Source: Elsinoe ampelina (taxonomy: Eukaryota). From it: 64,000 nucleotides of DNA. Both the position numbers and the translations under genes were made by a program. Below the pieces are notes generated by a model. It did not search any database, was not told where the DNA came from, and saw nothing but the letters and a program-made list of their open reading frames with translations. Location: positions 444,760 to 508,759 of the forward strand of contig ML992502.1 in NCBI GenBank assembly GCA_010093995.1, read 5' to 3'. Positions 1 through 64,000 of the stretch are shown here, piece by piece; positions within the stretch are counted from its first letter, which is position 1, and every line of letters begins with the position of its first letter.

Positions 1-393
1 GACAGATGGCAGGTCAAGCTCACGTCGTTCCTCCTCTTGACCCTTGGGACACTCCTCCTCATGTGTGCGTTTCCAAATCGCTGTAAGAATCATCTGCCAT
101 GTCTTTCAACCATGCCATACCATGACGCTAACATCGCACCCAGACCGTCTCAAACCCAACCAGCCAGCACATGCGCGTCCGGGACAGCTTTTGCACGAAA
201 TACCACAAGTCAGGCAGTTTAAGGATGGCACAGATTAGCTTTTGAGAAATTGATTTTTTCCCATCACACTTCTTTTGCCAATCGAGGGTTCTTAATCCCG
301 AGCTTGTTAACTTTGTGGTCATGACTCCTCTCCCTGAGATGTCGCATTATCAGAAATCCCATCTGATGTCTTGGTCAACACTCCTCCTCCATC

Positions 394-756
394 ATGGCAG
401 ACGCAGCACGCATGGCAGACCCAACACGAGATACCGAAGTGGAGTGGGCCGAAGAACTCTACCAGGCCATGCTACCGGTTCCGAACATTCTTCGGCTTCT
501 CGACGATCCATTCGAATTCGTCCGATGGTATGTCTTACGTGCGGCGCCGTGGATCAGACACGTCGGCGTGGTGAGGAGGGTCAGCCTGTTCGTGGTCTAC
601 GATTCAATACTGGCGCTATGTCTGGCTTGGTTGTTCAACAATTTCTTCTTGATGGCGCCGCAACATCTGAAGCCCACCTGGACAGTCAACACGTGGGAGC
701 CAACCATGGTGCAAAGTAGCTGCCAGACGCTGCAGGCCACAGTGCGGCTATGTTGA
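394..756 (+). CDS. Possible small hypothetical protein (120 aa) in the non-RIPped flank
   Basis: ATG-initiated ORF in GC-balanced sequence with one hydrophobic stretch (VSLFVVYDSILALCLAWLFNNFFLM). No recognisable family, and overlapping ORFs of similar size exist, so it may be spurious. Confidence 0.25.
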   Translation: MADAARMADPTRDTEVEWAEELYQAMLPVPNILRLLDDPFEFVRWYVLRAAPWIRHVGVVRRVSLFVVYDSILALCLAWLFNNFFLMAPQHLKPTWTVNTWEPTMVQSSCQTLQATVRLC

Positions 757-1390
757 GATCGGTGGAAGATTAGGGGGCCGATGTGGAGAAAGAGAAGGAG
801 GAAAGAGGTGATCGCATGAGAAGGAGGAGGTGGTGGTCGTAATGAATCACAAAGGCGGGCTGCAGTCGCCGGGGAGGGCTATGGAGAGAATGGCGAGCAG
901 GAGGGAACTAAGGCGTGGTTAAGGAGGTTAATGGCGGTGAAGGGGCGTCACTTGCCAGTACACTGACGATGTGGCTCGACTTACTGGTGGTACTATAGAG
1001 GGCTGGCAGATTATTAAGATCACGTTGAGCACTACGAATGTACTTAGCGATAGTTAAGACGTGATCGAGAAAGGCGTCGGACTATTATAACTAGCAAATC
1101 GGATCGAGAGACGTATAATTCATTTAGTGAGTTATAATAATCGATTATCTACTATACGTATACTAACTTATTAGTACTAATTCTTTAGTACTAGAAAAGC
1201 TATACTAGTCTTTTATTATAATACTCTCTCTCTAGTATAGATTATTAAATCTAAAGAACTACTCTATTATATATAAGTAAAGTAATTAGGTATTATAAAC
1301 TATCTAAATATAGTCTACGCTATTAGTCTAAGCTAAGCTAAGAATAAGGTAGTTCTACTTCTATAGTAGTATAGTACTAAGGTAAGAGTT

Positions 1391-1547
1391 TATAAGAGTA
1401 TAATATTAGAGTAGTACTTAGTAGTAGCTAGTCCTACTTATATAATATACTAGAATATCCTATATAGCACTTATACTATAGACTTAATAGTAATTAGTTC
1501 TACTACTAATAGACTATTTAGTTAAATAGGTATTCTCTATATTATAA
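1391..1547 (+). repeat. Family A 5' LTR (3' end approximate)
   Basis: Matches 32928-33081 apart from transitions. Confidence 0.8.
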
Positions 1548-3358
1548 TATATATAGCTTTAATATAAGGCTTTAATAGTTCTAATTACTCTCCTATAATT
1601 ATAATCTATTAGACTCTATAGATAACTAGAACTCTATTAGTAAGGCACTAGTGCCTTATATTATTAATGTTACTAAGATAGACTCTATTAAGTAGACTTC
1701 TTAGAAGAAAGAAAAGACTCTTAAGAAGTAGCTACTATACCTATATACTAAGCGTAAGTACTTAGAGCTAGAACTTAAGGCCTAGAGCCTTAAGGAAGAG
1801 ATTAAGTAAATATATTATATATATAATATAGAATATACTCTAGTAGGTTTTAATTATAGCTTATATACCTCTATAGAGTATATAGTAAGTAACACTAGTA
1901 TATAGAGTATATATAGTAGTAGTAGACTATTTATAAGGCTATCCTCTAGATAGCTATAACTAAGAGAACTATACCTCTATTAGAGTAAGACCTTAAAGGA
2001 AGTAAGATTCTTCCTAAAGAATCTTAAGGTTATCTTTATACTAGCCTTAGCTCTCTAAGGCTTACTCTACTAACTAGTAGAAGGTACTTTATAGAGTTAT
2101 ATTCCTTATAGGTAAGCCTAAATTAGGCATAAAGAACTAAAGAATTAAAGAAGAAGCTATTATAACTATAGTTCCCGCGTATACTATAATTAGTGTAACT
2201 ATTAAGGCAGAGTTAGCCCCTTTAGGTTTAGTACTACACCGGGGTTTAGGTCGGCCTCTAGCTAGCGTAGTACTACTAAGGGCTTAGTAGTACTAGCACT
2301 AGCTCTGCACTATAGCTATAATAGCACTATACTAGCACTAGGTATAGGTCGGGTTATATATATTCTAGACGTAGTATAGTACTAGGTTAGGTCGGTAGAT
2401 AAGTAGTATAGTGCTATTAAGTCCTTAGTGCACCCTTACTAGTACTATACTAGGGTTACTATTCTTATAGTAAATTCTTATAGTAACTACTATATCCTAT
2501 AACTCTTATTACTTTTCCGCTCTAAATACTTAAAGTTATAGTAGGTAAAGGATACTAGAGAGAAGCAAAAGTTATTAATTATTAACCCTTATATATAATT
2601 ACGATCTAATAGTGATTTATAGAAGATTAACCTAATTAACATTATCTATATAACTCCTATAAGCCTATTATATATACTTAGCTAGTAAGCTATACACTAC
2701 CTAGAACTAATACCTTATTATCTTATTATCTACTTTATCTAGAGGACATTCTATCCTTAGCAAGTTTACCCTTATATAAATTATAACTCTTAACTAGTAA
2801 ACCGGAGTACTAAAGCTATTAGGTAGAGTCTAAGACTAGAATAATTAGTTCTAGGTAGTTTAGCCTTCCTACTAACTTATAGTATAGTTATAGATTGCCT
2901 TAATACTATTAGATTGCTAGTTAATAGTAAGTATAAGGCTATCTAGGGCCTTAATCTCTACCTAAAGGTTGTTAATAAATTTATAGTAAGTAATATTAGC
3001 CTAATAAATAATAGAGAGGTAAGTAGTAGATATAGTAGTAGATTTGCTTAAATTCTAGTAACTATTAGTATAAGTTATACTATAGCGACGTAAAGGCATA
3101 CTAGATAGTTATTTAAATATTCCTAAGGAGAGAAAGAAGTAACTTAGCTAATAATCTACTTATATCCCTTAGTATAACAATAGCTATTGTTCGATAATAG
3201 CTATTATTAGTATTGTTATTTTTTTATAATAGACAATAGCTATTATCTATATTGTTGTTCTTATAATAGATAACGCTAGATATATATATCTTTTAGTTGC
3301 TATTTCTTCTTCTTCCTCTTAAACCTCTCTTTCTTGTCGTTTAATACCTCCTTCTATA

Positions 3359-3846
3359 ATGCCTCCTTCTTATACTTAACTCTACTTCGACCTAGTAGAT
3401 CTAATCCCCTTTTAGTCTTATAAGATAACTCCTAGCAACTACGCTAGGCCCTTATACCTACGTTAGTATAAAGCCTATATCTGCTATATAACTCTTATAT
3501 ATCTTAACTTTAACAACAACTACGAAATTTAAGCTAAATACATCTATAATAACTATAGAGGTTTAGTACTTTGCTATAAAGCCTACTATACTTATAATAC
3601 TCCTTGTAACTTTATAGGTGTTTCTAATCTAATCTTTCTCTATAATCTAACGAATATTAGTATAGTATCTTATAGACTAATAACATCTTTAACCTAATCG
3701 ACATATAGTGTACTATTAATTGTCTTATTCTTAGTAGAAGAGTAGATCTACTCTTGCTCTTTGCTATACGCTATAATATTAAACGTAAGTAAGAGAAGTT
3801 AGATTACATTAACAATAGCAATAATAGTATTTCTTCTAATAACTAA
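3359..3846 (+). pseudogene. hAT-1 cargo: small spliced Cys6 (Zn-cluster-like) protein relic
   Basis: ATG at 3359 (MPPS...). De-RIP pattern CKAC-x20-C-x11-CKAC-x6-C, then an intron, then TNNIFDLIDMQ. Clear nucleotide homology to the reverse complement of 18300-18784. Confidence 0.65.
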
Positions 3847-4559
3847 TCTAATTAAGGTAGCGTAGTTAAAGCGTTAGTAGGCCGATAGCTTTAGATAGTT
3901 ATTAATAATATAGACTTATACTTTATAAAGACTTAATTACGTTACCTCTTCCCGTAAGTGACTAAAATTAACTATAATAACAGCGCATATAAGCTCTTAA
4001 AGTAGGAGTGTTTATATTACCTCTAGCTATACTAGTAGTTACATTACTACTCTAGGTAGTACTATTAGTACTAGCGGTAGAAGCATCTCCCTCGTTATTC
4101 TCTTTACTATTAGTGTTATTCTAGAAAGTAACCTAACTATTATCGGGCTTAAACCTAGCAAGGAAGTTAGGAGTATAATAAGGTAGATATTAGTAATAGC
4201 GTAGAGAGTAGCATTAGTAATAAGTTAGCTAAGGTTGTAGGTGCTATAGTAGGGGTAGTTATTAAGGTTAATAATAAGGAAAGTAGCGCGGAGATTAGTT
4301 ATAGCTTTAGCCTTTATATTATAGTTAATCTATATAATTTCCTTATTAACGTTTTTATAAGTAGATCTAGTATAACTAATATAGATACAAATATAGTTAT
4401 ATTAAAGATACTAGCGAGCAAGAGAATAAGCTTCCTTAGGGCAGCTAACGAAGGGAGACTATTAGTATTAGTAAGTAGAATTATATATAGTAACAAGAAA
4501 GGTACGCGTAGAAGTGCTTTAGAGTAGGTATTAGTATAGATACTATAAGAGCGTTATTA

Positions 4560-7050
4560 CTCGGAGGCTATTAACTAGATACGCTTAGAATACTAGCCTC
4601 TAACCTTAGTAACGTTATATAGTAGATCTTTATCCTTATTATGCCCTTCTTCCTTGTTAACCTCTTTATTACTTAAACTACAAGTAGTAATATCTCTAAA
4701 GTTGTTACTTATACTATCTATCCTACTATTAGTATTATTGTTAGCGGTAGTAAAATTGTCTATCTTAGCTAATTAGATGTTTTAAAGATTGTTTTCTACT
4801 AGCTTAGAGACTATAATTTGTTAGATTGTCTACGAAAGTAGTTTATACCTTCGATCGCTAATAATATTCTTTACTATATTAAAAACATATTTAACACCTA
4901 CGCTAGTAATTAGTATTATAAGAATATTATAAGTAATATAAGCTAGTCGTAGAAATAAGTACTTATTTTCTTTCTACTAAGAAAGAATATTAAATTTTAA
5001 TATTTCTTATATAGGTAGAGTCCTAAGGTAATTCTCCCTTTCTATTCTTATTATATAGACGTTACTCTACCCTTATAAAAGTGTATTATCTTAGCTAGAT
5101 ACTAGAGGTGTAAAGCTACTCCTTATGTTTAATAAGGAAGGCTTCTTAAACTAGTAAGTAATAGACGAGGCTAGTAGAGGAGGCAGAAGAGTAGTTTAAG
5201 GAAGGTAGTTATTATTATAGTAATCGAGGTAGTCGAGGAACTATTTATAGTAAAGCGATTTAAAATATAGTTCCTACGAAGTATACTTATATATACTAAG
5301 TTTCTAAGTTAGATCTAAGATTATGCTATAATTAAATAGGAAACCTTAACCTTTACTTATTTACTTATAATACTTAGAAAGCTTAGTATAACTAGCTTTC
5401 GCTACATTTTATATAACTAATAGCTAGTCTAAGTTATTATTCTTTTCCTAAGTAGACTTAACTATATTAAGGAAGTTAAAAAGAGTATTATATATAAGCT
5501 ATATATATTATACTAATAGCGTATAAGACTAACTTAGCTAGTTAGTTATATCCTTAAAATTCTCTAGTATTTAGATAACAATCTTTAGATATATTATATA
5601 CCTATTTAGCATAGCCGAGGCAAAGGCGTTTTATATCTACGCGATTAACAGATGCTATATCTTAATTAGCTAGCGCTTTATTAGTTTAGGGCTTATATAT
5701 AATTATAATCTCTATGTTAAGCTATTTATTAATAATTAGTTAAAGTTTAATAGCTCGCTTATACATATTATACGTCGAGTTCTAATAGGTATAAATGTCC
5801 TAAACGACTAAGAGTTATTTACGAGGAGGTAGATATACTTAAAGAGATTTAAAGTGTTAGTAGCGTTAAGGGAATTAGTTAATTATAATACAAATTGTAT
5901 AGAGCTTTAAAATTAGTTAAAAAACTATAAGAAAGAACTATAAGAAATATAACTTACTTTATAGAGGGAATTTAGAACTAATAGAGTTATTTAGATATTA
6001 TAGAGATACTACTTCTTAAGCTTATTAGCTTTCTTATTATCCTTAGTAGTTTCTAGCTATAGGGCTTAAATAATATCTTATATAATAAGATTAATTACGT
6101 AGGCTAGATATAGAATTATATTCTTAATAGAGGACTAGTATATACTTTTCTTCTTAAGACCTTATTATACTTTAGATTATAGAGTGTTATTATTACTTAT
6201 ATTGTCCGCTATAATAGTAAGAAGATATATGTTAATCTTTTTTTCATTTAGAACTCTTAGTAGTTCTATACTAAGTATAACTCTAGTATACTATCCGCTA
6301 ATTAGTATAAAATCTAGTAGGCACTTATATACTTACTAGTTGTCGTTAATATAGTATACCTTTATAGCTATAAAACTTAGATAGTTATTTATAGACTAGC
6401 TATCTAGCGCAATTAAAACTTTTGTCTAACTACTAAGATTAGTAAGAAGATTAGACTAAATGTCCTTATAGTGCTCTTTTAATAGCCTTAAGGCCTACAT
6501 CCGACCTAGAATATTAGTATATAGCTAGAAGAAATATATAAATTAGAGAAAGAAGGAATTATTAACTATTCGGAATAACTAATTATAATTAATAAGGACC
6601 TTAATAAGCTCTTTTTTAAATTGTTCTAGGGAGAATTATAGTATATAGGATATAGTACTAGTAGCGTTTGCTTTTAATTACGTTAGAGCTATCTAAGCTA
6701 CTAATTATTTATAGCTAGGAGATTTTATATTCTAGTAGCTTTAGTATCTAAGATGTTTTATTAGGTGTTTATTACTAATTAAGTTCGTTGTTAGGTATTA
6801 TAAAGCTCTACTATAGCGGAGACAATATATAAGAGGTATTCTATTAGCAAGCTTAGTACCTTTATTAAAGTTAGCCTAAATAACTCTACGGCGGGTTATA
6901 GAATTCTAGTTTAGTAGGTTTCGTATTCTACTAACTCTTAATTTACTACCTATTAATGTTATAGGCTACTATGTTTTCTAGGCTTATATAGCTAGCTATT
7001 CTTTAAGTAGTATATCTAGTTAGTAAGGTAGATAGCTAACAATTTTAATA
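4560..7050 (-). pseudogene. hAT transposase relic (hAT-1)
   Basis: Minus-strand de-RIP motifs: BED finger ~6720-6830, IALDGWS ~6400, ITADNASNN ~6200, CLAHVINLI ~6100, TRWNSTY ~5780, and dimerisation domain ILSWWKENEHLFPRLARIARDIL..PITSVGVERVFN ~4990-4880. Ends approximate. Confidence 0.93.
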
Positions 7051-7339
7051 GTTTTATAGAATTAAGTAGAGGATAGATTATTCTAGTAATTAATATAGAA
7101 CTCTTTAAGCTTATAGAGGAGAGGTAGTAGTAGCGTAACAACTTCTAAGAGTATCTATAGTTAAGGATCGACTAAGTCTTTATTAAATACTAACATTTTA
7201 AGAGTAGAGATATAGAATATTACTAGCTATATAACAAGGAGTAGAAGACTATAAGAATGCTCTATAAAAATCTATTAGCTACTCTTAATTTATAGATTAA
7301 AAAAATTTTAATAGTATAGAACTAGAAAGCTACTAAAAC

Positions 7340-8642
7340 TATAGTCTAATTTTCCTAACTTAAGGTTTATTTTCTTATTCTTATCTATATTATCTTTACC
7401 CTTACTCTCCTTATTATTATTATTACCCTTATCTATTACCTTATTATTATCTTTATCCTAATTTTCTTTATTAGAATTATTAAAGTCTCTAGTAGTAACT
7501 ACCTTATAGTATATTTTAGCTACTTTCTTAGTCTTATACTTATTAAGTTCCTTATTAAGAAGGTCCTTAATCTTAGAGTTATTCTTAACTTTTTCTTTAA
7601 CCTTATTATTACTATACTTAATATAGTAATTGTTAGATTTAAGTAAAATATTATTATTCTTATACTTAAATTCTAGTTTAGGGGTAGGTTTATATTTGCT
7701 TTAATAGATTAGTATATAACTATAAGAAACAACTATAAGAAATAATATATACCTAATTATCTGCCTATACTACTTAGAGTTTAGTAGGTGTTATATTCTT
7801 AATAAACTTCTTAAACTTAGCTTAGTTACTATCGTTATAGTTACTAGTATTATATAGCAAGTTAATACTATTATAGTAGATCTTATAGATCTATTTCTTA
7901 AGAATTCTGCTAGTGCCGAGAAGATATTTTACTTAGCAATTTAGAAATATATTTATCTCGTTATAGAGCGCCTTCTTTATATAATTAGTAAGGAGTTACT
8001 TATAGTAAAGAAGAGTATTAGCTTTATAGATACTACTCTATTTTTAGTAGATAGATATAAACTTGTCCTTTAACTATTCCTCTATATAGAATTAGTAGAT
8101 ATACCGTAAGAATATGCTATAAGAAATATACTACTCTACTAGGTATAATAGTAAGTCTCTACTATCTTCTTATATACTATATCGAAGGTAGCTTCTTTCT
8201 TCTTATTAGATATTACTTAGAATTTCTTAAAGTTCTTAAGTTTTACCTTAAGTATATATTTTATAGAGTAATTAGTATTACTAGTAGTAGTAAGAGCTTT
8301 CTCCTCTATACTAGCTTATATAGTATAATCTCTTTACTAAATAGCTTACTAGGTATTACTAAGCTATACTTTCTACTATAGAATTCTAAGGGGGTAGCTA
8401 TAGTAAGGAGTTCTAGTATTCTAAGAGTAATTTTTAATCTAGTATTTAATCTTATCGGCCTCGGAATTAAAACTCTATAGTCTAGTTAGTATTTAACTAT
8501 AAGAAGTATCTATAAGAATTACTCCTATTATAGTAAGGATTACTTCCTCTTCCTTAGTTATTTCTTTAGTCTTAATTACTAAAGTATTAGTTATCTTTTT
8601 CTCTTTACTAAAGGTTTACTAATCTATAGGATTAGTAGATAT
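7340..8642 (-). pseudogene. hAT-1 cargo: unknown spliced gene 'X' with acidic C-terminal tail
   Basis: Reconstructed start at 8642, TATA-like run ~8763, intron ~7700-7752, D/E-rich tail after de-RIP. Shares blocks KIEYWI and GILEK..KI with 19075-20372. Confidence 0.6.
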
Positions 8643-9018
8643 TATAGATCGAGAATTAGTAGTAATTTATAAGAGAAGGTAGAATATTAAGTATAATAGG
8701 AAGTAAGATATAAGATATAAGTTTTATAAGAAGAAGATAAGGAGAAAAGGATTTAGTATTCCTTATATATATAGTAAATAGAGTAGCTAGAAATATAAGT
8801 AATAATAGGTATTAATCCTATTATTGTACTAATGTAAAGTTATTAATATTATTAATATAAAGTTGTTATAGTAGAGAATAACAATACAAAATTTATATTC
8901 TATATACTATTATAAATTCCTTAATAAGGCTTAATATCTTACTCTTAGTATTTTCGCCTTACTCTTCTCTACCTTTATAAACAAATTTTAATAATTAATT
9001 TAATAAATTTATATAGCT

Positions 9019-9603
9019 ATAGCTCGTAAGAAGTAAGTAACACCTCTAAAAAGAGCAAAGCTAAGGAAGTAAGACGCTAAGAAAACTACTACTAAAAAGC
9101 CTACTATAGGTAGTTACGTAACAAAATTTAAACTAGTATTAACTAGACAAATTTACTAGGCGAAGAGCTATAGGTTTAAGCTAGGTAGTTAGTTTCTTAT
9201 AGTAAATTCTTATAGTCTTATATCTAATATAGTATAGCTATTGCCCTCTAAGAGATTCGTTACTACTAGAAGATAACTAAACTTCTTATATATAAGCTTC
9301 TCTTCTCCTACGTTATTTACGACATTACGTAAGATATTAAGTTAACACTTATAAGTAGAAATTTACGCTTTATGCTAGATGCTATTAAGTATCTCTAGGA
9401 AGTAAGTAAGGTAATACTAGTAGGATATTTCGAAAGTATATTAACTATGTATTTAAAATATATAATACCTTATACTAACAACTATAGTAGACTATAATCT
9501 TAATGCTATCTATACTAAGTATTATACTATTATATAGAAAGACTCTTAGCTTACTAGGAAATATTATAACAAGTACTACTTACTTACTTTCTCTAATTAG
9601 TAA
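9019..9603 (+). pseudogene. hAT-1 cargo: histone H3-like gene relic (3 exons)
   Basis: De-RIP reading MARKKQ...HRFKPGT / (V)ALQEIRHYQKTTELL..KLPFSR.....QD...NLRF...LQE....LVGYFE / DCNLNAIHAKR.TIMQKDSQLAR. GT-AG introns at 9188-9237 and 9436-9490. Confidence 0.9.
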
Positions 9604-12600
9604 GACCTCTCCTCTATAATACTATAAGAATAGACTATAAGAAATAGGTAGGTTTATTTTTACATAGACTAGACTATTAAATTTCCTTTCTATAGACTTA
9701 TTATAATACTAAAGTATAGTATAGTAACTATAGTCGCCTTAAAGCCTAACTAAGGCGTAGTACTATAATGTAGTATAATACTAGAATTTAACCCTAGTAC
9801 TAATTTAGTATAGTGCTATTATAGTATAGTATAGCGCTATTATAGTATAGTGCTATTCTTACTTAACTATAGTACGGTGCTAGTACTAGTATAGCTTAGC
9901 GTAGTACTAGTGCTAGTACTAATGTAGTAGAGTATAGAGCTAGTACTATTTAGTTTAGTACTAAGTGCCGACCTACTAAGAATAGCTCTACACTAGTACT
10001 AGGGTCGGCCTTCGGCCGCCCTAACCCCGCCCTAATAGTTACACTAACTATAATAGATCCTCGCTGCTACTATATAGGTTAATACTACGAACTATAAATA
10101 TAAGAAGAAGGTAATAAGTCGAGTTATAGACGACTCTTAAAGGAAGTAGACCGCTAGCTAAAAATTTTAATATTCTCTTTGTTACGCGTTAACTTTTTAT
10201 ACTATTCTATTTATAACTAACTACACTAAGTATAGCTTACTCTAACTATAGCGACGACAACTATTACGTAAGTAAGATCTCTCTACTCTCTACTAACAAC
10301 AATAATAAACCTATTTAGTTATTCTATTATAACCTTATCTGCCTTAATAACTCCGACCTAAAGAAGAGATTATAAGAGTTAGATAGTATAATTACTCTAC
10401 GTAAGGCCTTTACCTTTATTAAGTCTATCTATAATAAATAGGTCACTACGTGTAACTTAGTATATACTAATACTCTCGATCTATATAACTAGTTAGATAA
10501 CGTCCTTATTAAACTAGATATAGCTAATAGTACTACTAATAATCTTACTACCTAGACTACGTACTACCTCGCTAACATTAGTAAACTTGAAACTAAACTA
10601 GCCTAGCTAAGAGCTAAGATAGAACGCGCTATACTAGCCTCTTCTATACGTAGCGTTATATTATTAGAGAAGATACTAGACTCCGCTATCTTCTCTAGTA
10701 GTACCCTAGAATAGTTCGAGGTCTTTAAATATTAGATAAAGAATAAGATATATACTAACGCTAACTACTTCCCTACTAAGGCTACTTAGTTTACTTACCT
10801 ATACTTATGCCTCTCTAGTAAAGTATATACCCTCGTTATAGACACTGCTAGTAATAATACTATTAGCGTTAATAAGACTCTTACTCTTCTAGCCTAACGC
10901 TTTAAGAACTCTAACTATAAGGCTATAGTATATACTTAGTTCGCTAGTCTCTTCTAGCGTAATACCTCCTTTAACTCCTTTATTAGCGAGTTTAATAAGT
11001 ATGCCCTCTACGCTAAGATTACTAAAGACGAATAGCTCTACTAGCTTTAGTAGAAGATATCTAGTAAGCTATATACTACCCTCGTTAACTTCGATACTAA
11101 TAGCCTCTCTACCTTTATTATAAAGGCTTATACTACTAATTATAATATCTAGTAGAGTAACCTTATTACTAAGTGTACCTAGGCTTTATACCCTAGCCTA
11201 GCTATAAGCTACGCTACTACTGCCCCTACTTATGTATCTTATTCTACCTCTATATCTGCTACTCTAGCTACCTTTTACTCTATTACTAGAGGCGCTCTAT
11301 AGCCTTTCTATCTAACTTAGGCACTTACCTGTTACGTATATAGTAAACTCGGCTATATCTCTACTAAGTATATAGCTAGTACTTTAGAGAAGGCTACTTA
11401 CGCTACTATACGCCCTATACGTATTAGTACTATAGAGGAGATATAGTAGCTCTAGAATTACTTAGCCGAGTTAAGTAACTAAGTCGATACTAGTTCGGCT
11501 TATAAACTAGATCTAGTTTAGCCTTAGTTCGACCCCGAAATAGACTATAAACCTACTAGTTCCTCTAGCTAGAGAAACAAGTAGCTAGAGAACAAGTTCT
11601 ATTCTCTAGCGGAATAAGAGTAATTTAAGATAGATCTAGAGATATACGCTTAATAAATAGCGTTATTAGCTACTATATCCCTGCTATTATAACTCCTATT
11701 ACTATTTATAACCTCTATAACTACTTGTACACTATTACACTTTAAGCCTTTATTAATACTAGCGCGCTTATTAGCGCCGTAGTTAATTATAACGTCCTTA
11801 ACAAGCTAAAGAGCTTTAGCTACCCCGTAGTACTAGCTAGTCTTATTTAGCTTTAAGCCTATAATAGTGTTCTAATAGAGTAAGTTACATATAGCGTTCT
11901 CTTTACTACTACTGTTTCTAGTAAGCTAAATAACCTTACTACCTTTTATATTATAGATATTAGCTAATTTAATATTATTCTTAGCCTTAGCTAACTTAAG
12001 ACTAATAGAGCTACTATTAACTACAAGTATAGCTAAGTTATATACAAAGAAGAGTTTTCGCTAATAGTCGTTAAGTAGGAGCTACCGTAGCTAATTAAAA
12101 GGCTAGAATCTAGATCTAAGCCTAGCTTAGATCTAGGAATCTAGCTCGGTAAAGCTGCCGTTTTAGTTTAGAATTAGTTCGGTCCTAGTTTAATATATAA
12201 ACTAGGTTCTAGCTTAGCTACTAAGATAGGGCGAACTAGACTATATTAACTACTAGCTCTTAGGTCGAACTTTAAGCTAAATTAGAGAGAGTTTAAGCTA
12301 ATCTCCTATAGCACTTAGTTAATGTATAAGTTCTTCTACGTACTTGCCTACGTAAGTAACACTAAGTAAGAAGAGCTAACTATTACTTTTATTAGCGCTA
12401 CTACCTTCGTATTAGTAGCTAAATACTAAGAGAATAAGGTGTTTATAATCTTAGTAAAGAATATTAAAGATTACTACTAAATAGCCTCTAAGCTAGAACT
12501 AGACTCTATAGTAGTTCTCTCTAAAGAGCTATACAAATTTACTAACGTCTTCTCTAAGGAGTAATCTAATATACTACCTCTCTATCGGCTAGGATTTAAT

Positions 12601-15600
12601 AACTAGATCACGCTTAAGGATAGTGCTAAACTACTACGTATAGAACCCCTATAGCGCCTATCCCCTAAGGAGCTTAATATAGTAGAGTAATTTATCTATA
12701 AACACCTTAATAAAGGCTTTATTATACTAAGCTCTACTAGCTATTCCTTATCTATTCTCTTTATTCGTAAGCTAGGTAGAGGTCTCTACCTCTATGTTAA
12801 TTACTATAGCCTTAATAAGGTAACTAAGTAAGATATCTATCTACTACCTCTTATTAAAGAAACACTTACGCGCGTAAGTAAGGCTAAATAGTTTAGCAAG
12901 ATTAACATCTATTAAGCCTTCTACTACCTCTATAACTCTATCGATAGTAAGGATCTAACTATGTTCTTTATATATATAGGTAACTTTAAGTAGTTAGTAA
13001 TGCCTTTTAGCTTTACTAATACCTCTATAGTATAGTAGAGGTTTATAAATTAGAATTTTGTCGATATACTAGAGTACTTCGTATTAATCTATCTAGATAA
13101 TATTCTTATCTATACTAATAGTACTTACCGAGAGCACGCCGAGTATATTAAGCTTATACTCTAGAGACTCTATAAATTAGGCCTAAATATTAATATTAAA
13201 AAGAGCAAGTTCTACCTAATAGAGGTAAAGTACCTCGGTATTATTATTAGCTAAGATAGAGTTAAGATAGACCCTAAGAAGGTAGAAGCTATTTAAGCGT
13301 AGAAATAGCTAGCCTCTAGTAACACTACTTAGGTAAGAAGCTTTATTAGCTTCTATAGCTACTATCGCTACTTTGTTAAGGAATTTAGTACTATTGCTAA
13401 GCTATTAAATAATCTACTTAAGAAAGATACTACACTATAGAACGATAAGTACACTACTATATTTAATTATATAAAGTATACTATTATAAGTATATCTATC
13501 CTTACGTACTTCGATTGCTTAAAGTAGATAGTCCTTAAGACTAATAGTTCTAATACTACTACTACTAGAATTCTATTATAATATAACAAATCTAATATTC
13601 TTTAGCCTATTACCTTTTTTAGTAAGTCTATAAACGAAGCTAAACGTAACTACGCTATCTACGATAAAGAACTACTAGCTATTGTTTAAGCCTTTAAGGA
13701 GTAAGCCTCTAAGCTTATAAGTACTTAATCTAATAAGGCTATCTATGTCCTTACTAACTACTAATCCTTAATGCACTTTATAAAGACTTAGAAGCTGTTA
13801 CGCTACTAAGTATACTAGGCTCTCTACCTTACGTAGTTTAACTTTAAGATTATATATAGGCCTAGCGCTACTAATAGTAAAGCTAATATACTTATAAGAA
13901 GGAATAGAGATATACTACGCTCGAAGGAAGACTCTAACCTCCGCTAGACGTTATTACTATATAAGGTACTTAATCTACATATTATTAACAAACTAAATCT
14001 AGGTTGTATCTAAACTAGATTACTAGCTCGAGTCGAACTAGCATTTAGTTCGTTATCTAGTTTGTAAACTAGTTCGTTATCTAGCTTATTACCTATCTTA
14101 CCTTCTATTTCGTAACCTATATTAGCGCCTATTTCGGCTACTAAACTAGGCATCTACGTAGTACCTATAATAGCTATAGAAGAGCCTTTATCTCTTTTTA
14201 AAGAAGTAGCTAAAGCTAACTTATAGGACGCTAAGTGTAAAACAGTTTAAGACATCTACTATATAATAGAGACCTTCCTAAAGAGGAAATAGCTATTGTT
14301 AACTAATGTTACTATTAATAAAGGGATGTTATAGGTTGCTAGCTAACTATTCGTACTGTAGTTAATAGCTATAAAGGTTATCTAAGAGATCTATATATCG
14401 AAGAACTATATATATACTAGAGCTACTAAAATAGCTACTATAATTAAGACTACCTTTTTTATCCTAGACTATAATAACTTTATTAAGAGGTTTATTACTA
14501 ATTACTATAACTATAAACGCTTAAAGGCTTACTATAGCTTACTAGCTAGCCTTCTATTGCCTTTACCTATTCCGGAAAGACCCTAGTAACATATTATAAT
14601 AGACTTTGTTACTAGTCTACCCTTAGCTAATAGCTATAATATAGTACTCTATGTCGTTAATCGTTTATCTAAGAAACAACACTTAATCTCTTATTTCTCT
14701 AGAGATAGAGAGACCTTAGCGTTTAAGACTACTAAGTTATTATTCTTCTACGTGTAGAAACTATATAGCCTACTAGATAGTATTACCTCCGACTACGGTC
14801 CCTAGTTCGTTAGCGACGTATAGAGTAGACTCTACTAGATCCTAAAAATTATAGCTAAGCTCTCGACTACTAGCTACTCTTAAACTAATAGCTAATTAGA
14901 GGTTATAAATTGTAAGTTTAAGTAAGTTATCTATTTATACGCTATACGCTTTAGTAATTAGACTCTTATTCTACTAGTAGTAGAGTTCTCTACTGATACT
15001 AGCCTATTAGAAAGTACTAAGTTATTACTCTTTAAGGTTACTAGAGGATATAAGCCTAAGCTAAGCTTCTAGCCTCTCTCTAACGCACTATTAACAAGAG
15101 CTAAGCTTAATAAGGCTAACATCTAAGCACTTACTAAATAACTAAAGGAGGCGCTATCTATTACTAAGGCAAACCTTACTATTACCTAATTACGTATAGT
15201 GGAATAGGCTAATAAACACCGCTAGCTAATAGAATTTAAGGTAGGTAATTTAGTTTAGTTATTAACAAAAAACCTCTAGCTTTAAGGCAATCTAAAGCTA
15301 CTACTAAAACATGTTAGTCTATATAAGATCTTAGAGAAGCGTTTAAGGCTATTATATAAGCTAGAGCTTCTACTAGCGCTATAACAAATTTACCTAGTAC
15401 TCTACGCTAATCTCCTAACTAAGTACTCTAATAACTCCTTTCTAGGCTAAGCCTTTAAAGAGCTACCTCTAATAGAGGTTAATAGTAAAGAGAAGTATAA
15501 GGTAGATAATATAATTAACATATGTATATTATAAGGGAAGCTAGTTACCTATGTAAGCTAGAAGAAATATCTAGAGAATCTTACCTAGTAGCTAATTAAT

Positions 15601-15729
15601 AATCTTAAAGGAGTAGCTAATATACTATACGACTATCTAGACTCTTACACGGATAAGCTAAGGCTAAAATAGATTAATAGATAGTGTATAATAGCGTTTA
15701 AGAGTAAACGCGTTTAAGAGAGAGAGTAG

Positions 15730-15931
15730 TAATATAAGGTAGATACAAACTAGATTTAGTTAGGATTTAGTTTAGATTAGTCACGTAATCTCGGTATTAT
15801 AGCCTAGGCTTTTAGCCGCTCTACCCTCGATATTACATATGCTTTATATACTAGCTTTCTTCTTCTTCTTCTAAGTCTCGATATCTTAATAAATAGACGT
15901 AATTAACTTCTTATCTTACTAGTCGTAATTA
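15730..15931 (+). repeat. Family B LTR (3' LTR of B1, ~202 bp)
   Basis: Follows a purine tract. Homologous to 40665-40867, 46704-46906, 49069-49271 and, inverted, to 33082-33286 and 61683-61885. Confidence 0.93.
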
Positions 15932-17800
15932 TAGAGGCTAGTAAAGTAATTAAGGAGTCTATCTTATTATACTAACGAAGGTACTATAAGAACTTCTTAT
16001 AATAGTCGTCTTTATAGTAAGGTTCCTAAGTCTCTATATCCTAAGTGTTATTAGCTACTACTTACTAGAAAGACTATAGGCGCTTACATTATATACTATA
16101 AGCTTCTTAGAGGGGTTAAGAATTGTTATATAGTTATAAAGTATATCCTTTCTATCCTTAGTTTATATATAGTATTTCTTAAGCTTCTCTTGTCCCTTTA
16201 CTACTACCTTTTATATAGTAGCTAGCTATATAGGTAGATTGTTATAATCCTTAGTACTAATTAGGCCCTCTTCGATTTTATCTAAGAAGTTAAAGAGTGT
16301 ATTATATATTGTCTATATATATTAGAGAAGAGGTTAGCTACTAGTACTTAGCTATGTTATTACTTTCTTAAAGTTCTCTAGTATTACTATAATAGATTTA
16401 AGATGCTACTACTTATTTAGATTAAGTAATAACTTAGTAAGGTTATAGTTATTAACATTAGAGAGTAGTTTAGATATTAATACCTTAGAAGAAGTCCTCG
16501 GTGCTTAGAGTATAGTCTTATTCTCGAGCTAATCCTTAATAAAAGGTTTAAGCTTTAATACTTACTTATATATATTATATATCGAATTCTAGCGTGTCTT
16601 AATATTATATATAACTTAGTACCTCTTCTTAGGTAGTAGATACTTCTAGAGGTCTATAAATCGTTTAAACTATTATAGAGAACTATTAATTATAATATAT
16701 ATTACATAGAGCTTACTAATATTAGAATATAATAAAACAATATAATAAATATTATATACCTTCTATAGTAAATTTAGAATAGAGACTAATATTATAATAT
16801 CCTAGATATAGTAGTTTTATAACCTCTCTACTATGTTAATCTCTTTGCTTATCTTAAGTTTTAGATACTTAATAATGTTCTATATAACAAGATTAATAAT
16901 ATATACTAGGTATAGAATTATATTCTTCTTTATATTCTACTTAATATCTAGTATACCTAGGCTTCTTTTAAGAGACTCTCGGAGTATTCTATTATTTAAT
17001 ATATTGTCTACTATAACTATAAGTAGTTATTACTTAACTAATGTATCTTTTAGTACCTATATTACCTTATTTACTATAGCTTTACTAGTGTAGCGACCTT
17101 AAAGAGGTATTATTTCTAGGAGCTACTCTTATAATTACTATTAGTTATTAATAAAATAGCCTTCAATTATAATAAACCCTAAGTAGTTATTAGTAGACTA
17201 TTTATCTAACGCTATTAAAAGCTTAGTGTTCTTACTAAGGTTAGAGAGTAGTAATTTTTATAACCTCTTAAATTATACTACTAGTGTTACTTAAAAAAGA
17301 GTCTAGCTAGGTATAGTAATATTAGGTTAGAGAAAGTAGAGGAATTAGCTAAAGGTAAGACGCTTAACTATATAGAAAGACTAGTTATAGTTAGTAACTA
17401 CGTAAATAAGCTTGTAGTAGAAGGTGTTAGTAGAGAATAAAGAGACAATTTAGTAAATGCTCTTTATATGCTATTATAATTACTTAAGGGCTTTTTAGGT
17501 AGGGCTTTACTCGTAGTAGTACTTAATAACTATAGTATATTTCTAGGACTTAAGATGTTTCTCTATTACTTTATTACTAGTACAATAGTAAGTAGAATAA
17601 GTAAGTATATTACTATATCTATTATAAATAACTTATAGTTCTCTATTATAAATCTTAGTAGCTTCTATAATATTTGCCTATAGACCTCTAGAACGTGCTT
17701 TAGAATTCTAATTTAGTGCATTTTTCGTGCCCTCTCTATATATAGATACTATAATTATTTAACTCTACTAGTCTTTCTAGGCTTATTATAGAGGTTAATC
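15932..17800 (-). pseudogene. hAT transposase relic (hAT-2), C-terminally truncated
   Basis: Minus-strand motifs: BED finger ~17530-17630, IALDEWS ~17200, CLAHIINLV ~16900, TRWNS ~16590. The dimerisation domain is not seen; the relic is cut at the B1 LTR. Confidence 0.88.
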
Positions 17801-18299
17801 CTTAGATCTCTTACTAGGTTAAAAAGGCAAGTATTTAAGGAGTTATAATTGTTATATCTTACTATTATATCTAACATTTTAAGTAGAGATTATAAAGCTA
17901 CGTAATTCTACTAGAATAGCTAGAGAGAAATATATAGTATCTCTAAGTTATAGGTTAAGTACCGACTTAAAGTTAGAAGCTTTAGATATGTTAATTAGTA
18001 TAGATTATGTTATTTAATAAAGGTAGATAACTTATTATAGAATGTTTATTAACGTATTTATAATATGTAATAATAAATTCTATACTATACTATAGAAACT
18101 TTAAAGTAAGAGATATATTAATTTCTATAGGCTAGACTTATATTATATAGAGGCTAAGGAATAGGTAATATAATTAAAATTAAAAGCATGTCTATATTAG
18201 GGTAGAGTAGAAAATTTTTAAAATTAAAGGTATATCTATATTATAAAAAACCTACTAAAGCTATTAGCCTACTAATACTTTATTTATATTATACTACTA

Positions 18300-18784
18300 A
18301 ACTAGTTACTAGAAGAATTAGAACTATTAAGATCCTTAGGATTTAGAATTATCTAGCTTATCCTACTAGCATTTAACACTATAGTATATATTAAAGATTA
18401 TAATCTAATCCTAGATAAGATTAAGATAGTGACGATTAAGTATATACTATATGTCGATAAGGTTAAAAATATTATTAGTCTAGGAGCTATTATACTAATA
18501 CTTATTAGAGAATATAGTAGTATTAGATTAGAAATACTAATAAAGTTATAAGGGGTATTATAAGAGTAATAGGCCTTATAGCGAAGTTCGGAGTCTCTAT
18601 TATTATTATAGATATAAGTAGTCTACCTTTCCTTACTATTAATAAATTACTTAGTTATATAGTAGATATAAGCTTTATACTAATATAAGTATAGTAGCCT
18701 AGCGTAGTTACTACGAGTTATAGTATAAGGCTAATAGAGAATTAGATCTCCTAGGTTAGAATAGAGTTATACGTAAGAAGCTAT
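18300..18784 (-). pseudogene. hAT-2 cargo: small spliced Cys6 protein relic
   Basis: De-RIP CKAC-x17-C-x10-CKAC-x6-C, intron at the same position as in 3359-3846, then TNNIFDLIDMQ. Confidence 0.65.
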
Positions 18785-19074
18785 AATAATAAGGAAGAGA
18801 GGTTTTAGAAAGAAGAATAAACAGGAACGAGATAGCGTATATATCTAGTACCTCCTATTGTTTATAGTAACAATAGTAATAGAAATCTATTATTAGAAGT
18901 AATAATATAGATAATTTACTATTATTAGAGGTAACAATTAGAAGCATAAATAATAATAGTAGCTATATAGGAAGAGATCTTATTATAAAACTTAAATCTA
19001 TAAAAGGGCTAGACTATACTATAGATTAAACTACTTAGTAGTTAATTATAGTATAGAAAATCTACTAGTTAAAG

Positions 19075-20372
19075 CTAGTAAATTTATCTTCCTTAGTATC
19101 GACTATTTCCTTATTCCCTTCCTTATTATTATTCTTATTATTATTCTTATTATTATTCTTCTCTTTATCTCTATTCTCTAAAGAACTCTCTACTTTAACC
19201 CTCTCTCCCTTATTAATAATCTAATCCTTATTAGAGAAAAACCCCTTAAACTCTATATACTACTTATCTGTCTTATACTTATTAGCTAGTTTCTTAATCT
19301 TAGAGTTATAGTCTAGCTCGTATACTTCTTTATACTTGTTATTGTTATTAGGCTTTATATATTTACCTTTATCTATAAGATAGATTAGCTTAAGTAGTTA
19401 ATACTTAGCTAGAGGTGTAGAATTATAAGCTCTACTATTTGTTAGTATACTAACGTAATAATAATATATAATAATAATAAGGAACTTACTACTAGTTAGG
19501 ATCGGAGATAGTAGTAAGCCTACTTTCCTTACTAAGTTTCTAGATAAACTTTAAGTACTTCTTCTTAGTATTCTCGTTAGTATCTTTATTAATAGTAAGC
19601 TTAGTAGTACTAGCTATATAGATCTTATACTTAAGCTTCTCGAGAATTCCGCTAGAACTATATATCTACTTAGCTACTCTTAATATATTATTCTCCTTAC
19701 TAGACTTAGTAGTATAAGCTACCTTTACCTTTATAAGGACTTCTATATACTTTTAATATATAGCAAATTTTCTAATACGCTACTATTTAATATAGACTTT
19801 TCTAAACTTGCTAGATAGCTATTTATCTATAATCTATTAGTGTTAAACGTAATAATATAGTAGTATAATTATATAGCTTTACTAGGCGTTAAAATAGTAC
19901 TACTTTATTTTCTTAATCTTTTCTACGAGAAGTTCTACCTTTACTTCTTTACTAAGGTTCTAGACTTAAGTATTTATATTAAACTTCTTAAGTAAATTCC
20001 TCTTTATGCTATAATTAGTATCTCTAGCTACTTTAAGTACCTTAACCTTAGCTAACTATTAAGTATCTTTATCTTAGCGTATAATATTCTAAATATTCTA
20101 CTTTAAAGACTTACTTAAACCTACTTTAAAACTAGTTAAACAACTATAATATACGTTGCTACCTTAACTATGCTAAAGGATCTAGTATTTAATTTTAGCC
20201 TACTTAGACCTAAAGCCCTATACCTATTAGCTTAATACTTATAATAAAACACTATAATAATTATCTCTATTATAGTTTCGAACTTATTAAACTTATTCTT
20301 AATCTTAGGAGAGCTACTAGGAGAGGTATTAGAAGGTATATTAGCTATAGAAGTATCTAGAGAGGTTACTAT
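19075..20372 (-). pseudogene. hAT-2 cargo: unknown spliced gene 'X' with acidic tail
   Basis: Homologous blocks to 7340-8642, intron ~19435-19490 (gtaagt...ctaac...tag on the minus strand), TATA-like run ~20493. Confidence 0.6.
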
Positions 20373-21010
20373 AGTAAAATAAGATATAAAAGTTAAACTT
20401 AAGAGCGTAGAAACAAAAGAATAGTAGAGATAAGAAGAAAGAAAGTTAATAGAAGAAGAAGGAGAATAGAGGAGAGTAATATAGCTTTCTACTATATATA
20501 AAGTAATAATAAGGTAGCTAAGGTAGAATATAAAATATAAAATGTAAGGTTTTTAAGAATTATAGTATACTAAATTAGTATTGTATTATTACGCTAGATT
20601 ATTACATACTTATTATTAGTACTCTATAATATCTAGATTCTTCTTCTTCTAAGTGTTTAAATAAATCTAATATTATATGCCTTACTATTATAAATAATAT
20701 TATAATAAGTAAGTATTCTATATACTATATATTTCTAATTTATTAATTTTATATTCCTATTATAATATTATATTCCTATTGTTAGCTATACTATTACTAG
20801 CTACTAAATTATTATATATTTCTCTTCTTATTATATATTTCTCTTCTTCTACTTCTTTTACCTCTTCTCTTTCTACTTATCTTCCTTTATACTATTACTA
20901 TATCTACCTCGTTACTTTCTATGCTCTCTACTACCTTACCCTTACTACTATAAGATTACTTTATATTATAAGTACCTCCTAAGACTCTATCCTTAGTAGT
21001 AATAGTAACT

Positions 21011-21600
21011 ATACCTCCTAAGAGAGGTACTATAGTACTAACCTATAGTTATAGTTATAAGGGTAAGTTATCTAGTAGACCTAAGACTTCTACTACTAAG
21101 TAACTTTATAAGATAACTATTACTCCTAGAAAGAAGAATAAGTTTAAGGCTAGTAGTATAATTATTATAATTAATTATTATATTAAATTACTAATACTAT
21201 ATAGCTATTACTCTCCGAGAGATTTATTACTACTAGAAGTTAACTAAACTTCTCTACTATAAGCTTCTCTTTAGCTACCTTATCTATAAGATTATTAGAG
21301 ACTATATTTGTTAAGACGAAAGCTTTTATATCTAATCTAAAGCTCTTAAAGTACTTTAGGAAGTAATAGAGGTATTTATTATTAAGTATATAGAAGGTAT
21401 TTATTATTTAAATTTAATACTATTATAGATACTAATATTCTTAGACATAAACCTTAATTGTATTTATACTAAGTAAGTTACTATTAACTAGAAAGATTTA
21501 TAGCTTACTTGTCGCTATTATATAAAGTTTAATATATATAACTAGGACAATTAGATAATTTATAGTAAGGACAATTATTCTATAAAGGTAGATAAGTAAG
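21011..21600 (+). pseudogene. hAT-2 cargo: histone H3-like gene relic (3 exons)
   Basis: De-RIP reading MPPKRG...KFKAGT / (V)ALREIRHYQKSTELL.RKLPFSRL.REIIRD.....ESFRIQS.AL..LQEATEAF....E / D.NLNCIHAKRVTINQKDLQLACR. Introns at 21156-21204 and 21397-21444. 3' end approximate. Confidence 0.9.
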
Positions 21601-21922
21601 TAAGGCGTAGGCTATAAGAGTAGATAGAAGGTACTAGCAAGATTAACGTAATTAATAAACGTAATTATAACCTTTAACTTTTAAATTTTAATTTCTAAAT
21701 CTTAAGTTCTTAGGATATATATCTACTCCTCGACCCTTAGGCACCTATAGGTACTATTAGGTAGTGTTATAAGTAACACTATAACTAACTATATACCTAA
21801 GGCTAAGTAACACTACCTAAGGCTTAGAGAGTTATAGTAGCTAAGCTTTAGGTACTAGTATCGCTATAGGTTAGGTTATAGGTAGTAATTCTAGTACCTA
21901 ACCTAACCTAAAAACTACTCTA

Positions 21923-24900
21923 TGCCTAGTAGACTCCTATAGTAACCTTAGAGAAACAATTAGTCTCTTCTATGCTATAGATATAGAACTAGGCTCTCTA
22001 GTTATCTTAGAGCGTCTATAGTAGAGAAGATAATACGTAGTTATAGATAGTGCTATAGATAAGTAGTTATATAGCTACTCCCTACGTATAGTTTACTTAC
22101 GTAAGCTAGAAGACTTTATAAAGGACCTTAAGAATAAGCTAAAGGTATATACTATAGTATAGACTCCTACTAAGGAATATACTTATACTATAGGCAACCT
22201 AGCTCTACTACTAGAGTTTATAGAGTTCTCTAACGTCTTTACTTATAAGAATATTACTAATCTACTATACCTACTAAGTATAGAGTATATAATCGAGTTA
22301 GAGCTAGGTAAGAAGTCTCTATTCTAGCCTTTATATAACCTCTTAGTTAAGGAGCTTAAGGTACTTAAAGACTATCTTAAGACTACTTAATTAAATAGGT
22401 AGATTAGGTACTCTATAAGTAAGGTAGGTACTTCTATCTTATTTATGTCTAAAAAAGATAGTACTCTACGCTTATATATAGATTATTAAGGCTTAAACGA
22501 GGTAACTATTAAGAATTACTACCTACTCTTACTTATTAGTAAGATACTTAATTAGCTTAAGTAAGCCTAGTAGTTCTCGAAGCTAGATCTTAAGGATATC
22601 TATTATAGAATTCTTATTAAGTATAGTAATAAGTAGAAAACTATGTTCTATATATACTATAGCTATTTCGAGTATCTAGTTATACCTTTTAGATTAACTA
22701 ATACCTCTACTACTTTCTAGGCGTATATTAATAAAGCGCTAAGGGAGCTAGTTAATAATATTTATATTATCTACTTTAATAATATTCTTATCTATAGTAA
22801 CTTAAGAGAGAACTATATATACTATATACGTAAGATCCTTATAAGACTATAGAAGTTTATATTATATACTAGCCTTAAGAAATGTAAATTCTTTACTAAG
22901 AAAGTAGAATTCCTTAGCTATATCGTTTCTACTATAGGCGTCTCGATAGATCTAAGTAAAGTAACTATAATTAAGAACTAGCCGAGGCTAAAAAGCTATT
23001 ATAAAGTCTAGTAGTTTACTAGCTTTATAAACTTCTATCGGCGCTTTATATAGTACTACTCTAAGATTATTACTCCTTTCTCTAGTTTCCTTAAGAGCTT
23101 AGTTAAAGGTTATAAATATAGCTCTTTTATATAGAGTATAAGTAAATAGTAGATATTTAAGAATATTAGAGACGCCTTTATATAGGCCTCTATCCTTTAC
23201 TACTATAATTCTATACTACCTTTATATATTAAAAGTAATATATTAAAGTTTATAGTAGTAGCTATACTATTATAGCTATTTAATAGTATATAGTACTCTA
23301 TTACTTTCTAGTTAAGGAAGATAATCCTAGCTAAATATAACTACGAGATATACGACTAAGAGCTATTAGTAATCGTATATATATTTAAGTAATAGTAATA
23401 CTACCTCGAGAGTATCTTATATATAATCTAAGTACTTACTAACTATAATAATCTCTAAGGATTTATAAAGCTAAAATAGCTAAATAGCTAATAAGCTTAC
23501 TAGGCTACTTTCCTTATAGCTTTTAAGTTTATAATAGAGTACTAGCTAAGTACAAGAAACCTAGCTAATATACCTTTAAGGCGCCTTAACTACGTAGTAG
23601 AAGAGTAAGGGATGTTATACTTTCTCTTTGCTCTTTAGAATAAGCTTTATATATAGGACTAGACTACTAACACTAGGGAAGCTACTCTACTAGTTAGATA
23701 TATTTATACTATATATAAGGCTACTCTAAACTAGGCTTAGGCTACCTATATACTATATAGTAGTAACTTCTCTTCTAGAAACTCTTAGAGTCTTCTAGCG
23801 ACTTAGTAAGTTACTATTATAGTAATAGTAAGAGAGGATCCTTTTAAAGATTTCTCTACTAACTTATTATTAGTTATAGAGCTACTATAGAGATAAGACC
23901 TTAAGATTATAAAGCTACGTTTATAAGTAAAGAGTAGTAGAGACGAGAGTAAAGTACTATAGAGTCTAAAAGATAATCTTCTATTCTACTATAATATACT
24001 AGTTATTCTAAATAATAGTACTTTAAAGACATAGGTACTATATATATACTATAATAGTAAATAGGCTAGTTACTTTAGTAAAGATAAGACGCTTAAGCTC
24101 CTCTTATAAAAGTACTTTTAGATAGCTATAAGAAAAGATATTAATAACTACGTATAGTTATACTAAGTTTACTAGAAGTATAAGGTATACTACTACTACT
24201 TCTATAGTAAGCTATATACACTACTAATACTAGACTACCTATAGTAAGAAATTATAATAGATTTTATTACTAACCTACTACTAAGTAAGTAAGGTAATAG
24301 TATCTATAATATAGTACTAGTAAATATAAACTAATATACTAAGATATTACTATATATCTCTACTACTAAGAAGTATATGTCTATAGAGCTTATAGAGATT
24401 TTATAAGACTATATAATTTACTACTATAGTATTCTAAGAGAAATAGTAAGTAATTAAGGATTAGTCTTTACTAGCTAGTTCTAGAGTAATTTCTATTACG
24501 AGATACATATAAAGTATAGACTTAGTATAGCCTTCTACCTATAGATAGATAGGTAGACTAAGTAGTAGAACTAGACGTTAGAATAGTACCTAAGGTACTA
24601 CTATATAGAGCTATAGAACGATTAGGCTAAACGTCTATCTTAAGTAGAATTTATAAGTAATAACAGTATTTATACTATACTATATATAAGTCTCTTCTAG
24701 ATAATATATAGCTACTATTCTAAATTAGATATAATAGTTATTAAGTCTTAGAACGAGACTTTAGAAAGAAGAGTACTAGTAGTAATAGAATTAGTATAAT
24801 ACTTATAAGATATATATATAAAGCTAGTAGAGTAATAGAAAGAGGCTTTTACTTACTAGGCTAAGTACTATAATAAGAAGTATATACTAAAGGTATATAG

Positions 24901-24999
24901 TATAGGTAACTTAGTACTTCTCTTAGCTAAGAACTTATAGCTACCTATACTAAAGAAGAATATAAGTCTCTATTTCTTAAGTCTATTTTATATACTTAA
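21923..24999 (+). pseudogene. Family A pol relic (RT, RNase H, integrase)
   Basis: PILFVPKKDG.LRLCVDY-like ~22430-22490, YLVMPFGLTNAP ~22675, Y(F)DDILIYS ~22772, NYE.YDQELL ~23340, FHPQTDGQTE ~24530 (all de-RIP). Confidence 0.9.
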
Positions 25000-27900
25000 T
25001 GTTAAGCGGAAGGCACGTTTAGGGGTAGAGTATTATATAGAACTAATCCGCCCACTAGTTAGGTGATAGACGAGTTGATTAATTAAGGAGTCTATCTACC
25101 GAAGGAAAGAACAGCTATAAATCCCTAGGACTTAGTATTACATGACCTGTAGTTATGTAACCTTCGGGCCTAATTATCTAGAGAGAGCTATATTCTTAGC
25201 ACTCCTACTTAGCTCCTATAGATAAGCTATTAGGTTAATAATAAGCCAAGTTGCTTTACAAACCTTGTGAAGTTCTAACCTTATAATAGCTTAGTTAACC
25301 TATTAGCTACTATATCTACTGTCCTTACAAACTTAACCTATATCCTCTAGTCCCTCTATAGCCTTCTAACGTAGTAGTAAGCAACATTAATGTGTTTTGC
25401 CCTTTTATAAGTATATAGCTCCTTTATAAGTGAAAGAGCTGCCTAGTTATTACTATTAATCTTAGTAGTAAAGGGTAATCTCATTATTACTTTCTAAGAC
25501 TCCTTTATAGTTAGCTTCTAAGGTAATTGACTAACTATCTTATAACAGCCTATGTCTCTTAGTAACTAAGATAGGAACTGTAATCTCTTTGTATAAGAGT
25601 ATATTACTATATATTTAGCCTCTATAGTAGAGGTTAAAACAGACTTCTACTTCCTACTTATCTAGCTAATAGGACTACCTACAAGTATAAAGACGTATCT
25701 AAGAATAGAGACTCTGTCTGTCTTGTCTAAGGCATAGTCTAAATCAGAATATCCCTTAAGAGTCTTATTACTATTCCTCCTAAACACTATACTAAGATCT
25801 TTAGTTAATCTAATATATCTTAATATCTTCTTTATCTTAATAGCATAGCTGTCTATTAGATCTGCTATAAACTAACTAAGCCTTCCTAAGGCAAAGGTAG
25901 TGTCTAGTCTTATTAGGGTACTAAGGTACATCTAGCTTCTAATAGCATATAAGTACTTAGTTCTACTAAACCTTATATCTTTAGTCTAAGCTCTCTAAGG
26001 GAGCTTATTATCTATTAGCTACTTTGTTAGAGTAGCCTTATTAGAGGTCATGTTAAGCCTCTATAGTACATCATCTATATAGTAGGTCTAGTTAAGCCTT
26101 AAGGTTCCTTATTGTCTGTCCCTTGTGACTTTAACCCTAAGAACTTTACTAACCTTACTAAGATCCTTAATCTTAAAGATTTTACTAAGCTCTTACTTAA
26201 ACTACTAGATGTTCTCTTTGCTTTATGCTATAAATAGTATATTATTAATATAAACTAAGAGAATAATCTTCTTATTATAGTGCATAAGAAGATAGAGGTC
26301 TACTTCGCTCTAAGTAAAGCCTAGCTTTAAAAGCTTAGAGATGCAGTGCTAATTCTAATCTCTAGTAGCTTGCTTAAGTCTATATAAGCTCCTAAGAATG
26401 CGGAAGGTAATGCTAGGTTAGACCTTAAGTCTAGGTAGTAGCCTTATATAAATTACTTCCCTAAGGAATAATTCTATAAAGGCATTATTAATATCCACCT
26501 AATAACATTCAAGGTCAAGTATATACACGATAGCAAAGAACAGTCTTAGTGTATCTACTCTAACTATTAGTGTAAATATGTCTTTATAGTTAATACTATA
26601 CTTCTATAAGAAGCCTCTAGTAACAAGTCTAGCCTTAAACTTCTTAATAGAGCTATCCGTGTTGTATTTAACATTAAAGACCTACTTAGATGTTACTAAG
26701 TTTAATCCTTTTAGAGGGATAACCTCTTCCTATGTGTTGTTTAATCCTAGAGTATTAAGCTCTATATTAATTACTTCCTGCTACTTACTTCCCTAAACTA
26801 GATTAGTAACAGCCTTATAGTAGTCTCTTAGAATTAGGACATATTACTTAACAGAGGCTGTTATAGTAATCTTATTAACCTTATCTTGCTAATTAATACA
26901 CTTAGCAATAAATGCTCTATAATGCTTTACCTTAGGCTCTTTATTATTAGACTCTTTATCTCTTAATCTCTTAAGTGATTAACCTGCATAATTAGGTAAT
27001 ATAGATTAAACTATTAGCTCTTCTCTACGTTAGAATTCTACAAGGTTAACAGGGTTAACCCTTAGGATCTCGATATATAAGAAGATTCTCCCTATAGGCG
27101 CTTCTTACTAAATAGGCTAATCTAATTAGTCTACCTTAGGATTAAGCCAGGCTCGGATCTAGGTTAGTCTACTAATTAGTCTCCTAACTAGTGCTTAATT
27201 GCTCGTAGTGCTAATCTTAATACTAAGATTAATATTCCTACCTTTCTTAAATTTAAAGAACTTAATATTTAGTAATATAATTACTACCTTCCTATTAGGT
27301 GCCTATATCTTATATATCCTATTAGTTCTATCTACATAGCTAAGAAATACTCCTACTCTCCCTCTATCTATAAGCTTATCTTTTCTTTTATATATAGGAA
27401 GGGACTTTAGGTTTATATAGGTATATACCTTATAGCCCTAGACTCTAATATAATTAACTAATGGCTTAATACCTATATAGGCCTTAATTAGTGTAACTTA
27501 CTTATTATTAATTATAAGTCTAGTTACTGTCCTATTCCTTAGATATATATCTACCTAAACTACTTTAGNNNNNNNNNNNNNNNNNNNNNNNNNNNNNNNN
27601 NNNNNNNNNNNNNNNNNNNNNNNNNNNNNNNNNNNNNNNNNNNNNNNNNNNNNNNNNNNNNNNNNNNNNNNNNNNNNNNNNNNNNNNNNNNNNNNNNNNN
27701 NNNNCTTAGCTTCTACTTAATAAGCCTCTATAGGGCTTTATCTCTTGTCTTAAGTAGTATAATCTATGTTATTCTTAAATAGCTATCTATAAGCTCTAGG
27801 AAGTATCTAAATCCTTCCCTACTTACTTTAATTAGGCTATAGATGTTAGCATAAATAAGCTAAAGAACCTCTAGTCTTCTCTATAAAGTTTTGCCTCTTC

Positions 27901-30230
27901 TGTTTCTTATCTTTATTAAGGAACAGACCTTATATAGGATTAACAAATTATAGTTTAAATTAATAGGCTTCTTAAGAGTTATAACCTTATAAAGATCCCT
28001 AAGCTTCTTAACTCTAAGGTAAGTAAATCTCCTATACTAGAGTTAGTACTCTATATTAGAGTTATCGGGTCTTAAATTAATAAGATCCTTATGTTGCTTA
28101 TCCTAGGTTAGATATACACACTTAGTGTGTAATATAATTACTAGCTAAGTAGTAAGGAATGCTATGTCCTAATTAGCTAAATCTAGAATTAAGCCGGGCT
28201 TAGATCTAAAATACGGCTTTTAATTAGCTAACTACTTAAAGAGGGATTAGATAATATATACCCCCCCTCGAATTCTAGCTTTAAGTAGTAGCTACTTTTA
28301 TAAATTAAGAACAAGAAAAGAATTTAAATTAAGAACTCTAGAAACTCCTAAATCTATATATAGCTTACGATAGGAGACTAAATTAACACTAAGATTAGGT
28401 ACATAAAGAGCCTATACCTTTATCTTATCTCTCTTCTTAGTCTTAATAACAGCGGTTCCTATTAACTATAACTAAAGGTAACTCTCCCTAACCTAGATCT
28501 ATCGAGTGTATATCTTACTTAATAGGCCCCTAAAGAGGGTTAGCTTGTCTATTATATAGTTAGATGCTCTAGAGTTAAGCATCTACTAATAATATAGAAG
28601 CTTACCTTGTACCTCTAATATAGAGCCTATAGTCTTAAGTTCCTCTTTACCTAATAGAACTTTAGGTAGTAGAGTTAAGATTAGAGAGGAAGGTTCGGAC
28701 CGGCCTTTAGTAGTAGTAAAGGCTTTGCCTTTCTTTAACTTAGATGCTACTTCTAGTCTGTTAACCTTCTTAGTGAGATGCCTAATAAGGGTAACTAGAT
28801 CATTAGAAGCTAATAGAGATCTTCTCCTCCTTAGTAGGCTCTTAGTAATCCTATAGGAAGGCTAAATATGCCTCTATACTCTTTAAAGTTAAGGGCATCT
28901 AGTTACGTTATAACTAGCCTATAAGTAGAGGATGCATATGTAGCTTATACTTCTACTAGGTCCTTGATTTAGTCTCCCCCTAGCAAATATAGCAATCTTA
29001 TGCTTGCTAAGGTGTCTCTCTTCCTCCTTAAGAATAAGGAGGACCTTATCTATATTAGTTAATCCCCTTGCTTTAATTGCTTGCCTTATAAACCTATAGT
29101 CGTTAGGAAGAGAAGAGAGAAGCTACTATAATCTCTCTACTACCCTCTAATAACCCTTGTCTAGGTAGACAATAGCGATCTATCTTCCTAGGCTAGCAAG
29201 GTAGGACTAAGCTTTATTAATAGTGTTCTACTTATCTATCTTATAGTTCACAAATTAGATAACTAGCTCCCTTACGCTTGCCTTAAGGTTTGTTTTATAC
29301 TTAGACTTAAGTAATCTCTAATACTCTAATATAAGCTCTTCCTTATATAGTAACTCTTTGTTATCTTATAAGATATACTAGACAACCTAGTACTTAGTAG
29401 TTGCATTAGCCTTTTGCTAGTCCTTTAACTTGATAGGTAGGACTAAAAAGGAGCTAGAGGTGTCATTAGATAATAGTGTTACTAAAGGGGTAGTCTAACT
29501 ACGAATAGTCTAGAAGGTATTCTTACTTATAAGGTACATTTCTATCTAGTAGAACTATTCTCTCTAGTTAAGTCTATTAAGCTTAACAACTAGTCTTCTT
29601 AAAGATAAGGACTAATCTTCTATAGTTAGGAATTAAGTTCTCTAAGGAGAAGAGAATCGAATAAATAGATAAAGGTTAAGTTTAGTTAATGACCTCTAGT
29701 TAATAGTTGTCTATAAGGCTAGCTAGGCCTTAGAGGAAGTTAGTAAATCGAATATGTTTAGTTAATCTAGCTAATAAACAGCAGCTATAGTGGAACAATT
29801 ATAGGAGTTGAACCTATGCTAAATAGAAGTACTGTTCCTACTTGTTGTTCTAAGTAGTACAATCTTTCACGACTTATAGTACAGTCTACTAGGCTTACTA
29901 AAGGTATCTAGATAGTTAACTATAAGGCAGTAGGGATATTGTAATTCCGCTTCTGTTTTGTTTAAGTAGTAGGCCAACTACTGTACATACAATCCTATAC
30001 TTATGCTATAAGCTCCGGGCTTATAACCTATTAAGCAGAAGGCACGTTTAGGGGTAGAGTATTATATAGAACTAATCCGCCTACTAGTTAGGTAATAGAC
30101 GAGTTAATTAATTAAGGAGTCTATCTACCGAAGGAAAGAACAGCTATAAATCCCTAGGACTTAGTATCACATAACCTATAGTTATGTAACCTTCGGGCCT
30201 AATTATCTAGAGAGAGCTATATTCTTAGCA
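25000..30230 (-). mobile_element. Ty1/Copia LTR retrotransposon, both ends present
   Basis: 202-bp LTRs at 25000-25201 (TG...CA) and 30029-30230. 5-bp TSD cttaa at 24995-24999 and 30231-30235. Copia-type PBS ggttat(g)agccc on the minus strand at ~30016-30028. LRSLYGLKQA ~26380, LVYVDD ~26245, AKHIDVAYHYVR ~25385. Confidence 0.96.
27569..27704. other. Assembly gap (136 N) within the Copia integrase region
   Basis: Run of N. Confidence 1.
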
Positions 30231-30482
30231 CTTAATATAATTAGATTATAGGTATATTACTTAGCCTTACCGAGTTAGTATTATATCTATAATGTCTTTT
30301 ATATATTCCTTCTTAAACTATAGATAGTTAAAGCTAGTAAGGAGCTAGAAGAAAGTATATCTCTTATAGATAAAGTAGAAAAGTAAGTAGTAGAGAAAAT
30401 CCTAAGTAAGAGAACTATAAAGAGTAGAGTATTCTACTTAGTAAAGTAGATAGACTAGCCTATTAACTTTAATAGCTAAGAA

Positions 30483-31436
30483 TAGAGTAGTTTTTAGGTA
30501 CCTAACGCAACCTAAATAGACTCTGAATTTAGCCTAATAGAGTTATATTACCCTATAAAAATTTCGCTTCACTTTCGCGTTTCTCGTGATTTACTGCGTT
30601 AATCTCGGCTAAATCTAGGTAATATATATATTATAAGAATTTACAAAAAAATGCATACTAAATAGTATATAGCATGTTTATATAATCTAAAAGCTTAATT
30701 TTATATAAGTATTTAAAAAGTTTGGCTTTCTTTCTAAAATTAGAGTTTTATATTATATAAGCATACTATATATCATTTAGTGCGCATTTTTTTGTAGATT
30801 CTAATAATATATATATTATCTAGATTTAGCCAAAATTGACATAGTAAATCACGAGAAACGCGAAAGTAAAGCGAAATTTTTACTAGGGTGGTTTTTAGGT
30901 ACCTAATGCAACCTAACTAGACCCTGGATTTAGCCTAATAGAGTTATATTACCCTGTAAAAATTTCGCTTCACTTTCGCGTTTCTCGTGATTTACCGCGT
31001 TAATCTCGGCTAAATCTAGGTAATATATAAATTATTAGAATCTACAAAAAAATGCGCACTAAATGGTATATAGCATGCTTACATAATCCAAAAGCTCGAT
31101 TTTATATAAGTATTTAAAAAGTTTAGCTTTCTTTCTAAAATTAGAGTTTTATATTATGTAAGCATACTATATACCATTTAGTGTACATTCTTTTATAGAT
31201 TCTAATAATATATATATTACCTAGATTTAGCTAAGATTAACATAGTAAATCACGAGAAATGCGAAAGTAAAGCGAAATTTTTACAGGGTAATATAACTCT
31301 ATTAGGCTAAATCCAGGGTCTAGTTAGGTTGCATTAGGTACCCAAAAACCACTCTAATTTTTATAGGGTAATATAACTCTATTAGGCTAAATCTAGAGTC
31401 TAGTTAAGTTATATTAGGTACCTAAAAACTACTCTA
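30483..31436. mobile_element. Palindromic hAT-type MITE (outer copy, 473 bp without the nested copy)
   Basis: Termini tagagtagtttttaggtacc and ggtacctaaaaactactcta. Exact 8-bp TSD gctaagaa at 30475-30482 and 31437-31444. Long inverted arms. Inserted in the family A chromodomain. Confidence 0.93.
30884..31356. mobile_element. Second copy of the same MITE (473 bp) nested in the first
   Basis: Termini tagggtggtttttaggtacc and ggtacccaaaaaccactcta. 8-bp TSD atttttac / atttttat (one C>T) at 30876-30883 and 31357-31364. Confidence 0.92.
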
Positions 31437-31752
31437 GCTAAGAACTTAAAGAGAATTATATAAATATAAGAAAACTAATTACTATATATAAGTTATAGCT
31501 AAGGGCACCTAAGAAGAGTTATAGAAGGTATAGATTATAGAGTATATAAGTAGATAAGTAGATAGGTTATATAAGTATATAAACTTAGTTAAAGAATAGA
31601 CTCCTTATCTAGAGTAATATATTTTAATAAAGTACTACGCTTATACTAGCTATATAAGTATTATCCTAAACACTATAAACTCTTATACTATTTATAACGC
31701 CTTATAAGTATAGTACTAGAGACATATACCTAGCTTATATATAATATAACTA

Positions 31753-32509
31753 CTACTCTCTATTCTTATTACCTTTCTCTCTATCTTTAAAAAACTCTCC
31801 TCTAGCTATAATCCTATCTAACTACTTAGTTAAGCTACTAGTGTTATATACTATCTAAGTATATTAGTTACTAGATAGACATATAAGTAGTATAGCTAAT
31901 ATACCTCTTACTTAACTACTACTAAGGTAAATAAAGCTCTTCTAATCTTTTAAAGCTCTACTACCTTTTCCTAGTTAAGTGCCTTAGGTATAGTGCCTAC
32001 GTAGCTAGTATAAGGTATAGACGCCTTACTAGTAACCTTATTCTTATTAGTATAGTAGGCCTTTAATAAATCCTTAAAGTCCTTAAGGGTTTTAGTATAG
32101 GTTATATAGTCTATATATACGTTAAGGTCGTTATTATCGATGCTCGTTAGTAAGCTAAATACGTTATATATAGCTATATACTTACTATATAGGTAAGGTA
32201 GCTATATACTTACTATATAGGTAAGGTAGTAGTAGCTCGTAGGTATAGTACTCCTTAATATAGTAAGTATACTTCTTCTTAGTAAGGGTACTAAAGTTCC
32301 TACTAATATAGTTAAATCCTACTATATATTAGCTACGAATTATACTTAAATAGACTATACTTACTCTTATTAATACTAGTAGTATACCTATAGTAGAGGG
32401 AAGCTAGTATAGGACTTACACTAGTAAGAGTTATATAAAGTAGACTTAAAGGAGTCTTAGGGAGCTAATAAGAGCTAGTACTATATATATTATATATAGG
32501 CCTAGATAT
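31753..32509 (-). pseudogene. Antisense spliced Cys6 gene relic in the 3' region of Gypsy A
   Basis: De-RIP LCHRCA..INK / intron / GFDC-x12-CTYC-x6-C, an acidic tail and a TATA-like run ~32619. A 28-bp tandem duplication at ~32172-32227 breaks the frame. Confidence 0.5.
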
Positions 32510-32927
32510 TATAAAGAAAGTATAAGTTGTATATAGAGCACTATATTAAAGTAGAAGTCTAAGAAAATAAAAAGGTATTTAGATATAGAAGAGAGAAAGT
32601 AAGGAGTAATAGTAAGGTTATATATACTAACCTCTAGTATACTATATCTTTATTATAGTTACTAGTATAGAGTATATATTCCCTATAGTACTACTAGAAA
32701 TTTTTAGGAAAAATAATACTATTACTACTAATTAGCCTTAATACTATAGTAACTAGATAAACGCTCTCTTAGACCTAGATTATTAGGACTATAATAACTA
32801 AGTAGTATATAGTTTATATATAATATACTATAGAAAATGTCTCTAGGCCTATATTACCTTTGTTATAGTTATATACTTAATATACTAGTAAGGAGCTAAG
32901 AATAGCTCTCCTAGAGGAGAAGGTAAT

Positions 32928-33081
32928 TATAAGAGTATAATATTAGAGTAGTACTTAGTAGTAACTAGTTCTACTTACGTAATATACTAGAATATCCTAT
33001 ATAGTACTTATACTATAGACTTAATAGTAATTAGTTCTACTACTAATAAACTATTTAGTTAGATAGGTATTCTCTATATTA
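32928..33081 (+). repeat. Family A 3' LTR, cut near its end by B2
   Basis: Matches 1391-1544 and is preceded by a PPT. Confidence 0.82.
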
Positions 33082-36000
33082 TAATTACAACTAGTAAGAT
33101 AAGAGGTTAATTATATCTATTCGTTAAGATATTAAGACTTAGAAGAAGAAGAAGAAAAGCTAGTATATAAAGCACGCGTAATATCGAGAGCGAAGTAGCT
33201 AGAAGCCCGGGCTACGATACTAAGATTACGTAACTAATTCCTAAACTAGATCCTAACTAAATCTAGTTTATATCTATCTTATATTACTACTTCCTCTCTT
33301 AAACGCGTTTACTCTTAAACGCTATTATACATTATTTGTCGATCTATTTTAGTCTTAGCTTATCCGTGTAATAGTCTAGATAGTTACGTAGTACGTTAGC
33401 TACTCCTTTAAGATTATTAATTAGCTACTAGGTAAGATTCTCTAGATAGCTCTTCTAGCTTATATAAGTAACTAGCTTCCCTTATAGTATATATATATTA
33501 ATTACATTATCTACCTTATACTTCTCTTTACTATTAACCTCTACTAGAGGTAGTTTATTAAAGACTTAGCCTAGTAGAGAGTTATTTAGGTACTTAGTAA
33601 GGAGGTTAGTATAGAATACTAGGTAGATTCTCTATAGCGTAGCTAGTAGATTAAGCTTATATACTAGTAATAATTATTTCTTAAGGATCTTATAGGGACT
33701 AATATACTTTAGTAGTAGCTTTAGATTACCCTATAGCTAGAGGTTCTTCGTTAATAGCTAAACTAAATTACTAGCCTCGAACTTAATTAGCTAGTAGTAC
33801 TTATTTACTTATTTTACTATCCGTAACTAGGTAATAGTAAGGTTAGCCTTAGTAATAGCTAGTGCCTCTTTTAGTTGCTTAGCAAGTGTATAGATGTCGA
33901 CCTTATTTAGCTTAGCTCTTGTTAACAGTACGTTAGAAAGGGGCTAGAAGCTTAGCCTTAGCTTATATCCTCTAGTAACTTTAAATAGTAATAGCTTAGT
34001 ACTCTCTAATATGTTAATGTTAGCGGAGAATTCTACGACTAGTAGAATAAGTGTCTAATTACTAAAGTGTATAGTGTACGAATAGATAACTTACTCGAAC
34101 TTATAATTTATAACCTCTAATTAGCTATCTATTTATAGATACTCTATAGTAGATAGTTTAGTAGTAATCATTAGGATTTAGTAGAGCCTCTTCTATACGT
34201 CGCTAACGAACTAAGGGCTACAATCCGAGGTAATACTATCTAGTAGACTATATAGTTTCTATATATAGAAGAATAATAGCTTAGTAGTCTTAAACGCTAA
34301 AGTACTACCTTCTCTAGAGAAGTACGGGATTAAGTACTATTCCTTAGATAGGCAGTTAATAACATAGAGTACTACGTTATAGCTGTCTACTAAGGGTAGA
34401 CTAGTAACGAAGTCTATAGTAATATATTACTATAGTCTTACTAGAATAGGTAATAGAGAGAGGAGACTAGCTAGTAGACTATAGTAAGCCTTCGACTATT
34501 TATAGTTATAGTAGTTAGTAATAAACCTCTTTACATTACTATTATATCCAGGAATATAGAAGGTAGTTTTAATTATAGTAGATGTCTTAGTAGCTCCTCT
34601 ATATACGTAGTCTTTTAATATATAAACCCCTTAGATAACTTTTACAGCTATAGAGAAAGGCACGATTAATTAGCTATCGGCTTATAGTATCCCCTTCTCG
34701 ATTATAACATTAGTCGACAGTAGCTATTTCCTCTTTAGAAAGGCTTCTATTATATAGTAGATACTATAAACTAACTCGAAGTTAGGGTCTTATAAGTTAG
34801 CTCTAGCTACTTCGTTAAATAGCGGTAAAAGTAGCTCTTCTAAGGCCGAGATAGGTGCCACGTAGATACCTAGCTTATAAGCTAAAATAGACGTCGAAAT
34901 AGGTAGTAAAATAGGAGGTAAAATAGGTAATAAACTAGATAGCGAACTAGTTTATAAACTAAATGCTAAACTAGATCTTAGTTTAGCTTAGATCGGTAAT
35001 CTAGTTTAGATACGACCTAGATTTAGTTCGTTAATAATACACTAATCTAGTACCTTATATAGTAATAGCGTCTAGTATAGATTAGAGTCTTTCTTTAAGT
35101 GTAGTATATCTCTATTCCTCCTCGTAAGTACGTCGGCCTTACTATTAGTAGTGCTAGGCCTATATATAATTTTAAAGTTAAACTATGTAAGGTAGAGAGC
35201 CTAGTATACTTAGTAGCGTAATAGCTTCTAAGTCTTTATAAAGTACATTAAGGATTAGTAGTTAGTAAGGACGTAGATAGCCTTATTAAATTAAGTACTT
35301 ATAAGCTCGAGGGCCTACTCCTTAAAGGCTTAGACAATAGCTAGTAGCTCCTTATTATAGATAGTATAGTTACGCTTAGCTTTGTTTATAGATTTACTAA
35401 AAAAGGTAATAGGCTAGAGGACGTTAGACTTATTATATTACGACAGAATTCTAGTAGTAGTAGTGTCGGAGGTGTCTATCTTAAGGACTATTTATTTTAA
35501 GCAATTAAAGTATATAAGGATAGGCGCGCTTATAATAGTATACTTTATATAATTAAACGTAGTAGTACACTTATCGTTCTATAGTATAGTGTCCTTCTTA
35601 AGTAGATTATTTAGTAGCTTAGTAATAGTACTAAATCCCTTAATAAAGCAATAATAGTAGCTATAGAAGCTAATAAAGCTCCTTACCTAAGTAGTGTTAC
35701 TAGGGGCTAGCTATTTCTATACTTATATAGCTTCTACCTTCTTAGGATCTATCTTAACTCTATCTTAGCTAATAATAATACTAAGGTACTTTACCTCTAT
35801 TAGGTAGAACTTGCTCTTCTTAATATTAGTATTTAAGCCTAATTTGTAGAGTCTCTAGAGTACTAACTTAATATACTTAGCATGTTCTTAGCGAGAGCTA
35901 TTAGTATAGATAAGAATATTATTAAGATAGATTAACACGAAGTACTCTAGTATATTAATAAAGTTATAATTTATAAACCTCTACTATATAGTAGAGGCGT

Positions 36001-38285
36001 TAGTAAGGCCGAATAGTATTACTAGCTACTTAAAATTGCCTATATATATAGAGAATATAGTAAGGTCCTTACTATTAATAGAGTTATAGAGGTAGTAGAA
36101 GGCTTAGTAGATGTTAAATTATTAATCTTACTAAACTACTTAGCTTTACTTACGTATATAAGTATTTCTTTAATAAGAGGTAGTAGATAGACGTTTTACT
36201 TAGTTACCTTATTAAGGCTATAGTAGTTAATATAGAGACGAAGTCCGCTACCTAGCTTATAAACAAAGAGAATAGGTAAAGAGTAGCTAGTAGAGCTTAG
36301 TATAATAAAGCCCTTATCGAGGTGCTTATAGATAAACTATTCTACTATATCGAGCTCTTCTAGTAAAAGGTAGCGTAGGGGTTTAGTACGTAGTAGTTTA
36401 GCTCTATTCTTAAGTATAATTTAATTATTAAAATCTAGCCGGTGTAGAGGAAGCGTATTAGACTACTCTTTAGAGAAGATATTAGCGAATTTATATAGCT
36501 CCTCTATAAGAACTACTATAGAGTCTAGCTCTAGCTTAGAGGCTATCTAGTAGTAATCCTTAATATTCTTTACTAAGATTATAAACACCTCGTTCTTTTA
36601 GTATTAGGCTACTAATATAAAAGTAGTAGCGCTAATAAAGGTAATAGTTAGTTCTTCTTATTTAGTGTTACTTACGTAGGTAGGTATATAGAAGAACTTA
36701 TATATTAAATAAGTACTATAGGAGACTAGTTTAAACTCTCCTTAATCTAGCTTAAGGTTTAATCTAAAAGCTAGTAGTCGATATAATCTAGTTTATTCTA
36801 TCTTAGTAGCTAAACTAGAACCTAGTTTATAAGTTAAACTAGAACTAAACTAGTTCTAAACTAGAGTAGTAGCTTTACTAAGCTAGATTTCTAGATCTAA
36901 GCCGGGCTTAGATCTAGATCCTAGCCTTTTAATTAGCTATAGTAGCTCCTACTTAACGATAACTAGTAAAAACTCTTCTTTATACGTAACTTAGCTATGC
37001 TTATAGTCGATAGTAGCTCTATTAGCCTTAAGCTAGCTAAGGCCGAGAATAATATTAAAATAGCTAATATCTATAATATAGAAGGTAGTAAGAGCGTTTA
37101 GCTTACTAAAGACAGTAGTAGTAAGAGAAACGCTATAAGTAACTTACTCTATTAGAACACTATTATAAGCCTAAAGCTAAATAGAGCTAGCTAACGCTAT
37201 AGGGTAGCTAAAGCTCTTTAGCTTATTAAGGACGTTATAATTAACTATAGCGCTAATAAGCGTACTAGTATTAATAAAGGCTTAGAGTATAATAGTGTAA
37301 GAGTAGTTATAAGAGTTATAAATAGTAATAGGAGTTATAATAGCAGGGATGTAGTAGCTAATAACGCTGTTTATTAAACATATACCTCCTCTAGATCTAT
37401 CTCGAATTACTCTTATTCTACTAGAGAATAGAACTCGTTCTCTAGCTACTTATTTCTCTAGCTAGAGTAGTCTATAGACTAGTAATCTATCTCGGGGTTA
37501 AACTAAGGCTAATAATTTAGTTCGTAAGCTAAACTAGTGTCGACTTAGTTACTTAACTTAGCTAAATAGTCCTAGAGTTATTATATTTCTTCTATAGTAC
37601 TAATATATATAAGGTATATAGTAGCGTAGGTAGCCTTCTCTAAGGCACTAGCTATATACTTAGTAGAGATATAGCTAGGCTTACTATATATATAATAGGT
37701 AAGTGTCTAAGTTAGATAGAAAGGCTATAGAGCACCTCTAGTAATAGAGTAGAAGGTAGCTAGAGTAGTAGGTATAGAAGTAGAATAAGGTATACAAATT
37801 AGTACTATAGTAGCGCGGCTTATAGCTAGGCTAGAGTATAAGGCTTAAGTACGCTTAGTAATAAGGTTACTCTATTAGATGTTATAGTTAGTAGCGTAGG
37901 CCTTTACGATAAAGGTAGTAAGGTTATTAGTGTCGAAGTTAACGAGGGCAATATATAGTTTATTAAATATCTTCTAACGTAACTAGTAGAGCTATTTATT
38001 CTTAGCGACCTTAGCGTAAAGGGTATACTTATTAAATTTGCTAATAAAGGAGTTAAAAGAGGCGTTATACTAGAAGAGACTAGCGAACTAAGCGTATATA
38101 GTAGCCTTATAGTTAGGGTCCTTAAAGCGCTAGGCTAAGATACTAAGAGCGGCTTTAACGTCGAGAGTGTTATTACTAGCAGAGTCTATAATAAGAGTGT
38201 ACGCCTCGCTAGAAAGACGCGAGCAGAGATAGGCGAACTAAGTAGCCTTAGTAGAGAAGTAGTTAGCGTTAGTACGTATCTTATT
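33082..38285 (-). mobile_element. Gypsy family B copy B2 (3' LTR, pol, part of gag; interrupted by C1)
   Basis: Reverse complement of B1/B3 sequence, with LTR at 33082-33286. The 5' remainder is not in the window. Confidence 0.93.
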
Positions 38286-41200
38286 TATAAGAACTAACGT
38301 AGTAAGTGCACTATACTAGCTTACTCTAGAGATACTATTCTCTATAGAAGGATAAAACACTTCTTACCCCTAGAATAGATAGAGTAGAGATTAGTCTTAT
38401 AACAATCGAGAGTAAACTAGTATAATACTTACTCTACACCTATATACTTATCTTTCTAGCTCTAATATCCTACCTTTGTTATAATTCTAATCTCTCTTAT
38501 ATCCTATCGAATAGAGCTATATAGACAAGATAGCACTCTATACTTAGTGCTAGTAAAACAACTAACTACTACTAGAGTAGTACTAGTATAGATAACTCTC
38601 TAATAGCCTAGCTATTAGCGAGACATTTACCGAATTAGCTATAACCCTAGAGACAATTCCTATCGAAGATTACTAGGCTAGGAAAGGTCTAGTGCTAAGG
38701 CTATACTATACTAATATAGCTCCTAAAGGAAGTATAGCTAATATAGGAAATAATGCTATCTATAAAGCACTTCTTACTTATATTACTTAGCTCGAGAATA
38801 TACTTAGTAATTGCTCCTCTACTATAGTACTAGTGTTACGTAGTTATTTTAATAACGTACGACTCGACGACATCTACTATATAGAGTTAGAGTAGCCCGG
38901 TAGGTTCTACTCTAAGTAGGATAAATATACTAGGAGTTCTACCTTAATTAGGGGTAGGTTCCCCTAATAGAGTACTTCTAAGTATAGCTCTAGTATAGTA
39001 TAGGCGATAAGCTACGTATAGTAGGTATCGTCTAGGAGTAGCGCTATCTTAATATATAGCTTATAACTATTAAGGAACGTACAAAAATTAGTAATTAACT
39101 ATTCTCTTCGCTAGCGTAACGTAAAGAACTTTACTACGTAGCTATTACTATAGTTTTCGAGACTCTAGGCCTAATCCTTACTATGTACTATTATATTACT
39201 ATCGACCCCTTAGTAGTATACTAAGTACGTAGTCTAGACAAATATAAATTAACTACCTATAGATATACCGAGTTAGCCTTCGCTATTAAGAATAGTAAAG
39301 GAGTAATATAGTTGTCGCGCTAGTAGTTTAAAAGCATTAATATAACTAGTTATAATCTTATATTAGGCCTACCTTAGCTATTATCCTACAACTCTAAAAT
39401 TTAGTAGAGTATTAGGGTATAGAAGCATTACACTAGTATAGTATAAGTATTAATCCTAGATATACTCTCCTTCTTCTAGGAGCTAAACTAGCCTAATGCC
39501 TAGCTCTACCTAGTATATATACGCTAGGATAAACCTATCGCCCTAACTCTACTATACTAGCTTAATAACTATATAGATATTTTCGATAAGAGCGTAGTAA
39601 TAGCGCTACTAGGTAATAATTTTACTTATCTTATTAATATTAAAGAGAGAGAATAGCTACCCTAGGGGCCTATTTACTCCCTTAGTAAGAAGAAGCTTTA
39701 GGTACTTCGAGAGTATATAGATAAGAGCTTAGTAATAGGTTAGCTCTAATATAGTACTAGCTCTACGGGGTCTTCTATTCTATTCGTCTCTAAGAAGGAT
39801 AGTTTACTACGCCTATATATCGACTATTATAGGCTAAATAATGTTACTATTAAGAACTGTTACCTCTTACTCTTAATTACTAAGATACTTAATTACATCG
39901 AGGGCGTATACTTATTTAGTAAGCTAGACCTTATAGATACTTACTACTAGGTATATATCTAGCGTAGCGATAAATAGAAGACAGTGTTCTACTATTACTA
40001 TAGCTACTTCGAATATACTATTATGCCTTTTAGCCTTACTAATGCCCTAGCTACGTTCTAGGCTTATATATATTAGTGCTTAAGTAGCTTAGTAGACTAC
40101 TACTATATTATATACCTAGACGATATTCTAATCTATGCCGGCGGCGAGTAAGAGTACTAGTAGGCTGTTAGAAGTGTACTAGACTACCTACGTAAGAATA
40201 GCCTCTATATAAAACTAAAGAAGTGTATCTTTAAAGTAATATAGGTAGCATTTCTAGGCTATATTATTAGTAGTAATAGTGTTATAATAGAATAGCCTAG
40301 AGTATAAGTCGTTACTAACTAGCCTACCTCTACTAGCCTTAAGGAATTATAAACCTTTCTCGGATTTACTAATTTCTACTACTAATTTATTAAGAGCTTC
40401 TCCTACGTAGTACTACTACTAACTATACTTACGTAAGAGTTAGTCTAAGGGAAGTAAGTAGGCCTATTTCTCTAGAGTAACGATATAGTATAGGCTTTTA
40501 ATAGGCTTAAAGCCGCCTTTATATAGGCACCTATACTACGTTACTTTATATTAGGTAAGCCTCTCTAGCTCGAGACTAACGCTTTAGATTTTGTACTCTC
40601 TAGAGTTATTTCCTAGTAAAACAAAGGTAATACCTCTACGTAACACTAGTACTCTATAGCATCTTAATACGAGATAGATACGAACTAGATTTAGTTAGGA
40701 TATAGTTCGGATTAGTTACGTAATCTCGGCATTATAGCCCGGGCTTCTAGCCGCTTTGCTCTTAATATTATATATACTTTATATACTAGTTTTCTTCTTC
40801 TTTTTCTAAGTCTTAATATCTTAATAAATAGACGTAATTAACCCCTTTATCTTGCTAGTTGTAATTACTATATCGAGACTTCGAACGACTATAACCGAGC
40901 GATAGAGCTATTAAATTATCTAGTTATTCTACTACTTATATAACTACTAATACCTACTTACGAAGAATTAAAGAATTAAAGAAGAAGCTATTACAACTAT
41001 AGTTCCTACGTATACTATAATAGATTCTCGCTACTGCTATATAGGTTAATACTATAAACCTTAAAGATATAAGAAGAAGGTAATAAGTTAAGTTATAGAC
41101 AACTCTTAAAGGAAGTAGACTACTAGCTAAAAATTTTAATATTCTCTTTATTACGTATTGACTTTTTATACTATTTTATTTCTAACTAACTATACTAAGT

Positions 41201-44200
41201 ATAGCTCGCTCTAACTATAGTAATAACAATTGCTACGTAAGTAAGATCTCTCTACCTCCTACTAATAATAATAATAAACTAGTCTAGTTAGCCTATTACA
41301 ACCTTATCCGCCTTAGCGATACTAACCTTAAGAAGAGGCTATAAGAGATAGACGGCATAACTACTCTACGTAAGGCCTTTACCTTTATTAAGTCCACCTA
41401 CGATAAATAGGTTACTATATATAACTTAGCCTATACTAACGCTCTTAATCTATATAACTAGTTAGATAACGTCCTAATAGAGCTAGATACTACTAATAGC
41501 ACTACTAATAATCTTACTATCTAAACTACGTACTATCTCGTAGATATTAGTAAACTTAAGGCCGAACTAGCTTAGCTAAGAGCCGAGATAGAACGCGCTA
41601 CGCTAGCCCTCTCTACCTATAGTACTATATTATTTAAAAAGATACTAGACTCTACTATCTTCTCTAGTAGCACTCTAGAATAGTTTAAGGTTTTTAAGCA
41701 CTAGATAAAGAATAAGATACGCGCTAACGCTAACTACTTCTCTACTAAGGCTACTTAGTTTACCTATCTATACTTACGCCTCTCTAGCGAAGTATATACT
41801 CTTATTATAGACTTCGCTAGTAACGACACTCTCGACGTTAAAGCCTCTCTTAGTCTATTAGTCTAGCGTTTCGAGGATCTAAACTATAAGGCTACTATAT
41901 ATACTTAGTTTACTAGCCTCTTCTAGTATAACTTCTCTTTTAACTTCTTTATTAGCAAGTTTAATAAGTACGCCCTCTACGCTAAGATTACTAAAGATAA
42001 ATAGCTCTACTAGCTCTACTAGAAGATATCTAGTAAGCTACGTACTACCCTTGTTAATTTCGACACTAATAGCCTCTTTACCTTTATCGTAAAGGCCTAT
42101 ACTACCGATTATAACATTTAATAGAGTAACCTTATTACTAAGCGTACTTAAGCTCTACGCGCTAGGCTAGCTATAAGTTACGCTACTACTATTCCAACTT
42201 GTATGTCTTATTTTACCTTTATACCTACTACTCTAGCTACCTTCTACTCTATTACTAGAGGCGCTCTATAGCCTTTCTATTTAACATAGATACTTACCTG
42301 TTATATATACGGCAAGCTAGGCTATATCTCTACTAAGTATATAGCTAGCGCCTTAGAGAAGGCTACTTATGCCGCTATATGCCTCGTACGTATTAGCGCT
42401 ATAGAAGAGATATAATAGCTCTAGGACTAGTTAGCCGAGTTAAGTAACTAAGTCGATACTAGTTCGGCTTACAAACTAGATCTAGTTTAGCTCTAGTTCG
42501 ACTCTAAAATAGATTATAAGTCTACCGATCTATCTAGCTAGAGAAATAAGTAGCTAGAGGACAAGTTCTATTCTCTAGTAGAATAAGAGTAATTCGAGAT
42601 AGATCCGGAGGTATATAGTTACTAAATAGTATTATTAGCTACTATATCCCCGCTATTATAACTCCTATTACTATTTATAATTTCTATAACTGCTCCTATA
42701 CTATTACGCTCTAAGCTTTTATTAATACTAGCGTACTTATTAGTGCCGTAGTTAATTATAACGTTCTTAATAAGCTAAAGACCTTCGGCTGCCCTATAGT
42801 ACTTACTAGCCCTATTTAACTTTAGGCCTATAATAGAGTCCTAATAGAACAAGTTACTTATAGCGTCCCTCTTACTACTACTATCTCTAGTAAGCTAAAC
42901 GCTCTTACTACCTTATATATTATAGATATCGGCTAATTCGACATTATTCTTAGCCTCGGCTAGCTTAAGGCTAATAAGGCTACTATCGATTATAAACACG
43001 GCCGAGTTATATATAAAGAAGAGTTTTTACTAGTCGTTATTAAGCGGAAGCTACTATAGCTAATTAAAAGGCTAGGATCTAGATCTAAGCCTAGCTTAGA
43101 TCTAGGAATCTAGCTCGGTAAAGCCGCTACTCTAGTTTAGAACTAGTTTAGTTCTAGTTTAACTCGTAAACTAGGTTCTAGCTCGGCCGCTAAGATAGGA
43201 CGAACTAGACTATATCGACTACTAGCTCTTAGGTCGAACTTTAAGCTAAATTAGAGAGAGTTTAAGCTAATCTCCTATAGTACTTAGTTAATATATAAGT
43301 TCTTCTACGTACCTACCTACGTAAGTAACACTAAGTAAGAAGAGCTAACTATTGCTTTTATTAGCGCTACTACCTTTATATTAGTAGCTAAATACTAAAA
43401 GAACAAGGTGTTTATAATCTTAGTAAAGAATATTAAGAACTACTACTAAATAGCCTCTAAACTAGAACTAGACCCTATAGTAGTTCTCCTAGAGGAGCTA
43501 CGAGAGTTTACTAATGTCTTCTCTAAAGAGTAATCTAATATACTTCCTCTATATCGGCCGGATTTTAATAATCGAATTATACTTAAGGATAGAGCTAAAC
43601 TACTATACACTAAACCTCTATACTACCTATTACTAGAAGAGCTTAATATAGTAGAATAGTTTATCCGTAAGTACCTTAATAAAGGCTTTATTACGCTAAG
43701 CTTAACTAGCTATTCCTTGCCTATTCTCTTTATTTATAAGTCTAGCGATAGACTTTGCCTTTACGTTAATTACTATAGCCTTAATAAGGTAACTAAGCGA
43801 GATATCTATCTTCTCTCTCTTATCGAAGAAACACTTACGCGCGTAAGTAAGGCTAAATAGTTTAGTAAGATTAACATTTATTAAGCCTTCTACTACCTCT
43901 ATAATTCTGTTAATAGTAAAGACCTTACTATATTCTTTATATATATAGGTAACTTTAAGTAGCTAGTAATACTATTTAGCCTTACTAATGCCTCTACTAT
44001 ATAGTAGAGGTTTATAAATTACAACTTTATTAATATACTAGAGTACTTTATGTCGATCTATCTAGATAATATTCTTATCTATACTAATAGCTCCTACTAG
44101 AAGTACGCTAAGTATATTAAGCTAGTACTCTAGAGGCTCTACGAATTAGGCCTAAACACTAATATTAAGAAGAGTAAGTTCTACCTAATAGAAGTAAAGT

Positions 44201-47200
44201 ACCTTAGTATTATTATTAGCTAAGATAGAGTTAAGATAGATCCTAAGAAGGTAGAAGCTATATAAGTGTAGAAATAGCTAGCCCCTAGTAACACTACTTA
44301 GGTAAGGAGCTTTATTAGCTTCTATAGCTACTACTATTACTTTATTAAGGGATTTAGCACTATTGCTAAACTACTAAATAATCTACTTAAGAAGGATACT
44401 ATACTATAGAACAACAAGTATACTGCCGCGTTTAATTACATAAAGTATACTATTATAAGTGTGCCTATCCTTACGTACTTTAATTGCTTAAAATAGATAG
44501 TCCTTAAGATAGACACCTCTAATACTACTACTGCCGGAATTCTATTATAATATAACAAGTCTAACGTTCTTTAGCCTATTACCTTTTTTAGCAAATCTAT
44601 AAATAAAGCCGAATATAATTACGCTATCTACGACAAGAAACTACTAGCTATTATCTAAGCCTTCGAGGAGTAGGCCCTCGAGCTTATAAGTACTTAATTT
44701 AATAAGGCTATCTACGTTCTTACCGACTACTAATCCTTAATACACTTTATAAAGACTTAGAAGCTGTTACGCTACTAAGCGTACTAGGCTCTCTACCTCG
44801 CGTAGTTTAACTTTAAGATTATATATAGGCCTAGCGCTACTAATAGTAAAGCTAATAAACTTACGAGGAGAAATAGAGATATACTATATTTAAAAGAAGA
44901 CTCTAATCTATGCTAGATACTACTACTATATAAGGTGCTAGATTAGCGTATTATTAATAAACTAAATCTAGGTCGTATCTAAACTAGATTACTAATCTAA
45001 GCCGAACTAAGATCTAGTTTAGTATCTAGTTCGTAAACTAGTTTACTATCTAGTTCGTCTTCTATTTCGCCTTCTATTTCGCTACCTATATCGGCGCCTA
45101 TTTTAGCTACTAAACTAGGTATCTACGTAGTACCTATCTTAGCTATAGAAGAGCCTTTACTTCTTTTCGATGAAGTAGCTAAGGCTAACCTACGAGACTC
45201 TAATTTCGAGACAGTTTATAGTATCTACTATATAATAGAAGCCTTCCTAAAGAGGAAATAGCTACTATTAACTAATGTTATAATTAAAAAGGGGATACTA
45301 TAGGCCGATAGCTAACTAATCGTGCCTTTCTCTATAGCTATAAAGGTTATCTAAGAAGTTTATATATCGAAGAATTATATACACGTAGGAGCTACTAAAA
45401 TAGCTACTATAATTAAGTCTACTTTCTATATCCCTAGATGTAATAGTAATATTAAGAGGTTCGTTACTAACTACTATAACTATAAGCGCTTAAAGGCTCG
45501 CTATAGCTTACTAGCTAGCCTCCTATCGCTATTACCTATTCTAGTAAGACTATAGTAATATATTACTATAGACTTTGTTACTAGTCTACCTTTAGTAGAT
45601 AGCTATAACGTAGTACTCTATATTGTCGACTACCTATCTAAGGAATAGTATTTAATCCTATACTTCTCTAGAGAAGGTAGTACTTTAGCGTTTAAGACTA
45701 CTAAGCTATTATTCTTCTACGTGTAGAAACTATATAGTCTACTAGATAGTATTACCTCGGATTATAGCTCTTAGTTCGTTAGCAACGTATAGAAAAGACT
45801 CTACTAAATCCTAAAGATTACTAATAAACTATCTACTATAGGGCATCTATAAATAGATAGCTAATTAGAGGTTATAAATTGCAAGTTTAAGCGAGTTATC
45901 CGTTTATACGCTATACGCTTTAGTAATTAAACACTTATTCTACTAGTTGTAGAATTCTCTACTAACGTTAACCTATTAGAGAGTACTAAGCTATCGCCGT
46001 TTAAGGTTACTAGAGAATATAAGCTAAAGCTAAGCTTCTAGCTCCCTTCTAACGTACCGTTAATAAGAGCTAAGCTAAATAAGGTCGACATCTACGCACT
46101 TACTAAGCAACTAGAAGAGGCACTAGCTATTACTAAGGCTAGCCTTACTATCGCCTAGTTATAGATAGTAGAATAAGCTAATAAGCACTACTAGCTAATA
46201 GAGTTCGAGGTAGGTAATTTAGTTTAGCTATTAATAAAGAACCTCTAGCTATAAGGTAATCTAAAGCTACTACTAAAGTATATTAGTCCCTATAAGATCC
46301 TTAAGAAACAATTACTATTAGTATATAAGCTCGATCTACTAGCTACGCTACGAAGGATATACCTAGTATTCTATACTAACCTCCTTACTAAACATCTAAA
46401 TAATCCTCTACTAGGCTAAGCCTTTAAGGAACTACTACTAATAGAAGTCGATAGCGAAGAGAAGTATAAAGTAGATAACGTTATTAATATACGTGTACTA
46501 CGTAGAAAGCTAGTTACTTACGTAAGCTAGAAGAGCTATCTAGAGAATCTTACTTAGTAGCTAATTAACAATCTTAAAGGAGTAGCTAACGTGCTACGTA
46601 ACTATTTAGATTCTTATATAGATAAGCCTTGTCCGAGCTAGATTAATAAGAAACGAACTATATAATAGCGTTTAAGAGTAAACGCGTTTAAGAGGGGAGG
46701 TAGTAATACAAGATAGATACGAACTAGATTTAGTTAGGATATAGTTTAGATTAGTTACGTAATCTCGGTATTATAGCCTAGGCTTCTAGCCGCTTCGCCC
46801 TCGATATTACGTGTGCTTTATATACTAGTTTTCTTCTTCTTTTTCTAAGTCTTAATATCTTAATAAATAGACATAATTAACCTCTTTATCTTACTAGTCG
46901 TAATTAATTCTAGTCCTAGAAGCTATAAGGTATAAAACTAAACTATACTACCTACGATAAGGAGCTTCTTACTATTATAGAAGTAGTATAGTACTAGTGT
47001 TAGTACCTACTTAGCGCCGCTACCCTAATTAAAGTCCTCTCTAACTATAATAACCTTAGGTATTTCCTAACTACTAAGAAGCTTTTGTAGTGTTAGGCCT
47101 ACTATACTAAGGTACTAGCGTAGTTTAATATTATTATCTAGTACTATAGTAGGAGTACTAACCTAGCTAATAGTCTATTACGTAGGCCTAACTACTATAG

Positions 47201-49068
47201 GTATAAAGAAGATATACAAGAAGAGCGCTATATATTAGTTCCTCTCTTAGAGTAAGTATTATAAATATAAAGTAAAGGAGTTACGCCTATATCTATTATA
47301 GACAGAAAACCTAAGGCTAGTAGAGCCTAAGTAGGTAGTAATAAAGCTAGTATAGCTTATATACCTTAAACTACTCCCTAATGTAACGCGTTTATATAAT
47401 TCTAGTATACCTCTAGAATAGTACCTATAAGTCTACCTATTACCTTAGGAGTGCTATAGCTATACTAAGAAGAGTTAGAGCCTCTAGAGTAAGAAGAGTA
47501 GTACTTAGAGAGTACTTACGTAGACTCTTCTCTAAGCCTAACTAGTAACGTCGAATTAGAATAATATACGCCTACTTTAGCATTCTAGGACGTGCCGCTA
47601 CTTACCTAGGAAACGCTAGAGAGCTAAGAGCATAAAGAGAGTATAATACCTATACTATCCTAGGATACCTCTAGTAGAGAGCCTACTATAATTTTAGACT
47701 AGAATTAGTAGATTATACGCCTCTATACTATATAAGTACTAGTAAACAAGACTATATATATCTCTTCTACTTCTACTTTACTTCGGGACCTCGTCTATAT
47801 AGTATAGTAAAGAGATATTTTTACTTATAGTAAGGAATAGAAACTTCTAAAGGAGAAGACCTCGACTAGTAATAGTACTACCCCTAAGTAGAGTCTATCT
47901 AGTAATAGCTTACTCTAGAATAGGGACAGGGTATATATTCTAGAAGAAGCTACCTTAAGAGTAAAGCTTATATAGCATAATTATAACAACCTCTTAGGGG
48001 GTTACTTTAGCTATATAAAAACTTACCTTAATATAAAGAGGAAGTACTAGTAGCTAGATATATCTATAGTAACGAAAGTGTATATTAAGCACTACGACAG
48101 CTACTAAAGGCATAAATCGACATAGTATAAGCCTTATAGCCTCCTATAACTCTTACTAATCTCGCCTATACTTAAGGCCTTATAGTACTAGTTACTTAAT
48201 TTTATTACTAGCTTATCCCTAGTAGAGCTCTAGCCTAGCGTCGTTATAGACGTAATTGTCGTATATGTCTATTATTTATCTAAGTTTAGTATCTATATGC
48301 CGATGTTAACTAAGCTTAATACTAGGGACTTTACTAATCTATTTAAAATAGATATTATAACGTTGTTTAGAACGCTAAAGACGCTAGTCTTAGATAGAGA
48401 GTCTATCTTTACTAGTAAATTCTAGAGTGTACTATACTAGTACTAGAAGGCGTAATATAAGCTTAGTACTAGTTTCTATCCCTAGATAGATAGCTAAATA
48501 GAAAGGTAAAACTAGACACTAGAGTAGTACCTACGCTACTTTATCGACTATTACTAGATAGACTAGCTATACTAGGTTAAGTAGATACAATTTATATATA
48601 ATAACACGTATTAAGTATTACTATACGCTACGCTAGTATAGTTCTTATTTACGTAGGAGATATACCTACCTAACGACATTAACGCGCTAGTGCTACCTAG
48701 TTACGTACTAGCGTATAACTCGTTAGTTAATAATCGAGTATAATCTATTACTAAAACACGTATAGAGCTTACCTAATACCTATATAAAGCATAGAAAGAC
48801 TAAGTACTAGCCTATAATAAAGATCGATAAGTAAAAGTGTTCTACGATAGTAATAAGGTTATACTTAGCACTAAGAACCTTTATAGCGCTAGACCTAGCT
48901 ATAAGTTATTAGCTAAATATATTAGCCTATTTATAATTGTATAACGAATTAGTATATAGGCGTATAGGCTACGCTTACCTAACAAAATAAAGCTAATCTA
49001 TAACGTCTTTAACATTATACTACTAGAGCTATATAGGCGTAGTAAGGGTATATACCTACTGCCTCTAG
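38286..49068 (+). mobile_element. Gypsy family C copy C1 (hosts B3; interrupted by B4)
   Basis: 5' LTR 38286-38483 matches 51676-51873. Literal YLDDIL codons at 40113. RNase H is split by B3 and the integrase runs to 49068. The remainder is not in the window. Confidence 0.92.
40665..46906 (+). mobile_element. Gypsy family B copy B3, full length (6242 bp)
   Basis: LTRs at 40665-40867 and 46704-46906. C1 RNase H continues on both sides, with an imperfect TSD (atct / attct). Gag knuckle, PR, RT, RH, IN and chromodomain relics are present. Confidence 0.95.
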
Positions 49069-51675
49069 TAATACGAGATAAATACAAACTAGATTTAGTT
49101 AGGATCTAGTTTAGATTAGCTACGTAATCTTAGTATTATAGCCTAGGCTTCTAGCTGCTCTACTCTTAATATTATATATACTTTATATACTAGTTCTTCT
49201 TCTTCTTCTTCTAAGTCTTAATATCTTAACGAATAGACGTAATTAACCTCTTATCTTACTAGTTGTAATTACTATATCGAGACTTCGAAACAACTACGAC
49301 TAAGTAATAGAGCTATTAAATTATCTAGTTATTCTACTACTTATATAACTACTAATAACTACTACTTATAAAGAACTAAAGAATTAAAGAAGAAGCTATT
49401 ATAACTATAGTTCCTGCGTATACTATAATAGATCCTCGCTACTACTATATAGGTTAATACTATAAACCTTAAAGATATAAGAAGAAGGTAATAAGTTAAG
49501 TTATAGACAACTCTTAAAGGAAGTAAGCTACTAGCTAAAATTTTTAATATTCCCTTTATTACGCGTTAACTTTTTACACTATTTATTTATAACTAACTAT
49601 ACTAAGTATAGCTCGCTCTAACTATAGTAAAGACAATTACTATATAAGTAAGATTCCTCTACCCCCTACTAATAATAATAACGAACTAGTCTAATTAGCC
49701 TATTATAACTTTATTTGCCTTAGTAATACTAACCTTAAGAAGAGGCTATAAGAGATAGATAGTATAACTACTCTATATAAGGCCTTTGCCTTTATTAAGT
49801 CTACCTATAATGAATAAGTTACTATATATAACTTAGCGTATACTAACGCTCTTAATCTATATAACTAGTTAGATAATGTCCTAATAGAGCTAGATACTAC
49901 TAATAGTACTACTAATAATCTTACTATCTAAACTACGCGCTATCTTGTAGACATTAGCAAACTTAAGACTAAACTAGCTTAGCTAAGAGCCGAGATAGGA
50001 TATACTATACTAGCTCTCTCTACCCGTAGTACTATATTGTCTAAAAAGATACTAGACTCTACTATCTTCTCTAGTAGTACTCTAGAATAGTTTAAGGTTT
50101 TTAAATACTAGATAAAGAATAAGATATATACTAACGCTAACTACTTCTCTACTAAGGCTACTTAGTTTACCTATCTTTACTTATGTCTTTCTAGCGAGGT
50201 ATATACTCTTATTATAGACTTCGCTAGCGATAATACTCTTAACATCGAAGCTACCCTTAGTATCTTAGCCTAGTACTTTAAGGACTCTAACTATAAGGCT
50301 ACTACGCGTACTTAGTTCGCTAGTCTCTTCTAGTGTAATGCCTCTTTTAACTCCTTTATTAGTAAATTTAATAAGTACGCTAAGATCGCTAAGATCGCTA
50401 AGGACGAATAGCTCTACTAGTTACGTTAGAAGATATCTAATAAACTATATATCGCCCTTGTTAACTTCGATACTAATAACCTTACTACCTTTATCGTAAA
50501 GGTCTACGCTACTAACTATAACATCTAATAGAGTAACCTTATTACTAAGTATACTTAAGCCTTGTACTTTAGCCTAGCTATAAGCTACGCTACTATAGTA
50601 CTAATTTATATATCTTATTCTACTTCTATACCTACTACTCTAGCTACCTTCTACTCTATTACTAGAGGCGCTCTATAGCCTTTCTATCTAACTTAGATAC
50701 TTACCTATTACGTATGTAGTAAGCCTAGCTATATCTCTACTAAGTATATAGCTAGTACCTTAGAGCAGGCTACCTACGCTACTATACGCCCTATATGTAT
50801 TAGCGCTATAGAAGAAATATAACAACTCTAGGACCGTTTAGCTAAGTTAAGTAACTAAGTCGACACTAGTTTAGCTTACGAACTAGATTATTAGTCTTAG
50901 TTTAACTCCGAGATAGATTATAAGTCTATAGACTACTCTAGCTAGAGAAGTAAGTAGCTAGAGAATAAGTTCTATCCTCTAGTAGAATAAGAGTAATTCG
51001 AGATAGATCTAGAGGAGATATACGTTTAATAAATAGCGTTATTAGCTACTATATCCCTGCTATTATAACTCCTATTACTATTTATAACTCTTATAACTAC
51101 TCTTATACTATTATACTCTAAGCCTTTATTAATACTAGTACGCTTATTAGCGCTATAGTTAATTATAACGTTCTTAATAAGCTAAAGAGCTTCGGCTACC
51201 CTATAGTATTAGCTAGCTCTATTTAGCTTTAGGCTTATAACAGTGTTCTAATAGAGTAAGTTACTTATAGTATTTCTCTTACTACTACTGTCTCTAGTAA
51301 GCTAAAAGCTCTTACTACCTTCTATATTATAGATATTAGCTATTTTAACATTATTCCTAGCCTTAGCTAGCTTAAGGCTAATAGAGCTACTATCGACTAT
51401 AAGTATAGCTAAGTTATATATAAAGAAGAGTTTTTACTAGTTATTGTTAAGTAAGAGCTACTATAGCTAATTAAAAGGCTAGGATCTAGATCTAAGCCCG
51501 GCTTAGATCTAGAAATCTAGCTTAGTAAAGCTACTACTCTAGTTTAGAACTAGTTTAGTTCTAGTTTAACTTATAAACTAGGTTCTAGTTTAGCTACTAA
51601 GATAGAATAAACTAGATTATATCGACTACTAGCTCTTAGGTCGAACCTTAAGCTAGATTAAGGAGAGTTTAAACT

Positions 51676-54600
51676 TATAAGGACCGATGTAGTAAGTACG
51701 CTATACTAGCTTACCCTAGAGATACTATTCTCCGTAGGAGAATAAAACACTCCTTACCTATAGAATAGATAGAGTAGAGATTAGTCTTACGACAATCGAG
51801 AGTATACTAGTATAACACCTGTTCTACTTCTATATACTTGTCTTTCTAGCTCTAATATCCTACCTTCGTTATAATTCTAATCTCTCTTATATCCTATCGG
51901 ATAGAGCTATATAGATAAGATAGTACCCTATACTTAGCGCTAGTAAAACGACTAACTACTACTAGAGTAGCACTAGTATAGATAACTCTCTAATAGCTTA
52001 GCTATTAGCGAGACATTTACTAAATTAGCTATAACTCTAGAGATAACTCCTATTAAAGATCGCTAGGCCGGGGAAGAGCTAGCGCTAAGACTATACTACG
52101 CTAATATAGCTCCTATAGGAAGTATAGCCGACACGGGAAATAATGCTATATACGAAGTACTTCTTGCTTATATCGCTTAGCTCGAGAATATACTTAGTAG
52201 TTACTCTCTAGTTATAGCGCCGGTACTACGTAGTTGTTTTAATAATATATAACTTAATAATATCTACCTAATAAACCTACAAATCGTAAGAGAGTATATA
52301 CTAAACTTACGCTACTCTAAGGCCTTAGAGTCTACTATTATAGTAAGAGTTAAGGAATTTATATATACGTGTAATAATGTCTTTAAGATAGTGTCGAACA
52401 TCTACTTTAAAGAAGTTACTTAGTACTATATAGCTACTAGCTACTTAAAAGGTTAGCTTAGCTATAATTAGGACTTATATACTAAGAGCGCTAGTATTAT
52501 ACCCTTATAGAGCCTAATATAGTTCTAGCTTTAGGACTAAGCCTAGAGTTCTAAAAACTATAGTAATAGCTACGTAGTAAGGTTCTTTACGTTACGCTAG
52601 TGTAGAGAATAGTTAATTACTAATTTCTATACGTTCCTCGATAGTTATAAGTTTTATATTAAGATAGCGCTACTCTTAGACAACGCCTACTATATATAGC
52701 TTATTACCTATACTACGCTAGAGCTACGCTTAGAAGTACTCTATTAGGGGAACCTACCCCTAATTAAGGCAGAACTCCTAGTATATCTATCCCGTTTAGA
52801 GTAGAACCTACTAGGCTACTTTAACTCTATATAGGGGTAGTATAAGTATAATACTAGAGAGAAGACTAATACTTTTACTAAAAGGCCTCGCTATAACGAA
52901 GACTATAAGGGCTAAAAGGACTAGTAGAGTAGCGCTAACGCTACCCCTATAGCTTCTCGATCTAGCGCTACTTACTCTTATAACATCTATAAGAGCCTAG
53001 ACTATTAGGCGCTAAACTGTCTCTAGAAGGACTCTTTAAAACGGATAGTATCCTTACGTTTACTAATCCTAAGTAGCTCTAGTATAACGTAGGATATACG
53101 CTAAATTCGCACCGATGTTATAGTTAACCTACCTAAAGGCTCTATCGAAGAGGTAGCTCTAATAGATAGTAGCGCTAATAGTAACTTTATTAGCTAGTAT
53201 TTTGCTATATGCTATTATATCGCTATTGACCCCTTAGTAGTATACTAAGTATATAGCTTAGACAAATACGAATTAACTACCTATAGATATACCGAGTTAG
53301 CCTTTACTATTAAGGATAGTAAAGAAATAACATAGGCGTTACACTAGCAATTTAAAAGCGTTAATATAACTAGTTACAATCTTGTATTAGGCCTACTATA
53401 GCTATTATCCTATAACTCTAAGATTTAGTAGAGCGCTAGTATATAGAGGTATTATACTAGCGCTATATAGATATTAATCCTAGATATACTCTCCTTCTCC
53501 TAGGAGCTAAATTAGCCTAACGCCTAGCTCTACCTAGTATATATATACCGGGATAAACCTAGCGCCCTAACTCTACTATACTAGCTTAATAACTATATAG
53601 ATGTTTTTAATAAGAGCGTAGTAATAGCGCTACTAGGTAACGATTTTACTTACTCTATTAATATTAAAGAGGGGAAATAGCTACTCTAGGGACCTATCTA
53701 CTCCCTTAGTAAGAAGGAGCTTTAGGTACTTCGAGAGTATATAGATAATAGCTTAGCGACGATGTAACTCTAGTATAGTACTAGCTCTATAGAGTCTTCT
53801 ATTCTATTCGTTTCTAAGAAGGATAGTTCGCTACGTCTATATATTAACTATTATAGGCTAAATAATATTACTATTAAGAACTATTACCTCTTACCTCTAA
53901 TTACTAAGATACTTAATTACATCGAGGGCGTATGCTTATTTAGTAAGCTAGACCTTATAGATGCCTACTATAGAGTATACATCTAGTATAGTAATAAATA
54001 AAAGATAGCGTTCTACTATTACTATAGCTACTTTAAATATACCGTTATACCTTTTAGCCTTACTAACGCTCTAGCTACGTTCTAGGCTTATATATATTAG
54101 TACTTAAGTAGCTTAGTAGATTACTACTATATTATATACCTAGACAATATTCTAATCTACGCCGGCGACAAGTAAGAGTATCGCTAGGCTATTAGAAGCG
54201 TACTAGACCGCCTATATAAGAATAGCCTCTATATAAAACTAAAGAAGTATATCTTTAAGGTAATATAGATAGTATTTCTAAGCTATGTTATTAGTAGTAA
54301 TAGCGTCGCGATAGAGTAGCTCTAGGTATAAGCTATTACTAACTAGCCTACCTCTACTAGCCTTAAGGAGTTATAAACCTTTCTTAGATTTGCTAATTTC
54401 TACTATTAATTTATTAAGGGCTTCTCCTACGTAGCGCTACTACTAACTACACTTATATAAGAGTTAGTCTAAAGGAAGTAAGTAGGCCTATTTCTATAGA
54501 GTAATAACGTAGCGTAGGCCTTTAATAAGCTTAAAGTCGCCTTTATATAAGCGCCTATACTATACTACTTTTTATTAGGTAAGCCTCTCTAGCTCGAGAC

Positions 54601-57600
54601 TAACGCTTTAGATTTTATACTCTCCGGAGTAATCTTCTAGTAAAATAAAGACAATACTCCTACGCGACACTAGTACTCTATAGCGTTCTAGTCCCGGAAG
54701 CTATAAGGTATAGAACTAAACTATACTACCTACGATAAAGAGCTTCTCGCTATTATAGAAGCGGCATAGTACTAGCGCTAGTACCTACTTAGTACTACTA
54801 CCTCGATTAAAGTCCTCTCTAACTATAATAACCTTAGCTATTTCCTAACTACTAAGAAGCTTTTATAGCGCTAGGCCTGCTATACCGAGGTACTAGCGTA
54901 GTTTAATATTGTTATCTAGTACTATAGTAAAAAGACTAACCTAGCTAATAGTCTATTACGTAGGCCTAACTACTATAAGTATAAAGAAGATATATAGAAA
55001 GAGCGCTATATATTAGTCTCTCTCTTAGAGTAAGTATTATAAACGTAAAGCAAAGGAGTTATACCTATATCTATTATAGATAAGGAACCTAAGGCTAGTA
55101 AGGCCTAGGAAGATAGTAATAAAGCTAGTATAGCTTATATACCTTAAACTACTCTCTAATATAACACGCTTATATAATTCTAGCGTGCCCCTAGAATAGC
55201 GCCTATAAGTCTACCTATTACCTTAGGAGCGCTATAGCTATACTAAGAAGAGTTAGAGCCTCTAGAGTAAGAAGAGTAGCGCCTAGAAAGTACTTATATA
55301 AATCTCTCTCTAAGCCTAACTAGTAATGTTAAATTAGAACAATATACGCCTACTCTAGTATTCTAGGACGTACCGCTACTTACCTAGGAAATAATAGAGA
55401 GCTAAGGGCATAAAGATAGTATAACACCTACGTAACTCTAGGACACTTCTAGTAGAAAGCCTGCTATAATTTTAAACTAGAGTTAGTAGATTACGCATCT
55501 CTATGCCGTATAAGTACTAGTAGATAAGACTATATATATCTCTTCTACTCCTATATTACTTTAGGACCTTATCTACGTAGTATAGTAAAGAGACGCCTTT
55601 ACTTATAGTAAGAAATAGAAACTTCTAAAAGAGAGAACCTTAACTAGTAATAGTACTACTCCTAAGTAGAGCCTATCTAGTAATAGTTTACTCTAGAACG
55701 GAGATAGAGTATATATCCTAGAAGAAACTACCTTAAGAGTAGAGCTTATATAGCGTAATTATAATAACTCCTTAGGGAGTTACTTTAGCTATATAAAGAC
55801 CTACCTTAATATAAGGAGGAAGTACTAGTAGCTAGGTATATCCGTCGCTACGAAAGTGTATATCGAGCGCTACGATAGCTACTAAAGATATAAGGTAATA
55901 TAGTATAAGCCTTATAGCCTCCTATAACCCTTACTAATCCTACCTATACTCGAGGCCTTATAACACTAGTCGCTTAATTTTATTACTAGCTTACCCCCGG
56001 TAGAGCTCCGGCCCGGCGTTATTATAGACACAATTGTCGTATATGTCTATTACTTATCTAAGTTTAGTATCTATACACTAACGTCGACTAAGCTTAATAC
56101 TAGGGACTTTACTAATCTATTTAAAATAGACATTATAACGTTATTTAGAACGCTAAAGACACTAGTCTTAGATAGAGAGTCTATCTTTATAAGCAAATTC
56201 TAGAGTATGCTATACTAGCGCTAGAAGGTATAACGTAAGCTTAGTACTAGTTTCTATCTATAGATAGATAGCTAAACTAAAAGGCAAAACTAGACGCTAG
56301 AGTAGTACCTACGCTACTTTATTAACTATTACTAGACGGACTAGCTATACTAGGTTAAGTAGGCGCAATTCGTGTATAATAATATATATTAAGTATTACT
56401 ATACGCTACGCTAGCATAGTTCTTATTTATATAGGAGATACGCCTACTTAATAATATTAAGGCACTAGCGCTACCTAGCTATACGCTAGCGTATAACCTA
56501 TTAGTTAATAACTAAGTGTAATTTATTACTAAAACGCATATAGAGCTTACCTAATATCTACGTAAAGCATAGGAAGACTAAGCGCTAGCCTATAATAGAG
56601 ATTAATAAGCAAAAGTCTTCTATAATAGCGACGAGGTTATACTTAGTACTAAGAACCTTCGTAGCACTAGACCTAGCTATAAGCTATTAGCTAAGTATAT
56701 TAGCCCGTTTATAATTGTATAACGAATTAGTATATAGGTATATAAGCTATACTTACTAGACAAAATAAAGCTAATCTATAACGTCTTTAACATTACACTA
56801 CTAGAGCTATATAGGCGTAGTAAGGGCATACGCCTACTACCCCTAGAGGTAGAAGAGTAGGAAGAATACATTATTAAACATATCCTTAGTAAGGGCTATA
56901 CTAGTACCTTAAAGGCGCTATACTACCTAGTAAAGTAGTAGAGTTACCTTATAGAAGAAAGTATATAGGAGCTAGTAAAAAACCTTATAAACGCTAAGGA
57001 ATTACTATATAAATATAAGGCAGCTTAGCGTAAGTATAGCGCTAGCTAAACACTCTAGATATACTTAGGATTAATAAGTTAAAGGTATAAATTTTAAAGT
57101 AAAAAGCACCTAGGCATAGCGCTAAGTTAGCTTAGAGTATTATTAGCTTATATAGGGAGAACGCTAGCGTAGTAAAAACTATAGAATTATACTAAAGCAA
57201 AGATAGTATAGTATAGGTATAGCGCCCTAGCCCCCTCTACCTTAACTATCTATATTATCTACCTTAGTCTTATCCTTATTATTCTCCTTAACACTATTAA
57301 TACGCTTAGTTAGCGCCCTTATAGCGTCGTTAATTACCTATATAGTAGTAGCTTACTTATTCTTAGTAACTACCTATAAGGAAGTTAGCGTAGCTTAGGC
57401 GTTATAGGGGCGTACTTCTAGACTTATATAATTAGCTAAAGCCTTAAGTATAAAGCTAGTATTACTAATTATACCTAGGCGTAGCGCCTTTACTAGCTAC
57501 TTAGTGTTAACTTTAGGGGCAAAGAGTGTAGTAATAGTACTATTATAGCATAAAGAAGTTATACTATTACTATTACTCTTATTAACTACCTTACCCTTGC

Positions 57601-58967
57601 CCTTAGCGTTAGACTTGCTCTATATATGCTTAGCGCTAGCCTTCTCGCGTATATAGTTAGTATAGATAGTAATCCGGCGCTTTAGGAGAATAATATTCTT
57701 CTTAGAAGTAGTAGTATCGTTATAGAGTAGTATACGTATAGCGAAGTATTTATTCTAGAGCTTCTTAGTAGTAACTTAATCCTTAGAGTCGAGCTTAGTA
57801 GGCTACTAAGGTTAGTATAAAGTAGGCGTAGCGTAGGTATAGAGTATACCTAGTAGTAGTATTTATTACTATAACTATAACAATTATAGTAGGTAGCCTT
57901 AGCCTTAGTAATCTAGTAGAGGGGATCCTTAATAGAGAGTATATCGTCTTCGAGCTAGAGGTACTTATTAATAGCAATAGCGTAGCGTAAGTATAGTATA
58001 GAGTACTAGTTCTAGTTAGTAAAATCGCTCTTATAAGGTCTATAAAAGGTTAGCGCTAGCGTAGTATAAGTGCTATATATAATACTTACTCCTTAGGAAC
58101 TTTAGGAGCTATAGTTATTAAAGTGTATAAGTATATAGGAGGTAAGCTAGTATAGAGCTAAGATAATAAAGGAAAAAAAAATTACTACGTAGGTACTACG
58201 CTAGGTTAGTAAACAAATAACTAAATAGATAAGCCCGATAGCTAGATCTATAGTAGCGTAGGCTTAGTATATATACTAAGCCTCCCCTACTAGCTCTTAG
58301 GCTAGTAAGACCTAGTCTATACTATATAGCACCTAAAATAGGTTACTAGTATAGTATTAGACCTACGTAAGTATAGAGCTAGTATTAAGTAAGATACTTA
58401 TATAAAGGAAGTATTATAAAGGAGAAAAGAAGGAGAGAAGAAGAAGAGAAAGATATATATCTAGCTCTAAGCTAAGACTAATCTAGAGAATAATAGGTAG
58501 TAGTATATAATAATAGGTAGATTCTTATATATAAAGATAATAATATAAGAGCGCTATATTCTATATATAAAGAATTATACTATTATTACTATATTCGGCA
58601 TACAAAGAATAGTATAGGCTACTATAGGCGCGCTATACGCGCGAAGAGTACGCTACGTCTAAGAGGCACTAGTAAGACGCTCTTTTCTAGTTTTCTTCTA
58701 TACTAGGTTTTCTAGGTTTTATCGAGGCTTATAGGTGTAAGAGTACGCCCCTTAAAGGAGAGGAATAATTATAAGAACTAATGTAGTAAGTACGCTACGC
58801 TAGCTTACCCTAGAGATACTATTCTCTATAGAAGAATAAAACACTTCTTGCCTATAGAATAGATAGAGTAGAGATTAGTCTTATAACAATCGAGGGTACA
58901 CTAGTATAACACCTGTTCTACTCCTATACACTTATCTTTCTAGCTCTAATATTCTACCTTTGTTATA
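51676..58967 (+). mobile_element. Gypsy family C copy C2, full length (7292 bp)
   Basis: 198-bp LTRs at 51676-51873 and 58770-58967. Exact 5-bp TSD aaact at 51671-51675 and 58968-58972. PPT aaaggagaggaa. Gag, pol and chromodomain to ~57030, then a ~1.7-kb extra 3' region. Confidence 0.96.
57242..58112 (-). pseudogene. Antisense three-exon Cys6 gene relic in the 3' region of Gypsy C2
   Basis: De-RIP MAPKVPKE / ...PCLRCAIAINK..(x21 in total)-C-x8-CHNC-x6-C / long exon ending in an acidic tail and TAA at 57242. Two GT...CTAAC...TAG introns at ~58040-58089 and ~57803-57849. Confidence 0.65.
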
Positions 58968-61682
58968 AAACTAGTCTTCTATAGTACTTAGTTAATATAT
59001 AAGTTCTCCTACGTACCTACCTACGTAAGTAACACTAAATAAGAAGAACTAACTATTACCTTTATTAGCGCTACTACTTTTATATTAGTAGCTCGATACT
59101 AAGAGAATAAGGTGTTTATAATCTTAGTAAAGGACATTAAGGATTACTACTAGATAGTCTCTAAGCTAGAGCTAGACTCTATAGTAGTTCTTCTAGAGAA
59201 GCTATATAAATTTGCTAATGTCTTCTCTAAAGAGTAATCTAACATACTCCCTCTATATTAACTAGATTTTAATAACTATATTACTCTTAAAGATAGTGCT
59301 AAATTACTACGTATAGAGCCTTTATACTACCTATCCTCTAAGGAGCTTAATATAGTAGAATAGTTTATCTATAAGTACCTTAATAAAGACTTTATTATAC
59401 TAAGCTTAGCTAGCTATTCCTTACTTATTCTCTTCGTTTGTAAGCTAGGTAGAGGGCTCTACCTCTACGTTAATTACTATAGTCTTAACGAGGTAACTAA
59501 GTAAGATATTTATCTACTACCCCTTATCGAGGAAATACTTATACGCGTAAGTAAGGCTAAATAGTTTAGCAAGATTAATATCTATTAAGCCTTCTACTAC
59601 CTCTATAACTCTACCGATAGTAAGGACCTTACTACGTTCTCTACGCGTATAAGTAACTTTAAGTAGTTAGTAATACTATTTAGTCTTACTAACGCCTCTA
59701 TAGTATAGTAGAGGTTTATAAATTACAACTTCGTCGATATACTAGAGCGCTTCGTGTTAATCTATCTTAATAATATTCTTATTTACACCGACGGCACTTA
59801 TAGAGAGTATACTAAGTATATTAAGCTAGTACTCTAGTAGCTCTATAAATTAGGCCTAAATGCTAATATTAAAAAGAGTAAGTTCTACCTAATAGAAGTA
59901 AAGTATCTTAGTATTATTATTAGCTAAGATAAAGTTAAAATAGATCCTAAGAAGGTAGAAGCTATATAGGTATAGAAATAGCTAGCCTCTAGTAACACTA
60001 CTTAAGTAAGAAGCTTTATTAGTTTCTATAGCTACTATTACTGCTTTATTAAGGGATTTAGCACTATTACTAAGCTACTAAACGATCTACTTAAGAAGGA
60101 CACTACGCTATAGAACAATAAATACACTACTATATTTAACTATATAAAGTATACTATTATAAGTGTATCTACCCTTATATACTTTAATTACTTAAAGTAG
60201 ATAGTTCTCGAGACTAACGCTTCTAATACTACTACCGCTAGAATTCTATCGTAGTATAATAAGTCTAACGTTCTCCGGCCTATAGCCTTTTTTAGTAAGT
60301 CTATAAATAAAGCCGAATATAACTACGCTATCTACGACAAGGAGCTACTAGCTATCGTCTAAGCCTTCGAGAAATAGGCCTCTAAGCTTATAAGTACTTA
60401 ATCTAATAAGGCTATCTACGTTCTTACTAACTACTAGTCCCTAATACACTTTATAAAGATATAAAAGCTATTACGCTACTAGGTATACTAGGCCCTCTAC
60501 CTTACATAGTTTAACTTTAAGATTATATATAGGCCTAGTGCCGTAAATAGTAAAGCTAACGTACTTACGAGAAGGAATAGAGACGTACTATACTTAAAGG
60601 AAGACTCTAACCTTTACTAGACGCTATTACCTAATAAGGTGCTTAACTAGTATATTATTAACGAACTAAATCTAGGTCGTATCTAAACTAGATTACTAGC
60701 TTAAGCTAAACTAACACCTAGTTCGGTAACTAGTTCGTTACCTATATTACTAACTAGTTCGGCTACTAAACTAAAGTCTAGTTCGTAAACTAGTTCGCTA
60801 CCTAGCTTACTACCTAATTTACCTCCTATTTTGCTACCTATATTAATGCCTATTTTAGCTACCGAACTAGGTATCTATATAGTACCTATCTTAGCTATAG
60901 AAGAACCTTTACCCCTTTTTAATAAGGTAGCTAAGGCTAACTTACGAGACACTAAGTTTAAATTAGCTTAAGGCATCTACTATATAATAGGAGCCTTCCT
61001 AAAGTAGAAATAGCTACTACTAACTAATATTACTATTAGTAAAGAGATATCATAGGTTACTAGTTAGCTGTTTATACTACGATCGATAGCTATAAAGGTT
61101 ATCTAAGAAGTTTATGCCTTAAAGAACTATATATATACTAGAGCTACTAAAACGGCTACTATAATTAAGACTACCTTCTATATCCCGAGTTATAATAATA
61201 ATGTTAAGAGGTTCGTCGCTAACTACTATAACTATAAGCGTTTAAAGGCTTACTATAGCTTACTAGCTAGCCTCCTATTACTATTGCCTATTCCGGAAAG
61301 GCCCTAGTAATATATTACTATAGACTTTATTACTAGCTTACCCTTAGTAGATAGCTATAACGTAGTACTCTATATCGTCGACTGCCTATCTAAGAAATAG
61401 CACTTAATTCTATACTTCTCTAGAGAAGGTAGTACTTTAGCGTTTAAGACTACTAAGCTATTATTCTTCTACGTGTAGAAACTATATAGTCTACTAAATA
61501 GTATTACCTTAGATTATAGCTCTTAGTTCGTTAGCGACGTATAGAAGAGGCTCTACTAAATCCTAAAGATTACTACTAAACTATCTACTATAGGGCATCT
61601 ATAAATAGATAGCTAATTAGAGGTTATAAATTGCAAGTTTAAGCAAGTTATCTATTTATACGCTATATGCTTTAGTAATTAG

Positions 61683-64000
61683 TAATTACGACTAGTAAGA
61701 CAAGAGGTTAATTACGTCTATTTATTAAGATATTAAGACTTAGAAGAAGAATAAGAAAAGCTAGTATATAAAGCACGCGTAATATCGAAAGCAAAGCGGC
61801 CGGAAGCCTAGGCTACAATGCCGAGATTACATAACTAATCTAAACTAGATCCTAACTAAATCTAGTTCGTATCTATCTTACATTACTACTTCCTCTCTTA
61901 AGCGCGTTTACTCTTAAACGCTATTATACATTATTTATTAATCTATTTCGGCCTTAGCTTATCTATATAAGAGTCTAGATAGTCGCGTAGCACGTCGGCT
62001 ACTCCTTTAAGGTTGTTAATTAGCTACTAAGTAAGATTCTCTAGATAGCTCTTCTAGCTTATACGAGTAACTAGCTTCCCTTGTAGTATATATACGTTAA
62101 TTACGTCGTCTACCTTATACTCTTCCTTACTGTCGATCTCTACCGGAGGTAGTTCCTTAAAGGCTTAGCCTAGTAGGGGGTTATTCGGGTACTTAGTAAG
62201 GAGGTCGGCGTAGAATATAGAGTAAATCCTTTATAGAGTAGCTAGTAGATTAAGCTTATACACTAACGGCAACTGTTTTTCGAGGATCTTATAAGGACCG
62301 ATATGCTTTAGTAGTAGCTTCGGATTGCCTTATAGCCGAAGGTTTTTCGTTAATAACTACACTAAATCGCTAGCTTCGAACTCTATTAGCTAGCGGTGTT
62401 TATTAGCTTACTCTACTATTCGTGACTAAGCAATAGTAAGGTTAGCTTTAGTAATAGTAAGGGCTTCTTCTAGTTATTTAGTAAGCGCGCGAATTTTAGC
62501 CTTATTAAGCTTAGCTCTTGTTAATAGTAAGTCGGTAAGGGGCTAGAAGCTTATTCTTAGCTTATATCCTCTAGTTACCTTAAATAGCGATAGCTTAGTA
62601 CTTTCCGAGGGGTTAGCGTTTATAGAGAACTCTATAACTAGTAGAATAAGAGTCTAATTACTAAACTATGTTATATAGGATCGAATAACTCGTTTAAACT
62701 CTCGGTTTATAACTTTTAATTAGCCGTCTATTTAAGGGTAGCCGGCGGTAGATAGCTTAGCTATAATCTTTAGGATCTAGTAGAGCCTCTTCTATACGTC
62801 ACTAACGAACTAAGGGCTATAGTTAGAGGTGATACTATCTAGTAGGCTATATAATTTCTACACGTAGAAGAATAATAGCTTAGCTGTCTTAAACGTAGAG
62901 GTTTCTCCTTCTCCCTAGAGGTAAGGGATTAAGTGTCGCTCCTTAGATAAGCAATCGACAATATATAGTACTACGTTATAGCTATCTACTAGGGGTAGAC
63001 TAGTAACGAAGTCTATAGTAATGTGTTACTAAGGTTTCACCGGAATAGGCAATAGCGATAGAAGGCTAGCTAGTAAGCTATAGTAAGCCTTTAAGCGCTT
63101 ATAGTTGTAATAGTTAGCTACGAACCTCTTAATAAAGTTATTATAGCTCGGGATATAAAAGGTAGTCTTAATTATAGTAGCCGTTTTAGTAGCTCCTCTA
63201 TGTATATAGTCCTTCGATATATAGACTTCTTAGATAACCTTTACGGCTATTAACTACGGCACGAATAGTCGGCTAGCGACCTATAACACCCCTTTATTAA
63301 TAGTAACATCGCTCGACAGTAGCTATTTCCTCTTTAGGAAGGCCTCTATTATATAGTAGATACCTCTAACTGTTTCGCACTTAGCGTCTTATAAGTTAGC
63401 TTTAGCTACTTCTTCGAAAAGGGGTAAAGGTTCTTCCGCGGCTAAGATAGGTACTACGTAGATACCTAGTTCAGCAGCCGAAATAGACGCCGATACAGGT
63501 AGCGAAATAGGAGGCAAAATCGGTAGTAAACTAGATAGCGAACTAGTCCGCGAACTAGATACTAAACTAGATCTTAGTTCGGCTTAGATTAGTAATCTAG
63601 TTCGGATACGACCTAGATTTAGTTCGTCGATAATGCGCTAATCTAGCACCTTGTGTAGTAGTAGCGTCTAGCGTAGATTAGAGTCTTCTCTCGAATATAG
63701 TACGTTTCTATTCCTCCTCGTAAGTGCGTCGGCCTTACTATTAGCAGCGCTAGGCCTATATATAATCTTAAAGTTAAACTACGCGAGGTAGAGGGCCTAA
63801 TATACTTAGCGGCGTAATAGCTTCTAAGTCTTTATAAAGTGTATCAAGGATTAGTAGTCGGTAAGGACGTAGATAGCCTTATCGGATTAAGTACTTATAA
63901 GCTTAGAGGCCTATTCCTCGAAGGCTTAGACAATTGCTAGTAGTTCCTTGTCGTAGATAGCGTAGTTACGTTCGGCTTTATTTATAGATTTACTAAAAAA
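61683..64000 (-). mobile_element. Gypsy family B copy B5 (3' LTR, chromodomain, integrase, RNase H; runs off the window)
   Basis: Inverted LTR at 61683-61885 followed by reverse-complement B pol. Visibly more GC is retained than in the other copies. Confidence 0.93.

Follow-up and report, generated by a model that had tools for sequence, protein, structure and literature searches.

The 64,000-nucleotide stretch of DNA analysed (the window) is RIP-type and AT-rich throughout, with a GC content of 0.24-0.40. It holds two hAT elements, hAT-1 and hAT-2, and the remains of a Gypsy retrotransposon that serves as the insertion host of hAT-1 (Table 1). TpA/ApT ratios of 1.8-2.2 and (CpA+TpG)/(ApC+GpT) ratios of 0.15-0.19 were obtained for both hAT elements, and all element copies in the window are RIP-inactivated.

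Table 1. Coordinates of the transposable elements and their component modules, given as window positions.
Feature	Positions	Strand	Remarks
Gypsy LTR left remnant, hAT-1 insertion host	2129-2190	+	98% identity to 49368-49429, 93% to 40963-41021
hAT-1 left TSD copy	2183-2190		8 bp, ACTATAAT; identical to 10047-10054
hAT-1, complete RIP-inactivated hAT element	2191-10046		7856 bp; TIRs, TSD, empty sites, dimerisation domain
hAT-1 left TIR	2191-2216	+	starts TAGTG; 26 nt matching right end
hAT-1 small-ORF block	3156-3926	+	ATG 3359 to ~3925; ~200 bp conserved sequence upstream
hAT-1 transposase remnant	4806-7057	-	one frame continuous from ~7057 down to dimerisation domain, 4806-5036
Region X of hAT-1	7058-9027	-	candidate coding region, strand putative; minus-strand-readable, K/N/D/E-rich low-complexity tract ~7340-7700
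H3-like gene of hAT-1	9019-9580	+	start ATA (ex-ATG) at 9019; PDB phmmer E 1.1e-7
hAT-1 right TIR	10021-10046	-	26 nt matching left end
hAT-1 right TSD copy	10047-10054		8 bp; identical to 2183-2190
Gypsy LTR element, rest	10047-15931	+	84% identity to 41014-46906
hAT-2, left-truncated, RIP-inactivated, diverged subfamily	15932-21922		collinear with hAT-1 5266-9615 save relocated block
hAT-2 transposase remnant	15932-17857	-	lacks C-terminal dimerisation part; tblastn to hAT-1 transposase
hAT-2 small-ORF block	18223-18962	-	inverted, between transposase and X; homologous to hAT-1 block
Region X of hAT-2	18813-20743	-	candidate coding region; K/N/D/E-rich tract ~19100-19500
H3-like gene of hAT-2	21138-21560	+	fold exon 21195-21396, intron 21397-21444
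hAT-2 right terminus	21893-21922	-	TAGAG... then GGTTAGG repeats; 19.5-20 against hAT-1 ends

The boundaries given for hAT-1 in the initial annotation, which placed TIRs and an 8-bp TSD at its ends, hold: ACTATAAT is present as an exact duplication on both sides of the element, and the TIRs differ from one another only by three G/A transitions. The target site is single and uninterrupted in two sister Gypsy copies (41014-41021 and 49422-49429); on either side of hAT-1 (2129-2190 and from 10047 on) the flanking sequence runs collinearly with these copies, giving two empty sites. The TSD, the short TIRs and a C-terminal dimerisation domain (PF05699, Dimer_Tnp_hAT; E = 1.6e-7, 31.4 bits relative to a Pfam gathering score of 21.4) place hAT-1 in the hAT superfamily. 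The host element has LTRs of ~200 bp, and in a sister copy Integrase_H2C2 and SH3_Tf2-1 are preceded by RT_RNaseH_2 (E = 7.5e-17), the domain order of Ty3/Gypsy elements. hAT-1-like sequence is high-copy in two organisms, as 3707 contig pieces from organism A and 12693 from organism B were placed on hAT-1 at ≥80%, with 30 of 30 bins covered. Variant places among the organism A pieces comprised 357 transitions and 3 transversions. Low cover by organism B contigs at 3501-3762, 4025-4548 and 6645-6906 is given no biological reading here. Two runs guessed to be RNA contributed 0 pieces on hAT-1, a count that says nothing about expression.

hAT-2 had been assigned its own, different pair of TIRs, and this assignment was not borne out. 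Position 15932 is the base directly after the Gypsy 3' LTR (15727-15931), and the supposed left TIR is the end of the Gypsy element. The first 30 nt of hAT-2 match its right end no better than chance (32 of 57 interior 30-mers starting with TAGAG match as well), and the flanks, cgtaatta and tgcctagt, differ instead of forming an 8-bp duplication. The similarity profile between hAT-1 and hAT-2 stops at the Gypsy junction. Counterparts of hAT-1 2191-3165 and 3916-5265, the latter including the dimerisation domain, are missing from hAT-2, and when the lost left part was sought in 1-2128 and 21923-24500, scores of 57-64 were returned and judged to be noise. The right terminus scored within the null range (null mean 13.6, null maximum 24) when compared with the hAT-1 ends. 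By eye, this terminus resembles published consensus termini.

The proposal that the two elements carry diverged but homologous transposases was confirmed by tblastn, which aligned 17725-16061 of hAT-2 with 6923-5259 of hAT-1 (32% over 577 aa, E = 1e-51, 184 bits). Transversions between the two are in excess at third codon positions (p = 8.6e-5; p = 9e-6 in a protein-guided version). None of the six hAT-2 frames generated a Pfam match, the counterpart of the dimerisation domain lying beyond the truncation, and no Pfam match to the catalytic RNase-H-like core, DUF659 or a BED finger was found in the RIPped frames. When the transposase, read on into X, served as query in a word-indexed protein search, 6848 candidates emerged, none at E ≤ 0.001; such a search is weak here because RIP destroys 5-residue words.

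An H3-like gene is located near the right end of each element, as had been claimed. Using phmmer against the PDB, the hAT-1 gene, which carries five inserted residues in loop L1, aligned with residues 46-105 of H3.2 (E = 1.1e-7; Pfam Histone, E = 0.13), and the hAT-2 gene aligned with H3 residues 46-105 and with CENP-A-loop chimeras (E = 1.6e-4). In the hAT-1 gene, intron 1 has its donor at 9110, the start of the fold exon is at ~9228 and intron 2 occupies 9436-9490; the intron at 21397-21444 in hAT-2 interrupts the same codon in the same phase. Intron conservation, which had been claimed for the orthologues generally, is checkable for the H3-like genes only and holds there; it speaks against an origin of this hAT family's H3-like genes from a processed transcript. 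Both copies have an extended loop L1, a divergent tail and stop codons, and are best classed as RIPped pseudogenes of H3-like type and not as H3: the fold aligns and the reading frame is not intact. No codon periodicity was detected in them (p = 0.46-0.88), which marks the periodicity test as weak. An H3-type histone-fold gene, which characterizes the H3-like-carrying hAT lineage, is found in both elements.

Transversions between hAT-1 and hAT-2 amount to 19-21% with a ts/tv ratio of ~1, far above the 1.4-2.7% (ts/tv 5-9) among the RIPped Gypsy copies, and the divergence of the two elements is therefore real and not due to RIP alone. Pairwise homology was found in all four modules (transposase, small ORF, X and H3-like gene); outside them, the termini, the intergenic stretches, 7066-7290 and 8866-9165 are no longer alignable. 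Judged by their architecture, hAT-1 and hAT-2 appear to belong to two diverged subfamilies of the Dothideomycetes H3-like-carrying hAT lineage. We conclude, with a probability of about 0.7, that dead transposons lie nested here within an AT-rich, RIP-mutated stretch of filamentous ascomycete DNA, among them members of two diverged subfamilies of an H3-like-carrying hAT lineage.

The module that the initial annotation termed a Cys6 gene is the best conserved part of both elements and appears to be a self-contained ~0.77-kb cassette whose small protein product would span ~160-190 codons. The blocks 3156-3926 and 18962-18223 (inverted) align with a score of 663 and a purine/pyrimidine identity of ~0.9, and the translated match between 3245-3811(+) and 18886-18344(-) spans 191 aa at 50% (E = 5e-37). 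Homology, as claimed for 3359-3846 and 18300-18784, stands, together with the difference in position and strand. The reading frame was indicated by tblastn (139 bits in the ORF frame versus ≤97 in the others), by stop density (12 stops per 189 codons versus 23-30 in shifted frames) and by an enrichment of transversions at codon position 3 (p = 0.035); a protein-guided phase test was not significant (1.40, p = 0.34). The Cys6/Zn2Cys6 identity is unsupported. A Pfam search with both copies returned 0 families at E ≤ 10, Zn2Cys6 (PF00172) included, and the spacing C-x2-C-x6-C-x5-12-C-x2-C-x6-8-C could not be placed by eye with Tyr taken as ex-Cys. Tyr accounts for 18-19% of the first 100 codons relative to a background of 8-11%, with other windows reaching up to 31%, and at two positions one copy has Cys where the other has Tyr. 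A C/G-preferring reading of the two copies restored little because both were RIPped at the same sites. The two-copy profile gave 0 matches in the PDB at E ≤ 0.05. The sole match (E = 6e-4) when this profile was run with HMMER against 1.84 billion representatives, a 1350-aa tandem-repeat protein aligned in five stretches, was judged spurious.

Region X had been annotated as a homologous gene, of which the homology is upheld and the gene status is not. A RIP-aware local alignment of 7058-9027 with 18813-20743 scored 641.5, whereas 30 shuffles scored 272±23 (maximum 343) and five real controls and one reverse-complement control scored ≤292; this alignment of the enclosing regions supports the homology claimed for 7340-8642 and 19075-20372. 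In the translated comparison no frame or strand prevailed (65.9 bits plus versus 65.5 bits minus), and codon periodicity was not detected (p = 0.85). Stop density by frame disclosed no consistent open frame across both copies. Pfam searches with all 12 whole frames and with 8 chosen fragments gave no match for X or the small ORF, and a minus-strand frame of X gave 0 PDB matches at E ≤ 0.05.

These negative results for X, the lack of third-position bias among them, favor an alternative in which X is no protein-coding gene: it would be a spacer, a regulatory stretch or a leader of the transposase, its low-complexity tract would be trinucleotide-periodic, and its conserved patches would be cis elements; just six collinear 150-bp windows exceed the null maximum. 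We regard this alternative as possible but on the unlikely side. The tract is K/N/D/E-rich on the minus strand in both copies, the form that a D/E-rich tract takes after G-to-A RIP, and the periodicity test that X failed was also failed by the H3-like genes as positive control. An expressed central ORF occupies the same place and orientation in a Pyrenophora element, according to the available text of its description (PMC3538342). In hAT-2 the small-ORF block separates the X tract from the transposase, so the tract is not the transposase N-terminus. X is retained here as a candidate coding region.

The small-ORF block differs in place and strand between the two elements, similarity drops sharply at both of its edges, and its transversion divergence is 11.9% as compared with 19-21% elsewhere, a lower value that could reflect later acquisition and not stronger constraint. 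The Pyrenophora element, moreover, is described with three ORFs only in the available text (PMC3538342). On these grounds the block might not be ancestral cargo: each element could have received it independently, either as a short repeat in its own right or as a cassette captured later. We consider this improbable, since the two copies share no TIRs and no flanking duplication, and the remaining 50 kb of the window contains no further copy. The organism A pieces cover the block in the same way as they do the remainder of hAT-1 (85 of 3707 fit only partly), none of the 12 best-supported of 395 loose ends falls at 3156 or 3926, and one organism B contig (3085-3205) spans the left edge in hAT-1 context. 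Independent capture of H3 and the other genes by each element (convergent transduplication) is far less probable still, even though the Pyrenophora and Mycosphaerellaceae events are regarded as independent in the available text of PMC6710886. The transposase, X and H3-like gene have the same order and orientation in both elements, collinear DNA homology continues through X, and the two H3-like genes share the extended loop L1 and the codon and phase of the intron. We infer that the modules were probably inherited from one ancestral element rather than by repeated capture. The initial annotation had further argued that the cargo was selected; two truly diverged elements do keep the same modules, and for selection itself there are weak statistics from two dead copies.

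The arrangement could have arisen in four steps. A Ty3/Gypsy retrotransposon would have hit or abutted hAT-2, and hAT-1 would later have inserted into that Gypsy copy, generating the 8-bp duplication. A deletion may then have taken away the 5' end of the Gypsy copy together with the left portion of hAT-2, and RIP would afterwards have ruined every reading frame. In the once active elements, these additional genes would have served the transposon. Their most likely role would be that of a variant H3, with a long loop L1 and a divergent tail, partnered by the acidic-tract X. Together they would modify the nucleosomes at or near the element, for example permitting escape from heterochromatic silencing or aiding excision and integration, and the small ORF would supply a third factor.

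We also put forward, tentatively and as a rather doubtful extension, an old Dothideomycetes-wide hAT lineage with a selected three-gene set for its own chromatin, in which the Pyrenophora and Mycosphaerellaceae cases have one origin. In that reading the set consists of the long-L1 H3 variant, a divergently transcribed acidic-tract partner (X, the Pyrenophora 'central ORF') and a very well conserved small Cys/His-rich protein. Until now, the capture of histone genes by hAT elements has been seen as an accident in which a housekeeping gene was transduplicated. If the same accessory set is kept across deeply diverged subfamilies and fungal orders, the cargo is probably useful to the transposon. 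If true, this would provide a tractable case of a DNA transposon in eukaryotes that codes for chromatin proteins of its own, with intact expressed copies existing in Pyrenophora. Fungal Kyakuja-Dileera-Zisupton/Plavaka DNA transposons carry TET/JBP genes and illustrate the same idea of accessory chromatin genes kept by DNA transposons, in another superfamily and with other cargo.

H3-like genes within hAT elements of Pyrenophora tritici-repentis, which the initial annotation had mentioned, are indeed published: the available text describes a 5.6-kb element with a transposase, a central ORF and an H3-like gene (Manning et al., 2013; PMC3538342). A chimera joining the central ORF's N-terminus to the transposase's C-terminus implies that the two are on the same strand with the central ORF upstream (PMC3538342). 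The central ORF lies where X sits, and the window layout, on the transposase strand X followed by the transposase, with the H3-like gene beyond X next to the right end, matches in position (PMC3538342). Of the module thought to be new as a whole, the H3-like gene plus X therefore appears to be a known layout (PMC3538342), and the small ORF looks new. Full-text literature searches returned the 2013 and 2019 papers as the only relevant ones, and no account of an additional small ORF in hAT elements that carry H3 turned up in them; a 2016 Fusarium poae paper, in its available text, merely cites the 2013 Pyrenophora paper. The Pyrenophora copies are near-identical, un-RIPped and expressed, with three ORFs in 5.6 kb (PMC3538342), whereas the window elements, likened to them by layout, measure 7.9 kb and at least 6 kb, are RIP-dead and mutually diverged, and carry the extra small-ORF cassette. 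No intact relative of hAT-1 or hAT-2 was retrieved.

RIPped H3-carrying hAT families are also reported from six Mycosphaerellaceae (Dhillon et al., 2019; PMC6710886). According to the available text, these are likewise high-copy hAT elements with an 8-bp TSD that are confined to AT-rich RIP blocks; they have 18-20-bp TIRs, termini starting TAGA(G/C) and H3-like copies full of stops (PMC6710886). By eye, GGTTAGG-type subterminal repeats were recognized at the ends of the published consensus sequences as well as at those of the window elements. None of nine window words (6-14 nt), read in either orientation, occurs in the published 45-kb consensus file, a word test that is weak at RIP-level divergence. 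The 9.5-kb P. fijiensis element contains either one H3-like copy or two, reported to be retrocopies lacking introns; in the available text neither a dimerisation domain nor any further domain ('no other domains') was found in it (PMC6710886). The window elements differ in having one intron-bearing H3-like gene, a dimerisation domain (hAT-1) and two further conserved modules, and may therefore belong to a different family (PMC6710886). Taken together, the window adds to these systems a second, diverged pair of H3-carrying hAT elements, a conserved intron and an undescribed, strongly conserved small ORF.

Two diverged hAT elements lie in the window, the RIP-inactivated hAT-1 and a second element, hAT-2, and each carries an H3-like gene (H3L), a central region (X) and a 0.77-kb block with a small ORF. 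They were followed up using the 64-kb window, contigs of public runs and the literature. The window is AT-rich throughout (GC 0.24-0.40), and only seven stop-to-stop frames of at least 80 codons are present between 1500 and 23000. RIP indices within the elements are extreme (TpA/ApT 1.8-2.2; (CpA+TpG)/(ApC+GpT) 0.15-0.19); the left flank (1-2128) is far less RIPped (GC 0.40, (CpA+TpG)/(ApC+GpT) 0.72).

Self-comparison revealed a repeat of ~6.2 kb with ~200-bp LTRs; the window has at least six copies or fragments of it, which are mutually 82-87% identical and differ almost exclusively by transitions. One copy contains RT_RNaseH_2 (E 7.5e-17), Integrase_H2C2 and SH3_Tf2-1 in Ty3/Gypsy order, and the repeat is a Ty3/Gypsy LTR retrotransposon. 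hAT-1 sits within one of these copies: its flanks, 2129-2190 and 10047-15931, align collinearly with 40963-46906 and with the stretch from 49368 on. The 8 bp ACTATAAT lie on either side of hAT-1 and occur once in the sister Gypsy copies, and the element ends form a 26-nt inverted repeat whose only mismatches are three G/A transitions. The terminal inverted repeats and the 8-bp duplication of the target site proposed for hAT-1 are thus confirmed, giving the best proof of a past hAT insertion that sequence can offer. Elsewhere in the window, 1379-1548 is 93.5% identical to 32920-33085, which adjoins another Gypsy copy, and unclassified repeat families (87% identity) lie between Gypsy copies (46908-49068 and 54686-56846; 39178-40660 and 53202-54684). 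The segment 30483-31356 matches itself directly (30483-30889 versus 30884-31289, 92%) and in inverted orientation (82%), forming a tandem or palindromic repeat with units of ~400 bp, and a run of non-ACGT letters at 27569-27704 within an AT-rich block is probably an assembly gap.

Coordinates of the two hAT elements, their parts and the Gypsy copies in the window
Feature	hAT-1	hAT-2	Elsewhere in window
Element	2191-10046	15932-21922	
hAT dimerisation domain	4806-5036		
Small-ORF block	3156-3926	18962-18223 (inverted)	
Region X	7058-9027	18813-20743	
K/N/D/E-rich tract (minus strand)	~7340-7700	~19100-19500	
H3L fold exon	9228-9437	21195-21398	
H3L interrupting segment	9436-9490 (55 nt)	21397-21444 (48 nt)	
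Gypsy copies/fragments			10047-15931; 33080-38285 (inverted); 40665-46906; 49066-51678; 58968-61682; 61683-64000 (inverted)

The initial annotation credited hAT-2 with terminal inverted repeats of its own, which was an over-reading. Its claimed left end, 15932, is the base directly after a Gypsy 3' LTR; of 57 interior 30-mers starting with TAGAG, 32 match the right end at least as well as its first 30 nt do; and the flanking octamers differ from each other. Neither hAT-2 nor its flanks contain a counterpart of two stretches of hAT-1 (2191-3165 and 3916-5265, the latter including the dimerisation domain). hAT-2 is therefore a left-truncated copy, in which resemblance to a hAT end is confined to the right terminus (TAGAG, then GGTTAGG repeats).

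A single minus-strand frame of hAT-1 extends from ~7057 down to the hAT dimerisation domain (E 1.6e-7; 31.4 bits versus a Pfam cut-off of 21.4). The transposases of hAT-1 and hAT-2 are 32% identical over 577 residues (E 1e-51, 184 bits; other frames 111 and 105 bits), and their transversion differences cluster at third codon positions (p=8.6e-5; p=9e-6 in a second test). The Gypsy copies are separated by 12-14% transitions and only 1.4-2.7% transversions (ts/tv 5-9), a RIP signature, whereas 19-21% transversions separate hAT-1 from hAT-2, at ts/tv ~1. This contrast upholds the claimed divergence: the two elements are old, separate subfamilies, whose difference exceeds the effect of RIP alone. 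In the part of hAT-1 that separates the small ORF from the dimerisation domain, a plus-strand frame of 118 codons (4171-4527) lacks any stop, and the opposing minus-strand transposase frame over 4200-4800 is likewise unusually open; neither has a surviving counterpart in hAT-2, and Pfam matches are at chance level only.

Each element contains one H3-like gene, as had been proposed, and no further H3-like gene was found elsewhere in the window. The hAT-1 fold exon matches residues 46-105 of solved H3.2 (E 1.1e-7) apart from five extra residues in loop L1, and that of hAT-2 matches solved structures at E 1.6e-4, the top match being an H3/CENP-A loop chimera. The two genes share the codon and phase at which they are interrupted, inside an E-D pair following an LVGxFE motif, which bears out the conserved intron position for H3L; each interrupting segment starts with GTAT and finishes with TAG, and that of hAT-1 contains TACTAAC. 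In hAT-1, an ATA (formerly ATG) at 9019 opens a tail reading A-R-K-K-stop-V-T-P-L-K-R, which is H3-like at the start and then divergent.

The small-ORF block is the best-conserved part of the elements (150-bp window scores 88-208 versus a null maximum of 61; 11.9% transversions). In hAT-1 it is placed to the left of the transposase; in hAT-2 it is inverted and stands between transposase and X. Neither terminal inverted repeats nor duplications were found that would mark the block as an independent transposon. The frame from ATG 3359 (ATA in hAT-2) is 50% identical over 191 residues and scores 139 bits versus at most 97 in other frames, with 12-13 stops per 189 codons versus 23-37 in shifted frames. 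Nine of its stops are common to both copies; likewise, 24 of ~50 stops are shared in the bona fide transposase frame. A third-position transversion excess was detected in the DNA alignment (p=0.035), and the protein-guided version was not significant (1.40, p=0.34). We read the small ORF as what was once a protein-coding gene, accompanied by an upstream region of its own. Its homology and relocation thus stand, but not the label 'Cys6': no Pfam family was found at E<=10 and no PDB relative, the spacing is unlike Zn2Cys6, and Tyr-rich windows also occur elsewhere. The sole match among 1.84 billion representatives was judged spurious. Tyr makes up 18-19% of the first 100 codons and two columns pair Cys with Tyr between copies, which would be compatible with a once Cys- or His-rich protein. 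A palindromic 10-mer, AATAGCTATT, occurs three times at 3175-3250, just upstream of the hAT-1 small ORF, and is not evident in hAT-2; these copies are possibly a regulatory site.

The homology claimed for gene X held for the two regions, whose RIP-aware local alignment scores 641.5 (30 shuffles 272+-23, maximum 343; six real or inverted controls at most 292), though patchily, with six collinear 150-bp windows above the null maximum. Its status as a gene is less clear, as no strand or frame is preferred (65.9 versus 65.5 bits) and no codon periodicity was seen (p=0.85) in a test that the H3-like control also failed. Both copies carry a K/N/D/E-rich tract on the minus strand; G-to-A changes by RIP turn an acidic D/E tract into such a tract. 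Because the small-ORF block of hAT-2 stands between this tract and the transposase, the tract belongs to X and not to the transposase, and X is therefore likely to be a minus-strand gene, head-to-head with H3L.

Contigs give neither copy numbers nor linkage; in one run from the source organism (organism A), 3707 pieces fell on hAT-1 at >=80% likeness, covering all 30 bins, with 357 transitions versus 3 transversions at variant places, and in a second organism (organism B) 12693 pieces covered 30 of 30 bins. From this cover and the variants in organism A, at least two organisms harbour the hAT-1 family as a high-copy, RIPped repeat. Three organism B contigs join across 8094-8097 to 9618 and one across 7714-8494, which suggests internal-deletion derivatives without part of X and the H3-like gene.

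The initial annotation knew of no description of the whole module and underestimated how much had been published: an H3-like cargo with a central ORF is how elements of this kind are already known to be laid out. In the literature searched, no report of a further small ORF in H3-carrying hAT elements was found. The new findings are a second pair of subfamilies, deeply diverged and retaining the known layout, an H3L intron that is conserved, and a small ORF that is strongly conserved and has moved. The cargo may act as a chromatin toolkit, an idea testable in Pyrenophora, which has intact, expressed copies. Dhillon et al. 2019 (PMC6710886) describe RIPped H3-carrying hAT families in six Mycosphaerellaceae (9.5 kb, 20-bp TIR, 8-bp TSD), with intronless H3 copies and no other domains reported there. 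Words from hAT-1 were absent from its consensus file, a search that is weak at RIP-level divergence, and by eye the termini given there resemble those here in their TAGA(G/C) start and GGTTAGG-like subterminal repeats. In Pyrenophora tritici-repentis, where the element measures 5.6 kb and has a transposase, a central ORF and H3L, Manning et al. 2013 (PMC3538342) report a 2.3-kb derivative encoding a chimeric protein with the start of the central ORF and the end of the transposase; this implies a shared strand for the two and a central ORF upstream of the transposase, exactly the order of X and transposase in hAT-1 and hAT-2.

What the first reader, a model, noticed from the sequence alone, without database searches (positions are those of the whole stretch)
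9019..9603. hAT-1 histone variant keeps K4 but lacks the K9 and K27 ARKS motifs
Seen: the tail reconstructs as ARKKQ(A/V)TPPKRAKPRKQDAKK...KKP. K4-Q5 and PRKQ are retained, but no ARKS motif can be recovered by reversing C>T/G>A changes. Established: H3K9me3 (DIM-5/HP1) silences RIPped TE DNA in Neurospora, and H3K27me (PRC2) also acts on an ARKS site. Inference: a TE-encoded H3 that can take the active mark but not the silencing marks could act as an anti-silencing nucleosome component.
Basis: partly seen in the sequence, partly recalled or inferred. Interest (0 to 1): 0.75.

Follow-up and report, generated by a model that had tools for sequence, protein, structure and literature searches.

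The report
Dead transposon-borne histone H3-like gene
This is a mutation-riddled, dead copy of a histone H3-like gene that rides inside a hAT DNA transposon of a fungus, a kind of element already published, although the family-wide loss of the lysine-9 silencing site in its tail is a fair and testable lead.

Summary
Window 9019-9603 (+) is a three-exon histone H3-like gene. Its tail reads (M>I)ARKK*VTPLKRAKLRK*DAKKTTTKKP, and no ARKS can be reached by reversing C>T/G>A changes. The gene lies inside a complete 7,856-bp hAT transposon (2191-10046). That element has 26-nt inverted ends, a hAT dimerisation domain, and an 8-bp target duplication confirmed by two uninterrupted paralogous sites. The copy is dead: the start is ATA, there are 9 in-frame stops, and RIP indices are extreme. 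It belongs to the H3L family first described in a Pyrenophora tritici-repentis hAT element (Manning 2013). It shares that family's C-terminal signature and its 158-residue length. Of 8 intact relatives, 0 keep ARKS at K9. Two keep ARKS at K27, and 7 keep an R-K pair there. The window probably keeps a K27-equivalent as (K/R)KP. So the K9 half of the idea is a family trait and the K27 half is not. Nothing here tests anti-silencing. Neurospora work showing that ectopic K9-mutant H3 semi-dominantly erases DNA methylation makes it plausible. Verdict: a new member of a known kind.

The parts
2191..10046 (.). Complete hAT DNA transposon (7,856 bp), heavily RIPped, nested in another repeat
   Evidence: TIR pattern found with 0 mismatches only at 2191-2207 (+) and 10030-10046 (-). 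Ends read. Empty-site comparison. RIP indices TpA/ApT 1.85 and (CpA+TpG)/(ApC+GpT) 0.19, GC 27.5%.
2191..2216 (+). Left terminal inverted repeat, TAGTGTAACTATTAAGGCAGAGTTAG
   Evidence: (pair I4). 23 of 26 bases match the right TIR, and all 3 mismatches are G/A transitions.
10021..10046 (-). Right terminal inverted repeat, TAGTGTAACTATTAGGGCGGGGTTAG on the minus strand
2183..2190 (.). 8-bp target-site duplication ACTATAAT, left copy
   Evidence: The paralogous uninterrupted sites 49368-49429 and 40963-41021 carry ACTATAAT once.
10047..10054 (.). 8-bp target-site duplication ACTATAAT, right copy
4806..5036 (-). Remnant of the hAT transposase C-terminal dimerisation domain
   Evidence: Pfam PF05699, E=2.5e-6, 27.6 bits against a curated cut-off of 21.4, read with X at stops. 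Coordinates computed.
9019..9187 (+). H3L exon 1: lost start (ATA) and the N-terminal tail, 3 in-frame stops
9188..9237 (+). Intron 1 (50 nt, GTTAGT...AG, phase 1) after the G of RFK(P)G
   Evidence: Frame change with no H3 residues missing. The splice restores G-T-(V)-A-L-(R/Q)-E-I, all RIP-compatible.
9238..9435 (+). H3L exon 2: histone fold helices, 4 in-frame stops
   Evidence: Pfam Histone E=4.6e-4. Custom H3L HMM 40.7 bits, against 37.5 for canonical H3 and 33.8 for CenH3.
9436..9490 (+). Intron 2 (55 nt, GTATAT...TACTAAC...TAG, phase 1) after YFE
   Evidence: The splice restores YFE-(D)-(C)-N-L-N-A-I-(H), all RIP-compatible.
9491..9603 (+). H3L exon 3: family-specific C-terminus (NLNAI..KDS.L..YYNKYY), 2 in-frame stops, then TAG 9598-9600 and TAA 9601-9603
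   Evidence: H3L HMM 30.9 bits, against 9.6 for canonical H3 and 12.4 for CenH3. Alignments.
20972..21545 (+). Second, more degraded H3L copy (about 70% nucleotide identity to copy A over 9170-9574), with the same intron places
   Evidence: Exon 3 scores 28.1 bits on the H3L HMM, against 9.3 and 12.5.
16527..17244 (+). Stretch similar to 5720-6442 of element A, suggesting that copy B sits in a rearranged fragment of the same transposon family
   Evidence: Self-BLAST, 65% identity over 741 bp. No hAT Pfam domain and no TIR were recovered there.

Best explanation
Window 9019-9603 is a pseudogene of a histone H3-like (H3L) gene. [quoted passage not shown] The gene belongs to the H3L lineage first described in the hAT element of Pyrenophora tritici-repentis. 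I also find that lineage as intact genes in P. teres, Alternaria, Paraphoma and Massariosphaeria. Shown here: the transposon ends, the target duplication, the gene model, family membership and loss of function. The unusual tail is inherited from the family and was not made by RIP: ARxKQ is kept, R8-K9 and ARKS are gone, GG/K14/PRKQ/K23 are recognisable, a K27-equivalent sits in a (K/R)KP context, and there is a 13-residue insertion before RFKPGT. Inferred: an intact H3L would pair with H4 and enter nucleosomes as an H3 variant that the H3K9 methyltransferase (DIM-5/KMT1) cannot modify. Across the family the tail runs from nearly canonical to very divergent while the fold and C-terminus stay conserved. 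I therefore think the tail most likely drifted under relaxed constraint in a passenger paralogue, and that any loosening of heterochromatin was a by-product. In this genome the locus does nothing now.
For: Transposon: the TIR pattern hits only the two ends with 0 mismatches. The TIRs match at 23 of 26 bases and all 3 differences are transitions. ACTATAAT flanks both ends, while two paralogues of the host repeat carry it once (the left flank 2129-2190 is 98% identical to 49368-49429). Dimer_Tnp_hAT scores above Pfam's cut-off. Gene: the three exons add up to 477 nt, or 158 codons plus a stop, the same length as Ptr H3L P0152. Against P0152, 59 of 158 codons are identical and 43 more are RIP-compatible. 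Family: exon 3 scores 30.9 bits on an H3L profile, 9.6 on canonical H3 and 12.4 on CenH3. Copy B gives 28.1, 9.3 and 12.5. Shared derived motifs are RFK.G, PFS.V, LVGYFE, CN(L/I)NAIH and KDS.LA.RYY.KY. Death: ATA start, 9 in-frame stops, TpA/ApT 2.12, (CpA+TpG)/(ApC+GpT) 0.18. Tail as a family trait: ARKS at K9 in 0 of 8 intact relatives. The TPPKR stretch occurs in both window copies. Graded tails: the unnamed relatives P0334 and P0336 still read MARTKQ..(A S K S / P R K T)TGGK, whereas the Pyrenophora and Alternaria tails are far from canonical. Over 27 pairs, mean identity is 0.48 in the tail and 0.67 in the fold plus C-terminus (the P0321/P0343 same-species pair was left out). Literature: Manning 2013 (PMC3538342, passages, Table S10) and Dhillon 2019 (PMC6710886, abstract and Results).
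Against: The RIP-aware score over exons 2+3 separates H3L relatives from canonical H3 only modestly (320-351 against 307; one P. teres protein with an internal deletion scores 289). On exon 2 alone canonical H3 scores as well as or better than several H3L proteins. The discrimination therefore rests mainly on the 37-codon exon 3. The profiles are small (7, 7 and 5 sequences of my choosing), and the canonical one is nearly invariant, which penalises any divergence. The tail itself has no significant profile match (1.3 bits). I could not compare the transposases, so common descent of the whole element with the Ptr element is not shown. Only for Ptr is it published that the intact relatives sit in hAT elements. 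'Drift' against 'selected loss of K9' cannot be told apart without coding DNA of the relatives. The consistent absence of ARKS at K9 in 8 of 8, against retention of R-K at K27 in 7 of 8, fits selection at least as well as drift.
Confidence: 0.62

Rival explanations
1. Anti-silencing cargo. The intact H3L is kept by the transposon because nucleosomes containing it cannot receive H3K9me3. A multi-copy, K9-less H3 then 'poisons' DIM-5/HP1/DIM-2 heterochromatin, and possibly the heterochromatin-linked branch of RIP, keeping the element transcribed and mobile. K27 is not part of the mechanism.
For: ARKS at K9 is present in 0 of 8 intact relatives. By my reading, a lysine at the K9 place survives in only 2 of 8, each with a change within R8-S10. 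The window has a gap at R8-K9. In Neurospora an ectopic hH3 K9L/K9R allele causes semi-dominant, near-complete loss of DNA methylation and reactivates a silenced transgene. The authors raise a possible dose dependence, and DIM-5 needs R8-G12 in vitro (PMC3248561, abstract and passages). The fold and a family-specific C-terminus are conserved across several Pleosporales genera, which suggests a retained function. Ptr H3L is reported as expressed and present in 26 copies, and its authors asked whether altered chromatin lay behind TE amplification (PMC3538342). DIM-5 and H3K9me3 are linked to a second RIP pathway (10.1101/115501, start of the abstract seen in the listing only).
Against: There is no functional data of any kind here. 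Both window copies are fully RIPped, so no protection was achieved in this genome. Tails differ widely among relatives and K4 is not constant (4 of 7). A freely diffusing histone has no obvious way to act preferentially on its own element. The Neurospora alleles were point mutants of canonical H3, whereas by BLASTP H3L shares only about 55-65% identity with the H3 proteins listed, so its incorporation into nucleosomes is unproven.
Confidence: 0.2
2. H3L is maintained for another purpose. It could be a variant histone that helps the element's own transposition or expression in cis, or a variant that benefits the host under some condition. On this reading the K9 site is irrelevant.
For: The fold and the odd C-terminal RYY.KY extension are conserved among intact relatives from several genera. 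The extension replaces the canonical RRLRGERS/A end, which suggests altered contacts rather than decay.
Against: No partner, no expression data and no context for the relatives could be obtained.
Confidence: 0.1
3. Independent capture. This hAT picked up its own host's canonical H3 gene, introns included, and the likeness to Ptr H3L is convergence plus RIP noise.
For: Exon 2 is at least as close to canonical H3 as to several H3L proteins. Captures by hAT elements have been inferred more than once (PMC6710886).
Against: Both window copies share the H3L-only C-terminus, about 19-21 bits above canonical H3 on exon 3. They also share LVGYFE, N(L/I)NAI and KDS, the extended tail and the 158-residue length. 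RIP makes only transitions and cannot create these shared residues in two copies.
Confidence: 0.05
4. Not a gene at all: a chance lysine-rich reading frame in AT-rich DNA.
For: AAA/AAG-rich RIPped DNA translates into K-rich strings. The tail alone has no significant profile match.
Against: There are histone-fold matches in two copies. Introns with GT..AG and a TACTAAC branch site sit at places where the frame shifts. The in-frame total is 477 nt. The tail beats shuffles.
Confidence: 0.01

Closest known systems
hAT-borne histone H3-like (H3L) genes of Pyrenophora tritici-repentis (Manning et al. 2013, PMC3538342)
   Same: The cargo is a histone H3-like gene inside a hAT element with TIRs. The protein length is the same (158 aa). 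The derived motifs are shared (RFK.G, PFSRV, LVGYFEDCNINAIH, KDSQLARRY.). The tail is extended, starts MAR.K and has no ARKS.
   Different: The Ptr element is reported as about 5.6 kb (or a 2.3-kb derivative), with nearly identical, intact, expressed copies and little RIP. Here the element is 7.9 kb and both copies are RIP-killed. The tail sequences differ greatly in detail. The transposases could not be compared.
hAT-mediated H3 transduplication in Pseudocercospora, Cercospora and Sphaerulina (Dhillon et al. 2019, PMC6710886)
   Same: hAT element, 8-bp TSD, H3-like cargo, confinement to AT-rich blocks, and all extra copies inactivated by RIP.
   Different: Those copies are reported as intronless (capture of a transcript), with one or two per 9.5-kb element, mostly similar to H3's third exon only. 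Here the gene has two introns and there is one copy in a 7.9-kb element. The window's TIR 9-mers are absent from their consensus file (0 hits). The authors state that their elements show no similarity to the Ptr element.
Ectopic hH3 K9L/K9R alleles in Neurospora crassa (Adhvaryu et al. 2011, PMC3248561)
   Same: An extra H3 gene that cannot be methylated at K9, present beside the normal gene. [quoted passage not shown]
   Different: These are laboratory point mutants of canonical H3, not a natural, transposon-borne, divergent variant. The likeness is of mechanism only; it is not a family.
VANC anti-silencing proteins of Arabidopsis VANDAL (Mutator-type) transposons (Fu et al. 2013; Hosaka et al. 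2017)
   Same: The only well-known case, as far as I recall, of a DNA transposon encoding a factor that undoes its own epigenetic silencing.
   Different: VANC is not a histone and acts sequence-specifically (recalled). I saw only the two titles in the reference list of PMC8616336.
Centromeric H3 (CenH3/Cse4/hH3v) of fungi
   Same: An H3-fold protein with a long, divergent tail lacking ARKS. Many of the 120 proteins listed for the H3L-like fragment P0032 among proteins of 152 residues or more bear CenH3 names (canonical H3 was excluded by length).
   Different: The window lacks the CenH3 loop-1 pattern and the GAWGGLG end. The CenH3 profile scores 12.4 bits on exon 3, against 30.9 for H3L.

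Membership tests
hAT superfamily DNA transposon | 8-bp target-site duplication | tested here: met
   ACTATAAT lies at 2183-2190 and 10047-10054. Paralogous uninterrupted sites carry it once.
hAT superfamily DNA transposon | Short terminal inverted repeats | tested here: met
   26-nt TIRs match at 23 of 26 bases, and all mismatches are transitions. That the TAGTG start fits the usual hAT terminus is recalled, not tested.
hAT superfamily DNA transposon | Transposase with the hAT C-terminal dimerisation domain | tested here: met
   PF05699 at 27.6 bits (cut-off 21.4), E=2.5e-6, at 4806-5036 on the minus strand. The reading frame is full of stops, so the transposase is not intact.
Histone H3 (histone fold, Pfam PF00125) | Significant match to the histone-fold profile | tested here: inconclusive
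   Exon 2 alone gives 20.9 bits, below the curated 26.4 (E=4.6e-4). RIP and the split into exons lower the score. A profile of the two copies finds 1150 proteins at E<=1e-3, H3-type in those I looked at. Custom H3 profiles give E down to 5.9e-14 in a five-sequence search.
Canonical H3 | Invariant tail with ARKS at K9 and K27, and the C-terminus RRLRGERS/A | tested here: not met
   ARKS is unreachable by RIP reversal. The C-terminus is of the H3L type.
Pleosporales-type H3L (Ptr H3L family) | Family-specific fold and C-terminal motifs (LVGYFED-CN(I/L)NAIH, KDS.LA.RYY.KY) | tested here: met
   Exon 3 scores 30.9 bits (copy A) and 28.1 bits (copy B) on the H3L profile, against 9.6 and 9.3 for canonical H3 and 12.4 and 12.5 for CenH3.
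Pleosporales-type H3L (Ptr H3L family) | Extended N-terminal tail with insertions and no ARKS at K9 | tested here: met
   The tail is 57 codons to ..KLGS, against 44 residues to the matching G in the canonical H3 I used. ARKS at K9 is present in 0 of 8 relatives. The tail is most similar to the Pyrenophora H3L tails (z 3.75 and 3.45).
Pleosporales-type H3L (Ptr H3L family) | Carried between the TIRs of a hAT element | tested here: met
   9019-9603 lies inside 2191-10046. For the relatives other than Ptr this feature is unknown.
Pleosporales-type H3L (Ptr H3L family) | Intact, expressed open reading frame | tested here: not met
   ATA start and 9 in-frame stops. Expression could not be judged here.
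Mycosphaerellaceae hAT-H3 transduplicates (Dhillon 2019) | Intronless copy derived from a transcript | tested here: not met
   Two introns with GT..AG, one with a TACTAAC branch site, lie at 9188-9237 and 9436-9490. Copy B has the same intron places.
CenH3 | CenH3-type loop 1 and C-terminus | tested here: not met
   The CenH3 profile scores lower than the H3L profile on both exons of both copies.

The most novel reading that the evidence does not exclude
The H3L lineage is a transposon-encoded 'heterochromatin poison'. It is an H3 variant that has shed the DIM-5 recognition stretch (R8-G12) while keeping the fold. Amplified with its hAT carrier, it would semi-dominantly block H3K9me3/HP1/DNA methylation, and perhaps the DIM-5-dependent branch of RIP. 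This would be a natural counterpart of the laboratory hH3 K9L/K9R alleles of Neurospora. The window would then show the end of the arms race, with RIP having won.
Probability: 0.2. Interest if true: 0.8.

Novelty: new member of a known kind. Interest (0 to 1): 0.42.

Why it matters
As a locus it is ordinary: a dead copy of a published kind of element. Two points go a little beyond what I could find in print. First, the Ptr-type H3L gene appears not to be a recent, Ptr-only capture. Intact relatives with the same derived C-terminus exist in several Pleosporales genera, and this window holds a RIP-killed, intron-bearing copy inside a complete hAT element. Second, loss of the K9 site is common to all members seen, whereas the K27 site is mostly kept. 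Together with the Neurospora result that a K9-less extra H3 gene erases DNA methylation, this gives a concrete question that can be tested with existing tools: can a mobile element carry a histone that disarms heterochromatin? If the answer were yes, it would be a new class of transposon counter-defence.

Tried and rejected
- **No genome held.** The window has no whole genome on hand, so I obtained no copy number, no multi-copy pre-RIP inference and no host hH3.
- **Word search with the tail.** It gave 3 candidates, none scoring, so no intact protein with this tail was found. This is weak evidence.
- **Representative search.** All but one of the 16 hits at E<=1e-10 (15 of 16) are gene models or fragments with two or three H3 domains, which inflates the score. 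Only P0015, P0019, P0029, P0032 and P0033 looked H3L-like.
- **The look-up of sequencing runs.** There were two DNA rows of one study holding 0.49 of the words, with the organism coded. No RNA holder was listed.
- **The search of earlier findings.** Nothing came back.
- **Six-frame Pfam of 15932-24933.** This found no hAT domain, only Gypsy-type RT/RNase H/integrase. No TIR was found near copy B, so copy B's element is not delimited.
- **TIR motifs in Dhillon's consensus file.** There were 0 hits for the 9-mers and only unrelated hits for shorter strings. This neither proves nor excludes a relationship.
- **ORFs in the un-RIPped first kilobase** gave nothing recognisable, so the taxon was not determined.
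- **Rejected origins.** CenH3 origin, a Mycosphaerellaceae-type retrocopy (introns present) and a chance frame were all considered and rejected.
- **** failed on a too-short search term and was corrected.
- **Literature.** Searches for any paper linking H3L to K9/K27 or anti-silencing found none beyond the papers cited (plus in-paper searches). Only 12 of the 31 supplementary files of PMC3538342 were searched.
Full report
**1. What is at the coordinates.**
- The window is an AT-rich block, about 24-39% GC from 1 kb onwards. It bears the dinucleotide signature of repeat-induced point mutation: whole-window TpA/ApT is 2.03 and (CpA+TpG)/(ApC+GpT) is 0.19. Only the first kilobase looks unmutated, at 0.52 and 1.31.
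- From 9019, frame 1 reads IARKK*VTPLKRAKLRK*DAKKTTTKKPTIGSYVTKFKLVLTRQIY*AKSYRFKLGS.
- Two frame changes follow. Each coincides with a short GT..AG interval, and the second has a perfect TACTAAC branch site.
- The other two exons read ..IAL*EIRYY*KITKLLIYKLLFSYVIYDIT*DIK...LRFMLDAIKYL*EVSKVILVGYFE and ..YNLNAIYTKYYTII*KDS*LTRKYYNKYYLLTFSN**.
- With exons 9019-9187, 9238-9435 and 9491-9600 the coding length is 477 nt, that is 158 codons plus a stop.
- The start is ATA and there are nine in-frame stops, all TAA or TAG. This is a RIP-killed histone H3-type gene.
- A second, more decayed copy lies at about 20972-21545. It has the same intron places and about 70% nucleotide identity over 9170-9574. 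A six-frame profile scan finds no third copy in the window.

**2. The observation.**
- I listed every codon that can give the observed codon by C>T or G>A changes.
- ARKS is unreachable in any of the three frames in the tail regions of either copy.
- The tail is more than a chance lysine-rich frame. Its collinear, RIP-aware alignment score beats 200 codon shuffles, with z=2.6 against canonical H3 (1 of 200), 3.75 against Ptr H3L (0 of 200) and 3.45 against P. teres H3L (1 of 200).
- As a plain profile match the tail is not significant (1.3 bits).
- The K4 reading rests on copy A alone. In copy B only the TPPKR stretch is still recognisable.

**3. The carrier.**
- A 26-nt inverted repeat, TAGTGTAACTATTA(A/G)GGC(A/G)G(A/G)GTTAG, lies at 2191-2216 and, reversed, at 10021-10046. 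The three mismatches are all transitions.
- Both ends are flanked by ACTATAAT.
- The element sits inside another repeat that has further copies in the window. In two of these (around 49422 and 41014) the flanks are continuous and ACTATAAT occurs once. This is an empty-site proof of the ends and of an 8-bp target duplication.
- On the minus strand at 4806-5036, read with X at stops, there is a hAT dimerisation domain above Pfam's cut-off (27.6 against 21.4 bits).
- The gene is therefore cargo of a complete, 7,856-bp, RIP-degraded hAT transposon.

**4. Which histone.**
- The literature has two cases of hAT elements carrying H3-like genes in Dothideomycetes.
  - Pyrenophora tritici-repentis: 26 nearly identical, expressed 'H3L' genes, with tails containing insertions, grouping with 'neither' H3 nor CenH3 (PMC3538342, passages).
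  - Pseudocercospora, Cercospora and Sphaerulina: hundreds of RIPped, intronless copies in 9.5-kb elements (PMC6710886).
- Table S10 of the first paper prints the Ptr H3L protein. I then obtained it as stored proteins P0152 and P0153, together with intact relatives named from P. teres, Paraphoma chrysanthemicola, Alternaria alternata and Massariosphaeria phaeospora, and two unnamed ones.
- These share RFK(P/A)GT, PFSR(L/V)V, LVGYFEDCN(I/L)NAIH and a C-terminal KDS.LA(R/K)RYY.KY in place of the canonical KDIQLARRLRGERS.
- The window's exon 3 has the same features once RIP is allowed for.
- Small profiles built here give, for exon 3, 30.9 bits (H3L), 9.6 (canonical H3) and 12.4 (CenH3). For copy B the values are 28.1, 9.3 and 12.5. 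For exon 2 the margins are small: 40.7, 37.5 and 33.8 for copy A, and 30.1, 24.0 and 27.4 for copy B.
- Caveats: I chose 7, 7 and 5 sequences for these profiles. The near-invariant canonical profile punishes divergence. On exon 2 alone canonical H3 does as well as many H3L proteins.
- The model's length equals that of Ptr H3L (158 residues), and 102 of 158 codons are identical or RIP-compatible with it.
- I file the gene as a member of the Ptr-type H3L family. It does not fit the Mycosphaerellaceae type, which is described as intronless. The window's TIR 9-mers also do not occur in that paper's consensus file.

**5. The tail in the family.** These counts come from the eight intact relatives, one of which lacks its first residues.
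- ARKS at the K9 place is present in 0 of 8.
- Reading back from the conserved TGGK, a lysine at the K9 place survives in 2 of 8 (ASKS-TGGK and PRKT-TGGK). This is my reading of the printed sequences.
- ARKS at the K27 place is present in 2 of 8. An R-K pair there is present in 7 of 8 (AARKS, AARKA, AARKK, ATRKS, ANRKP; Ptr has ARRQ).
- MARTK is present in 4 of the 7 with an N-terminus.
- In the RIP-aware alignment of the window's model with canonical H3, the gap falls on R8-K9. GG, K14 (shifted), PRKQ and K23 can be recognised. K27 corresponds to (K/R)K followed by P, as in P. teres NRKP. A 13-residue insertion precedes (H)RFK(P)GT. In such low-complexity sequence the exact columns depend on the alignment.
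The statement about K27 holds for the exact motif but probably not for the lysine.

**6. How it works.**
- Shown: the locus is non-functional now.
- Inferred for intact members: the fold and C-terminus are conserved (mean pairwise identity 0.67 over 27 pairs), while the tail is not (0.48). The protein is thus probably a nucleosomal H3 variant whose tail is not a DIM-5 substrate.
- In Neurospora only R8-G12 are needed for DIM-5 in vitro. [quoted passage not shown] The authors raise a possible dose dependence (PMC3248561, abstract and passages).
- This makes the anti-silencing idea mechanistically credible for K9. I found no paper proposing it for H3L (searches; within the papers). Manning et al. 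only ask whether altered chromatin could have favoured TE amplification.
- Against the idea:
  - The tails run from almost canonical to very divergent, as expected for relaxed constraint.
  - K4 is not fixed.
  - A diffusible histone cannot favour its own element.
  - The two copies here were RIPped to death.
- I give about 0.6 to 'passenger paralogue with a drifting tail', 0.2 to 'anti-silencing cargo' and 0.1 to another retained function. The rest goes to independent capture or chance.

**7. What could not be done.**
- No genome is held.
- The organism stayed coded.
- Whether the relatives outside Ptr are hAT-borne is unknown.
- Files 13-31 of the supplement of PMC3538342 were not searched.
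- Statements about VANC and about typical hAT termini are recalled, not tested.

**8. Verdict.** The feature is a new, dead member of a known kind (hAT-borne H3L). The useful residue is a sharpened, testable hypothesis about K9 only, best tested with intact H3L in Neurospora.

Noticed in passing
window 10047-15931, with further copies at 33080-38285 (inverted), 41014-46906, 49422-51678, 58968-61682 and 61683-64000: A repeat unit of about 5.9 kb, 82-86% identical between copies, makes up much of the window. About 200-bp pieces (for example 15727-15931, 40665-40867, 46701-46906, 49066-49271) recur at its borders like LTRs. The hAT element is inserted in one copy of this repeat.
   Followed up: partly
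window about 22450-24160 (+): A RIPped Gypsy-type polyprotein remnant lies just downstream of H3L copy B: RVT_1 E=9.7e-12, RT_RNaseH_2 E=7.2e-8, and an integrase zinc domain at E=0.0044.
   Followed up: no
window 30483-31356: This stretch matches itself in inverted orientation (82% over 890 bp) and also holds a direct duplication of about 400 bp (30483-30889 against 30884-31289, 92%). It is a palindromic rearrangement inside the repeat block.
   Followed up: no
window 1-1000 against 1001 onwards: There is a sharp boundary of the AT-rich block. GC falls from 52.9% to 27.7%, and the RIP indices switch from normal (0.52 / 1.31) to extreme. No recognisable ORF lies in the GC-rich kilobase.
   Followed up: partly
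window 2300-2440 and 9780-9960: Both subterminal regions of the hAT element hold arrays of short repeats of the type TAGTATAGTGCTATTATAG. These may be transposase-binding subterminal repeats.
   Followed up: no
window 3366-3924 against 18780-18227: A piece of element A recurs inverted between the transposase-like stretch and H3L copy B (72% over 572 bp). The second element is therefore rearranged.
   Followed up: no
proteins P0001-P0014 and P0016 of the representative library: The best-scoring 'relatives' are gene models or fragments that hold two or three canonical H3 units, in some cases with H4, H2A or H1 pieces. Such models inflate scores in searches with histone queries.
   Followed up: no
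proteins P0019, P0033, P0071, P0076, P0120, P0138: These predicted proteins read through unspliced introns placed after ..KPG and after ..(L/Y)FE, the same two places as the window's introns. Both intron positions therefore recur in other H3-type genes; their organisms are not named.
   Followed up: partly
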